A stretch of 53,057 nucleotides of DNA from Paracoccaceae bacterium (GTDB lineage: Bacteria; Pseudomonadota; Alphaproteobacteria; Rhodobacterales; Rhodobacteraceae). The translations under genes were made by a program, and so were the position numbers. The notes beneath the pieces are model-generated. The model did not search any database. It was given only the letters and a program-made list of their open reading frames with translations, and was not told the DNA's origin. Shown here piece by piece: positions 1-53,057 of this stretch (position 1 is the stretch's first letter; the number at the start of each line of letters is the position of its first letter). Location of the stretch: contig JAPOOS010000315.1 of assembly GCA_026713305.1 (NCBI GenBank), positions 1 to 53,057 of the forward strand, read 5' to 3'.

Positions 1-2193
1 CAGGTCGTTTGCGGAGCGCCGAATGCCCGAACTGGGATGATCGGCGTGTTTGCGCCGGTTGGCGCACGCGTTCCCGGCACAGGCCTCCTGCTCAAGCAGA
101 CGGCGATTCGCGGCGTGAAGAGCAGCGGGATGCTCTTGTCGGAACGCGAACTGGGGATTTCCGACAATCACGACACGGTGATTGATCTTCCAGCGGGCAC
201 TCCCCTTGGAGTCAAGTACATGGGGTTGATCGGTCGCGACGACCCGGTTGTGGAAATCGCCGTCACGCCGAATCGGCCGGATGCTCTCGGCATCCGCGGC
301 ATTGCCCGGGATCTGGCGGCCAAGGGACTGGGAACGCTGAAGCCCGACCGGCGGCCGGCGGTCAGGAGCGGCGGCCCGTGTCCGATCAGGATTGTCATTG
401 AACCCGATGTCAAGGAGCGCGGCTGTCCCGCCTTTGCAGGTCGGCTTCTCGAGGGAGTTTCCAATGGAGAGTCTCCCGATTGGCTGAAGAGCCGCATCGA
501 GGCGATTGGCCTGCGGCCGATTTCCGCTGTCGTCGACATCACCAACTACGTCACGCATGATCGAAGCCGTCCCCTGCATGCATTCGATGCCGACAAGGTG
601 CGTGGCGACATTCGCATTCATTTTGCCAGGGGCGGCGAAACCGTGGCGGCGCTGGACGGCAAGTCCTACGAACTGCAGCCGGGAATGATCTGCATATCGG
701 ACGACCAGGGGCCGGAAAGCATTGCAGGCATAATGGGGGGCGAGCCCACCGGATGCACGGCATCTACCACCCGTGTCTTTCTGGAAAGCGCCCTGTGGGA
801 TCCGGTGATCACGGCTGCCACCGGCCGAAAGCTGAAGGTCGTTTCCGATGCTCGCCACCGTTTCGAGCGAGGCGTGGATCCGGCCTACATGCTTGAGGGT
901 CTTGATTTGGCGACAAGCATGATTCTGGACATTTGCGGCGGGAAGGCTTCGGACATTGCAATGGACGGCAGCTTGCCGGATGTGGGCCACTGTTTGGCGC
1001 TGCGAACAAGCCGCGTCGAGCAGCTTGTGGGAATGGCGGTAGATGCCAATCGGCAAGTGCAGATTCTTGACGGGCTGGGGTTTTCCGCAAAGCTCAACGG
1101 CGATGCGATCAACGTCCAGGTGCCCAGCTGGCGTCCGGATGTGTTTGGCGAGGCCGACCTGGTCGAGGAAGTTGCGCGCATGGTTTCCCTGTCGAATCTT
1201 CCGGGTGTGCCGTTGCCGCGCCCGAGCGATGGCGTGACGCGTCCATGCGTCACCCGCGAACAGCGCATGGAGCGGATGGCTCGCCGGACACTGGGAATTC
1301 TGGGCTACCGGGAATGCGTGACCTATTCCTTTGTGGACCGAAAGGCGGCACGGCTGTTTGCCGACAATGACAGGCTCGTGGAGATCCAAAATCCGATTTC
1401 CTCGGAGTTGGAGACAATGCGTCCGGACCTGCTGCCGGGCCTGTTGCAGGCGGCAGCCCGCGCGCAGGCCAGGGGTTCCGGCAGCTGCGCCCTGTTCGAG
1501 AGCGGACCTGTCTTCACGGGGAGCGAGCCCGGCGAACAGTCGCTGCAGGTGACCGGGTTGCTGGTTGGCAATGCGTCCACCCGTTCACCGCATGTCGCGA
1601 CAAGGCGGGTCGATCTCTACGATGCCAGGGCGGATGCAGATGCGGTTCTTGATTCAATCGGGGCGCCTGCCGCCATCAAGACTGCCCGATGGTCCGCTGC
1701 CGGCTGGCATCCTGGCAAGACCGGCGCCGCATATCTGCGTCCCGGAACGCCGCTGGCGCTGTTTGGGGAGATTGACCCAAGAGTGTTGCGGCAACTTCGC
1801 ATCAAGGGCGGAGTGGCAGCGTTCACGGTGTTCCTCGAACGCGTGCCAAAGCCCAGGCGGCGGGAGATTGCCAGACCGGCATTGGCAGCGAGCAGCCTGC
1901 AGCCGGTCGAGCGAGACTTCTCCTTTGTTGTTGATCGGGACATCGAAGCGCAGCAGCTGGTCCGGGCTGCCGGATCGAGCTCCAGCCGAAAGTTCATCGC
2001 GGCGATTGATGTCTTCGACGAGTTTTCGGGGGACTCTGCCGAAGCGCAATTCGGAAAGGGGCGCAAGTCGCTTGCGATTTGCGTTCGCTTGCAGTCAGGG
2101 CACAAGCCGTTCAGCGATGCCGAGCTGGCGAGAATTGGCCGAGACATCGTGCAGCGGGTTGTGAAGGCCACAGGTGGAGCGTTGCGCAAGTAA
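1..2193 (+). CDS. pheT: Phenylalanine--tRNA ligase beta subunit (5' end lies upstream of window)
   Basis: ORF 37..2193 stays open in frame back to nt 1 (nt 1-36 = QVVCGAPNARTG, the tRNA-binding-domain VVCGAPN motif). VEIAVTPNRPDALGIRGIARDLAA motif, B3/4-B5-like middle and FDX-ACB-like C-terminus (RDFSFVVD...SLAICVRLQ) are present. Confidence 0.93.
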   Translation, partial: QVVCGAPNARTGMIGVFAPVGARVPGTGLLLKQTAIRGVKSSGMLLSERELGISDNHDTVIDLPAGTPLGVKYMGLIGRDDPVVEIAVTPNRPDALGIRGIARDLAAKGLGTLKPDRRPAVRSGGPCPIRIVIEPDVKERGCPAFAGRLLEGVSNGESPDWLKSRIEAIGLRPISAVVDITNYVTHDRSRPLHAFDADKVRGDIRIHFARGGETVAALDGKSYELQPGMICISDDQGPESIAGIMGGEPTGCTASTTRVFLESALWDPVITAATGRKLKVVSDARHRFERGVDPAYMLEGLDLATSMILDICGGKASDIAMDGSLPDVGHCLALRTSRVEQLVGMAVDANRQVQILDGLGFSAKLNGDAINVQVPSWRPDVFGEADLVEEVARMVSLSNLPGVPLPRPSDGVTRPCVTREQRMERMARRTLGILGYRECVTYSFVDRKAARLFADNDRLVEIQNPISSELETMRPDLLPGLLQAAARAQARGSGSCALFESGPVFTGSEPGEQSLQVTGLLVGNASTRSPHVATRRVDLYDARADADAVLDSIGAPAAIKTARWSAAGWHPGKTGAAYLRPGTPLALFGEIDPRVLRQLRIKGGVAAFTVFLERVPKPRRREIARPALAASSLQPVERDFSFVVDRDIEAQQLVRAAGSSSSRKFIAAIDVFDEFSGDSAEAQFGKGRKSLAICVRLQSGHKPFSDAELARIGRDIVQRVVKATGGALRK

Positions 2194-2320
2194 ACCGCAA
2201 ATCGAAGGCAAGACCAATCGACTGTCAATCCAAAGCCGCCGCGCTCGAATTGCGCAGCAGCCGCAGGCCAGCGCACTTTCCGGCGGGTGCCGGCGGACGC
2301 TTGAGCGTCCTGGGGCTCTC

Positions 2321-4153
2321 ATGAACCCGGCCGGTCCGCCCGAATCGATTGCCCGGAAGGCTGCACGCCGCAGCGGCCGGCGAACGATACGCAAGATGGC
2401 GCCCTACCTTTGGCCGAAGGACAGCCCTCAATCGCGGGTTAGGGTTGTGTCCGCAATGCTGGCGCTGCTGTTCGCGGAACTGTTCACCCTTGCCGTTCCG
2501 TTCATCTACAAGGCGGCGGTAGACTCGCTGACGTTGGACCAGGAGTCGGCGCCGGCCTACATAGTCGCCGTGGGCGCCGTGTTTCTGGTCATTGCCTACG
2601 GCGTGTCCCGCATGATCAATGTCGGCTTCTCTCAGTTGCGCGACGTCCTCTTTGCCGCTGTGGGCCAGAGAGCGCTGCGGCAGGTGGCGCTTGAGACGTT
2701 TCGGCACATCCACAGCCTGTCCATGCAGTTTCACCTGACCCGCAAGACCGGCGGACTGTCGAGAATCATCGAGCGCGGCGTCAAGGGCGTCGAATGGCTT
2801 CTGCGGTTCATTCTCTTCTCGGTCGGTCCCATGACATTCCAGCTGGGCATGATAAGCGTGATCCTCTTCGTTGTGCTCGGCTTCTGGTACTTCGCGACCG
2901 TCGTTGTGACCGTGGCCCTCTACGTGCTGTTTACCTTCAGGGTCACCGAGTGGCGCGTTCAGATTCGCAGACGCATGAACGAGATGGACACGGAAGCCAA
3001 TCAGAAGGCCGTGGACAGTCTCCTCAACTACGAAACGGTGAAGTACTTCGGAGCCGAGGAGCGAGAGGCGGAGCGCTACGACCGATCAATGGCCGGCTAC
3101 GAGAAGGCGGCCCTGCAAACAAGCTATTCCCTGGCCATGCTCAACTTTGGTCAGGCAGTGTTGATAAACTCGGGCATGATTGCCGCAATGCTGTTGGCCG
3201 CCGTCGGCGTGCAGAGGGGGAACCTGACGGTTGGCGACTTTGTGCTGGTCAACGCCTACATGATGCAGGTAGCCATGCCACTGAACTTTCTGGGCACGGT
3301 GTACCGGGAAATCCGTCAATCGCTGATCGACATGGGCGACATGTTCGATCTCCTCGAGCAGCCCGTCGAAATTGTCGACGCAAGGTATGCCGGACCGCTG
3401 GCGATCACCGGCGGACGCATCGAGTTCCGCGACGTCTGCTTCAAGTACGATGACCGGAGAACGATTCTGGACGGAGTCAGCTTTTGCGTGGAGCCCAGCA
3501 CGAACGTTGCAATCGTCGGGCCGTCGGGCAGCGGGAAGTCCACGATCACCAGGCTCCTGTTCCGCTTCTATGACGTGACTTCAGGATCGGTGCGGATCGA
3601 CGATCAGGATGTGAGGGACGTGACGCAGGAGAGCGTTCACGCCACCATAGGAATCGTGCCGCAAGACACGGTCCTGTTCAACGACACGATCTTCTACAAC
3701 ATTCAGTATGGCAAGGCCTCGGCCACCAGGGAGGAGATTGTCGAGGTGGCCAAGCATGCACAGCTGCATAACTTCATCAAGTCGCTGCCCGAAAAGTACG
3801 ACACGCAGGTGGGTGAACGGGGATTGAAGCTGTCCGGAGGGGAAAAGCAGCGTGTCGGCATCGCCAGGGCTCTGCTCAAGAATCCTGCAGTCCTGCTGTT
3901 CGACGAAGCGACTTCGTCGCTCGACAGCGAAACCGAGCTGGAAATCCAGGAGAGCTTTCGGCAGCTGGGAGAAGGCAGAACCGTGCTGACCATAGCGCAT
4001 CGGCTGTCGACCATTGTGGATGCCGATCAGATACTTGTCCTGGAAAGGGGGGAAATTGTCGAACGGGGCACCCATGAACAGCTGCTCGACCGGCAGGGCA
4101 GGTACGCGCACATGTGGCAGCTCCAACAGGCCGAGGAGGACATCGCTGCCTGA
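2321..4153 (+). CDS. ABC transporter fused permease/ATPase, Atm1/ABCB7-type exporter
   Basis: Hydrophobic 6-TM N-half followed by an NBD with Walker A GPSGSGKST, signature LSGGEKQRVGIARA and Walker B LLFDEATSSLD. Start is placed at ATG 2321 (610 aa) because the first 49 codons of ORF 2174..4153 overlap the pheT end and are Arg/Ala-rich. Confidence 0.85.
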   Translation: MNPAGPPESIARKAARRSGRRTIRKMAPYLWPKDSPQSRVRVVSAMLALLFAELFTLAVPFIYKAAVDSLTLDQESAPAYIVAVGAVFLVIAYGVSRMINVGFSQLRDVLFAAVGQRALRQVALETFRHIHSLSMQFHLTRKTGGLSRIIERGVKGVEWLLRFILFSVGPMTFQLGMISVILFVVLGFWYFATVVVTVALYVLFTFRVTEWRVQIRRRMNEMDTEANQKAVDSLLNYETVKYFGAEEREAERYDRSMAGYEKAALQTSYSLAMLNFGQAVLINSGMIAAMLLAAVGVQRGNLTVGDFVLVNAYMMQVAMPLNFLGTVYREIRQSLIDMGDMFDLLEQPVEIVDARYAGPLAITGGRIEFRDVCFKYDDRRTILDGVSFCVEPSTNVAIVGPSGSGKSTITRLLFRFYDVTSGSVRIDDQDVRDVTQESVHATIGIVPQDTVLFNDTIFYNIQYGKASATREEIVEVAKHAQLHNFIKSLPEKYDTQVGERGLKLSGGEKQRVGIARALLKNPAVLLFDEATSSLDSETELEIQESFRQLGEGRTVLTIAHRLSTIVDADQILVLERGEIVERGTHEQLLDRQGRYAHMWQLQQAEEDIAA

Positions 4154-4197
4154 GCGGTTGGCGTGGCTGCCGGGTGGCTGCGTCGACAGCGACGCTC

Positions 4198-5376
4198 TCA
4201 CACTCCCTTTCGCAGACGCTCGACCAGCGCGTCCATCATTGCGTCGCAGCGTCCAATCTGATTGATCGACACAAACTCGTCCGCCTTGTGTCCCTGCTCC
4301 ATCGAACCGGGACCGCAAATGACCACGGGCGCATCGAGTCGGGCGTCGAACAGCCCGCCTTCGGTGCCGAACGCAACCTTGAAGGAGTCGTTGCGCTTGA
4401 CCAGCGACTTGACGAAGGCAACCGCCGGATGTCCGGGCTTCGTGTCAAGCCCAGGGTAGCTGTTGGTTGTTTGCAGGGAAATTTCGGCCTCGGGAAATCC
4501 ATTCTTCACGCTGGCCGCCATCTTCCCCGCCTCGTCTTCGAGCGCGGCCAGCAGCCCGGTGCAGTCATGCGACGCGATGTTCCGGATCTCGAATTCGACG
4601 GCGCTTCGTTCCGGCACGATGTTGGGCGCAATGCCGCCCCGAATCCGAGCCGCGTGAATCGTCGTGTATGGAATGTCGAAATCGCGGTCGAACGGGCCGT
4701 TTGCGGCAAGCTCGCGCTGATGCCGCCGCAGGACCGCCACGAAGTCGCATGCCAGGTGCAATGCATTGAGGGCATTCGGCGCCATCGCCGTGTGCCCCCC
4801 GCGGCCAACGCAGTTGGCGGTGAGAGCGGTCTTTCCCTTGTGGCCAATGGCCACCTTCATGGAGGTGGGCTCTCCGACGATGCAGAGGCGGGGGCGCATC
4901 CCTTCGTCGGCAAGGAGCGAAATCATCCGGCGCACACCGATGCATCCGACCTCCTCGTCATAGGAAAGGCACAGCCAGAGCGGCGTTGCCAGCGAAATGC
5001 GCGCTGAAAGCAGCATGGCCCGCAGGGCGCAGGCTATGAAACCCTTCATGTCGGCGCTTCCGCGACCGTGGAGCAGGCCATCGCGCTCGGTCAGTGCGAA
5101 CGGGTCGCAAGACCATTGCTGACCGTCAACCGGAACCACGTCGGTATGTCCGGACAGCATGATGCCCGGCTGGCCGTCGGGGCCGACCGAAGCGAACAGG
5201 TTGGCCTTCGTGCCTTCGTCGTTGAACACCAGCCGGGAGGCAATGCCGGCGTCTGCCAGCGTCCGGCGGACAAAGTCGATCAGCTTGAGGTTGGAGTCGC
5301 GGCTGACCGTGTTGAAGGCAATCAGTCGTTCCAGCAATTGCCGGCTGTTGATGAATCCGTTGGTCGCATATTCCAT
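4198..5376 (-). CDS. argE: Acetylornithine deacetylase-like M20 family metallopeptidase
   Basis: ArgE-type N-terminus (LLERLIAFNTVSRDSNLKLIDFV), metal-site motifs SGHTDVVP and GRGSADMKG, and YDEEVG dimerisation-domain entry. Start is taken at Met15 (MEYATNG), 7 nt after the serA stop. Confidence 0.75.
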   Translation of the reverse strand: MEYATNGFINSRQLLERLIAFNTVSRDSNLKLIDFVRRTLADAGIASRLVFNDEGTKANLFASVGPDGQPGIMLSGHTDVVPVDGQQWSCDPFALTERDGLLHGRGSADMKGFIACALRAMLLSARISLATPLWLCLSYDEEVGCIGVRRMISLLADEGMRPRLCIVGEPTSMKVAIGHKGKTALTANCVGRGGHTAMAPNALNALHLACDFVAVLRRHQRELAANGPFDRDFDIPYTTIHAARIRGGIAPNIVPERSAVEFEIRNIASHDCTGLLAALEDEAGKMAASVKNGFPEAEISLQTTNSYPGLDTKPGHPAVAFVKSLVKRNDSFKVAFGTEGGLFDARLDAPVVICGPGSMEQGHKADEFVSINQIGRCDAMMDALVERLRKGV

Positions 5377-5383
5377 TGCGGCG

Positions 5384-6985
5384 TCATTCCTGCACGTCGA
5401 AGCGAAGCGGGCTGACATGTCTGAACAGCCCCGTGCCGCTCAGTTCCTCAACGACAATTTGGGGCACGGGGGTGTCGAGCGACAGGAGCGCAATGGCGTC
5501 CTGGTCGACCTCGGACCGGCCGAGGTTGAAGTTTGCTATGTTCACGTCATGCTTGCCGAGAATGGTACCCAGCTTGCCGATCATGCCGGGCTTGTCGGTG
5601 TTTGTCGTGTAGAGCATGTGTCGGCTGATTCCGGCATCGACGTAGATGCCCTTGATCTGGATGAAGCGCGGCCTTCCGTCGGAAAACACAGTGCCAACGA
5701 TCGTTCGCGTCAGACTGTCCGTTTCGATAGTCAGTCTGATGTAGGCATCGAAGACGCCGGACTTGGTCTGTTTCGTGGAGGACACAACAATGCCGCGCTC
5801 CTTGGCGACGGTTTCCGCCGAGACCATGTTGACGTCAGGGTTGGACACCTTGAGGATGCTGGCGATTGCCACGGCGCTCAGCGCGTCGGTGTTCATCCGT
5901 GCCGCGGCCCCGTCATACAGGAGATTGAGAGAGCGAATCGGTTCGGACGTCATCTGTCCCACGAACGACCCCAGGTGGGTTGCAAGGTTGATCCACGGCT
6001 TGAGGCGACTTGCCTCCTCGGCGGACATCGACGGCATGTTGATCGCATTGCTCACGGCTCCGTTCAACAGGAAGTCGGACATCTGCTCGGCAACCTGAAC
6101 CGCAACCTTTTCCTGGGCCTCGGTGGTTGACGCCCCGAGATGGGGTGTCGCAATCACTTGGGGAAGGTCGAGCAACGGATTGCCATGGGGAGGTTCCCGT
6201 TCGAAGACGTCGAGAGCCGCTCCCGCAACCTGTCCTGACCGGACGGCGTCAAGCAATGCAGCCTCGTCGACGATGCCGCCGCGAGCGCAGTTGACAATGC
6301 GAACCCCCACGCGTGTCTTGCGCAGCGCGCTGGCGTCAATCAGATTCCTGGTCGCGGCATTGAGCGGAACGTGGATGGTGACGAAGTCGGAACGGGCCAG
6401 CAATTCATCCATTGCCACCTTTTCGATGCCGATCTGCCGCGCCCGGTCAACGCTCAGAAAGGGGTCGTGCCCTATCACCTTCATTCCAAGTCCGAGGGCT
6501 CTCCTGCAGACGGCGGAGCCCACGTTTCCGCATCCGACGACACCGATGGTCTTGCCAATCAGTTCGCTGCCCAGGAAGCGGGACTTCTCCCACTTGCCGG
6601 ACTTCGTCGACTGGTTGGCCTGCGGGATCTGGCGGGCAACGCTGAACATCAGGGCGATGGCGTGTTCGGCGGTGGTCTCGGAGTTTCCGAAGGGTGTGTT
6701 CATGACGATCACGCCGTGCCGCGTCGCAGCCCCCAGGTCAATGTTGTCAATGCCGATTCCGGCTCGACCAACAACCTTCAGCCGCCTTGCCCGAGCCAGC
6801 AGTTCGGCGGTGACCCGGGTTGCCGAACGAACTGCAAGCCCGTCGTACCCGTCAATGATGGATGCCAGCGCAGGAGCGTCGCGGCCGATGCCAGGCCGAA
6901 AGTCCGCCTTGATTCCGCGTTCGCGGAAAATCTCGACCGCTGTCTGCGACAGCCGGTCAGACAATAGAACTCTGGTTGTCATCAT
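5384..6985 (-). CDS. serA: D-3-phosphoglycerate dehydrogenase (long form with C-terminal ASB/ACT domains)
   Basis: 533 aa. NAD-binding GVVGCGNVGS, 2-hydroxyacid dehydrogenase core (NCARGGIVDE, ATPHLGAST), and a C-terminal ACT-like regulatory region. Confidence 0.93.
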   Translation of the reverse strand: MMTTRVLLSDRLSQTAVEIFRERGIKADFRPGIGRDAPALASIIDGYDGLAVRSATRVTAELLARARRLKVVGRAGIGIDNIDLGAATRHGVIVMNTPFGNSETTAEHAIALMFSVARQIPQANQSTKSGKWEKSRFLGSELIGKTIGVVGCGNVGSAVCRRALGLGMKVIGHDPFLSVDRARQIGIEKVAMDELLARSDFVTIHVPLNAATRNLIDASALRKTRVGVRIVNCARGGIVDEAALLDAVRSGQVAGAALDVFEREPPHGNPLLDLPQVIATPHLGASTTEAQEKVAVQVAEQMSDFLLNGAVSNAINMPSMSAEEASRLKPWINLATHLGSFVGQMTSEPIRSLNLLYDGAAARMNTDALSAVAIASILKVSNPDVNMVSAETVAKERGIVVSSTKQTKSGVFDAYIRLTIETDSLTRTIVGTVFSDGRPRFIQIKGIYVDAGISRHMLYTTNTDKPGMIGKLGTILGKHDVNIANFNLGRSEVDQDAIALLSLDTPVPQIVVEELSGTGLFRHVSPLRFDVQE

Positions 6986-7016
6986 GCTTCCATTTTGCTG
7001 CCACTGCGAACATCGT

Positions 7017-8180
7017 TCAGTTTCGGCCGTCGAGCCTCCGCAACTCGATCTCGTAGGCCCATTCTATCCACGGCATGAGAGCTTCGAGATCGGAGCGCTC
7101 GACTGTTGCGCCGCACCAGATGCGCAGACCCGGCGGCGCGCTCTTGTAGGACTTGACGTCGAGGGCCACGTTTTCGGCGGACAACCTTGCGGCGACGGCG
7201 TTGGTGAAGCCGGCCATGGCAGTGTCCTGCACCTGTTCGCTAGTGAATCGAAGACAAACGCTGGTGTTCGAGCGGGTTTCGGGCCGGCGGGCCAGAAAGT
7301 CCAGCCAGGGCGTTGACTCGACAAAGCGCGCAACCACGTCCGCGTTGGCATTGGCTCGTGAAATCAGGGCCTCCCGGCCACCGATCGACCTTGCCCATTC
7401 GAGAGCGTGAACGAGATCCTCGATGCACATGAGGGAAGGAGTGTTGATGGTGGCGCCGCCAAAGATGGCGGCGTTGAACTTGCCGTTCTTCGTCAACCGG
7501 AAAATCTTTGGCATCGGCCAGGGCGGTTGCCAGCCTTCGAGCCGTTCAACGGCGCCCGGGGAAAGCACGAGCGTGCCGTGGGCTGCCTCGCCGCCGAGAA
7601 CTTTCTGCCACGAAAATGTCGTGGCATCCAGGCGGTCCCAGGGCAGATCAACGGCAAACGCCGCGGAAGTGGCATCGCATATCACCAAGCCTTCCCTCTG
7701 TCTTGAGATGAAGCTGCCGTCGGGTACACGCACGCCGCTGGAGGTTCCGTTCCAGGTGAACACCAGGTCCCGGCTGGGGTCGACGGCAGACAGGTCGGGA
7801 AGGCAGCCATAGTCCGCCAGATGAACCCTGGCATCGAGCCTGAGTTGCTCGACGGTGTCGGCAAGCCATGTACGGCCAAACGCCTCCCAGGCCAGCACAT
7901 CGACCTTGCGGGGCCCGAGCAGCGACCAAAGCGCCATCTCCACGGCGCCTGTGTCGGATGCCGGCACGATGCCCACATGAAAGTCCTGGGGCACTCCAAG
8001 CAGCTCCCTCATGAGTTCGATGGCGTGTCGAATTCTTGACATGGCAGGTTCAGCCCGATGGGACTGTCCCAGCGCCGCATCTGCGATGGCCTGCGGACTC
8101 CAGGTGGGAGGCTTTCGGCAGGGGCCAGACGAAAACCGGGGATTCTTCGGTCTGACTCGAGGTCTTTCAATCTGGCTCAC
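7017..8180 (-). CDS. serC: Phosphoserine aminotransferase (short alphaproteobacterial type)
   Basis: N-terminal RPKNPRFSSGPC motif and class V aminotransferase body, located directly upstream of serA. Start is placed at the in-frame GTG 8180 (VSQIERPRV; about 387 aa). The longest ORF extends to 8267, but that extension is non-homologous-looking. Confidence 0.88.
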   Translation of the reverse strand: MSQIERPRVRPKNPRFSSGPCRKPPTWSPQAIADAALGQSHRAEPAMSRIRHAIELMRELLGVPQDFHVGIVPASDTGAVEMALWSLLGPRKVDVLAWEAFGRTWLADTVEQLRLDARVHLADYGCLPDLSAVDPSRDLVFTWNGTSSGVRVPDGSFISRQREGLVICDATSAAFAVDLPWDRLDATTFSWQKVLGGEAAHGTLVLSPGAVERLEGWQPPWPMPKIFRLTKNGKFNAAIFGGATINTPSLMCIEDLVHALEWARSIGGREALISRANANADVVARFVESTPWLDFLARRPETRSNTSVCLRFTSEQVQDTAMAGFTNAVAARLSAENVALDVKSYKSAPPGLRIWCGATVERSDLEALMPWIEWAYEIELRRLDGRN

Positions 8181-8652
8181 GGTGACCTGCTGGAATTCAA
8201 TTCGGGAAAGCGCTGCAACGAGCCTGCTATACAGTTGGCATCCGGCAACGACAATTGGCACGACCAACGCCCGGCGCGGCCATCTTGCCTCGTGGCCCGA
8301 CCAATGTCACCGCTGCGTTCCGCAAGCGCCGGAAGCGCCGTCTTTCGCCGCGGACCATGGATTGACTGCGCAGCGCCAATGCCGTGTCGTGCATTCAGTC
8401 GAAGCTTCGGGGATGAATTCCCGGAGCGCTGTCCAATGGACGCGCCAAATGCGGGTGACGACAATTGGCTTCATTGTGACGCTCGGCATGGTATTGTCCA
8501 TCCCATGTCCGTCCGGACACATGCCGCAGAAGGTTGGACGGCATGGTTTCGCCGGCCGGTTTCGACAGGACGAGGCAGAGACTCCCTATTTGGCGGCAAG
8601 TGGAGACGCGACTGATGACAAAAGCTGACTGGCATGTGGAGGAACCCGCCGA

Positions 8653-10122
8653 ATGACGTCGATGGAACCTCAAATCCTCTTTCGCAACGCAATCCTGTAC
8701 GACGGGTCGGCAGGCCCGCCCTTCGCGGGAGACCTGGCCATTGGCGATGGGAGAATCCTGGCCATGAGCGCCGGCGAGCCGCTTGCCGAGGTCCATGCCG
8801 AACAGGAGATCGATCTGAGCGGCAAGGCGCTTGCTCCCGGTTTCATCGACGCTCACACCCATGACGATCGAGCCGTCCTGGACCATCCCGACATGGCTCC
8901 CAAGATCAGTCAGGGCGTGACGACGGTGGTGACGGGAAACTGCGGCATTTCAATAGCGCCGGTGTCGTTCGAAGACGCGCCGCCACCGCCGATGAACCTG
9001 CTCGGAGGACAGTCGGCCTATCAGTTTGAGAGCATGGCGTCATACGCCGATGCCCTTCGCCGCAAGCGTCCTTGCGTGAACGTTGTTGCGCTGGTTGGGC
9101 ACTCCGCCTTGCGGCTTGCCGTCATGGACGACGTTTCATGTCCTGCCACCGGCGACGAGATACAGCGCATGCGGGGGCTGGCTGCAAGGTCAATGGACGA
9201 AGGTGCGAGCGGGTTTTCCACCGGGCTGTTCTACAAGACGAACGAGGCTGCCGACGAGCGGGAGGTTGCAGCGGTCGGCGAGGCGATCTCCGAGAGGCAG
9301 GGCATTTACACGACACACATGAGAAACGAAGAGGACCAGGTGCTTGACAGCATCGAGGAGTCCTACCGAACCGCCAGGGCAGCGCGCCTGCCGCTTCTGA
9401 TTTCGCATCACAAGTGCGCCAATGTTGGAAACTGGGGCCGCACACGCGAAACGCTGGGCCTGATCGAAAGGCTGAGATCGCGTCATCCGATAAACTTCGA
9501 CGTCTATCCGTATGCGGCGGGCTCGACGATTCTCCGCGAGGACCTGGTGACCGACAAGTTCCGCATAGTGGTTACCTGGTCGCTGCCCCACCCCGAAATG
9601 CGCGGCCGAGACCTTTCCGACGTGGCATCGGACTGGGGTCTTTCACTGCTGGAAGCCGCGAGGAAGTTGAACCCGGCAGGCGCAATCTACTTTCAGATGC
9701 ACGAAGACGACGTGCGCCGGGTCATGGCGTCGGAACACTCGATCATAGGTTCGGACGGACTTCCTCTCGATGCACATCCGCATCCCCGACTGTGGGGAAC
9801 CTTTCCCAGAGTGATTGGCCGGTATGCGCGGGACTTGGGCTTGTTTTCGATGGAAACTGCCATCCACAAGATGACCGGCAAGACAGCTCGTATATTCGGT
9901 CTCCGGGACAGGGGCTTCCTGCGAACCGGGTTCGCCGCGGATCTGGTGGTCTTTGATCCGGCAACCATAATCGACCGTGCAACCTACGAACATCCGGAGA
10001 GAGTTTCCGAAGGCATCGAGATGGTGTTTGTCAATGGCGAGCTTGCATGTCTTGACGGCAGTTCCACATCGGCGGGGTCAGGCCGGTTGCTGAGAGGCTG
10101 GAGGGAACCGGCGCACGCTTGA
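8653..10122 (+). CDS. N-acyl-D-amino-acid deacylase (D-aminoacylase), amidohydrolase superfamily
   Basis: 489 aa. Metal-binding GFIDAHTHDD near the N-terminus, internal HMRNEED and ISHHK motifs, and GSDGLP near the C-terminus are typical of D-aminoacylases. Confidence 0.8.
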   Translation: MTSMEPQILFRNAILYDGSAGPPFAGDLAIGDGRILAMSAGEPLAEVHAEQEIDLSGKALAPGFIDAHTHDDRAVLDHPDMAPKISQGVTTVVTGNCGISIAPVSFEDAPPPPMNLLGGQSAYQFESMASYADALRRKRPCVNVVALVGHSALRLAVMDDVSCPATGDEIQRMRGLAARSMDEGASGFSTGLFYKTNEAADEREVAAVGEAISERQGIYTTHMRNEEDQVLDSIEESYRTARAARLPLLISHHKCANVGNWGRTRETLGLIERLRSRHPINFDVYPYAAGSTILREDLVTDKFRIVVTWSLPHPEMRGRDLSDVASDWGLSLLEAARKLNPAGAIYFQMHEDDVRRVMASEHSIIGSDGLPLDAHPHPRLWGTFPRVIGRYARDLGLFSMETAIHKMTGKTARIFGLRDRGFLRTGFAADLVVFDPATIIDRATYEHPERVSEGIEMVFVNGELACLDGSSTSAGSGRLLRGWREPAHA

Positions 10123-10431
10123 AATCCATCCACGTCCCCAGCGCTTCGTTGAATTTCCGGATGGGGCCGGGAAGTTCCCGGCAGGTGCACATGAGACAGG
10201 ATTGGGTTTCCCGAGCGGCTTTGGATGAAGTCGCGGCGTGTGCGAGATCCCTTCCGGCAACCAGGGCGGCTTCGGACCGGCATTCGAACAAACTCGAAAG
10301 GTCCATTGTTGCTGGCTTCAGGAGTTAGGCAGCGCCGTTCGACATCTGCTCTTCGGTCTTCTGCCGCCCCGATCCACTTTCGGGCGGACATCTCTGACCG
10401 TTCAAATGCCGAACGCCAGGCAGTGCGAAAG

Positions 10432-11961
10432 CTAGGTGTTCGGAGCGAGAGGCCCTGGATCGATGCCAAGTTGCAGCGCCATGTCGCGGATGCCGTCCGG
10501 GAACGTCGCGGTCGTGAACTCCGGCGACACAAGCAGCAACCGCCGCGGCATGCGGCGAATCTCCAACACCTCCTCGCTTTCGCCCGCCGCCTCCAGAAGT
10601 TCCTCGAACTGGAGCTTCAGTCTTTCGGGTTGATGCCTTCCGGCGTTGCGCTTGCACCCCGCCACCAACAGCGTCCGCTCCGCTCCCTTGCCGGAATACG
10701 CCAACGTGTCGATGTCGGCCCTTCCGGCCTGCCACACGCCTTGCCCGTTCCAGTCGACGTCGGGCGAGGTTCCGAGCCAGCCGGCGGTCAGCTTCTCGAG
10801 CGCCGCTCCTTCATGCGTCTTCAATCGTTGCAGCGCCGTCCTGTCAAGGCGACCTCGGCGTCCGCGAGCCATTCCCGCCGTCCGACCGCCGGTCAAGGTG
10901 ATTTGGAACCGCGTGTTGTTGTCGGCAATTCGCCAACGGCCGTTCGGGCCGTGAAAGTCGTGGCTTTCCTCGATCAGTTCGAGGTGGTTGGACAGCACCT
11001 CCAGCGATCTCTTTAGGGACGGGTCGTCGCGCCGGCGCATCCTCTGCGGAAACTCCCTGACCGTGTAGCCGCGGCGGCGACCCCGTGCCAGATGCATCAG
11101 CACCTCGCGGTGGGGCTCGGCCAGCTCGACGAACGACCGGTTGTCGTAGCGATCCGCCGGCTCGTCATCGAGTTGCTCCCTTTGGGCCTTGACGAAGGCG
11201 GCGCGCCACGCCGCCTCGTCGCTCCAAGCGTCGAAGTCGCGCAGCTGCCTCCACCTCTCGCGCTGGGAGGAGGCAAAGCGCTCCCAATGGTTCGGCATGC
11301 CGCCATAGGCGGTCCACAACGTCAGGAAGCGTCGCGGGAAGGCAAGAAAGCCATGCTCCGCCGCCATCTCAAGCGCCGTCCGGACACCCCACTGGCGCAG
11401 CCTGACCGTATCCCATGCGCGTCCATGCAGCGGCTGGTTGCAGCGGAACATGCTCAGCATCTGCTGTTGGTGCGAGCCCATCAAAATGAGTTCGCCGGGA
11501 GGCTTGGGTTCGTAGATGCTCTTGAACCTGTCGATCATCCGCTTGATGTCGCCTTCCATGCCGAGTCCCTTGGCATGATGGAACTCGTCGAGCGCAACCA
11601 CTGCACCCTCCATCAGCAGGCAAGCGACGATATGTGCGAACCAACTCTGGTCATCATGATAAGGTGAACGCTGGCCCAAGTTACGAAGCGCCTCGCCTTG
11701 TCCGGCCGCCTCGGCCGCCAACGCAAGCACACGGCACGCCGCGGCCGCTCCCTTGTCGGGTGACGGCAATTCACAGATCACCACCGGCACGCCCTGGGCG
11801 CCGCGCCGCGCAGTCTCTTCGAGAAGCGCGTTCTTTCCGACGCCGCGCCGGCCGACGATCTTCACGACGCTGAGCGCTCGCGCGGCCGGCCTCCGAAGGC
11901 CGAGACAGTCCTCGAGCTCCGCCAACGCCTTCCGGCGTCCATAGAAGCGCCACTTTGCCAT
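10432..11961 (-). CDS. AAA ATPase (archaeal-ATPase/PF01637-like) with C-terminal DUF234-like nuclease-fold domain
   Basis: N-terminus FYGRRKALAELEDCL followed by P-loop VGRRGVGKNALL, and Walker B-like VVALDEFHH. The C-terminal block DIDTLAYSGKGAERTLLVAGCKRN resembles the DUF234 EIDIVA...ECKW core. Start is taken at MAKWRFYGRR. Confidence 0.65.
   Translation of the reverse strand: MAKWRFYGRRKALAELEDCLGLRRPAARALSVVKIVGRRGVGKNALLEETARRGAQGVPVVICELPSPDKGAAAACRVLALAAEAAGQGEALRNLGQRSPYHDDQSWFAHIVACLLMEGAVVALDEFHHAKGLGMEGDIKRMIDRFKSIYEPKPPGELILMGSHQQQMLSMFRCNQPLHGRAWDTVRLRQWGVRTALEMAAEHGFLAFPRRFLTLWTAYGGMPNHWERFASSQRERWRQLRDFDAWSDEAAWRAAFVKAQREQLDDEPADRYDNRSFVELAEPHREVLMHLARGRRRGYTVREFPQRMRRRDDPSLKRSLEVLSNHLELIEESHDFHGPNGRWRIADNNTRFQITLTGGRTAGMARGRRGRLDRTALQRLKTHEGAALEKLTAGWLGTSPDVDWNGQGVWQAGRADIDTLAYSGKGAERTLLVAGCKRNAGRHQPERLKLQFEELLEAAGESEEVLEIRRMPRRLLLVSPEFTTATFPDGIRDMALQLGIDPGPLAPNT
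10514..10690. repeat. Copy A of dispersed direct repeat shared with 12110..12295
   Basis: 10514-10557 matches 12110-12153 at 43/44 nt (gtgaactccggcgacac[a/g]agcagcaaccgccgcggcatgcggcg). 10648-10690 is identical to 12253-12295 (gcgcttgcaccccgccaccaacagcgtccgctccgctcccttg). Confidence 0.9.
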
Positions 11962-11997
11962 TTCAGGTACCCTCCCCTGTCGCGGTGCCAATGCCGT

Positions 11998-12615
11998 TCA
12001 ATTGCGGGACGGTCTGGGCGGCCCAGGATCGATCCCAAGCTCTCGCGCCATGTCGCGGATGCTGAAGCACTCGACCCCCTTGCGGTCACATTCCGCCCGC
12101 TTCTCGGGCGTGAACTCCGGCGACACGAGCAGCAACCGCCGCGGCATGCGGCGCATGCCGTCCGCCCACTTCCGCTTGCCGGTTTCGTCCAGCGCCGTCA
12201 GGAAGGCCTCGAACTGGCGCGCCAGCCTGTCCGGCTCCTGCTTGTTGCCCTTGCGCTTGCACCCCGCCACCAACAGCGTCCGCTCCGCTCCCTTGTCGGA
12301 ATATGCCAACGCGTCGATTCCGGCCCTTCCGGCCCGCCATTGGAAGGCGGAGACAGCTCGCAGAACATCACCGTCGGGTCTCCAGGTCGCATGGAGGCCG
12401 CTTCCCAAAGCAGTCGGGACTTTCCGACCCCGCGTCGGCCGCTGATCTTTCGCGTGGCGAACTGGTGCTAGCCAATCGCGCCGGAAATCTTCTCCAACTT
12501 CCTCCTCCGGCCGTAGAAGCGCCACCTTGCCAATTCTGCCCTTTCCGTCGATGTTTGCAAACGCCACCTTGATGTGCCGAGCGTGTTCAAGGGCAACTTT
12601 GTCAGCGGTCATCAT
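11998..12615 (-). CDS. Short paralog carrying only the DUF234-like C-terminal domain (possibly a truncated gene copy)
   Basis: The C-terminal 110 aa (GIDALAYSDKGAERTLLVAGCKRK...RRMPRRLLLVSPEFT...GIDPGP) parallels the C-terminus of the 10432..11961 product. Start is placed at MMTADKV (12615), where base composition changes. The longest ORF runs to 12972 through AT-richer DNA with no recognisable motifs. Confidence 0.45.
   Translation of the reverse strand: MMTADKVALEHARHIKVAFANIDGKGRIGKVALLRPEEEVGEDFRRDWLAPVRHAKDQRPTRGRKVPTALGSGLHATWRPDGDVLRAVSAFQWRAGRAGIDALAYSDKGAERTLLVAGCKRKGNKQEPDRLARQFEAFLTALDETGKRKWADGMRRMPRRLLLVSPEFTPEKRAECDRKGVECFSIRDMARELGIDPGPPRPSRN
12110..12295. repeat. Copy B of dispersed direct repeat shared with 10514..10690
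   Basis: Same blocks as copy A. The intervening sequence is more diverged and longer in copy B. Confidence 0.9.
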
Positions 12616-14046
12616 GGAAACAAGGACTCTCTTTCTCTGCCAGCACCAGTGTTCTCTAGAATGAAAGACACTAACCTGCAGCGGCAATCCTTGTGTTGTC
12701 GCCTCTCTCCCCAGCCCGCCGACGCGCAAGCGATCTTTTGGTGCGATGCCACTGACGTACATGACATCGAAACAGAGATGTCGGACGCCCATGAAACGCT
12801 TGGCGTTCTCGAATGTCATTGCAACCGGATTGTCAGCACACATCACGAACATCGTGCGGGAGTGAATTGGCAGTAAAGCAACATTAGCAATAACAAATGC
12901 ACTTTGTGAAGTCAGCGGACAGGACTTGAGTTGCGTTAGGTGCCAATGCTGTTTGATTGATGTCTCGCCCAAGAGATTGATTGCACATCTCGATCAGACA
13001 AACCCAAGCCTGTGATTTCGCAGATGGTCGATTGCGTTCAAGTACGGTGGCGAAGTGACGGCGAGGGCAACGGTTGTGCGGCCGAAGGCGTCCTCTCAGG
13101 CAGTTTTCCCAATCTCCACTTGTGCTGCACTACATGACGGCTTCCAAGGAATCCGACACTGCAACGCCCTGACAGAAAAATCAGACGCAGGGAACACCTG
13201 ATCGTTCATTTCTCCAAGACTTTGCGTAACCCGCATATGGAGGTGCCTTGAGTCGAAGACGCACACGTCACTTGGGTCGCCATGCTCCAAACAGCGGCAA
13301 ACGTGATTGGATCAACCAATGCCTCGGCTTCCCAGCGGCCCATTTGGTCAGACTTGTTCCTCCAAAAAGCAGTTTGCTTGTAATTCTTGTGCTGCAGAGA
13401 AGCCAACCATATCTCCACAAGTGACCAAGCTTGTCCGCCGTTGTCCAGTCAGTCCAAGCGCAAACCTGTTGCATTCCCCTCTCGTGCCCAACCATTCGCA
13501 AGGGCAGCACAAACCTTCAAGTTTCTCCAAAGTTTCTCATCTGCCAATTCCTCGACTTTGGCGTATCCGGTTGGCTTGAGCCAAACAGAACGTTGGCCAG
13601 ACACTGGTCAAGTGCGGCAGCGCCGCGACAAAATGCACCACTAGGTCAACCACGTGACCTGCTCTTGTAGATCTCGACCTAGGGTACAGGTTCGGATGGC
13701 GGAGGAAGGAGCGGTTCATGTTACAACGGCATTCTGTGTCAGACACATTCGTCAATTGGAGTTCATCGCCAATTGCTTTCCGACTGCCACGGTGATTTGG
13801 GTCGTGCTGGCGTTGACTGCTCAACTTCGGCGTCGTCAATGGCCACCAAGAAGTGCATGTTCACGTAAAAGCCCCGAACAGGTGAACTTTGGTCGGGTTC
13901 CGTTCCGCATCGAGCAGGCCCGTCTCTTGTTGGTTGATCAAGCTAATTCTCTTTGCCGTCAAGACTTGGCAATGCTGTTGGTCCGACGCGATTCACCAAA
14001 CTTGCTGGCTTTCGGGCGGTTTGCGCGCGGAATGGCTGCCCGCGCC

Positions 14047-14739
14047 CTACTCGAGCGAGTAGCCAACTCCCCTGACAGTGCGAATTGGATCGCTGCCTCC
14101 GTGGGCGCGCAATGCCTTTCTCAGGCGTCCAACGTGAACATCCACTGTTCTCTCGTCCACATAGACGTCCCTGCTCCAAACTCGATCCAAAAGCTGATTG
14201 CGAGACCAAACGCGCCCCGGCCTCTCAATGAGCGCTGCCAACAGCCGAAATTCGGTAGGCCCCACCTTGATTTTCCGGTTGTCTCGAAACACGCGATGCC
14301 TTTCGGAATCCACCACGATATCCGCATGTTCCATCCTTTGGCCAACCGCCGAAGGCCTGACTCTCCGCAAATTGGCCCTCAGTCTGGCGACAAGCTCCGA
14401 CACCGAAAACGGCTTGACGATATAGTCATCCGCTCCCGCATTAAGTCCGTGGACACGGTCCGCTTCGTCTCCTCTGGCGGACACTAGCAGAACCGGCGTG
14501 AACCGACTCCCCTTCGATCTTCTGATGCAGCGACAAACCTCGGGACCTGACAAAGTTGGCAGCATCCAGTCCAGCAGGACAATGTCGGGTTCGTAGTCCG
14601 CCACCATCTCCAACGCATCCTGGCCATCCTCGGCAGAAATCACGTCAAACCCCTGTACTCTAACGCTATGGGTCAGCAGTTCCAGATGTGCCGGATCATC
14701 CTCAACAATCAGCACGAGCGGTGTGTTTCCAGTCATCAA
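14047..14739 (-). CDS. phoB: Phosphate regulon response regulator PhoB (OmpR family)
   Basis: Receiver domain (LIVEDD...LLDWMLP...ADDYIVKPF) plus winged-helix trans_reg_C (RVWSRNQLLDRVW...VDVHVGRLRKAL). Lies downstream of pstB-phoU. Confidence 0.9.
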   Translation of the reverse strand: MMTGNTPLVLIVEDDPAHLELLTHSVRVQGFDVISAEDGQDALEMVADYEPDIVLLDWMLPTLSGPEVCRCIRRSKGSRFTPVLLVSARGDEADRVHGLNAGADDYIVKPFSVSELVARLRANLRRVRPSAVGQRMEHADIVVDSERHRVFRDNRKIKVGPTEFRLLAALIERPGRVWSRNQLLDRVWSRDVYVDERTVDVHVGRLRKALRAHGGSDPIRTVRGVGYSLE

Positions 14740-14758
14740 TCCTTCCCGGGAACGGATT

Positions 14759-15487
14759 CTATGTCAGGTACTCGTCAAAGTCGGTCATGACATTCTTGTC
14801 ACGATCATCCGTCGGCAGTGTTCCCGTAATCATGTAGATTACCTGCTCGGCAATCGCAGTCGCGTGGTCGCCCATGCGCTCAAGGTTCTTGGCAATGAAC
14901 AGGAAATGCATGCAGGATGAAATGCTGCGGGGGTCTTCCATCATGTGCGTCAGGAATTCCCGGAACAGCGCGTTGTACATCTGATCGATTTCTTCGTCCC
15001 GGTATATGACAAAGTCCGCCCGTTCGACATCTCCCTTGATAAACGCGTCCAGCACATGCTTGATTTGGATGCGGACAGCTTTCGACAGTCGCTTTATCGA
15101 ACCAATGCCTATGTCAAGCGGCGGAGAATGCGTAAGCACCGTGGAACGCTTGGCGATGTTCTTGGAGTAATCTGCAACTCTTTCCAGGCTAACGGCGATT
15201 TTCATGACCGCTATCGCCGTGCGCAGATCACGGGCGTTTGGCTGGCGCAGCGCAATCAGTTCGATTGCCTTTCTCGAAATCAGTTCCTCCAGCTTGTCGA
15301 TTTCGACATCGCCCGCAACAACGCGGTCGGCCCGCTCGCTGTCTCGTCGATTGAGCGCCTTTGAAACCTGCCTGATGGAATTCTCGACAAGTCCGCCCAT
15401 GGTCATCACCTGGGAGCGCAAACTCGACAGGTCGGCATCAAACGCCGAATGGATATGATCCTGTTGCATGGTGTCCGGACCTTTCAT
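14759..15487 (-). CDS. phoU: Phosphate signalling complex protein PhoU
   Basis: 242 aa with two PhoU repeats (E..D..ID motifs: DVEIDKLEE, DEEIDQMYN). Lies between pstB and phoB. Confidence 0.9.
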   Translation of the reverse strand: MKGPDTMQQDHIHSAFDADLSSLRSQVMTMGGLVENSIRQVSKALNRRDSERADRVVAGDVEIDKLEELISRKAIELIALRQPNARDLRTAIAVMKIAVSLERVADYSKNIAKRSTVLTHSPPLDIGIGSIKRLSKAVRIQIKHVLDAFIKGDVERADFVIYRDEEIDQMYNALFREFLTHMMEDPRSISSCMHFLFIAKNLERMGDHATAIAEQVIYMITGTLPTDDRDKNVMTDFDEYLT

Positions 15488-15567
15488 TTCGTTTGCTCGT
15501 CTCCGGATGAACTGTCAGGACGCTGTGTTCCTGATCCAGCCGTCAATCGGGCGCTCCTGCGACAGGC

Positions 15568-16440
15568 CTACCCAATTCTACCTGTAATGTAGCTTTCTGT
15601 TCTCGGGTCCTTCGGATTGGTGAACACAACGTTGGTTGAGTTGACTTCGACGAGGTGCCCAAGGTGAAAGAACGCTGTCTTTTGGCTTATCCGAGCTGCC
15701 TGCTGCATGGAGTGCGTCACAATCACGACCGAGTAGTCGATTCGCAGGTGGTCAATCAGGTCTTCGATCTGTGAGGTTGCAATCGGATCCAAGGCTGAAC
15801 AGGGTTCATCCATTAACAGCACTTCCGGTTGAGTGGCAATTGCGCGGGCGATGCAGAGCCTCTGTTGCTGGCCTCCGGAAAGGCTGGTTCCCTTTTCTTC
15901 AAGCCGATCCTTGACTTCGTCCCAGAGCGCTGCGTTGCGCAATGCCTGTTCGACTACCTCCGCAGCCTCGGCGCGGGTTGACACCATTCCATGAATGCGG
16001 GGGCCGTAGGCTACATTGTCAAAAATCGACTTTGGAAACGGATTTGGCTTTTGAAACACCATGCCGACACGAGCCCGAAGGTACACTGGGTCAACGCTCC
16101 GGTCGTGAATGTCCTGGCCATCCAAGTGAATCTCTCCTGTCACGCTGCATCCATGGACCGTGTCGTTCATTCTGTTGATGCAACGCAGGAACGTTGACTT
16201 TCCGCATCCCGAAGGTCCAATCAGCGCAGTTACCATTTTGTCCGGAACGTCGATTGAGACATCGAACAGGGCCTGCTTGCCACTGTAGTGCACGCACAAA
16301 TCGCGAACAGCAATCTTGGCATTGCCATCGCCAATTTCGCTGCCGTGCTCTTCAGATTGATCTTGCTTTGACAGAGGCAATGAAACCAGTCTCGAAAGAA
16401 ATGAAGTCTTCTTTTTCTTGAATGTGTGCACTTTACTCAC
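15568..16440 (-). CDS. pstB: Phosphate ABC transporter ATP-binding protein PstB (with about 35-aa Lys-rich N-terminal extension, GTG start)
   Basis: Walker [10 protein letters not shown], PstB-specific [10 protein letters not shown], signature [14 protein letters not shown], Walker [13 protein letters not shown]. The first codon at 16440-16438 is GTG, and the true start may be further in. Confidence 0.9.
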
Positions 16441-16467
16441 ATTGCAATTTGCAGTTATGACAGAGAG

Positions 16468-17535
16468 TTATGACAATAGTGTGTCGGACTGCTGCTGCAC
16501 CTCCGCCAAGGGCAGCGCCACTGCAAATGTACTCCCGCTTCCTGGTTCACTGGAAATGTACAACTGTCCTCGATGCCTGTTGACTATGTGCTTGACGATG
16601 GCCAGTCCCAGCCCCGTTCCGCCTACCTGGCGCGACCGGTGCTTGTCGATCCGATAGAATCTTTCGGTGATTCTCGGCACGTGCACCGCTTCGAAGCCGG
16701 TGCCCCGATCGCGCACTTCGACTCTGATCTCTCCCCGCCTTCCTGAGTTCCCCATGCGTGAATGTTTGACGGCAATGTCAACACGACTGTCAGACGGACT
16801 GTACTTCAAGGCGTTTTCGATAAGGTTGTGGAACACCTGAATCAACTGCTCGCGATCGCCGTACACAAGTGCCTCCCTGGGGCATTGCAGACATATCCGA
16901 GACGTGTCAACTTCCTCCGCACGGGAAATCGAGTCAACCGTTTCCTGCAGCAATTCCGAGCAGCAAACCATGTCTGAAGGCCGCACCCTCTCCTGCGCTT
17001 CCACCTTGGAAAGTGAAAGCAGGTCGTCGATCAACCGACTCATGCGCTTGGCCTCTTCGTCCATGATGTCCAGAAACCGACGGCACAATTCCGCATTCTG
17101 CAGGTCCGAACTCTTAAGCGTCTCAATGAAACCGCAAAGCGAGGTAAGCGGCGATCGCAGCTCGTGGCTGACATTGGCGACGAAATCACGCCGGACAAGC
17201 TCGGCTTCGGAAATGTCGGTCACGTCCAGCAGCGTGATCAGGAGGACCTCCGCCCCGTTGTTGTGCAGCTTGATCGGCTTGACGTAGAATCGAAGATCAG
17301 TGTCAGCCTCGTGGCGAAGTTCCGAAATCCGTGTTTCGCATGATCCCCCCGATTCCCGTGCCCGCCTTATGCAGGCGAGTGCGTTGGGCTGACGCACGAA
17401 CGCGTACAGGGACTGCCCGATCAGGTCGACGTTGTACCACGACTTTGCGGCGCCATTTGCGCCTATTATGTGCATGTTCCGATCAACGATGAGCACCGGG
17501 TCGGGGAAGGCATTCGTCAACTCAAGAAATTCCAT
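16468..17535 (-). CDS. phoR: PhoR-like sensor histidine kinase, soluble (PAS-HisKA-HATPase, no TM segments)
   Basis: PAS-like N-terminus (FPDPVLIVDRNMHIIGANGAA), H-box FVANVSHELRSPLTS, and G-boxes DRGTGF and GTGLGLAIVKH. Lies immediately upstream of pstB. No hydrophobic N-terminal segment. Confidence 0.75.
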   Translation of the reverse strand: MEFLELTNAFPDPVLIVDRNMHIIGANGAAKSWYNVDLIGQSLYAFVRQPNALACIRRARESGGSCETRISELRHEADTDLRFYVKPIKLHNNGAEVLLITLLDVTDISEAELVRRDFVANVSHELRSPLTSLCGFIETLKSSDLQNAELCRRFLDIMDEEAKRMSRLIDDLLSLSKVEAQERVRPSDMVCCSELLQETVDSISRAEEVDTSRICLQCPREALVYGDREQLIQVFHNLIENALKYSPSDSRVDIAVKHSRMGNSGRRGEIRVEVRDRGTGFEAVHVPRITERFYRIDKHRSRQVGGTGLGLAIVKHIVNRHRGQLYISSEPGSGSTFAVALPLAEVQQQSDTLLS

Positions 17536-17852
17536 CGAAGCCCACTCTCGTCACACGTGAATTCGGAGCGATCGTTCCGCCTCCTATGCATGGCTTGCTG
17601 GCTGGGCGGGAAGTGACATTGATGCTTGCTGCCACAGCGCGTTACCAACCTTGCCTGCATCCTGTCAAACCGTGCGTCAGGTTGTGTTTCCCGCAGAGGC
17701 GGTCCGGCCTGCTGCGACTTGGCAATGCCGCCGCGAAGCCGGCAGTCGCTGGTGCGCAAATGCACAGGTCCCACGAGTTCAAGCCATGCGCCTGCATCAA
17801 GACGGAAGCGCTTCCGACATCACGTGGCAGCTGACGACTTGGCTTGCAAATC

Positions 17853-19073
17853 CTAACCGAACAGCTTCTTGCAGATCCGCAATCCTTCGACAAGCGCATC
17901 AATGTCTTCGGTCGAGTTGTAAACCGCAAGAGACGCCCGGCAGGTCGCAGTTACGCCAAGATGTTCCATGAACGGCTGAGCGCAGTGATGGCCTGCGCGC
18001 ACGGCAATGCCCTGCTGATCAAGAATTGTCGATACATCGTGGGGATGCGCCCCGTTCTTCAGATTGAACGAGAATATCGCAGCTCGCCTGGCGGGCCGTC
18101 CATAAAGTTCCAGCCAATCGATTCCGCCAAGCTTGTCCGCAGCGTAAGCCGCGAGGCTCGCCTCGTGCGCAGCGATGTTGTCCATGCCCAGCCCGCGCAC
18201 ATAGTCGATGGCGGCGCCCAAGCCTATCATCTGGACAATTGGAGGTGTCCCGGCTTCCAGCTTGTGCGGCGGTTTGGCGTATGTGACATGATCTCGGGTA
18301 ACCTCCTCAATCATGTCGCCGCCGCCTCGGAAGGGCTGAAACTCAGGCAGCCTATCCCGACGGACGTAAAGCGCTCCCGAAGCCGTCGGGCCATAGAGCT
18401 TGTGGCCGGTCATTGCGAGAAAATCCACACCCAGACTCTGAACGTCAATGCTCCCGTGCACCGCTGACTGCGATGCATCGACCAGCACCGGAACCGCTCG
18501 ATCCCTGGCAAGCCGCGCGATTTCTCCCACGTCAACCACCGCACCTGTCACATTGGAGGTTTGGGTCACCGCGATCAAGGCAGTCCTCGAGGTTACCGCA
18601 TCCAGCACCTTCTCGGGATGCAAATCGCCGTTTTCGTCGGGCTCCACCCATTTGAGCGCGACTCCCTGCCGTTCCCGCAAGAAATGCCAGGGAACGACGT
18701 TTGCGTGATGTTCCATGACCGACAGCACGATCTCGTCACCGGCATCAAGCCTGGGCATGGCCCAACTGTAGGCCACAAGATTGATGCTGTCGGTGCTGCC
18801 CGTCGTGTAGATGATTTCCTCGCAGTGAGCCGCATTGAGGAACGAGCGTATCTTTTCGCGCACCTCCTCATACTTGTCGGTCATCACATTCGAAAGGTAG
18901 TGCAATCCCCGATGCACATTCGCATACTCGTGCTCGTAGGCATGAGTGACGGCGGCAATGACTGGCAACGGCTTTTGTGCCGAAGCGCCGCTGTCGAGAT
19001 AAACGAGGCGGTGCCCATTCACCTTGCGATCCAGTATCGGAAAGCTCTCCCTAACCGCGGCTACGTCAAGCAT
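17853..19073 (-). CDS. sufS: Cysteine desulfurase SufS (group II)
   Basis: 406 aa. PLP-Lys region TGHKLYGPT, catalytic loop RAGHHCAQP, last gene of the suf cluster. Its ATG overlaps the upstream stop (TGATG). Confidence 0.92.
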   Translation of the reverse strand: MLDVAAVRESFPILDRKVNGHRLVYLDSGASAQKPLPVIAAVTHAYEHEYANVHRGLHYLSNVMTDKYEEVREKIRSFLNAAHCEEIIYTTGSTDSINLVAYSWAMPRLDAGDEIVLSVMEHHANVVPWHFLRERQGVALKWVEPDENGDLHPEKVLDAVTSRTALIAVTQTSNVTGAVVDVGEIARLARDRAVPVLVDASQSAVHGSIDVQSLGVDFLAMTGHKLYGPTASGALYVRRDRLPEFQPFRGGGDMIEEVTRDHVTYAKPPHKLEAGTPPIVQMIGLGAAIDYVRGLGMDNIAAHEASLAAYAADKLGGIDWLELYGRPARRAAIFSFNLKNGAHPHDVSTILDQQGIAVRAGHHCAQPFMEHLGVTATCRASLAVYNSTEDIDALVEGLRICKKLFG

Positions 19074-19663
19074 CAGACTGGGCTCGGCTCACGCGGAGGA
19101 GAAAGGGTGAGGTAAATGTATGCAAGCACGAACGACAAGGTGAGAACCAGTGCAATCGTTGTAAAGAACACGGTGCGCGCGCTCCTGAAACCGTGCGCCA
19201 CGCTGACGAAACAGGAGAACAGCCAGAAGTAAAGCCCAATGGTCACCGCAAGAATCAGCATGGCAACAAACTGACCCAGCAGCAGTAGGGCCACGATTTG
19301 AACGAACTCGAACATCAGCATCAGGAACTGCAGCCACACAACCACAGTGGCAATCTCGCTCAAGCTGCCTTGTCCTCCGAAGAGCCTTCCGATGAGATAG
19401 GTACCCAAAACCGTGATCGCCACGATCAGCGTCGGCAGCAGCAGCGCCTGAAACGGCTGCGACTGCAAGCCGGCGGCCAGTTCATCCTCACTTGGCGGGA
19501 TTGCAAACGCAACCAGGTGCGAAAGGAGAGTGGTGAGAACAATCACCAGCGCTGCCAACTGAGCCAATTCGACTAGTGAAAGTCGAAAACTGAGTACATG
19601 TTCGGCACCCACTTTCGGCTTGCGAAGCGATATCCGAATTAGCGACAGCAAATCCGCGAGCAT
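19073..19663 (-). CDS. Yip1-like polytopic membrane protein embedded in suf operon
   Basis: 196 aa with about 5 predicted hydrophobic helices. The GRLFGGQGSLSEIATVVVW motif resembles the Yip1-domain core. Stop overlaps the sufS start. Confidence 0.5.
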   Translation of the reverse strand: MLADLLSLIRISLRKPKVGAEHVLSFRLSLVELAQLAALVIVLTTLLSHLVAFAIPPSEDELAAGLQSQPFQALLLPTLIVAITVLGTYLIGRLFGGQGSLSEIATVVVWLQFLMLMFEFVQIVALLLLGQFVAMLILAVTIGLYFWLFSCFVSVAHGFRSARTVFFTTIALVLTLSFVLAYIYLTLSPPREPSPV

Positions 19664-19752
19664 GAGATCGAAGTCCTGGATTCAATACCTTTGAAGAGAC
19701 ATGACAACCCTTTCAACTGGCGGCGCCACAGTTCCGACTTGCCAATAACGGG

Positions 19753-20268
19753 TCAATCAATTCCAATCGATGTTTGTTGATTCGAGGGCTGTCGGACCGC
19801 CTGTGCAAGTCCATACATCCACAACAGCAAAAACAAAAGAAAAACTGCAATCGTCACGATTTGGTGTCCGAGCGCCGCCGACGAAAGGGTGCCGGCCAGT
19901 CCCAGTGGCAATGCCCAAGGCGAAACTGCCAGCAGCGACCAAAAAAGAACGACTCTGGACTGGCGCCAAGTGACATTCCATCCGACAGTCTTCAAAATCT
20001 GCGCTGCAACCGCCGCCACCAAGTTTAATGCCAAGGGAGCAACAATCATCGTTCCCAAAAACCGTCCTGCGGCGAGCGCCTCAAGCGGCGCTTCGAGCGG
20101 AGTCTCGGACGAAGCTCTCAGCAACCCAGGCAGTTGGCCGACAAAGAGCAGCAGGCAGGCTACCGTCAAATGCATGAATGAACTGGCGTCTCCCGTCGAT
20201 TCAAGCTTCCGTCGGAACACCCGGCGCGGACTGTGGTAGGTTGCCAGCACATCGCTTGCGGCCGTCAT
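19753..20268 (-). CDS. Membrane protein (possible second Yip1-like paralog) embedded in suf operon
   Basis: 171 aa with 4-5 hydrophobic helices. The start shows a 4-nt ATGA-type overlap with the sufD stop (20265-20268). Confidence 0.45.
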   Translation of the reverse strand: MTAASDVLATYHSPRRVFRRKLESTGDASSFMHLTVACLLLFVGQLPGLLRASSETPLEAPLEALAAGRFLGTMIVAPLALNLVAAVAAQILKTVGWNVTWRQSRVVLFWSLLAVSPWALPLGLAGTLSSAALGHQIVTIAVFLLFLLLWMYGLAQAVRQPSNQQTSIGID

Positions 20269-21584
20269 TGGTGGTGGCGAGCAAGCCAGTCAAGCAGAAG
20301 TTCCTGCAACGCTTCGGTAAGGCGCGTGTCCTCAATCTCGTCAAGCGCCTGCCTGAGAAACGCAAGCGCCAGCATGTCCTGAGCCTGCACGCTCGGGATG
20401 CCTCTGGAACGCAGATAGAACAGCGCCTCTTCGTCAACCGAGCCGCATGTCGAACCGTGCGAACAGGCAACGTCGTCGGCGTAGATTTCCAGTTCGGGCT
20501 TGGCCAGGAACTGGCATAGATCGTCGAGCAGCAATCCCTGGCTCAACTGGTAGCCGTCGGTTTTCTGGGCGCCCGGCTTGACGAGAATCTTTCCCTGGAA
20601 CACGCCGACGGCGCCATTGCGCAACACCTTCTTGAACACCTGGCGACTCTCGCAATCGAGGCTGTCGTGGGTTACAAACACCGTGTCGTCATGATGAAAC
20701 TTGCTGTCGCCGACGGCGGCGCCGGCAACATGGGCGGTTGACCCGTCTCCCGTCATCGTGATCACGCATTCGTTGCGCGTCATCAGCCCATTGACGGAAA
20801 GCGTGAAGGACCTGAACGTCGATTCCGCGCCCAGTCTCGCAAACACATGCCCCGAAGAAACACGCTCATGTTCACGCCCCTGGACCTGAACGTGGTGAAA
20901 GCTTGCGCCGTCTTCCACTTCAACTTCCAGGACCTTGTTGGTGCGCCGCGCCAAGGTGCCTGTTTCCAGAATTGTGAGGCTTGCGCCGCGCTCGACCTTG
21001 AACACATGACGCACCACCGCGTCTTCCTGCTGTTCCGATGCTGAATATCGTATCTCCACAGGTTTCGCATTGATGCCATCTGCCCTGATGCACACGCCAC
21101 AGCGCGCATAGCGGGTGTTGACCGCTGCCAGCGCTCTCGGCACCGGAGCATGCGCCTGCGACTCCAATTCGCCGAAGACTTCGTGAACCCACGAGCTGTC
21201 CCTAAGGCTTGCCTGCTCAATGGAACAAGCGGAGCCATGTTCTACGATGTCCGGGGATAGTTCGAATTCGGCGTCATCCCCATCAATGTCGATGACGCTT
21301 CTCGGAATTCCATCGAACAGCGCACGTGGCGAGATTCCCTGCTGCACCGGATCTTGCCAGTCGCCGACCATGGACAGCTCGAAGCTGCGTCCGAAATGCG
21401 GCGTGATCGAGGATGACAGACTGTGCAAGCTATGAATCTGGTTCAGCTCCGACGGGTCCGTGAATTTCCAGTATTCCTGCCCGCGCTTTGGCAGGCCGCA
21501 AGCTTCCAGCCTGTCTGCCGCCTGCCTTCTTGCAGCCGCAAACGGATCATCCCGCGAAATGTACTGCGCGTCACCAAGCGTCAT
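20265..21584 (-). CDS. sufD: Fe-S cluster assembly protein SufD
   Basis: SufD beta-helix body and C-terminal motif (ELEIYADDVACSHGSTCG...ALFYLRSRGI), lying between sufC and sufS. Start is taken at Met44 (MTLGDAQYI), downstream of the sufC stop at 21625. Confidence 0.88.
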   Translation of the reverse strand: MTLGDAQYISRDDPFAAARRQAADRLEACGLPKRGQEYWKFTDPSELNQIHSLHSLSSSITPHFGRSFELSMVGDWQDPVQQGISPRALFDGIPRSVIDIDGDDAEFELSPDIVEHGSACSIEQASLRDSSWVHEVFGELESQAHAPVPRALAAVNTRYARCGVCIRADGINAKPVEIRYSASEQQEDAVVRHVFKVERGASLTILETGTLARRTNKVLEVEVEDGASFHHVQVQGREHERVSSGHVFARLGAESTFRSFTLSVNGLMTRNECVITMTGDGSTAHVAGAAVGDSKFHHDDTVFVTHDSLDCESRQVFKKVLRNGAVGVFQGKILVKPGAQKTDGYQLSQGLLLDDLCQFLAKPELEIYADDVACSHGSTCGSVDEEALFYLRSRGIPSVQAQDMLALAFLRQALDEIEDTRLTEALQELLLDWLARHHQ

Positions 21585-21624
21585 TGTCCACCCTTGCCGA
21601 CGCTGTCGTTTCCAGCCGGCCGTT

Positions 21625-22380
21625 TCATGCGTTTCCGGCCGGCGCCGGCTTGTAGCCGGTTTCCTCGACCCGCATTGCCAATTCCGGGCCTCCGGTTTCG
21701 ACGATGCGTCCATTCACCAGGATGTGGACCACGTCCGGTTCGATGTAGTTAAGGAGCCGCTGGTAATGCGTGATGACCAGGATCGCCCGCCCCGGGCCTC
21801 GCAGCGAATTCACTCCTGCAGCAACCTGGCGCAACGCATCGATGTCCAGCCCTGAATCGGTCTCGTCAAGAATGCACATCTTCGGTTCGAACACTGCCAT
21901 TTGCAGGATCTCGTTGCGCTTCTTTTCGCCCCCGGAAAACCCGTAGTTGACCGGACGTTTCAGCATGCCGGGATCGACGTGCAGCTGCCGGGCCTTGCTT
22001 CGAACCAGTCTCAGGAAGTCCGCGGCCGACACCTCGGGTAGCCCGCGTGCCTTTCTCTGCGAGTTCAGCGCTGTGCGCATGAACGTCATGTTGCCCACGC
22101 CGGGGATTTCGACCGGATACTGGAATGCGAGGAACAATCCGGCGGCGGACCGCTCTTCCGGTTCCATTTCCAGAATGTCGTTGCCGTCCATTTCGACCTT
22201 GCCATCGGTAACCTTGTACCCGTCCCGTCCAGCGAGGACGTACGACAGAGTTGACTTTCCCGACCCGTTCGGTCCCATGATGGCGTGAATCTCGCCGTCC
22301 TCCATTTGCAGGTCCAGCCCGTTGAGAATCGGAGTGTTCTCGTCTTCCAGGCAGGCATGCAAATTCGTAATCTTAATCAA
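21625..22380 (-). CDS. sufC: Fe-S cluster assembly ATPase SufC
   Basis: Walker A GPNGSGKST, signature FSGGEKKRNEILQ, Walker B ILDETDSGLDIDAL, and H-loop ITHYQRLL. Confidence 0.95.
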   Translation of the reverse strand: MIKITNLHACLEDENTPILNGLDLQMEDGEIHAIMGPNGSGKSTLSYVLAGRDGYKVTDGKVEMDGNDILEMEPEERSAAGLFLAFQYPVEIPGVGNMTFMRTALNSQRKARGLPEVSAADFLRLVRSKARQLHVDPGMLKRPVNYGFSGGEKKRNEILQMAVFEPKMCILDETDSGLDIDALRQVAAGVNSLRGPGRAILVITHYQRLLNYIEPDVVHILVNGRIVETGGPELAMRVEETGYKPAPAGNA

Positions 22381-22479
22381 ACTGTTATCTCCACGAATAG
22401 ACGCAGGTCATCACGGGCGCCTTCGCCACGGCAGCGGGCCTGAGCGAGGCTCGGAACTTGCGCGGGATGACTGAAAGGC

Positions 22480-22983
22480 TCAGAATTCTTCGCCATCGAA
22501 GTAGCTGACGGCGCTTTCGGCGCGGCCGACGAATCGCATGTGCGCATTGGCAAAGTCGGGGCCGGGCCGAATCGCGATGGCCGCGAACTTGTCGCTGTCA
22601 GGATACTCGCAAATGTCCGGGTCCTGCTTGGTCGAAATTGCAAGATACTTCAACTTGTCAGCGCCTCGATTGATGATTTGGTGTGCAGTTCCAGGGCCGC
22701 CGCGGGGGGCGGCGCACAAATCGCCTGCGGCAATTTCGTACTCCTGGTCGCCGTATCTGTAAACTCCCGTGCCTTCCAGCACAACAAAGAGCTCGTCGTT
22801 TCCCAAGTGACTGTGAAATGGAAAGGCTCGCTTGCCGGGCTCCACCTCGATGTACATGCATCCAATTCCGTCCAACTTGAGTTGCGGACCCAGCGGCGCA
22901 AGGTCGGCGCCGAACCTTTGTGAGTTGCCGGGAGTTGAATTGAAGGTTTCAACTTCCGCGAGTCTGACGATCGGACTGGTCAT
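22480..22983 (-). CDS. Cupin-domain protein inserted between sufB and sufC
   Basis: Cupin_2 motifs G(X)5HxH and G(X)5PxG: EPGKRAFPFHSHLGNDELFVVLEG and GDLCAAPRG. Start is taken at MTSPIVRL. Confidence 0.7.
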   Translation of the reverse strand: MTSPIVRLAEVETFNSTPGNSQRFGADLAPLGPQLKLDGIGCMYIEVEPGKRAFPFHSHLGNDELFVVLEGTGVYRYGDQEYEIAAGDLCAAPRGGPGTAHQIINRGADKLKYLAISTKQDPDICEYPDSDKFAAIAIRPGPDFANAHMRFVGRAESAVSYFDGEEF

Positions 22984-23063
22984 GCGAATCTTCTTTGTTC
23001 TCGATTTCCTGCAAGGCGTCGATGTGCTGGAGCCATGCGCAGCCCACACCAGGAGAAATGGTT

Positions 23064-24587
23064 CTATCCGACCGAACCTTCAAGCGATATCGCCACGAGC
23101 TGCTGTGCCTCCATTGCAAATTCCATGGGCAGCGACTGCAACACCTCCCGGCAGAACCCGTTGACGACAAGCGCCACGGCCTCTTCCTCGTTCATGCCTC
23201 TTTGACGACAGTAAAACAGTTGGTCGTCGTCAACCTTCGATGTCGTTGCTTCATGCTCAACGCGTGAAGAATTGTTCTTGACTTCGATGTATGGCACGGT
23301 GTGAGCGCCGCAGGTTTCGCCAATCAGCAAACTGTCGCACTGAGTGTAGTTGCGGCTTCGCTTTGCGCGGGGATGCACGGACACCAGCCCGCGGTATGTA
23401 TTCTGCGCATGCCCTGCCGAAATGCCTTTCGACACGATGCGGGAACGGGAATCAGCGCCCAGATGCACCATCTTTGTTCCGGTGTCTGCCTGCTGACGGT
23501 TGTTCGTGATGGCGATTGAATAGAACTCGCCTTGCGATTCGCGTCCGCGCAGGATGCACGAAGGATATTTCCATGTGACTGCCGAACCGGTCTCGACCTG
23601 AGTCCACATGACACGGGCCCTGTCTCCCCGACAATCGGCGCGCTTGGTTACGAAGTTGTATATGCCGCCCCGTCCCTGCTCGTCGCCTGGATACCAGTTC
23701 TGCACGGTTGAGTACTTTATCGACGCATCCTCGAGCGCCACGAGCTCGACGACCGCTGCGTGCAACTGCACTGAATCGCGTTGCGGCGCCGTGCATCCCT
23801 CAAGATAGCTGACATGCGCACCCTTGTCGGCGATGATCAACGTTCGTTCGAACTGCCCGGTGTTCTCCGCATTGATGCGGAAGTAGGTCGACAGCTCCAT
23901 TGGACAGCGCACCCCCGGAGGCACGTACACGAACGACCCATCGGTGAACACAGCCGAGTTCAGGGTGGCGAAGAAATTGTCGGTGATCGGAACGACCGAG
24001 CCGAGATACTTGCGTACCAGTTCCGGGTGTTCTTCGATGGCTTCCGAGATTGAACAGAATATCACCCCGGCCTTGCGCAGCTCTTCCTTGTAGGTCGTTC
24101 CAACCGACACGGAATCGAACACGGCGTCGACGGCCACCTGACGTCCTTCCATCGGGCGCTCTCCGGCGCCGTCGACTCCCGCCAGGATCATCTGCTCCTT
24201 GAGAGGTATGCCCAGCTTGGCGTAGGTGGCGAGCAGCTTTGGATCCACTTCATCGAGGGACTTCGGGCGTTTCTTCATGCTCTTGGGCTTGGCGTAGTAG
24301 TACTGATCCTGATAGTCGATGTGCGGATAGTCGACCATCGCCCAAGTGGGCTCGTTCATGTTCTGCCAACGCGCAAAGGCTCGCAGTCTCCAGTCCGTCA
24401 TCCAGCTCGGTTCGTTGTTCTTGCCGGAAATCAGCCTGACGATGTCCTCGCTGAGACCTCGCGGGGCAAACTCCATTTCAATGTCGGTGTTCCAGCCGTG
24501 CTTGTAGCGACCGCCAACCGACTTGACGGTTGCGACCGTTTCGGCATCAACACCTTCCCTTACCTGCACGTAGTCCATGGCATCCAT
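23064..24587 (-). CDS. sufB: Fe-S cluster assembly scaffold SufB
   Basis: 507 aa with highly conserved SufB blocks ([69 protein letters not shown]). Confidence 0.96.
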
Positions 24588-24608
24588 TCTCTTTGCAAAT
24601 CTCGGGGG

Positions 24609-25679
24609 CTAACCCCACCCGATTGGTTCGCCCGACCGGCGCTGCCTTCCTATGCGCCGCCAACGGCGATTCCAAGTGTCAGCAAACCTCGTGACATCCG
24701 CCATTTTGGTAGATGGACCCAGCGACACGCGAATTGCGCAGTCCGAAACTCCGCCACGCACGCCCATGGCCCGCAGGACATTGCTTGGAGCAACCTTTCC
24801 CGACGAGCACGCGGACCCGGCTGAAACCGAGAAACCTCTCAAGTCCATATCTATTACTTGCGCCTCGCCTTTCCAACCTCTAGCGGCAAAACAACTCGTG
24901 TTTGGCAGCCGAACGGCTTCCTTGCCGAAGAAAACCACATCTTCGTGACACTCGACTATGACTGACTCCATTGCATCGCGGAGTTTTTCGACCTTCCGCC
25001 AAGTTCCGTTCTCAACCTCCGCCTGAGCAGCCACGGCAGCGGCCGCAAATCCGGCAATTCCGGCCACGTTCTCCGTTCCCGATCGTCGGCCGAATTCCTG
25101 TCCGCCTCCCTTGACCCTGTGTTGCAGTTCGACACCGGCAAAGTTGACCACGGCGCCGACTCCCTTTGGCCCGCCAATCTTGTGTGCGGAGACAAAAGCC
25201 ACGTCAACCTTGCGCGCAAGCTGCCGAACGTCGATCTTGCCGAACGCCTGGGTGGCATCGCATGCGGCGAGTCCCGCCGGCAGTCGCTGAACGACGCCGG
25301 TTTCGCTGTTGGCCAGCTGTACCGCCGAGCAACGGGGTTCGACGACCTGCACCGTTCCGCACTCGAGGACTGGAAGGTCGGGCTGCGTCCAGGCGCGCAC
25401 GCAATCATGCTCTATCTCGGAGGAATGCAGGTTCCGGCCTGCAAGCGCAAGCGACGCAGCCTCGGTGGCGCCGGAGGTGAAGGTAATGTTGGCAGGGTCA
25501 GTTTCAAAGACAGTTCCAAGCTGCAGCCTTGCCCGGTCGACAATGGCGCGGGCGGCTCGGCCTTCCCGATGAACCGATGAAGGATTGCCCCAGCAGGCAA
25601 GGGCTTCGATCATGGCGCTGCTGGCTTCCGGACGCAGTGGCGCCGACGCGTTCCAGTCCAGGTAGACGCGAGGTTGCAT
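24609..25679 (-). CDS. NifS/IscS-like cysteine desulfurase (group I, short form)
   Basis: 356 aa class V aminotransferase with PLP-Lys SAHKIGGPKGVGA and catalytic loop SAGSACSSG. Lies between the rrf2 regulator and sufB. Confidence 0.85.
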   Translation of the reverse strand: MQPRVYLDWNASAPLRPEASSAMIEALACWGNPSSVHREGRAARAIVDRARLQLGTVFETDPANITFTSGATEAASLALAGRNLHSSEIEHDCVRAWTQPDLPVLECGTVQVVEPRCSAVQLANSETGVVQRLPAGLAACDATQAFGKIDVRQLARKVDVAFVSAHKIGGPKGVGAVVNFAGVELQHRVKGGGQEFGRRSGTENVAGIAGFAAAAVAAQAEVENGTWRKVEKLRDAMESVIVECHEDVVFFGKEAVRLPNTSCFAARGWKGEAQVIDMDLRGFSVSAGSACSSGKVAPSNVLRAMGVRGGVSDCAIRVSLGPSTKMADVTRFADTWNRRWRRIGRQRRSGEPIGWG

Positions 25680-25689
25680 TCCTCGTCAG

Positions 25690-26148
25690 TTATTCGTCAA
25701 CGAAATTCAGCAATGCTGGAACCGCCGGGCATGGATCCATGCGATTGTTGACAACATCCGACAGACTGTGATTGTGGAGATGAACGTAAATGACGGCGGA
25801 AAGTCCTTCCCAGAGCCGGTTTGCCAGCGACTGCTCCCTCGTGCCTGACGAAGCGCCCGACAATCCAGACCTAACCGTCACCGCCTTCATCGGCTCATCC
25901 ACAGCTTCCAGTATCTGCGTGATCTGAATGTCTTCGGATGGCTTCACCAATCGATATCCTCCGCCGGGTCCACGCACAGCTTCGACGATACCCGCCTTGC
26001 GCAGCTTCAGAAACAGCTGCTCGAGGTAGGCGGAGGAGATCTGCTGGCTGGAGGCAATCTCGCCCAGGGAGACAACTCCGCTGTCCTGCGTCCTGGCAAG
26101 GTGAACAAGAGCGACTACGGCGTACCTTCCCTTGGTGCTTAACTTCAT
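25690..26148 (-). CDS. Rrf2-family transcriptional regulator (IscR-like), first gene of the isc/suf operon
   Basis: Rrf2 wHTH N-terminus (MKLSTKGRYAVVALVHLA...ISSAYLEQLFLKLRKAGIVEAVRGPGGGYRL). The whole protein contains only one Cys. Confidence 0.88.
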   Translation of the reverse strand: MKLSTKGRYAVVALVHLARTQDSGVVSLGEIASSQQISSAYLEQLFLKLRKAGIVEAVRGPGGGYRLVKPSEDIQITQILEAVDEPMKAVTVRSGLSGASSGTREQSLANRLWEGLSAVIYVHLHNHSLSDVVNNRMDPCPAVPALLNFVDE

Positions 26149-26314
26149 GGTAGTGTGGCCGTGCTAGCTGATTGACAAAAGTTTGGCTCTTGTTTAGGGA
26201 GGCGGGCTGGCTGGCAGTTCCGTTTCCGCGGGTTACATTAGGTTCATTCGTCGGTTCGGTCAAGTTTGGGGCCGTTTCGCGGTCCATCGCTCGGAACGAA
26301 GAGGTTTGGTATAG

Positions 26315-26968
26315 ATGCCCGAAATCAATTTTTCCGGTCCGACCGGTCGTCTGCAGGGCCGCTATGACCAGCAGGCGGACCCCAACGCCGCCGTCGCGCT
26401 GTTCCTGCATCCGCATCCCAAGCTGGGCGGCACGATGAACAACAGGGTGATCTATCACCTGTTCTATGCTCTGTCCGAAGTGGGCGTAACCGTGCTCCGG
26501 TTCAATTTCCGCGGGGTCGGCCGCAGCGAGGGCGAACACAGCGGCGAAACCGGCGAGCTTTCGGATTCGGCAGCCGCCCTTTCATTTCTGCAGTCGAGAA
26601 ACCCCAATGCACGAGCGTGCATCGTCGTGGGGTTTTCGTACGGCGCCTACATCGCCATGCAGCTGCTGATGCGTCGCCCCGAGATAACCGGGTTCGTGTG
26701 CATTTCGCCGGTGGTCAACGTACAGGACTTCAGTTTCCTGGCCCCCTGCCCCACATCAGGACTGATCGTCAGCGGGTCCGCGGACTTGGTGGCTTCGCCC
26801 GGCAGGATTGCCGACCTGGCCAAGCAGCTCCAGAAGCAGGAGGAAGTCGAGGTCGTCCACAGGGTGGTGGAAGGGGCAGGCCATTTCTTCGAGGGCACCT
26901 ACATGCAGGAGCTGCAGATTGCGGTTGTGCAGTACGTCCAGACCAATCTCTACGCCAACCTGTTCTGA
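26315..26968 (+). CDS. Alpha/beta hydrolase (COG2945-like)
   Basis: 217 aa. LHPHPKLGGTMNN, RFNFRGVGRSEG, and nucleophile elbow GFSYG. Confidence 0.75.
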   Translation: MPEINFSGPTGRLQGRYDQQADPNAAVALFLHPHPKLGGTMNNRVIYHLFYALSEVGVTVLRFNFRGVGRSEGEHSGETGELSDSAAALSFLQSRNPNARACIVVGFSYGAYIAMQLLMRRPEITGFVCISPVVNVQDFSFLAPCPTSGLIVSGSADLVASPGRIADLAKQLQKQEEVEVVHRVVEGAGHFFEGTYMQELQIAVVQYVQTNLYANLF

Positions 26969-27426
26969 TCGGATTTGTCTGGCTGGCCGTACAGGTCCCG
27001 CGCCCGAGCTTCGAACGCACCCGCTATTCGATGCATCGCCTCGGTGAACACCACTCCGGCGAGCTTGCGCAGCACGGCATTCCGGAACTCGAAGTCAACT
27101 TCGAACAGCAGCCTGCATCCGTTGCGGGAGGCCTGGAACCGCCAGCTGCTGTCAAGGTGCCGCAGCGGGCCGTCGAGGTAGGCGATCACGATCCTGCTGT
27201 GATCGTGGTGGAGGTCCACCACCGATGAAAGCCGCGCCCGGTACACTTTGAAGCTGGCAATCAGGTCGGCTTCCAGCCGGTCGAATCCATCGCCCTCGCG
27301 ACGATTGCGTATGCGCGTGACTTCGCACCAGGGAATGAATGCCGGATACGACTCGATGTCCGCCACAAGGTCGTAGATCAGTTCGGGAGGATACGGGAGC
27401 CATCGCTCCTCACGGTGCCGCGGCAT
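26950..27426 (-). CDS. SRPBCC/START-domain protein (RatA / COQ10 ubiquinone-binding family)
   Basis: 158 aa. DIESYPAFIPWC motif and the usual position downstream of lipA. Confidence 0.8.
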   Translation of the reverse strand: MPRHREERWLPYPPELIYDLVADIESYPAFIPWCEVTRIRNRREGDGFDRLEADLIASFKVYRARLSSVVDLHHDHSRIVIAYLDGPLRHLDSSWRFQASRNGCRLLFEVDFEFRNAVLRKLAGVVFTEAMHRIAGAFEARARDLYGQPDKSDQNRLA

Positions 27427-27552
27427 GCCCTTGCGGTCCTATCCGCCGCCGGGCGGCGCTGACGCGGGGGCTTGAACTCTCCTTGGTCCAGCCCAGCCAC
27501 CGTTGGGCATTGCCGATGACAATTTCATGTGCTTTGCGGCTTCGGCCGGCAG

Positions 27553-28503
27553 TCAGGCCAAGGCCTGCCCACGCGCTTCCTGCAACTTCAGGAAGTCTTC
27601 GTCGGCATGGTAGCTGGAGCGTGTCATTGGCGTTGCGGACACCATCAGGAATCCCTTTCCATAGGCGGCGCTCTCAAGCGACTGAAATTCCTGGGGCGTC
27701 ACGAAGCTCTTGACCGGATGATGGCGAGCCGTCGGTTGGAGGTACTGGCCAATTGTCAGAAAATCCACTCCCGCCGATCGCAGGTCGTCCATTACCTGCA
27801 ACACCGACTGGCGGTCCTCGCCAAGCCCAACCATGATTCCGGACTTGGTGAACATCCGAGGATCAATCTCCTTGACCCTGTAGAGCAGCTGCAGGGAGTG
27901 GAAGTAGCGGGCGCCCGGCCGCACTGCCGGATAGAGGGACGGCACCGTCTCGAGGTTGTGGTTGAAGACGTCAGGGCCGGCGTCCACGATGTCGCCAACC
28001 ACCTGCGGGTCGCATCTCAAGAAATCAGGCGTCAGGATTTCGATCGTCGTGGACGGAGACTTGCGGCGGATGGCCTTGATGGTTCTTACAAACTGAGCGC
28101 CGCCGCCATCCTCCAGATCATCGCGATCAACGCTGGTGACCACCACGTGTCGCAGTCCCAACCGATCCACCGCAGCGGCCACGCGCGCGGGCTCGAACAT
28201 GTCGAGCGGGTCCGGGCGACCGGTTGCAACGTTGCAGAACGTGCAGCCACGCGTGCAGACATCGCCCAGAATCATGAATGTGGCATGGCTCTTCGACCAG
28301 CATTCCCCGATGTTCGGGCATGCAGCCTCTTCACAGACAGTCACTAGATTAAATTCCCGCACAATGCTGCGGGTGTTGCGGTATCCCTGCGAAACCGGCG
28401 CCTTTGCACGAATCCATGGAGGCTTGCGGGGGATGGCCGTGGCTGGTCGATGTGCCTTTTCTGGATGGCGCATTCGCCTGCCAGATGCATTGTGCTGACC
28501 CAT
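27553..28503 (-). CDS. lipA: Lipoyl synthase
   Basis: RHPEKAHRP...[10 protein letters not shown], auxiliary cluster [13 protein letters not shown], and radical-SAM [10 protein letters not shown]. Start is taken at Met94 of the long ORF (316 aa). Confidence 0.93.
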
Positions 28504-28957
28504 CCGGTCTCCCCGATCCTTGTGTTTGACTGTGAATGGCCCGCCTCTTCTGTTGAAAGGAGCCATTCCTCTCTGTATGAACCTGATGCTCAAGTAATAT
28601 AGATGCCGTGAGATTCCAACAGTCAACGAGAGTCTCGCCCAAGCTGCGGCAAAAGGCCTGACCACCGCCCAGGAGAGGCAACTTGGCTGCAGAAGCAAGC
28701 TGTCGAACGCTCGGAGGGATGACTGAATCGCTTGCGCGTCATCTCCGAGCTGCCGTCGGCGAAGCATGGGCCGGACTTGCATCCGGCCAAGTGCAGTTGC
28801 GTTCTGTCGGGATGTTCAACCGCGATGCAGAGCGTGCACGCCCGAATGCGAATGCCACGTCGAAAGGATGTGCAGTGGAAAGACCGAACCGCCTTGAAGC
28901 AATTTGTGCCTGCATTGGATGCGGCAGGCGCTTTGAGCAAGACAACCCCGGAGATGC

Positions 28958-30181
28958 ATGATGCAAAAGATCAAGGTAGCCAACCCGATTGTGGAAATCG
29001 ACGGCGACGAAATGACCCGAATAATGTGGGATTTCATCAAGAGGAAGCTCATTCTACCATACCTCGACCTTGAGCTTCTATATTACGATCTCGGCATTCA
29101 GGAGCGGGACCGCACCAACGACCAGATTACGGTGGATGCCGCGCTCCGCATTCAGGAAGTCGGCGTGGGAGTGAAATGCGCTACCATCACACCGGACGAG
29201 GCGCGGGTTGAAGAGTTCAATCTCAAGCAAATGTGGCGTTCACCGAACGGCACGATTCGCAACATTCTCGGCGGCGTTGTCTTTCGCAGCCCAATCATTT
29301 GCCGCAACGTCCCGCGACTTGTGCCGGGCTGGACGCGACCGATCGTGATTGGCCGCCATGCGTTCGGCGACCAGTACCGAGCCACCGACTTTCGCTTTCC
29401 TGGCGCCGGAAAGCTGTCGCTTCGCTTCGAGGGCAAGGACGGCAAAGTGATCGAGCGCGAAGTGTTCGACGCCCCTTCATCCGGAATCGTGCTGGGCATG
29501 TACAATCTTGACCAGTCGATTCGGGACTTCGCACGGGCCACGTTCAACTACGGGCTCATGCTCGGCTGGCCAGTCTACCTGTCGACCAAGAACACCATCC
29601 TCAAAGCCTACGACGGACGTTTCAAGGATCTGTTTCAGGAGGTGTTCGACAGCGAGTTTGCGGACAGGTTCAAGAAGGCAGGAATCTCGTACGAACATCG
29701 CTTGATTGACGACATGGTAGCGGCCGCCCTGAAGTGGAGCGGCGGTTTCGTGTGGGCCTGCAAGAACTACGACGGCGATGTGCAGTCGGACACCGTTGCG
29801 CAAGGCTTCGGGTCGCTCGGCCTAATGGCATCGACGCTGATGACGCCCGACGGAAAGGTCGTGGAATCCGAGGCTGCGCATGGAACGGTCACCCGCCACT
29901 ACCGAGAGCACATGAAGGGACGCCAAACCTCAACCAATTCCATCGCATCGATTTATGCATGGACCGGAGGCCTGAAGCATCGTGCCAAGCTGGACGGCAA
30001 CCAGCAACTGGCGGAGTTTGCCAATACACTCGAAAAGGTGGTCGTCGACACCGTCGAAAGCGGCCACATGACCAAGGATCTGGCGCTGCTGATAGGTCCC
30101 GACCAAACCTGGCTGACCACGATGCAGTTTCTCGACAAGATTGACGAGAATCTTGGCAAGCAGCTGGCCAAGAGTTCCTGA
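28958..30181 (+). CDS. icd: NADP-dependent isocitrate dehydrogenase (type II, eukaryote-like homodimeric, about 405 aa)
   Basis: N-terminus [52 protein letters not shown]. Confidence 0.94.
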
Positions 30182-30282
30182 AGGTCAACAATCGGCAAGT
30201 CAGGTCAAAGCCTGCATCGGGTCGAAGTCACCGAGTTTGACGACCCGAAAGGTAATCTTGCATTGCCTGCTTGTGGCGGTCG

Positions 30283-30567
30283 TCAAACGCCTTCGAGAAG
30301 CACCAGGTCGCGTTCCGAAGCCCGGCTGGCGTAGGTCAATGCTTCGCTGTAGGTTTCAGATCGATAGCATCTGCGTGCCGCAGCCATGTCCGGAAACTCC
30401 ACAATGACGTTTCGCGGGCGGCAGGAGCCTTCCATGACCTCATAGTCTCCCCCGCGAACCAAGAATTTGCCGCCATGCTCGGCAATCGCCTTGCCGGCCA
30501 GTTCGGCATACTTTCCGTAGGTTTCCGCATCCGTCACATTTACATGTGCAATCCAGTACGCGCTCAT
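30283..30567 (-). CDS. DUF1330-domain protein
   Basis: 94 aa starting MSAYWIAHVNVTD, with YGKYAELAGKAIAEHGGKFLVRGG, typical of DUF1330. The start overlaps the alaS stop as ATGA (30564-30567). Confidence 0.75.
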   Translation of the reverse strand: MSAYWIAHVNVTDAETYGKYAELAGKAIAEHGGKFLVRGGDYEVMEGSCRPRNVIVEFPDMAAARRCYRSETYSEALTYASRASERDLVLLEGV

Positions 30568-33257
30568 TCATCAACTCCGATTTCCTGTCCAAGGTTTTCG
30601 AGAACTTCTGCCACTCCAACGCGGTCTTCTGCCAGTCTCTCGGCAATCTCACGGCCGCCGCCACGGGCGAAGTCGTCGCGCCCTCCGCCGCCTCTGCCGC
30701 CAAGGCGCGCCACGACATCCTTCAGGATTCTCACTGCCGAGCAGCGCCTGGCCAGATCCGCCGTCACTCCGACTGTGACAGCGCCCTTCCCTTTCCAACT
30801 CGAAACGACAACGACCACACCCTCCTCGATGCGTTTCTTTTCACTGTCGACTTGCCGGGCGGACGCCTGTGCGGTGGCGCCTTCAAGAATGTGTCCAACA
30901 TAGGTTCCATATGAAAGCCGCTGCTCCACGAGGGCGCTTGCGGCGCCTCCGCTTCCACCGGTTGCAACACGGTCTTGGAGCGTCCTGACCTCCTGCCTGA
31001 GCCGGTTGCGGTCCGCAATCAGCGCAGCCACGCGTTCGACCACGTCCTCGGCGCTTGACTTGAGCATCAGGGCAATTTCAGCGCAACGATGATCCTGCCC
31101 CACAAGATAGCGGCGCGCCTGTTCTCCAGTGAGCGCCTCGATGCGGCGAACCCCTGCCGAAACCGAAGTTTCCCCCAAAGTCACAAACAGGCCGATGTCT
31201 CCTGTGTTGCGAACATGAGTGCCGCCACAAAGCTCGACCGAGAAGACATTGCCGTCGACGCCGCGGCCCGAATTGTCCAGCCGTCCCATCGACACGACGC
31301 GGACCTCTTCGTCGTACTTTTCACCGAACAACGCCTGAGCGCCAATTTGGCGAGCCTCGTCCAGCGTCATCAGCCTTGTCTCAACCGGCGCATCCTGCGC
31401 AATGTACGAGTTGATGGTTGTTTCGACTGCCTCCAGTTGCCCGAGCGAAAGCGAACCGGTGTGCGAGAAGTCAAAGCGCAGGCGATCATCCGCATTCAGG
31501 GAGCCTCTCTGCGCGACATGATCTCCGAGATGCAGACGCAATGCCTCGTTCAGCAGGTGGGTCGCCGAATGGTTCCTGCGAATCAACGTGCGACGATCGA
31601 CATCGACGCATAGTGAGACGTCATCCCCGACAGCCAGTCGGCCCGTGTCCAGCCTTGCCCGGTGACAATGCAGGCCTGCGTGTCCCTGTGTGTCCGTGAC
31701 CGCGGCGGAGCCGCTTTCGCCCTCCAGCCGGCCCGTGTCTCCAACCTGCCCGCCCGCTTCCGCGTAGAATGGCGTTTGCCCCACGACGATTTCGACGACT
31801 TCCCCTTCAACGGCCGTGTCAACGCGCTTGCCGTTTCTGACGATGGCCACAATCTTGCCTGCGGCTGATTCGCTGGCATGCCCGAGAAACTCGGTGACGC
31901 CAACATCCTCAGCAATCTGAAACCACAGAGCGTCGTCTGTCGCCTCGCCGCTGCCCTTCCATTGGGCGCGAGCCCGTGATCGCTGCTCGTTCATGCAGTC
32001 GTCGAAACTGGCGACATCGACGTCTCGTCCTTCTCCCCTCAGCGCGTCCTGCGTCAGATCGAGAGGAAATCCGTAGGTGTCGTAGAGCTTGAACGCTATG
32101 TGTCCTGGAAGAGGCTGGTCGGCTGCAAGCTTCCTGACCTCGGAATCAAGCAGATGCAGACCACGGTCCAGCGTCTGCTGGAATCTGCGTTCCTCGTGCA
32201 GCAGCGTGTCCGCAATCGACGCCTTGGCTTGACGCAGTTCCGGGAAGGCATCCTCCATCAATTTCAACAAAACCGGCACCAACTGGCACAGCAATGGCTC
32301 TCTCGAACCAAGCAGATTGGCATGCCGCATCGCTCTCCGCATAATTCGGCGCAGCACATAGCCGCGGCCAACCTTGGAAGGAAGCACACCTTCGGCGATC
32401 ATGAAGGAAGCAGATCGAAGGTGGTCGGCAATGACGCGGTGATGCACGTTTTGCGGTCCGTATGGTTCGGTCCCCGTGGCCGCAGCGGATGCTTCAATGA
32501 GCGTTCGAAACAGGTCCGTCTCGTAATTGTCATTTGTGCCGGCCAGGAGCGCGCCGATTCGTTCCAGCCCCATGCCGGTGTCAACCGACGGTTTGGGAAG
32601 CGATATCCGGCGACCGTCGGCCAGCTGTTCGAACTGCATGAACACCAAGTTCCAGATTTCGACGAATCGATCGCCGTCCTCGTCGGCGCTTCCAGGGGGG
32701 CCGCCGGGGATTTCCTCGCCATAGTCGAAGAACAGTTCGGTGCACGGTCCACATGGCCCGGTGGCGCCCATCGTCCAGAAATTGTCCGAAGTGGAGATTC
32801 GGACTATGCGATGATCGGGAAGTCCGGCAATCCTCTTCCAAAGCCGAAAGGACTCCGAATCGTCGTGGAACGTCGTCGCCCACAGGCGGTCCTTGGAAAC
32901 GCCGAATTCCTTTGTGATGAGTTCCCAGCAATGGCTGATGGCGCGTTCCTTGAAATAGTCGCCAAACGAGAAGTTTCCCAACATCTCGAAGAACGTGTGG
33001 TGGCGCGCCGTGTAGCCGACGTTTTCCAGGTCGTTGTGCTTGCCGCCTGCCCGGAGGCATTTCTGGCTGGTTGTAGCGCGGGGAAAGCGGGGCTGTTCTA
33101 TCCCGGTGAACCAGTTCTTGAACTGCACCATGCCGGAATTTGTAAACAGGAGCGTCGCGTCGTTGCGAGGCACGAGCGGCGAGCTCTGGAGGATTTCATG
33201 GTCGTTGGCGCCGAAATACTCGAGAAACGCCGTCCGAATCTGGTTTATGTCATTCAT
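30564..33257 (-). CDS. alaS: Alanine--tRNA ligase
   Basis: 897 aa. Class II core (FTNSGMVQFK, RAGGKHNDLENVG), editing domain HxxxH (RRNHSATHLLNEAL...CGGTH), and C-terminal DHHA1-like domain. Confidence 0.97.
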   Translation of the reverse strand: MNDINQIRTAFLEYFGANDHEILQSSPLVPRNDATLLFTNSGMVQFKNWFTGIEQPRFPRATTSQKCLRAGGKHNDLENVGYTARHHTFFEMLGNFSFGDYFKERAISHCWELITKEFGVSKDRLWATTFHDDSESFRLWKRIAGLPDHRIVRISTSDNFWTMGATGPCGPCTELFFDYGEEIPGGPPGSADEDGDRFVEIWNLVFMQFEQLADGRRISLPKPSVDTGMGLERIGALLAGTNDNYETDLFRTLIEASAAATGTEPYGPQNVHHRVIADHLRSASFMIAEGVLPSKVGRGYVLRRIMRRAMRHANLLGSREPLLCQLVPVLLKLMEDAFPELRQAKASIADTLLHEERRFQQTLDRGLHLLDSEVRKLAADQPLPGHIAFKLYDTYGFPLDLTQDALRGEGRDVDVASFDDCMNEQRSRARAQWKGSGEATDDALWFQIAEDVGVTEFLGHASESAAGKIVAIVRNGKRVDTAVEGEVVEIVVGQTPFYAEAGGQVGDTGRLEGESGSAAVTDTQGHAGLHCHRARLDTGRLAVGDDVSLCVDVDRRTLIRRNHSATHLLNEALRLHLGDHVAQRGSLNADDRLRFDFSHTGSLSLGQLEAVETTINSYIAQDAPVETRLMTLDEARQIGAQALFGEKYDEEVRVVSMGRLDNSGRGVDGNVFSVELCGGTHVRNTGDIGLFVTLGETSVSAGVRRIEALTGEQARRYLVGQDHRCAEIALMLKSSAEDVVERVAALIADRNRLRQEVRTLQDRVATGGSGGAASALVEQRLSYGTYVGHILEGATAQASARQVDSEKKRIEEGVVVVVSSWKGKGAVTVGVTADLARRCSAVRILKDVVARLGGRGGGGRDDFARGGGREIAERLAEDRVGVAEVLENLGQEIGVDE

Positions 33258-33368
33258 GTTGGATGCAGCCGCCAGAAAGGCGGTTTCGAGATATTCCAGT
33301 GGATGTTTGCGGGCAGTTAAAGTCGAAGCTGCGGGTCGTCAGGCCATGCCGGCGTCTGTCGGCGCAGT

Positions 33369-34361
33369 TCAATTGGTGTGCAAGCCGTGTGCCTCTCTGA
33401 TCTGCGCCTCAATTTCGTCGGCCATGTCGGGATGCTCGTCGAGAAAGGACATGGAATTCATGCGTCCCTGCCCGAGTCGCTGGTCCCCGTACGAGTAGAA
33501 CGATCCGCGTTTCGTGACCAATCCCGCCTTGACGCCAAGTTCGAGAAGTTCGCTCTGCTTCGAAATGCCCTTGCCGTACAGAATGTCAAACTCCGCCATC
33601 TTGAAGGGAGGCGCCATCTTGTTCTTGACGACCTTCACTCGTGTCGAGTTGCCGAGAATTTGGTCACGCACCTTGATGGCCCCTATTCGCCTGATGTCCA
33701 GGCGCACCGAAGAATAGAATTTCAGGGCATTGCCGCCCGTCGTCGTCTCCGGCGAGCCGAACATGACGCCGATCTTCATGCGAATCTGGTTGATGAACAC
33801 CACCATGCTGTTGGAACGGTTTATCGTTCCCGTGAGCTTGCGCATTGCCTGGCTCATGAGCCTTGCCTGGGAACCCACCTGGGCGTCACCCATGTCGCCT
33901 TCGAGTTCGGCCCGCGGTGTCAGGGCGGCAACCGAGTCGACCACAACAATTGACACTCCGCCGGAGCTGACGAGCGTGTCCGTAATCTCGAGCGCCTGTT
34001 CACCGGAATCCGGCTGTGCAATCAGGAGCTCCTCGACGTCCACACCCAGGCTCTTGGCGTAGCCTGGGTCCAGGGCATGCTCGGCGTCCACGAATGCGGC
34101 CACTCCGCCTGCCTTCTGGGCCTCAGCCACGGTGTGCAGCGCAAGCGTGGTCTTGCCCGAGGATTCAGGTCCGTAGATCTCGATGATTCGACCCTTTGGC
34201 AATCCGCCAATGCCCAGCGCAATGTCCAACCCAATTGAACCTGTTGACACCGCGTCGACATCGCTTGCTGGGTCGCGTTCGCCCAGGCGCATGATGGCGC
34301 CCTTGCCGAAACTGCGCTTGATTTGTCCTAGTGCTGCTTCAAGCGCGTCGTTCTTGGCCAT
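33369..34361 (-). CDS. recA: Recombinase RecA
   Basis: Walker [65 protein letters not shown]. Confidence 0.97.
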
Positions 34362-34670
34362 TCGTTTTCCTTTTCAATAGACTCGATTGTGTGAGAGCAT
34401 GGAGTTGGTTCCGTCTATCCCCTGCCAGCGGCGCTTTGCTCCCGGCGCAACCGTCGAATCTCCGAGGCATGTTCTTGAAGCAATGTGCAACTGCCACCGG
34501 CGCCATACAGCCTGCTCGCACCGATGCCTTGCGTTCAACGACGGGCTTGGGCTTCATGACATCGTTCGATGCTCTCATCATCGTTTCGCCGCATGTCCAT
34601 ATGCCGTTGCATGCTGCCGCCCGGACATTCCGCTAGACCGACGATTCGGCAAGATTCCGAATGCGTCCTG

Positions 34671-35501
34671 TCAGATGCCGACAAAGGCGTAGCCAGACCC
34701 TCTCTTCTCGATGCGGCCGAGCGCCGTGGCAAGCATATGGCCGCCGGAACAAATGGTCCCTTCGAACGCCAGCCGATCCAGCAGATTCCTCCTAGTCGTC
34801 CGTGAAACCTCCTTGTCGGTGTCGAACGCCAGGCAAATGCTTGGATCCTGCAATTGCAGGTACTGGGAATGAAGCAGATCCGTGAAGTACATGAACTCTT
34901 CGCCTTCCGACTCAACCTGGATGCCCACATGTCCGGGAGTGTGGCCGGGCAGCGGCACCAGTTCAACGCCGGTGGCAATCTCCGCGTCGGCGCTTACGCA
35001 GGTCAACTGATCGGCATAGGCAGACATTACAGTCAGCGCCAGCTTGTGCATGTCCTGTAGCCCTTCGTCCATAGAAGAAGAATCAAGTCCGCTCCAGAAT
35101 GCCCTCTCCGCGTCTGCCAGCAACACTTCCGCCTTTGTGAACACCGGTTTCCCGTCTGCAGTGACGGCGCCTCCAATGTGGTCAACGTGGAGGTGAGTAA
35201 TCACGAACTTGTCGATGTCGTCAGGTGAGACTCCTGCTTCTTCCAACGCCTGAGGCAGCCTGCCGCCTGCAGGCCCGAACAGGTCCCGCAATCCGGCGTC
35301 GACAAGAATTGTTTCGTCGCCACCGCGAATCAACAAGGCATTGAAGTTGGTTTCGGCGGCGCTCCGGCCGGCTTTCGCGAGAAGTTCGTCTATGCGCTCC
35401 GGCTCGGTTCCCTCAAACAGTTCGTATCCAAACTCAGTGGCACCATCCGTAAGCACGACAGCTTCCAGTTTACCGACGTTGTGTCGGGCAATGTTTGACA
35501 T
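34671..35501 (-). CDS. MBL-fold metallo-hydrolase
   Basis: HxHxDH motif ITHLHVDHIGG and later PGHTPGH. Start is taken at MSNIARH, though the ORF could begin 10 codons earlier. Confidence 0.8.
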   Translation of the reverse strand: MSNIARHNVGKLEAVVLTDGATEFGYELFEGTEPERIDELLAKAGRSAAETNFNALLIRGGDETILVDAGLRDLFGPAGGRLPQALEEAGVSPDDIDKFVITHLHVDHIGGAVTADGKPVFTKAEVLLADAERAFWSGLDSSSMDEGLQDMHKLALTVMSAYADQLTCVSADAEIATGVELVPLPGHTPGHVGIQVESEGEEFMYFTDLLHSQYLQLQDPSICLAFDTDKEVSRTTRRNLLDRLAFEGTICSGGHMLATALGRIEKRGSGYAFVGI

Positions 35502-35707
35502 TTCACTCTCCAATTGCAGGCACTTCATCAATCACCGCTTGGGTTCGGTCCTCGTGCCGATGAAGACGATACTTAGTTGCCTCGCTGTTCGATGCAAGCC
35601 GTTGCAGTCTTCAAGCCCTCTCCTCTCAATGCATGTCTGCCGTTGGTCGTCAAACGGCGCTTTGGGGAAGTCGAAGGAGACTGCAACTTGCCGGTTTGAG
35701 CTTGGCG

Positions 35708-36433
35708 TCAACCGCGGTCACTCCTGAATCCGGTTGCCACCAAGTACTTTTCGGAGCTGTCGGAACGACTGGCGGGCGGTTTCATCGTGCGCACCTTGGC
35801 AAATCGCTGCTTGAGTTCCCTTTGAAGGTTCCCCTCGGCGCCTCCCGCCAAAACCTTGCACACAAACGTGCCACCCTCGCAGAGCAGCGCGCATGCCACT
35901 TCAAACGCAACTTCGCAAAGCGCAACTATTCGCAGATGATCGGTTTTAGCATGTCCGGAGGAGGCCGCCGCCATGTCCGAAAGCACAACGTCCGCCTTGC
36001 CTCCAACGAATTTCTCCGCCACGTCAATGGCATCTGCAGAGTGAAGGTCCAGCCGGGTGAATGCGACGCCTTCCACATCCTCCATGGCAGCAATGTCAAA
36101 TGCGTAGACCGAGCCACGCGCCTTGCCGTCTTGATCGCCGGTCGAGTTTGTCATTATCGCCGCGACCTGCGACCAGCCGCCGGGCACGCTGCCCAAGTCG
36201 ACGACTCTGGCTCCCGGCAACAGAAAGCGAACACGCTGATTGAGTTCCAGCAACTTGAAGGCGGAGCGAGATCGATATCCCTCCTGACGGGCCTGTTTCA
36301 CATAAGGGTCGTTCAGCTGTCGGGCAAGCCAGCGCGTCGAGCTTGACCGTCTGCCCTTGGCTGTCCGAACTCTGACGGCAAGCGCTCTTTGTCCTCGTAG
36401 AGAACCCCGTGATTTGGCGTGTGACTTTGCCAT
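35708..36433 (-). CDS. rlmE: 23S rRNA (uridine2552-2'-O)-methyltransferase RlmE/FtsJ
   Basis: RWLARQLNDPYV...GYRSRSAFKLLEL and SAM motif VVDLGSVPGGWSQV, with VVLSDMA and KVLAGG blocks. Confidence 0.9.
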   Translation of the reverse strand: MAKSHAKSRGSLRGQRALAVRVRTAKGRRSSSTRWLARQLNDPYVKQARQEGYRSRSAFKLLELNQRVRFLLPGARVVDLGSVPGGWSQVAAIMTNSTGDQDGKARGSVYAFDIAAMEDVEGVAFTRLDLHSADAIDVAEKFVGGKADVVLSDMAAASSGHAKTDHLRIVALCEVAFEVACALLCEGGTFVCKVLAGGAEGNLQRELKQRFAKVRTMKPPASRSDSSEKYLVATGFRSDRG

Positions 36434-37313
36434 GTGCCCCGAATTTCAGTCTTGACTTGTGCTATAGCAAAGCCACCCCGTTGCTGCCAGACTGCAAACC
36501 GGCGGTTGACAACGAGTTTCGACTTTCTATGCCGGGTTAATGGCTGTCGAGAAGCCAGCATTGCTGCGAGCCGGCAATGATCCGTTGTCTATGCGGAGTT
36601 GCCAACATTGGCCTCTACAGGCTGAAGGAGTTCAATTCTGTTTCAGCATTGGCGGCGAATAGCCTTCCCGACCATGGTTGTGCATATCTCGTTTGGCGAC
36701 ACCGCCTTCGGAGGGTTGGCCATTTCTGCCAGTTTCGGCACGCAGGTTCAGCAACTGTCACGTGTCGCCGCACGAGGCGCAAACGCGGCGATTTCCCATG
36801 CCGCCAAGCAAAGCGCCTCAAGGCGTTGTCAAACTTCAGTGGGACACCCTGGCGAAGCCAATCATGAATTCACGGCCCACTCTTCGCGACGTCAGGGGAG
36901 GCCAACAGTTGCAGGCAGCCAACTGGACTGCAGGATTTCTACATTCGGACTCCAATGCCCAAGTGTCGACCAATGCGTCCTGCTTCGCAAGAAGGAGGCA
37001 TGACAGCTTCAATCACCTTCATTCTGCAATGATCGCCATGCTTCCGGCCATCGCGCCCCCGAACCGTCGCGTTCAGCCTGCGTGCCGCAAGGTTTTGGCA
37101 AACGGGAAATGAGAGCAAAATGTTCGGTGTCAGTTCCTTTGAAGCTGTTCGTTCTTCGCTACACCGCCGAACGCTTCGTTTGCTCCACTTTCAAGAGTCA
37201 TCCTGTTTTGGAATGCGATTCGCCCAACGCGACGCTTGCACCGTTTCAGGTTGCCGCTTCCAGCTGCTCGCAGCGACGGTCTTGCTCTGTCCAGTTCCGG
37301 CGCAGCGGCTCCG

Positions 37314-37680
37314 TCAACAGCTCGCACGCTCCATCAAAGCGGCCTGACTTCGAGAGGGTCCGGAAAGTCTGACCGCCGGCCCGCCGGCCCTGCTCCAACG
37401 CTTTCCCGCGAGCTTCATCCGCTGATTGATCAAAACGCGGTTCGCGGCATCCACCGCGCCCGACCTGATCAGCAGCTTCTCCTGACACAAGCTGTGGCGC
37501 TGCATCCGGTGGCGGTTCTTCATGAAGTAGCCGAGCGCCCTCTCGACCACTTCGTGTGCCTTCGCATTCCTCAGCTCCTTCGTTCGCATGTGCCCGAGCT
37601 CCGGCGAACCCTAAAAGGCATCGAAGGCCACAACCGGCATGCCGTCGTCGATCAGCTTGCACAGTTTGGCTAAGCTAGTG
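37314..37680 (-). pseudogene. ISKra4-like transposase C-terminal remnant with in-frame stop
   Basis: The minus-strand reading ...AKLCKLIDDGMPVVAFDAF*GSPELGHMRTKEL...ALGYFMKNRHRMQ...IRSGAVDAANRVLINQRMKLAGKRWSRAGG matches the ISKra4-type C-terminal pattern (YL.KN..RM.Y...IGSGAVE.A.K.V.NQRL...GMRW). A TAG interrupts the frame at 37611-37613 and no upstream catalytic part is present. Confidence 0.5.
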
Positions 37681-37960
37681 TTTCGTGGCTGAAAGCATCA
37701 TAGTGATGGACATCGGGAGCACTACTTTCGCTGGAAGATTGGCACCGGAGCCGACAGGAACAGTCGCATCTTGATTTGCTCCCGACACAACCCCCAAGCG
37801 GCGCTCTGTGACAGTGATTCTTGGATGTGCGCGAACTGTCACCGGATGACGAAAATCACCCCAAATCAGGGGGTTGAAACTGGCCGAATCAGTCAGGACG
37901 GCGTCCAGGGGGCAAACCGCGTCCAGCTAGATAGAACGCATCCCTATCTTAGGATAATTC

Positions 37961-37988
37961 TTGACAATTGACACAATGGCTCTATATA
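37961..37988 (+). promoter_or_regulatory. Near-consensus sigma70-type promoter (TTGACA-16 nt-TATATA)
   Basis: ttgaca at 37961-37966, a 16-nt spacer, and tatata at 37983-37988, in an AT-rich patch of an otherwise GC-rich intergenic scar. It points toward the 3' end of the convergent giant gene. No credible downstream CDS. Confidence 0.3.
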
Positions 37989-38366
37989 CAATGGTCGAAG
38001 CGGGCAGGCGCCGGAGCAACTCCGAGTTGGCCCAGACGCTGGCAGCATCCATTGCGATGTGTCCTAGGAGCCGGGGGCCCGCTAAACCCCAACATTGGCG
38101 CAAGAAGTTCAATTGATTTCGGTCCGGGCTCGCGGCGTGAAGCCGCGGGACAATTTAGGGCAAAAATTGGCTCCATTGCCGCTTTTGTCCATGAGCAGAC
38201 CATTTGCCTGCCTGTGTTGAATTGGCATGCATCGCAACTGACAAAGATTGAGACGAAAGTCACAGATCTCGAGTTCCAGGGCCAAGGTCGGATTATTGTG
38301 CCAAACTGCAGGTCCCAAAAGTGCGCATTCGTCGGCTGGTCCAAGTCCGCAGTGTCCCTTGGAAGC

Positions 38367-41300
38367 TCACCGCCTTATGTCATTCCAGTGGTCAATCGCA
38401 GCTTTGGCCAACTTCTCGATCTGTTCTGTTTCCGCAAATGGGACCTGGAGCACGAAGTAGTCCTGTCCGGGCGGGGTGCTTTCGTTGGCCAAGTCAACTG
38501 CGAGATGGCCGCGGCCCAAGAGCTTCTCGCCACCTCCACAGCCCAAGACCATCCTGGAACTCGTGCTGTTCTGAACTCTGAGGCAAAGCTTGTTGCCCAT
38601 GTTGTCCCGCAACCGGGATGGAACCGCTTCTGCGTCAGCTCGCTGCGTTATCAGCACCAGATGTATGCCGGCTGCGCGCGCCTTCATGCCCAAATTGGCG
38701 ACTGCCGACAAGACCACATCCTTGTACTTCTTCTCCTGCGCCATCCAAGATCCCAGTTCATCGTGAACGAGGAAGATGCGTGGTAGGCACTCGTCGCCAT
38801 CCAATGATTTGTTGTACTCATCGATGTTGGGCTTTTGACGCTTGGCAAGCAACCGGTAGCGCCGGTCCATTTCTTCCACCATTGCCTCGAACGCATTCTG
38901 CGCCGCTTCTATGTCCGAAATGATGTCGCCTTTCAGCTGCGGCGCACCCTTGATCCAACCATAGTCCACCCCCATTTTGGGGTCCACCAAGACAAGTTTA
39001 ACCTTGGCGGGATCGTTGAATGCGATAAGCTGAAGCAGCAAGCCCTGGGCAAGAACACCCTTGCCGCTTCCAGTTTGACCAGCGATCAATGTATGAGGTC
39101 CGTGCTCCTCCAACCCTGAAAACTTTCCGCCAAGATTCAGGTACAACAAGCCGTCCTTGTCTTCGCGTGCTCCGAGTATGAAGCTTGTCCATTCACCGGG
39201 TGAGGTGTCTGGCCAAGAGGCATTCAGCCACGTCGTGGCAAGCGAAACCTTTGCTCGCTGCTCGCGTTCAATGAACAAATAGACGGTTCCGATGCCAGGC
39301 CGAACATCAACGACCGATATTCCGTGAGTGGTCAAGAGTTCCCCGCGACGCCTCTCCACCTTGTCGACTGTCAGCGTGTCATGCCCCTTGAACGCAAGAA
39401 GGACGCCGTTGTGTGTGAGTCTGTATTTCTGGTCCGCAAAGCGAGCTTCCATTCCGTAGTTGCTCAGAGCGCGTTGCGTGCGGGTGCATATTTCCTCTGC
39501 CCATTGTCTTGATTTTTCGTCGTCGATGGAGCCTTTGTCGTCCTTTGCAATTTCCTCGAGCACGGTGAGCAGCGGCTTTGGTATAAACTTCGGACCTTCA
39601 ATGCCGTTTGGATCCACTTTGCCGTTGCCATTGGGTGGTAGGTCGGGTGGCAGTTCAATTGGATCTGTTATCGGAGCATTCCCCTCACCGACATGCCAGT
39701 CAATCTTGCGATACTCCACGGCAGGCATCGTAGACGGGTCGACCAATGCCGAAATGTACCTGCTGACCAACGAACTGGGCAATTCCGCACTTCCCAGGTA
39801 GGCTTTCGAGCTGTCGCCCTCCTGTTTGAGGCTGCGTCCATGCTCGTCATGCAGGCAAACAACCGCCTCGCCACAGATCTCAAAGTCGATGTCGCCAGTG
39901 TGAAGCCGTTCAAGGAGGTCGCCTCGCCTCTTCGCATCTCGCAGGTGGGCGGTCAACTTGCCCTGATGCGACAACAGTTCCGCAAGCCTCCTGCACCAGG
40001 CCACACGGGAAATTGGATCCCTGTTGTCGACAAGAACACTTTTGATATGCTCCACAGTGTCCTCAATCTGCTTCCGGGCATCGTTGCATTCAGCCACACG
40101 GCTGGCCGTCGAAACATACTTCGCTTCACCTATCGCGAGCAGCAGTCTGCAAGTCCCTCCGTTGCTGTCCGCGACAACTCCAATCGCATCGGCGATCCTG
40201 CCCGTTCCGGAGGTGAACCACGTTCGATAGTCATCAAGCGAAATCCAGATGGGATCCACATCTCGCCCAAGGCTTGCCGAAATCATGCCTGTCAGATGGG
40301 CACGCATAACGCTCAGGCCGATCATCTCCTGTGTGGAGTTCATGTGGCGGGCGGCCGACAGAATTCGCTGTCCCGAAATCCGGACAACATCCCGCCACAC
40401 TGCCTTCGCAAGTTGCTTGACCGAATCTTGATCGATGCCCTTGAGCTTTTGCAATTCGCTTCGGAAGCTTGATGTAAGCAGTTCACTGCTGTCGGATGAG
40501 ACCAACATGCGCCTGTCGTCGCCAGGTTGAGACTTCTCGCGAACAATCTGTACGTCACAGTGTTCGAGCAACTGCCGACTGGGAATCAAGTCGAAGGTAA
40601 CAACCCAACTTGCCAATCTGTGTGCGCGTCTAATGAGTTCTCCAGCCTTGGGATCATCAAAGTCAGCCCTGCGAATCAATGCGCTGCGACTCCCGTTCGC
40701 AATGTTCACCTCCTCGCACTGGACGTAGAGGAGATCCTGAAAGTCGGCTACCGGTCGAGGTGGCGTTGGAAGAGTCAGGTAGATCTCGGTGCAAACTGGG
40801 TTCAAGTCGGTTAGGCGCAGTCGCGGTCTGGCGGCGCCTTCAGGATCGAATGACTCAGCAATGGGCTGCGCGCCCTCGTCCTCCTGTATCCATTTTGGCT
40901 GGGCTCCTTTGCTGATGACATCAAGCAGAAGGATCAAGTCCAGCGACCTAACGTCATCGTCCGATACTTCGGTTGCGGATGCTGTCGGTCTTACGTCAAC
41001 CCGCAATCTGGAGAGAAAGCTCTTGGCCGTGTCGCTGATGTTTTCGCTTTCCAGAAGCAAGTTTTGTTCCTGGTAGATGGCTTGAAGCCGGTCGCGGTCT
41101 TGGTGGGAAATCACCAGATCGCATCGCATGGAATTGTCTTCACGAATGCGCTTTGCCATCAGGATCGAAAGCTCGCGGGGAAGAGTTAGGCTTTCCAGAT
41201 TGTAAATTGCCGTCGATAGGTTTGCCCTCTCGTGGGGATGGGTATCCAGGTAGTCGCCAATTGCGCCATTGAAATTCTCGGCCGCGGTCTTGGCGATTAC

Positions 41301-43733
41301 TTCCAGCGCCTCCTTGCTGCTGGCGGCGTTCCTGGCAGGAACCAGCAAACTGTATCCTCCCTCGCTCTCAATCGAGATCAAAAGTTCGCCGTCGACCACC
41401 GCAACTTCCGGGAATACCCAGCGTCCCAGCTGCTTGTTCCGCTGTTCGAACGCAATGGAAATGTCGGCATCCCTGTCGGAAGCCTGTTTCAGTACGCTTT
41501 CCACAAATCGCGCCAGGCTTCGAATCTTTGCCTTCCTCTCCGCCAGACGGAATGGGTGCCATGCGGCAACGACGGCCAATGTGGCCGAACCGTCGGAAGG
41601 CACAATTCCGATGTTTGCCGCCAATGGCCATAGTTCCTTGCCTGCCCTGCGCGAAGTCGCTTCGGTTCGGCAGTCACGGCACAGCTGCCCGAACGCCTGG
41701 GCCTGCTCATCAACCAGGCTACCTGAAAATCCTCTTCCGGGATCATCGTAAATTTCCCTTAGAGCGCGCCTGAAGCAGTCATCAAAGCGATCGACGGCCC
41801 TTCTGATCCGCTCAGCGCCGCCAGCGGTGATGTCACCCATCTCTTGGAGTTCGATCAGCTTCTTTCGCAGCGTTTGGGAAATATTCTCGTTGGGATGCAC
41901 GGCGCGGCCGAAAGTTCGCCCATCCTGAGATCCAAACACGTCACTGAACGTGTTGGTTTCTCCAAGGGTAAAGCGCACCAAACTGGATTCCACCGCTTCC
42001 GGCAACGGTGAAATCGCCTGCCAGCGGAACACGCCGGCGCTTTCGCTCTTGGATGCCTCTGCGAGGTCATGCATGTCTTCCGGGAATGCAAGGCTGATCG
42101 ACTTGAGCTTGGGCTTGAGGCCGGGCTGCCAGACCGCCACAATTCTTGGTGCGTCGCGAGGCGCTCTGCCATCAAGGGTTCGACACTCAAACTCGGATGC
42201 TTCAATGAGATACATCTCAAGTTCGACTCTGCGCCTGTATGCAACGGAGGAGGCGTTCGCGGCACGACTCTTGAGGCAGGCATCAATGTCCCACTTGACG
42301 CTTTTCCCGAACTGGTTGCGCAGAATCCTGTATTCGAACTGAAACAAGGCTTGCACACGCCTGTCCAGGTCCTCCCAGAACAACGCCTTGTTGTGTTGCG
42401 CCGCCCGAACAAGAACACATGGATCGGTCATGCCCGCAACGGAATCCGACGCCTCGACCAGCAGAGCCTCAAATCCCCTTTCAAACACAGTCAAGAGATC
42501 GTGCCCAAGGATTCCCTTGGAATACAGACGTTTGTGCCAATGCTTGAAAAGAGTTGCTCGGCTTGCAAGCGCCAGTCTGTCTCGCCACTTGTCGAAGAAT
42601 TCCAGTTCCTCGCGCTTTGGATGGCTAGGTCGGGAAACCGGGAGTGAATCCAGCAAGACCAACTCTTCAGGAGTTACTTCATCCCGATAGTTTCCTTCAA
42701 TGAACTCGCGTGTTCTTTCACCCAATTGCCCGTAGCCAGTCTTTCGGGACGAGGAAAAGATGTGCTTGCCCACAGACTCCCATGACACACGCTCACAGAA
42801 GTCAATCTGACTTTGGCGCCATTGCCCGTCCTCAAGATTGGGATCATCTTCAAGCAAACGCTCCACCGCGCTTTCAGCCTCCTCGGGCAACAGGCCAATT
42901 GTGTTGTTGCGCAGCCTATCCATGTTCGACCGCACCGACTCGATGTCAACTGGTTCCTGATTGGGCTTGAGCAGGCTGGCGTAACCGCTGATCTTGTCCC
43001 GCGCATGCTCGAACGCCCGTTGGAAATCCTTCGTCTCTTGGAGTCGTCCTAGCAACTGGAAGGACGGCAGCTTTTCGAATCCATCGACGGGTATCTTAAG
43101 TGCGGGCGCTGCCTTCTGCACTCGAAGGTAGACTGGCAGCGCGTACCCCTGCTCCTTGATTGCAAGCACGAAATTGATCCACGACTCAAGATCCTTGTAG
43201 ACTTGCGATTCTCTCAAGCCCTTCAACACTCTAAACAAATATTCCCTTGGCCGTTGCTCCTCCCCAAGCACCTTCACCCAATCGTCTGTTCGGCGGACAA
43301 TTGTGTCTTCGTCAATTCTTGTGAGCGGTCTCAATCCTGCGCCAATGTTTTCCGGCTCATCGGCCGAAGGTGCGAACACGATTACGTCGGCAGCAGCGCT
43401 GTGCCGCCAGTGAATGGCCGACTTGTCCGACTGAAGGTGGCGGTCAACGCCAAGGCCGGTCGCTGCATCGGGATGAAGCTTCAGAAGAATGCTGCGCCAC
43501 TTGATGCTGGCAAGCCTCTTCCTGGCGATGCCTTCCAAATATTTCGCCTCGAGTCCGGCAAGCATGAACGTAACACGTTCCCCCGGAATGGCGTCCAGCA
43601 CCTCGTCATAGACATGGTTCCACACAACTTCGCCAACCAGATCTCCCTTCAGGCGACAGTTGGAGCAAAGAGCATCCTGGACATCAGAACCGGATGGGTT
43701 GTCGCAGAACTTGCAGGAAAGAATTCTATTCAT
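38367..43733 (-). CDS. dptH: Giant (about 1,788 aa) DndH/DptH-like (SspH-position) restriction component with N-terminal Cys4 ribbon and C-terminal FtsK/SpoIIIE-type DNA-translocase ATPase
   Basis: N-terminus has CKFC-x12-CSNC. The C-terminal 244 aa carry Walker A AGQTGSGKG, VLVDPK, Walker B IFLVHDELG, HLVLITQRAD and SRMVLG...LLGRGH, in the order typical of FtsK/SpoIIIE. It is the last gene of the operon. Start is taken at ATG 43733 (MNRILSCKFC), an 8-nt overlap with the upstream stop. Size and position match DptH of DndFGH. Confidence 0.6.
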   Translation of the reverse strand: MNRILSCKFCDNPSGSDVQDALCSNCRLKGDLVGEVVWNHVYDEVLDAIPGERVTFMLAGLEAKYLEGIARKRLASIKWRSILLKLHPDAATGLGVDRHLQSDKSAIHWRHSAAADVIVFAPSADEPENIGAGLRPLTRIDEDTIVRRTDDWVKVLGEEQRPREYLFRVLKGLRESQVYKDLESWINFVLAIKEQGYALPVYLRVQKAAPALKIPVDGFEKLPSFQLLGRLQETKDFQRAFEHARDKISGYASLLKPNQEPVDIESVRSNMDRLRNNTIGLLPEEAESAVERLLEDDPNLEDGQWRQSQIDFCERVSWESVGKHIFSSSRKTGYGQLGERTREFIEGNYRDEVTPEELVLLDSLPVSRPSHPKREELEFFDKWRDRLALASRATLFKHWHKRLYSKGILGHDLLTVFERGFEALLVEASDSVAGMTDPCVLVRAAQHNKALFWEDLDRRVQALFQFEYRILRNQFGKSVKWDIDACLKSRAANASSVAYRRRVELEMYLIEASEFECRTLDGRAPRDAPRIVAVWQPGLKPKLKSISLAFPEDMHDLAEASKSESAGVFRWQAISPLPEAVESSLVRFTLGETNTFSDVFGSQDGRTFGRAVHPNENISQTLRKKLIELQEMGDITAGGAERIRRAVDRFDDCFRRALREIYDDPGRGFSGSLVDEQAQAFGQLCRDCRTEATSRRAGKELWPLAANIGIVPSDGSATLAVVAAWHPFRLAERKAKIRSLARFVESVLKQASDRDADISIAFEQRNKQLGRWVFPEVAVVDGELLISIESEGGYSLLVPARNAASSKEALEVIAKTAAENFNGAIGDYLDTHPHERANLSTAIYNLESLTLPRELSILMAKRIREDNSMRCDLVISHQDRDRLQAIYQEQNLLLESENISDTAKSFLSRLRVDVRPTASATEVSDDDVRSLDLILLLDVISKGAQPKWIQEDEGAQPIAESFDPEGAARPRLRLTDLNPVCTEIYLTLPTPPRPVADFQDLLYVQCEEVNIANGSRSALIRRADFDDPKAGELIRRAHRLASWVVTFDLIPSRQLLEHCDVQIVREKSQPGDDRRMLVSSDSSELLTSSFRSELQKLKGIDQDSVKQLAKAVWRDVVRISGQRILSAARHMNSTQEMIGLSVMRAHLTGMISASLGRDVDPIWISLDDYRTWFTSGTGRIADAIGVVADSNGGTCRLLLAIGEAKYVSTASRVAECNDARKQIEDTVEHIKSVLVDNRDPISRVAWCRRLAELLSHQGKLTAHLRDAKRRGDLLERLHTGDIDFEICGEAVVCLHDEHGRSLKQEGDSSKAYLGSAELPSSLVSRYISALVDPSTMPAVEYRKIDWHVGEGNAPITDPIELPPDLPPNGNGKVDPNGIEGPKFIPKPLLTVLEEIAKDDKGSIDDEKSRQWAEEICTRTQRALSNYGMEARFADQKYRLTHNGVLLAFKGHDTLTVDKVERRRGELLTTHGISVVDVRPGIGTVYLFIEREQRAKVSLATTWLNASWPDTSPGEWTSFILGAREDKDGLLYLNLGGKFSGLEEHGPHTLIAGQTGSGKGVLAQGLLLQLIAFNDPAKVKLVLVDPKMGVDYGWIKGAPQLKGDIISDIEAAQNAFEAMVEEMDRRYRLLAKRQKPNIDEYNKSLDGDECLPRIFLVHDELGSWMAQEKKYKDVVLSAVANLGMKARAAGIHLVLITQRADAEAVPSRLRDNMGNKLCLRVQNSTSSRMVLGCGGGEKLLGRGHLAVDLANESTPPGQDYFVLQVPFAETEQIEKLAKAAIDHWNDIRR

Positions 43734-45306
43734 GTTGGGCACTGGTGTATGGGTTTGAAATGAAGGCACAGTCGTCCGAAAGACGGCGTGTAAGCGAGAG
43801 TCTAGACATGCGTTCCTCAAGCGCCGCTAGGTTGGTTTCGAACCGCTTGATGTTGATTGGGAGCTGGTCGAACGCCTTGCGGGCTTCTGCAGGGCCAGCC
43901 ACAATTCCATACCGCTTATATAGCCTTGCCACGAAATCCCGCAGTTCCATTGGGTGGACTCCCACGGTCATAACCAACGCGATTATGCCTTTGTCACTCA
44001 TTGCAAGCCATGTGCCGATTCCTGGCTTTGCAAGCACCAGGCCGGCATTCCTAGTTAGCGGGAGGAGAAAATTGGACATGTTGTTCCTTTTTCTCTCGGT
44101 CGCGATCTTGATGAGAGTTTCCAGCTGCGATTCCGGCGACCTGAGCGAATCTTCGTTCTTGAAGGCAAAGAGCCTTTCGAGAGCAAGGTTTGCTGATTTC
44201 GGGTGGCCCAGTTCAACGGCCGTTTTCCATTCCGCGCTGTCATTGGCGCGCCGCTTGACGAACTTTCTGACTGCAATTTGGGCTTTCTTCCTTTGTCGAT
44301 TGAAAATTGCCTTGGAACAATTGCGGACAAGCATGTCGGAGCCGTTGGCAAAATCCATGACTAGCGGCATTCCGTGCGATTCGCCGATGTTGTTTCCCTT
44401 GATGTGATCTTGAGTTAGCTGAGCCAGAAACACGGTCAAATTCAATGCCGTGATGCGGACAAGCGGCTCAAACTTGTGACTCTTGGGAAGTCGTTCGAGC
44501 CTTAGAATCGCTCGCCAATCTTGAGCAAGCTGCTCATAGGTTCGATGACGAATGTATGGCAGATATCCCATTTGTGTCTTGGAGTCGCTGTCTTCGAAGG
44601 GGTCGCTCAACGCCTTGGCCATGCGGTTCAACGGGTCGTCCCTGTTTAGAAAGCATCCATGGACCAACTCCCTAAGTTCGTCGGCAAGCGGGGAACGGTT
44701 CAGCATGAGGTAAACCAGTTCTCCCCCGCGTCCGAAGAAACGGCGATCCATTGACCAATTGCCGCCCTGTGCCCGCACGTCGGCACAGATCATGTCCGGA
44801 CCAGTTACAGCCAAAAATCTTGATGTCCATCTGCGCTTGTTCAGAGCGTCGAGTTCGACTGCCTGAAGCGTCCTGACATACTGTCGAAGCTGGCGAAGAG
44901 AGTTTTCAAACGGCTGGTTCAAATAGCGAAAGTGATCCACGATTCCACCATTCGGAGGAGGTTGCATGTTGACGCTGTCCTCCCATTGGATATTGACTCG
45001 TTCCTTCCAAATCCTCCATTTGTCGACATCGCGGATTTCGCTGTCCATCCAGACTTTCTCAAGATTGCGATCCTGGAACAACAGGAACCGCAGTTTGCGA
45101 CGATGCGGAATCCTGTATTGAAAGGCTTCATGCTCCATTTCGCTTGGTCGCACGGTGCCAAGCGGTTTGTCCGCCATGACCGCAAGCGCCTCAAGAACAA
45201 TCATGTAGGGTTCCTGATCGTTCACGAAGCGGTGGCCATACATGACCTCCTGGACCCGCATCTGAGTGCGGCCGATTGCCATTTCGGGGACTGGCAATGC
45301 ATTCAC
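43726..45306 (-). CDS. dptG: DndG/DptG-like (SspG-position) protein, no enzymatic motif recognised
   Basis: About 526-532 aa ORF between the P-loop (F-like) and giant (H-like) genes. A GTG at 45306-45304 overlaps the upstream TGA (GTGA), and an alternative ATG lies at 45324. Assignment is by position and size only. Confidence 0.4.
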   Translation of the reverse strand: MNALPVPEMAIGRTQMRVQEVMYGHRFVNDQEPYMIVLEALAVMADKPLGTVRPSEMEHEAFQYRIPHRRKLRFLLFQDRNLEKVWMDSEIRDVDKWRIWKERVNIQWEDSVNMQPPPNGGIVDHFRYLNQPFENSLRQLRQYVRTLQAVELDALNKRRWTSRFLAVTGPDMICADVRAQGGNWSMDRRFFGRGGELVYLMLNRSPLADELRELVHGCFLNRDDPLNRMAKALSDPFEDSDSKTQMGYLPYIRHRTYEQLAQDWRAILRLERLPKSHKFEPLVRITALNLTVFLAQLTQDHIKGNNIGESHGMPLVMDFANGSDMLVRNCSKAIFNRQRKKAQIAVRKFVKRRANDSAEWKTAVELGHPKSANLALERLFAFKNEDSLRSPESQLETLIKIATERKRNNMSNFLLPLTRNAGLVLAKPGIGTWLAMSDKGIIALVMTVGVHPMELRDFVARLYKRYGIVAGPAEARKAFDQLPINIKRFETNLAALEERMSRLSLTRRLSDDCAFISNPYTSAQHE

Positions 45307-47078
45307 GATTCCTCCTCCTCGCATTCCACTAGTTCGATTGGGCGATCGGTCAGTTCCCCCTCATTCAGTTCTGCAATTCGAATTGACTGGACAGCCGCCG
45401 GAGGGAGTTTTGCGCGCAAGGCAGCGCTGGCTTGAAGTTGGAAACGTGTGATTGCCTGCAGACACTCCGATGAAAAGCTTGCCGGCAGCGCTCCCTCGGC
45501 AACCCGCAGGAGACATTCAACCATGGTCGGGTTCAAGCTCAGATCAACCGGACCTGGTTCAATCCTGAGAATGGGCGGCTTTCCCCCTGCCCCACCTGCA
45601 GCGAGCTTGAAGCTGGGAGGGAAGTGGCTGTCGAGCTTGGCGACGAGCAGCGGCAGACCCTGGCCGCGGAAGACGCCGGACGGTTCCGTAAGCCACAGGC
45701 GGTCATTCGTCTTTGTCAATTGTCCGGTCATCATCCGATTCAGCCCCCGCATGAGCGGTCTGCGGATTCTCGCAGGTAAACTTCGGTTGCGTTCCAGCGT
45801 GTCTGTCAGCTGAATGTATGTTGCACCGTGCCTGAAGCGTGTCAGATTCCAAGGTGAGGCAAAGGGGCGATTGGTGTCGACTTCAGGTTCAATCGAAAAG
45901 AACAGGCGGCGACGCTGGTCCACCATCTTGTCCCGAAAGCTTGGTCCGAACGTGCTTGTGTCTTCTCGGTATTGCTTGCGCGCGCCTCGAAAGAGCCTGT
46001 CGCCGAAAGTGGAGCATCGCGGCAATGTGGGGTCGTTTCGCAACAGGTTTTCGTCGAAGTGGTTGTTGGTTTCGGAACCAACGCCGAACTGTCCGAGCAC
46101 TTCGAACACCCAGTACTGCTGCCGCTGGGTCTGGCCAAGATTTGTGCCAAACACATTTGAGTAGGGATTGGAGCTCTCGAAGTCCTTGACCTTCGCGCGC
46201 CATTGGGCGGTGCTGCAATTCAGGAGCCTGCCACGATACTTGCGATCTCCAAGCAGAATGTTGACCATGAGCAGTATGATCTGTCTGATTGAAATGTGGC
46301 GGCCGTCCGCCGCAGCCATGCTGACCATGTCCTTGAGTCGGGCGCGCATCGTCGCTTCGCCCTTCATGGTCATGACATCCAGGTTGCGGAGTATGGGGCA
46401 TCGGTGTTCGTCCTGGGAATTGGCCGGGCAGCCAGCGCATTTCCGCCAATCCGGATGATCCTCGAATTCTTCGAGGATACGATCAACCACTTCGAGATGT
46501 GCTTGGTGGGACATGTTTATCAGCTGGAAGCCGCCTTTCGCATCCTCGCGGCAACCCGTCTGGAGAAGTTGGGAGATTCGAAGCCCCAGCCCCTCGTCCC
46601 TGTCCTGTCGGTCACGAAAGAACTTGAGCAGATGCCCGTCGTTCACGCAGATTAGATAGACATCGTTGGAACGTCCCAGAAGCGAGTCCCTGATGGCCTC
46701 AAAATGCTCGTCCTTGTCCCTTTCGTTGAATTCGCTCAAGTCCTTGATGAACCACAGCTTGCCGCCTGCATCTCCCGGCAGGTCAAGGGAATGCCGCTGG
46801 TCGGTGTTGCTCCACCCCTTGTCCTTGCTGCCCGACATTGCCTCCAGGAGCTTTCTGGCCGTGTAGGTCTTGCCGTCGCCTGCCGTGCCGGTAAGTATCA
46901 CGGAGACCGGTTTGGTCTCAAAAAGCGCCTTCAACTCTCCAATGAGCGGCTGGTGAATTTCCAGCTGTTGGCACCCGGTCCGACGGGCGGTATCAACCAC
47001 GAATTCGTCGTAGAGGCTGTTTGACGAAGCTTGCGGCCCGTACGAGGCCAGGAATTCAACGATTGGGTTCTTGATCAC
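45303..47078 (-). CDS. dptF: DndF/DptF-like (SspF-position) P-loop NTPase
   Basis: 591 aa with a GTG start. Walker A ILTGTAGDGKTYTARKL, Walker B-like VYLICVNDGHL, and cysteine cluster CAGCPANSQDEHRCPILRN. It is the first gene of the F-G-H-like trio. Confidence 0.5.
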   Translation of the reverse strand: MIKNPIVEFLASYGPQASSNSLYDEFVVDTARRTGCQQLEIHQPLIGELKALFETKPVSVILTGTAGDGKTYTARKLLEAMSGSKDKGWSNTDQRHSLDLPGDAGGKLWFIKDLSEFNERDKDEHFEAIRDSLLGRSNDVYLICVNDGHLLKFFRDRQDRDEGLGLRISQLLQTGCREDAKGGFQLINMSHQAHLEVVDRILEEFEDHPDWRKCAGCPANSQDEHRCPILRNLDVMTMKGEATMRARLKDMVSMAAADGRHISIRQIILLMVNILLGDRKYRGRLLNCSTAQWRAKVKDFESSNPYSNVFGTNLGQTQRQQYWVFEVLGQFGVGSETNNHFDENLLRNDPTLPRCSTFGDRLFRGARKQYREDTSTFGPSFRDKMVDQRRRLFFSIEPEVDTNRPFASPWNLTRFRHGATYIQLTDTLERNRSLPARIRRPLMRGLNRMMTGQLTKTNDRLWLTEPSGVFRGQGLPLLVAKLDSHFPPSFKLAAGGAGGKPPILRIEPGPVDLSLNPTMVECLLRVAEGALPASFSSECLQAITRFQLQASAALRAKLPPAAVQSIRIAELNEGELTDRPIELVECEEEES

Positions 47079-47088
47079 GGTTGTTGTC

Positions 47089-47946
47089 TCACAGATGGCA
47101 GATGGCGCAACCGCGAAGCGGCTCGCCTGATGTTCCAGGACGGCGTTCCTTGATCGCCTCGAGTTCCTCGAGCGTTCTCGTTTGTGTCCACGTAAACCGT
47201 CGGCCGTTCGGCTTGGGCTTTTCGTATTCCTTGGCGGCTTCGAAAAGTTCGGGATGACGTTCCTTCAAACCTTGCCATTCCCCGACCCGCTGGAAGAAGC
47301 AGAAGTAGCAGCCGGAGCGTGATCGCCATTCGTAGTAGGACGGCAGCCCCAGCCCGCTTGCCGTCAGGATGTCACGAACGTCGTCAAGCTCGAATCCCTT
47401 GTCCTTGAGCGGGTAGACCGGGAGGATGTTTTCGTTGTGCGAAATGACCACTGGCTTGGCGCCCTTGGCATCCGTGCCCGTCTTCTTGCTCGTGCTGCCA
47501 AGGAAGCCCTGGCGGTCCTCGTCGGCTCTGATCCCGATGTAGGAATAGGCCAGATCATCGCCCACGAAATGCTCGAACGGCTTGATCTTGAGCATGCGTG
47601 TGCACCATCTGGCCTGCGGGTTGGGCAGAAATCCCGAGTAGACCTCGTTCAGGATCACATCGAAGGGAGACCGGCGACCGTCCTTTGAGCGCACATTGAG
47701 TTCCGGAAGACCAAGCGCCGTGAGGCGCGTGACCTCAACGCCAAAAATTGCCTCAAATCGCTTGAGATAGGCATAGGTCTCCGGCAGCTCGGCGCCTGTG
47801 TCGGTGAATACGAACTCAAGCGGCAGGTCTCGATGGTTGTCGAGCATGTAAACGGCAAGCGCAGTGGAATCCTTGCCGCCGCTCAATGGTACGATGTGTC
47901 GCCTCGACTGGTCCTGAATCGCGTCTTGGAGTTTGGTGGGCGTCAT
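47089..47946 (-). CDS. sspD: PAPS-reductase-family PP-loop ATP pyrophosphatase, SspD/DndC-like
   Basis: PP-loop VPLSGGKDSTALAVYM, WCTRMLKIKP block, and C-terminal cysteines CYFCFF and GCAIC. ATG 47946 overlaps the upstream TGA (ATGA). Confidence 0.7.
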   Translation of the reverse strand: MTPTKLQDAIQDQSRRHIVPLSGGKDSTALAVYMLDNHRDLPLEFVFTDTGAELPETYAYLKRFEAIFGVEVTRLTALGLPELNVRSKDGRRSPFDVILNEVYSGFLPNPQARWCTRMLKIKPFEHFVGDDLAYSYIGIRADEDRQGFLGSTSKKTGTDAKGAKPVVISHNENILPVYPLKDKGFELDDVRDILTASGLGLPSYYEWRSRSGCYFCFFQRVGEWQGLKERHPELFEAAKEYEKPKPNGRRFTWTQTRTLEELEAIKERRPGTSGEPLRGCAICHL

Positions 47947-50900
47947 GGTTTCATTTCCTGAAATTCCTGCAGGCACCTGCCAACCGCGTCGCGGCCAACC
48001 TTGTGGCTTAGTTGAACGAGAAGGTTTGAAAGGTAGTGTTCGACGAATCTTTTGGATTCCATGCTGGAGTCGGCACGTTCAAGCACCCTTGCCTCAAGGC
48101 GCATTGCGGTTGCCTCAAGACGCTCCCGGAACAAACTGACAGTCCGCTCGTTCCATTCTTCAAGTCCCTTGCCCAGGAGCACGGTGCTCAACACGTCCGA
48201 CAATCCGCGCTCGCCGCGGGAAGAGGACTGGGCATTCCGTGCATGGGACAGAATGCCCTGAGCCTCGCGATCAAGACCAATCCGCATGTTTTCCGGCTGC
48301 GGGAGGAATGCCGCCCAAGTCTCTGCAGCCTGCAGCAATGGCAGCGGCCTGCCAGGAATGCGCGAGTTGAACACTTCGGCCGCAATCGCAGCAGCCCGAT
48401 GTGCGTAGGAGTCAATCACCGAATTCAGCTGGTCGATTGCCAGGCAAAAGACCCTGACGAATTGTGCCGAAAGCGCTTCCTGGTCGATCGCCTCGGGCAG
48501 CTTGCGCAAAATCAAGTCAAGAGGATCCATCATTGGGTCGCGAAGTAGAGGCTGTACCTGCTCGGCAGCCTTGCCCAGTCCGGTTGCATGAAGTGCGGCC
48601 CGCGGAACCGCGTTCCTCCACGAAAGCAGCGCGTCGTACAGCCCACGAACTGGGTCGGGTTCCTGCGGGTCCACCTTGCCGGCAAGATGGCCGATCATCG
48701 TCTCGAGATTCTGAATCTGGCGATCCGTAAACGGATATGTCTCAAGTTCGAATTGGGTCGGGTTTTCGCAGATTCGTTCAATCAGGGATGGCTGTATGTC
48801 ATCAACGTACAGGCGATCGCCCTTGACGACTTCCCGGATGGCAATGCCGCGTCCGAACGCTTGGAGCCCGGCAGCGACAAGGAGAGGGATCAAGCCCTGC
48901 CGAACTCCAAATGGAGGGGCGGAGAGAACGTCGACGATTTGGGTGAAGCTTCGGCGAGTTGCCTTATTGGGGGCAAAAAAGAGAGCGATTTTTTTCCAGA
49001 CGCGACGAGTGCCGGGATCCTTTACTTCCTGGCGGCGGGCCCAACGGAATGAAAGTCGACTACCCCCCCCCCTCCTATAAATTCCGCTTTGCTCGAAAAC
49101 GGTTCGGAAAATGGAGGAATCGGCCGAGGTCGCGCCTTCGTAGCCCAGCGAATTGGCGCCGCTCCGCTCAATGACCGCAAGCATGCAGCGCCTGCGCGCT
49201 GATCGGGCAGTTGGCGTCAAGTGCCGGCGCACGACCTGCTCGTTTCGTATGACTGGCGCATGCGGATAGCGGTTCTCGAAAATGTCGGCCAAGACCTCCC
49301 CGACATCTGCACGGCCATCGAATTCGTGGCTGTGGCCGTCATGCAGCCAGGTAACCTTTCCCAAGTCCGTGTTCATCAGATGCTCAAGCGAACTCCGCAA
49401 AAGGATTTCCGTTTCGGCCTTCAGCTCAATGAGTTCACGGCTGATCAGGGGATCGCTTTCGACAAGTTCGGGAGTTTCGAGCAGGTTCTTGACTGCAAGT
49501 AGTTCCGCCACGTGATGCGAAATGTCGGCTTGGCGGTGCGGCAACGCGACTACCACGTGTGGTGGGAGTTCACGTGCAGCGACATGCAGCTTTCGGCAGT
49601 CATTCGAGGCATCTATGACCAGTGCCACCAGCGCATCCTCATTCTCAGCTGCCCTGACCAATGCCTTCCGGCCGTCGACGCTCAGGATCTCCTTGGACCG
49701 CACAAATCGGCCGCGGGCAAAGCGGGTGATGGCGTGTTCGTGATTGTAGCGGGGAGCGATGTAGTTCTCGGGCGGAAACAGATCTTCGAGCGATTCGATG
49801 ACATCGTGGCGTCCGAGCAACCGCCTTACTTCCTCATCGACCAGCTGTCGCAAGTCCAGATCGGAACCGTGCCACAAGGAAATGTCGTCAACCCGCTTGC
49901 GATGAAGCAGCACCTTTCGTTCCACAAGCCTGTCGATCTCGGCTTCGGCATCGTCGGCCGTCAAGGATGTTCCGGCAGAAACTGCAACAACAAGACGCCC
50001 GCGCGTCAGATTGCGGCGTTCGCCACTGCGACCCATCTGCAGGAGTGCAGCTGCCTTCACAATCTTTCTTTGCAGGGCAGTTTCTGTCCTGGAAATAGCG
50101 GATTCCGCTTCGACATAGCGCCTGAAGGATCCACCGCTTCCTGAATCTGCGCGCATGGCTGGAACGAAGTAGTCGTATAGTCTGTCAAGCCCCACCGAAC
50201 CGTTCCGGACTCCCTTTGACAAACCCTCTTCAAGAAACCGGAATATGGTGCGTTCGTTCTGTGCAACCTGGGCAGCCATTCTCGGAAGAGTTTCGAGCGC
50301 TGCGGGAGTGAGGGGCCTGGATCGCGCCAGCACATGTTCAAGTTTCGAAAGGTCGGCGTATTCGGGAAAGAATCCCTGTGATCTTGCGTCGCGTGCAACC
50401 GAACCGCACACATGCCCGCCCTTGCAATTCAGCGTTTCGGCGATCGCTTCGTAGGCATCGGTGCCATCGTCGGTCAACCTCACCACGGAAAACCGTCCCT
50501 CGATCTTTCTCCAAGACCTGCGGGCCGACTCAGAAGCCCGGCGGGCATATTGATTCAAGCCCGAATGCATGAGCGTGGTGAAGGTCACCAAGGGCTTCTC
50601 GCGGCGGACCGCCCATTCCGCGAGGTCCTGGACCGCAAGCAGTTCCTCTTCGCGCCCGGCGACCGCAAGGTCCTCAAGGTGCTTTCCGAATTCATCCCAG
50701 ACGATTATCAGGCGTTCGACATTGGACTGGCACAGCTTTCGGTGCAACGCCTCCAGCGCTTCCTTCGTGCCGCGGTGAGGATCAGTTCCTGCCTGTTTGC
50801 ATAGCGCCAGCGGCAGGCTCGCGCAGGCGCCGTGAAGAACAATCGCTTGCGTCCTGCCTGAAATGCCGAAAAGCGCCTCAGCCAGCTTCGAGTCTGCCTC

Positions 50901-51140
50901 TGCAATCTTGCGAAGCAACTGGTTGGCGCAGCGGTTTCTCTCACGGAGAACCGTGATCGCGACCAACGCCGCCATTGACTTGCCGGCGCCAAAGGGCGCT
51001 ATCACGTGGCTCGCGCGGTCTCCGTTCAATCCGCTGACGGTCGACACGACCTGCATGGCCTTTCGGGTAACTTGAAAGCCCTCGGTTCTTTCCGGTCTGC
51101 CGAGGTCTTCCGCTATGTTGACGGAATGGAAGCCGGTCAC
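47943..51140 (-). CDS. sspC: Large P-loop ATPase, SspC-like / BrxC(DUF499)-like
   Basis: Walker A APFGAGKSMAAL and Walker B RLIIVWDEFGKHLE, then LAVQDLAEWA. About 900 aa of mostly helical sequence carries no other recognised motif. A GTG at 51140 overlaps the upstream TGA (GTGA), and the longest ORF starts at ATG 51194. Confidence 0.5.
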   Translation of the reverse strand: MTGFHSVNIAEDLGRPERTEGFQVTRKAMQVVSTVSGLNGDRASHVIAPFGAGKSMAALVAITVLRERNRCANQLLRKIAEADSKLAEALFGISGRTQAIVLHGACASLPLALCKQAGTDPHRGTKEALEALHRKLCQSNVERLIIVWDEFGKHLEDLAVAGREEELLAVQDLAEWAVRREKPLVTFTTLMHSGLNQYARRASESARRSWRKIEGRFSVVRLTDDGTDAYEAIAETLNCKGGHVCGSVARDARSQGFFPEYADLSKLEHVLARSRPLTPAALETLPRMAAQVAQNERTIFRFLEEGLSKGVRNGSVGLDRLYDYFVPAMRADSGSGGSFRRYVEAESAISRTETALQRKIVKAAALLQMGRSGERRNLTRGRLVVAVSAGTSLTADDAEAEIDRLVERKVLLHRKRVDDISLWHGSDLDLRQLVDEEVRRLLGRHDVIESLEDLFPPENYIAPRYNHEHAITRFARGRFVRSKEILSVDGRKALVRAAENEDALVALVIDASNDCRKLHVAARELPPHVVVALPHRQADISHHVAELLAVKNLLETPELVESDPLISRELIELKAETEILLRSSLEHLMNTDLGKVTWLHDGHSHEFDGRADVGEVLADIFENRYPHAPVIRNEQVVRRHLTPTARSARRRCMLAVIERSGANSLGYEGATSADSSIFRTVFEQSGIYRRGGGSRLSFRWARRQEVKDPGTRRVWKKIALFFAPNKATRRSFTQIVDVLSAPPFGVRQGLIPLLVAAGLQAFGRGIAIREVVKGDRLYVDDIQPSLIERICENPTQFELETYPFTDRQIQNLETMIGHLAGKVDPQEPDPVRGLYDALLSWRNAVPRAALHATGLGKAAEQVQPLLRDPMMDPLDLILRKLPEAIDQEALSAQFVRVFCLAIDQLNSVIDSYAHRAAAIAAEVFNSRIPGRPLPLLQAAETWAAFLPQPENMRIGLDREAQGILSHARNAQSSSRGERGLSDVLSTVLLGKGLEEWNERTVSLFRERLEATAMRLEARVLERADSSMESKRFVEHYLSNLLVQLSHKVGRDAVGRCLQEFQEMKP
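49063..49072 (-). repeat. G10 homopolymer (C10 on + strand) inside the SspC-like coding sequence
   Basis: The + strand reads ta-cccccccccc-tcc. The minus-strand codons agg agg ggg ggg ggt encode RRGGG and are currently in frame. Confidence 0.95.
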
Positions 51141-52051
51141 GCTGCGGGCTTTCCTGCGCGCTCCATTATCCGGGAATAAAGGCGACCTGCCCATCTGGCA
51201 GGCTGTGCGCTGCGGACCGAAATTTGGGTTGCGCCGGCAAGGCGTCGGGCGCCCATGTGTTCCTTGCCAATCTGCTGAGAGCCGTCCGTGGCTATTTCCA
51301 GCAGTTCGAGTTTGCCCTTCCCAAGCATGCCGCCGGTCAGCGCCATCTCGCTGCCCGACAGTTGCACGTCGATCTCGACATCCTCGTCGAGCAGGTGCGG
51401 AGGTTTGGCGGCTGTAACTGCAGAAATGACAAGTCCCAGAATTTCCGGTGGCAAAGGGGTCGATGTGGTGCGTTCGTATCTGTCCACTGTACGGAAATGG
51501 CGGATGAGGTTCAACCGATGCAATGGACTTCCAAGATTGTCCTCTGGGTCGTTCGACGCTCGGGGCACCGGCACCGCATAGGCTTTCAGGACCGTGGCCA
51601 CCTCGCGCTGGATCCTGGGGAGCGAAAACTCCTTTCCGGATTTCATGCGGGCACTTTTGTGGAGTTCCTCAATCAGGTCTGCTCGACTGAACCGGGAGGG
51701 CAGGTGGTGGGAGAAGAACCAGGGAAGTGACGATCCAGTTCCCGCCGTCACCGCGCTCGCATGAACCAGCCACCAGGTCCCGAGCAAACCCATGAATGGA
51801 TCGTGCTGTGCAATTGTCTTTCCCAACTCCGACAGTTCCAGCGGCTTCGACTGGTTGGCACGCTCGGCGAGCCCGGTCATGCGGAGCCACCAACCAATTG
51901 ATCTTGCCATGTTTCGCCCTACCCCCAAGGCATCTGCAACCTCCACCCGGGAAAAGCTGCCGGGTCGATTGCTCTGCAGGAAAAGCAGCCCCTTGGCGAG
52001 CCAGCCCGGGCGCGGGTAGAAGGTTTCGTGACCGCCGAGAAGCATACTCAT
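51137..52051 (-). CDS. sspB: DUF4007-like protein, SspB-like (first gene of operon)
   Basis: 304 aa. N-terminal GGHETFYPRPGWLAKG and wHTH-like ALGVGRNMARSIGWWLRMTGL match my recollection of the DUF4007 signature (GHETF.LR.GWL.K; LGVGKNMV.S.R.W). The size is typical, and it lies adjacent to the ATPase and PAPS-reductase genes. Confidence 0.6.
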   Translation of the reverse strand: MSMLLGGHETFYPRPGWLAKGLLFLQSNRPGSFSRVEVADALGVGRNMARSIGWWLRMTGLAERANQSKPLELSELGKTIAQHDPFMGLLGTWWLVHASAVTAGTGSSLPWFFSHHLPSRFSRADLIEELHKSARMKSGKEFSLPRIQREVATVLKAYAVPVPRASNDPEDNLGSPLHRLNLIRHFRTVDRYERTTSTPLPPEILGLVISAVTAAKPPHLLDEDVEIDVQLSGSEMALTGGMLGKGKLELLEIATDGSQQIGKEHMGARRLAGATQISVRSAQPARWAGRLYSRIMERAGKPAA

Positions 52052-52077
52052 GCCGAAGCGCCCTTTTCCCGATTCCT

Positions 52078-52091
52078 GGCGGAATTCCGCC
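52078..52091. promoter_or_regulatory. Perfect 14-bp palindrome GGCGGAATTCCGCC 27 nt upstream of the operon's first ATG
   Basis: The sequence ggcggaattccgcc is self-complementary. It lies in the 188-bp leader/promoter region between the IS630 remnant and the DUF4007-like gene. Confidence 0.25.
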
Positions 52092-52239
52092 CCATCACGG
52101 AATCAACAAGCGCCGCGAGCGCAAAAGGGGTTTGGGTTTCGGGGCGCAATTGGTCTCGGTCCAGTCTTTTGGAGAATGATATCACGTCATTGCCGGTGAA
52201 GATCACAAGGACCGTTCACACGACCAGCCAATTGCGCTA

Positions 52240-52866
52240 ATGCGCCAACAAACGCAAGTACGCAATCAGGCACGTCGCGTGCGTGCACTGTCGATGGGCT
52301 TTCGCTGGACAGCGGCGCGTCCTGTGCATCCGAAGTCGAGTGCGGCGAAAAAGCGTGAGTTTCGAGAGACCTATGCCCAAAGAGTTGCCAAGGAACTGCC
52401 TCCCCACGCCACCAATCTGACGCTGGAGACTTGGTTCCAGGACGAGACGCGTCACGGACAGATTGGCACGCTTGAGCGCATCTGGGGGGGGAAGGGAAAG
52501 AGAACCCGCGTCGTGCGTGACTTTCGCTTTATTTGCAGGTGGCTGTTTGGCTCCGCCTGCGCCAGCAGTGGCAAGGCCGTGGCCGCTGGCTGCCATGGCG
52601 TCTTGGTTCTTGACAGCGTGAGCTGGCATAGGTCGAAGGGGCTTGTCGTGCCCAACAACCTGACGCCGGACCACTTGCCGCCCTACAGTCCCGAGCTCAA
52701 TTCGATGGAGCAGGTGTGGGATTGGATCAAGTCCAATTTCCTGCGCAACCGTGTGCACAGAACGGCTGCCGAAGTGCAAACGGCGATGACGCAGGCGTGG
52801 CGGAAGTTTGCCAACGACCCGGACCGGACAGCTTCGATCGTGACGCGGGAATGGACCAAGGCATGA
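52240..52866 (+). pseudogene. IS630-family (DDE) transposase remnant lacking the N-terminal HTH and with an internal deletion
   Basis: WFQDETRHGQ (first D), VLVLDSVSWHRSKGL (second D), LPPYSPELNSMEQVW (E) in IS630 order. It is only 208 aa against about 340 aa expected, and about 25 aa are missing between the first and second catalytic blocks. Confidence 0.7.
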
Positions 52867-52918
52867 TCGCCCGAACCGCGCGATTTGCCGTCAATGATTG
52901 AAAGATCGCTTTGGAACA

Positions 52919-53057
52919 AAAGGGGATCACCGTCCCGACCTGGGTTTGCTGGAGCATGACTTCAGCCAGCCAGATCCTGTAGACCCTGTCGCTTTCGGAG
53001 AGCACGTGAGAGTTGTCATGCATTCGCCACGGCAGAGTTCGGGCGTTGCAGTCGTAC
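52919..53057 (-). pseudogene. mutY: A/G-specific adenine glycosylase MutY, 5' fragment (continues upstream of window; homology stops near 52919)
   Basis: The minus-strand reading YDCNARTLPWR...YRIWLAEVMLQQTQVGTVIPF matches the MutY N-terminus (R.LPWR...PY.VWLSE.MLQQTQV.TVIPYF). After ...VIPF the frame reads CSKAIFQSLTANR, unrelated to MutY, and runs into the IS630 remnant. Confidence 0.7.

Follow-up and report, generated by a model that had tools for sequence, protein, structure and literature searches.

Phosphorothioate (PT) modifications are written on one DNA strand by Ssp systems and on both strands by Dnd systems, and the PT motif in the Ssp systems studied is 5'-CpsCA-3'. The described system against which the present locus is best read is IscS-SspBCD-SspFGH of Vibrio anguillarum FF-93 (Wang et al., 2021, mBio, PMC8092258). 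Escherichia coli carrying SspFGH together with IscS-SspBCD was protected from T1, T4, JMPW2 and EEP, and SspFGH alone was toxic and TUNEL-positive. Damage to DNA that carries no PT, toxicity without the writer and phage resistance are known only for the FF-93 genes in E. coli (Wang et al., 2021). According to the same authors sspBCD-sspFGH is commonest in Rhizobiales and occurs also in other Proteobacteria, and SspA can be replaced by IscS or be sited elsewhere in the genome.

We have analyzed a stretch of 53,057 nucleotides (from here on, the window) of an uncultured alphaproteobacterium. Six consecutive ORFs form in it one unit of 13.7 kb at 38367-52051 (Table 1), with the sizes and junctions that had been claimed for them in a sequence-only reading of this DNA, as the ORF listing and the junction strings confirmed. 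The longest ORFs, all on the minus strand, extend over 51137-52051 (304 aa), 47943-51194, 47089-47976, 45303-47078 (591 aa), 43726-45324 and 38367-43820. The sizes given in Table 1 are those with the coupled start codons, which agree with the beginnings of the homologues in tblastn searches and are fitted by Shine-Dalgarno-like sequences, for example GAGGAGGAGGAATC ahead of the GTG of sspG. At the junctions we found GTGA between sspB and sspC (51137-51140), ATGA between sspC and sspD (47943-47946), a 10-nt gap between sspD and sspF (47079-47088), GTGA between sspF and sspG (45303-45306) and an 8-nt overlap, ATGAATAG, between sspG and sspH (43726-43733). The 4-nt and 8-nt overlaps are found likewise in the ssp loci of relatives.

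Table 1. Features of the ssp operon and of its surroundings in the window.
Feature	Position	Strand	Description
sspB	51137..52051	(-)	304 aa, DUF4007 protein
sspC	47943..51140	(-)	1065 aa from GTG at 51140, P-loop ATPase related to BrxC/PglY
sspD	47089..47946	(-)	285 aa, PP-loop ATP pyrophosphatase of the PAPS-reductase family, C-terminal cysteines
sspF	45303..47078	(-)	591 aa, P-loop NTPase with Cys/His cluster
sspG	43726..45306	(-)	526 aa, without known domain, C-terminus MAD7-like
sspH	38367..43733	(-)	1788 aa, large subunit, putative effector
SspH putative PD-(D/E)xK nuclease module, residues 1085-1300	39834..40481	(-)	conserved residues and AlphaFold2 model
SspH C-terminal FtsK/SpoIIIE-type DNA translocase ATPase domain	38640..39101	(-)	Pfam and PDB matches
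NifS/IscS-type cysteine desulfurase, SUF operon	24609..25679	(-)	PADLOC SspA match
IS630-family transposase remnant, N-terminally truncated	52240..52866	(+)	Pfam DDE_3

The first three genes had been read as an Ssp-type PT writer, and the PADLOC matches to SspB, SspC and SspD bear this out: a DUF4007 SspB, a P-loop SspC of the expected length (~1,050 aa) and a PAPS-reductase-like SspD are all present. SspB matched Pfam DUF4007 (6.7e-41), the PADLOC SspB model over its full length (1.7e-55) and the SspB crystal structure 6juf in the PDB (9.5e-12); it contains the motifs GHETFYPRPGWL and LGVGRNMARSIGWW and keeps 11 of 11 conserved residues. By homology, it would be the DNA-nicking component of the writer. 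SspC gave 1.1e-126 with the PADLOC SspC model and 7.1e-35 with BrxC/PglY, its Walker A (APFGAGKS) and Walker B (IIVWDEF) are intact, 36/36 conserved residues are kept, and its GTG start aligns by tblastn to residue 1 of the homologue in the locus that we call L003. SspD, with the PP-loop PLSGGKDS (SGGKDS), the cysteine motifs CYFCFF and GCAIC and 63 of the 64 conserved residues, matched Pfam PAPS_reduct (4.8e-07) and PADLOC SspD (3.8e-87).

The other three genes, co-oriented beside sspBCD, are homologous to sspF, sspG and sspH. Residues 7-555 of SspF aligned to positions 1-567 of the 600 in the PADLOC SspF model (3.3e-136), with a Walker A (GTAGDGKT), the motifs CAGCP and HRCP and all the conserved residues (40/40); Pfam, NCBIfam and the PDB contained no sequence match to it. 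SspG (PADLOC SspG, 2.1e-121; conserved residues 38/39) has 133 homologues, the best of them 54% identical, and its residues 456-519, at the C-terminus, matched NCBIfam MAD7 (1.2e-06). SspH matched PADLOC SspH with E=0 and 1129 bits, keeps 91 of 94 conserved residues and is 53% identical to the L003 homologue over 1805 aa. Its C-terminal FtsK domain carries a Walker A (GQTGSGKG, with K1558), a Walker B (LVHDELG) and ITQRAD, and was detected by Pfam FtsK_SpoIIIE (2.8e-26), by FtsK in the PDB (3.3e-28) and by mad8 (4.6e-19). Every peptide motif named here had been quoted in the sequence-only reading and was found in its place, and the three Pfam families that it proposed to look for (DUF4007, PAPS_reduct and FtsK_SpoIIIE) all matched. 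Relaxed Pfam scans of SspC, SspF, SspG and the N-terminal 1300 aa of SspH gave generic P-loop hints for SspF only.

The class had been taken to be one already reported as sspBCD-sspFGH, in agreement with the six PADLOC Ssp matches (E from 1e-55 to 0); HMM E-values as low as 0 leave no room for chance in the six-gene matches. In a scan of a genome collection a single SspF query retrieved nothing, and a query with an SspG alignment found the loci. The lineage occurs in dozens of genomes, in Alphaproteobacteria and others, and about 35 of the 42 genome loci, as well as a Falsirhodobacter plasmid, share the gene order B-C-D-F-G-H. Fragments of the present locus occur in the samples ERZ27241795 and ERZ27241798. 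The closest locus is that of a Paracoccaceae MAG (OY282431.1; L003/L016), at 50-78% identity. The values to the closest relatives are 64% for SspB, 56/50% for SspC, 78% for SspD, 57% for SspF, 54% for SspG and 53% for SspH. The suggestion that this might be a divergent or variant lineage was not upheld, given this distribution and PADLOC models that span the proteins almost end to end. The scarcity of recognizable motifs is an annotation gap and not a divergence of the window copy. As neither Pfam nor NCBIfam models SspC, SspF, SspG or the greater part of SspH, RefSeq labels these proteins as "hypothetical" or "ATP-binding protein", and known systems can look novel.

The same reading had called the last three genes a DndFGH-type trio, which stands as a functional analogy and fails as a family assignment. 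In favor of true DndFGH/DptFGH members paired with an Ssp writer there is only a likeness of architecture: one P-loop protein, one of medium size and an ATPase of ~1,800 aa that has translocase features. However, neither TIGR03236-8 (DptG/H/F), the models it had put forward, nor any other Dnd or Dpt F/G/H model matched at E<=0.01 in NCBIfam and PADLOC, whereas the SspF, SspG and SspH models did so at 1e-121 to 0, and SspFGH and DndFGH have no significant sequence identity (Wang et al., 2021). A dndBCDE writer is not there either: the writer genes score as SspB, SspC and SspD, and the sole Dnd match among the operon proteins is a weak one of SspD to DndC (about 1e-6, NCBIfam and PADLOC). The NCBIfam and PADLOC scans refute the homology, and we give such a pairing practically no credence. 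Only slightly more can be said for an operon that writes PT mainly for a non-defence role (epigenetic, redox) and whose sspFGH genes do not serve for restriction in this host. Non-defence roles of PT have been proposed and 84% of the sspBCD clusters are without a known restriction partner (Wang et al., 2021), but this operon has an intact sspFGH in translational coupling to sspBCD, and the second candidate defence locus of the window agrees with a genome rich in defence. We consider this reading very improbable.

More weight has to be given to the upstream flank. Almost every relative with complete flanks has sspA beside the cluster. In the window we found no SspA cysteine desulfurase gene adjoining sspB, nor, by sensitive tblastn, any sspA remnant in 52052-53057. 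The place that sspA has in the closest relatives is occupied by the IS630 remnant (Pfam DDE_3 5.8e-15, HTH_33 partial only), at a distance of 190 nt from sspB; farther upstream follow a broken mutY and the contig end. We found no sigma-70-like promoter in these 190 nt, the consensus scan being a weak test for Alphaproteobacteria. Scans for promoters and terminators yielded no more sites than shuffled sequences do and are uninformative. Because of this scarred upstream region and the lack of a sigma-70-like site, expression of the operon is not assured. IS630 activity could have deleted sspA together with the native promoter and left a decaying or silent remnant, with genes unexpressed or no PT made. 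Against it, no frameshift interrupts any of the six reading frames along the 13.7 kb, and 279 of the 284 family columns at least 95% conserved are kept across the six proteins, among them all the Walker, PP-loop and cysteine motifs; because of these retained residues the system looks functional. Besides, SspFGH is toxic without PT (Wang et al., 2021), therefore an intact arm implies a working writer, and IscS-type enzymes, one of which is present in the window, can replace SspA. We regard a remnant as unlikely and retain the intact operon.

The missing desulfurase gene was overlooked in the sequence-only reading. Since the cluster is devoid of sspA, sulfur most likely comes from the housekeeping NifS/IscS-type enzyme at 24.6-25.7 kb, acting in trans, or else from an sspA located beyond the IS at the contig end. 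Two housekeeping desulfurases, this one and a SufS, lie 21 kb and 28 kb from the operon. The former is the best match within the window to the SspA of relatives (33% identity) and matched PADLOC SspA with 3.7e-70 and 235 bits, compared with 344-417 bits for the operon-linked SspA of relatives. Its NCBIfam matches (NifS, IscS, DndA) were all under the cut-offs, and the enzyme lacks about 40 model positions.

The ORF-poor region downstream (36434-38366) has no similarity to plasmid DNA, and scanning its six frames with Pfam revealed neither a decayed gene nor an integrase nor the missing part of mutY. Direct or inverted repeats flanking the island were short matches at chance level, and the window has no tRNA genes. 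Comparing the window, in search of an empty site, with the surroundings of recA in one relative with a 78% RecA gave no borders: in the relative this region is occupied by other mobile and defence genes, and collinearity is lost beyond rlmE. The window holds a second candidate defence locus. A DUF3800-VII RNA was considered as a component of the system and rejected, as it is absent from the ssp loci of relatives.

The defining paper on SspFGH mentions only the FtsK-like C-terminus of SspH (Wang et al., 2021), and the mechanism of SspFGH was still called poorly understood in a 2026 paper. Upstream of the motor, SspH contains a set of residues, D1182 (40188-40190), E1203 (40125-40127), K1205 (40119-40121) and Q1222 (40068-40070), whose D...ExK...Q pattern is invariant in 33 homologues, down to about 23% overall identity, and invariant or nearly so in the 28-34 homologues compared residue by residue. 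A word-indexed homologue search for the module found 2 matches only. The AlphaFold2 model of residues 1085-1300 had a pLDDT of 90.9 and a pTM of 0.88, compared with a pLDDT of 45 from the single sequence. Its order is helix-strand-strand-strand-helix-strand, with the D starting strand 2 and ExK within strand 3. The top Foldseek matches were nucleases (Hachiman HamA at E=0.019, FokI, BamHI and viral endonucleases), none of them significant and with TM<=0.32; no match came from Pfam, with which 28 members were scanned, or from the PDB, searched with an HMM profile. This segment is a putative PD-(D/E)xK nuclease, and the nuclease-like module belongs to the whole SspH family, not to this window alone. 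In the literature searched we found no description of a nuclease domain in SspH. We give about an even chance to the idea that in all SspFGH systems the DNA is damaged by SspH instead of SspF or SspG, as a translocating nuclease with this module fused upstream of the FtsK motor. The invariant D...ExK...Q module is a definite site to mutate in working out the way in which SspFGH damages unmodified DNA.

The locus is very probably an intact, chromosomal sspBCD-sspFGH operon for PT-based, restriction-modification-like defence, with a mechanism that we read from its homologues. A cysteine desulfurase would provide persulfide sulfur, and SspD (PP-loop ATP pyrophosphatase), SspC (P-loop ATPase) and SspB (nickase) would place it on one backbone strand at short motifs. 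SspF (NTPase), SspG and SspH would make up the restriction arm, which would damage unmarked DNA and so block phage replication, and which would become toxic once the writer is lost. To this we add that SspH may be the effector: its FtsK-type motor would translocate on DNA and the D1182/E1203-x-K1205/Q1222 module would cut or nick unmodified DNA. Through the overlapping stop and start codons, the toxic arm would always be expressed along with the writer. For this copy we infer PT modification, its motif and restriction activity from the described systems. As a genome feature the operon adds little, being one more cassette in the group where they are reported to be commonest, and standard defence finders would call it. 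The motif-only call was accurate.

Several known systems share parts of this operon. SspABCD-SspE of Vibrio cyclitrophicus FF75 and E. coli 3234/A (Xiong et al., 2020, as described in Wang et al., 2021) has the same SspBCD writer families, and in that account SspE is activated by PT, whereas SspFGH attacks DNA without PT; neither the six proteins of the operon nor the flanking ORFs that were scanned included an SspE. DndABCDE-DndFGH (DptFGH) follows the same logic, with PT as the self tag and a three-protein arm toxic without the mark, and DndFGH, like SspFGH, has a P-loop subunit and a giant translocase-like subunit. However, it has no detectable sequence homology to the last three genes of the operon, and DndB, DndD and DndE are absent here. 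The likeness to MADS (SspG C-terminus to MAD7, SspH FtsK domain to mad8) and to BREX (SspC to BrxC/PglY) is partial and at the domain level, and no full mad gene set or other MADS or BREX genes lie next to the operon.

The relatives from Paracoccaceae and Rhodobacteraceae (the MAG OY282431.1 and the Falsirhodobacter algicola plasmid NZ_CP047290.1, our L048) have the same overlapping junctions. In them sspA overlaps the start of sspB, unlike in the window, and several relatives have beyond sspH a [quoted passage not shown]; no methyltransferase adjoins our operon. Compared with IscS-SspBCD-SspFGH of FF-93, which has iscS adjacent, the operon has no adjacent desulfurase gene, and it comes from an uncultured alphaproteobacterium. 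The two share the six families and their order, the Walker A of SspF, the C-terminal FtsK/SpoIIIE domain of SspH and the position of sspFGH, cotranscribed in FF-93, beside sspBCD. The operon is an ordinary copy of the published SspBCD-SspFGH system (Wang et al., 2021).

The six minus-strand genes at 38367-52051 had been read from the sequence as an sspBCD-sspFGH phosphorothioate (PT) defence cassette, and PADLOC has assigned all six of them with near end-to-end alignments. The ORF listing of the window gave the six ORFs as described, the quoted peptide motifs were exact (13/13) and so were the junctions: GTGA (51137-51140), ATGA (47943-47946), a 10-nt gap (47079-47088), GTGA (45303-45306) and ATGAATAG (43726-43733), the 4-nt and 8-nt overlaps being present also in the nearest relative. 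The coupled, shorter starts preferred in that reading, from which the sizes in the table are taken, agree with the start positions of the homologues and with purine-rich ribosome-binding sequences, the clearest of them being GAGGAGGAGG ahead of the sspG GTG. The Pfam domains DUF4007, PAPS_reduct and FtsK_SpoIIIE were all matched, SspB matched the SspB crystal structure 6juf (E 9.5e-12) and the C-terminus of SspH matched FtsK structures (E 3e-28). We conclude that the locus is real, was correctly read and belongs to a known, published defence system that is detectable with existing tools.

Features of the ssp locus, its surroundings and related loci (window coordinates unless an L number, a related locus, is given)
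Feature	Coordinates	Strand	Size (aa)	Match or remark	Conserved columns kept
SspB		-	304	PADLOC E 1.7e-55	11/11
SspC		-	1065	PADLOC E 1.1e-126	36/36
SspD	47089-47946	-	285	PADLOC E 3.8e-87	63/64
SspF		-	591	PADLOC E 3.3e-136	40/40
SspG		-	526	PADLOC E 2.1e-121	38/39
SspH		-	1788	PADLOC E 0, 1129 bits	91/94
NifS/IscS-type desulfurase	24609-25679	-		PADLOC SspA 3.7e-70; beside Rrf2 regulator	
SufS	17853-19073			SUF operon	
IS630-family transposase	52240-52866	+		N-terminally truncated; 190 nt upstream of sspB	
MutY adenine glycosylase N-terminus	52918-53056	-		first ~47 aligned residues; E 7e-08 to PDB MutY/MUTYH	
DUF3800-VII RNA motif	37999-38088	+		Rfam RF02967, full-length; 54 bits (gathering score 36.2), E 2.7e-08	
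rlmE-sspH interval	36434-38366			1.9 kb	
Possible second defence locus	10432-14739	-			
Putative PT-associated methyltransferase	L048 17859-19704			Falsirhodobacter algicola plasmid NZ_CP047290.1; also L006, L009-L011, L019, L035, L042	
Split sspC of OY282431.1	L003 4141-7328 (= L016)				
rlmE-MBL-recA neighbourhood of a relative	L049 4437-13521				

The suggestion of a divergent or variant lineage, made because most of the roughly 4,500 aa lacked recognisable motifs, was not upheld. SspB, SspC and SspF are without a model in NCBIfam, which gives no more than weak partial matches for SspD and SspG and finds FtsK-type matches at the SspH C-terminus, while PADLOC covers all six; the shortage of motifs thus comes from missing models in general-purpose libraries and not from divergence of this copy. 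For the same reason the homologous plasmid genes carry generic RefSeq names ('DUF4007 family protein', 'hypothetical protein', 'ATP-binding protein', 'FtsK/SpoIIIE domain-containing protein'). Neither DptF/G/H (TIGR03236-8) nor the PADLOC Dnd/Dpt F/G/H models matched genes 4-6 at E<=0.01, so that 'DndFGH-type', as these genes had been called, is an analogy rather than family membership. Residues 171-239 of SspD, its cysteine-rich C-terminal part, matched the PDB chain 21fy_C (E 1.2e-06), which is labelled 'PptA', a name that was not found in a PT paper searched for it.

The SspFGH system was defined from three genes that form an operon adjoining iscS-sspBCD in Vibrio anguillarum FF-93, with a Walker A motif in SspF and an FtsK-like C-terminus in SspH (Wang et al. 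2021, PMC8092258). In combination with the PT writer it shields E. coli from T1, T4, JMPW2 and EEP, and without the writer it is toxic, with TUNEL-positive DNA damage; it is present in 196 of 2,678 sspBCD clusters, most commonly in Rhizobiales (PMC8092258). We aligned each protein of the window with 33-41 homologues and counted the columns in which conservation among the homologues reached 95%. Altogether 279/284 were retained, the five deviations being substitutions (two I/V and one each of Q to R, A to G and P to H), and no frameshifts were found in the six genes. Given the toxicity of SspFGH in the absence of PT, the intact restriction arm argues for a writer that would still work.

The mechanism of SspFGH was still termed poorly understood in a 2026 paper. 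Upstream of the FtsK motor, SspH contains the stretch '...WISLDD...RIADAIGVV...LLLAIGEAKYV...ARKQIEDT...', in which D1167, D1182, E1203, K1205 and Q1222 are invariant or nearly so across the homologues examined, down to ~23% overall identity. An AlphaFold2 model from a 30-sequence alignment was confident (pLDDT 90.9, pTM 0.88) and showed three helices followed by strand-helix-strand-strand-helix...strand, the second strand opening with D1182 and the third containing the E-x-K. This predicted layout is that of PD-(D/E)xK nucleases. Pfam and PDB sequence profiles gave no match to the module, and Foldseek against the PDB gave no significant one; the best was the Hachiman nuclease HamA (E=0.019, TM 0.32), with FokI second and BamHI and viral cap-snatching endonucleases further down, none significant. 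The invariant residues and the predicted fold make SspH a likely but unproven translocating nuclease. We found no description of a nuclease domain in SspH in the literature searched, and this module, present family-wide, is the only forward-looking element of the locus.

By shared words, SspG had 133 homologues, of which the closest reached 54% identity; the SspH segment had 195 representatives at 50% clustering, and SspF homologues occur also on 37 plasmids. The genome scan gave 42 loci, mostly from Paracoccaceae/Rhodobacteraceae, Hyphomicrobiales, Sphingomonadales and Halomonadaceae, with a distant clade of Desulfobacterota, Verrucomicrobiota and others, and the order B-C-D-F-G-H was preserved where flanks were complete. 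The closest locus, in the Paracoccaceae MAG OY282431.1, showed identities of 64 (B), 56/50 (C), 78 (D), 57 (F), 54 (G) and 53% (H); its sspC is broken into two ORFs (743 and 284 aa), either as a pseudogene or through an error in long-read assembly. Directly past sspH, ~9/43 related loci carry a 'DNA phosphorothioation-associated putative methyltransferase', which may be an accessory part of some sspFGH clusters and has no trace in the window. Among named Paracoccaceae/Rhodobacteraceae MAG sequences, the best matches to the host RecA reached 76-79% identity, indicating an uncultured alphaproteobacterium without close sequenced relative; for this host, pieces of the very ssp locus studied here are recorded in two ENA metagenome assemblies.

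The operon lies in a chromosomal housekeeping region. To its left are alaS, recA, an MBL-fold gene and rlmE, and further on the SUF operon, from which its G+C is not distinct. No tRNA, integrase or flanking repeats were found in the window as island borders. The rlmE-sspH interval has no credible ORF, shows neither a Pfam match in six frames nor DNA similarity to plasmids, and may be a decayed remnant at the downstream island edge. Within it, the DUF3800-VII RNA lies ~280 nt past the sspH stop and points into sspH. No DUF3800 gene follows it in the window and, as it was not found in the ssp loci of two relatives, we rejected it as a system component and treat it as a bystander. Elsewhere, a 519-aa AAA ATPase matching the PADLOC candidate system PDC-S27 (9.7e-34), a neighbouring ORF matching it weakly (5.7e-06) and a 230-aa ORF whose N-terminus resembles Shedu SduA (2.9e-09, over the first 65 residues only) may form a second defence locus; G+C falls from ~62% to 55% at ~12 kb. 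In a relative with 78% RecA identity, a toxin-antitoxin pair (PIN/VapC) and a restriction-modification pair of the BglII type share the rlmE-MBL-recA neighbourhood with transposases, and this may be a hot-spot into which defence genes integrate recurrently.

Where flanks are complete, nearly all relatives carry a dedicated sspA (cysteine desulfurase) in the cluster, which in the closest clade overlaps the start of sspB, is divergent upstream in the second and follows sspH in the distant one, whereas the cluster of the window has none. No remnant of sspA was found on either side of the operon, nor the remainder of mutY, whose fragment breaks off at the IS630 element and makes up the final 140 nt. 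Since the contig stops at this fragment, sspA may lie past its end, unless it was lost. Were no second mutY copy present, the host could be a mutator; on another reading of the broken mutY, assembly may have joined the contig at a repeated IS. The SUF operon offers two housekeeping desulfurases. The NifS/IscS-type one scores under all NCBIfam cut-offs and matches models in two pieces, with ~40 model positions (~100-141) absent, an atypical short form. In the published systems SspA is encoded adjacent to the cluster or elsewhere, or IscS stands in its place (PMC8092258), and by this IscS precedent the NifS/IscS-type enzyme would be the likely sulfur donor for the Ssp writer of the window.
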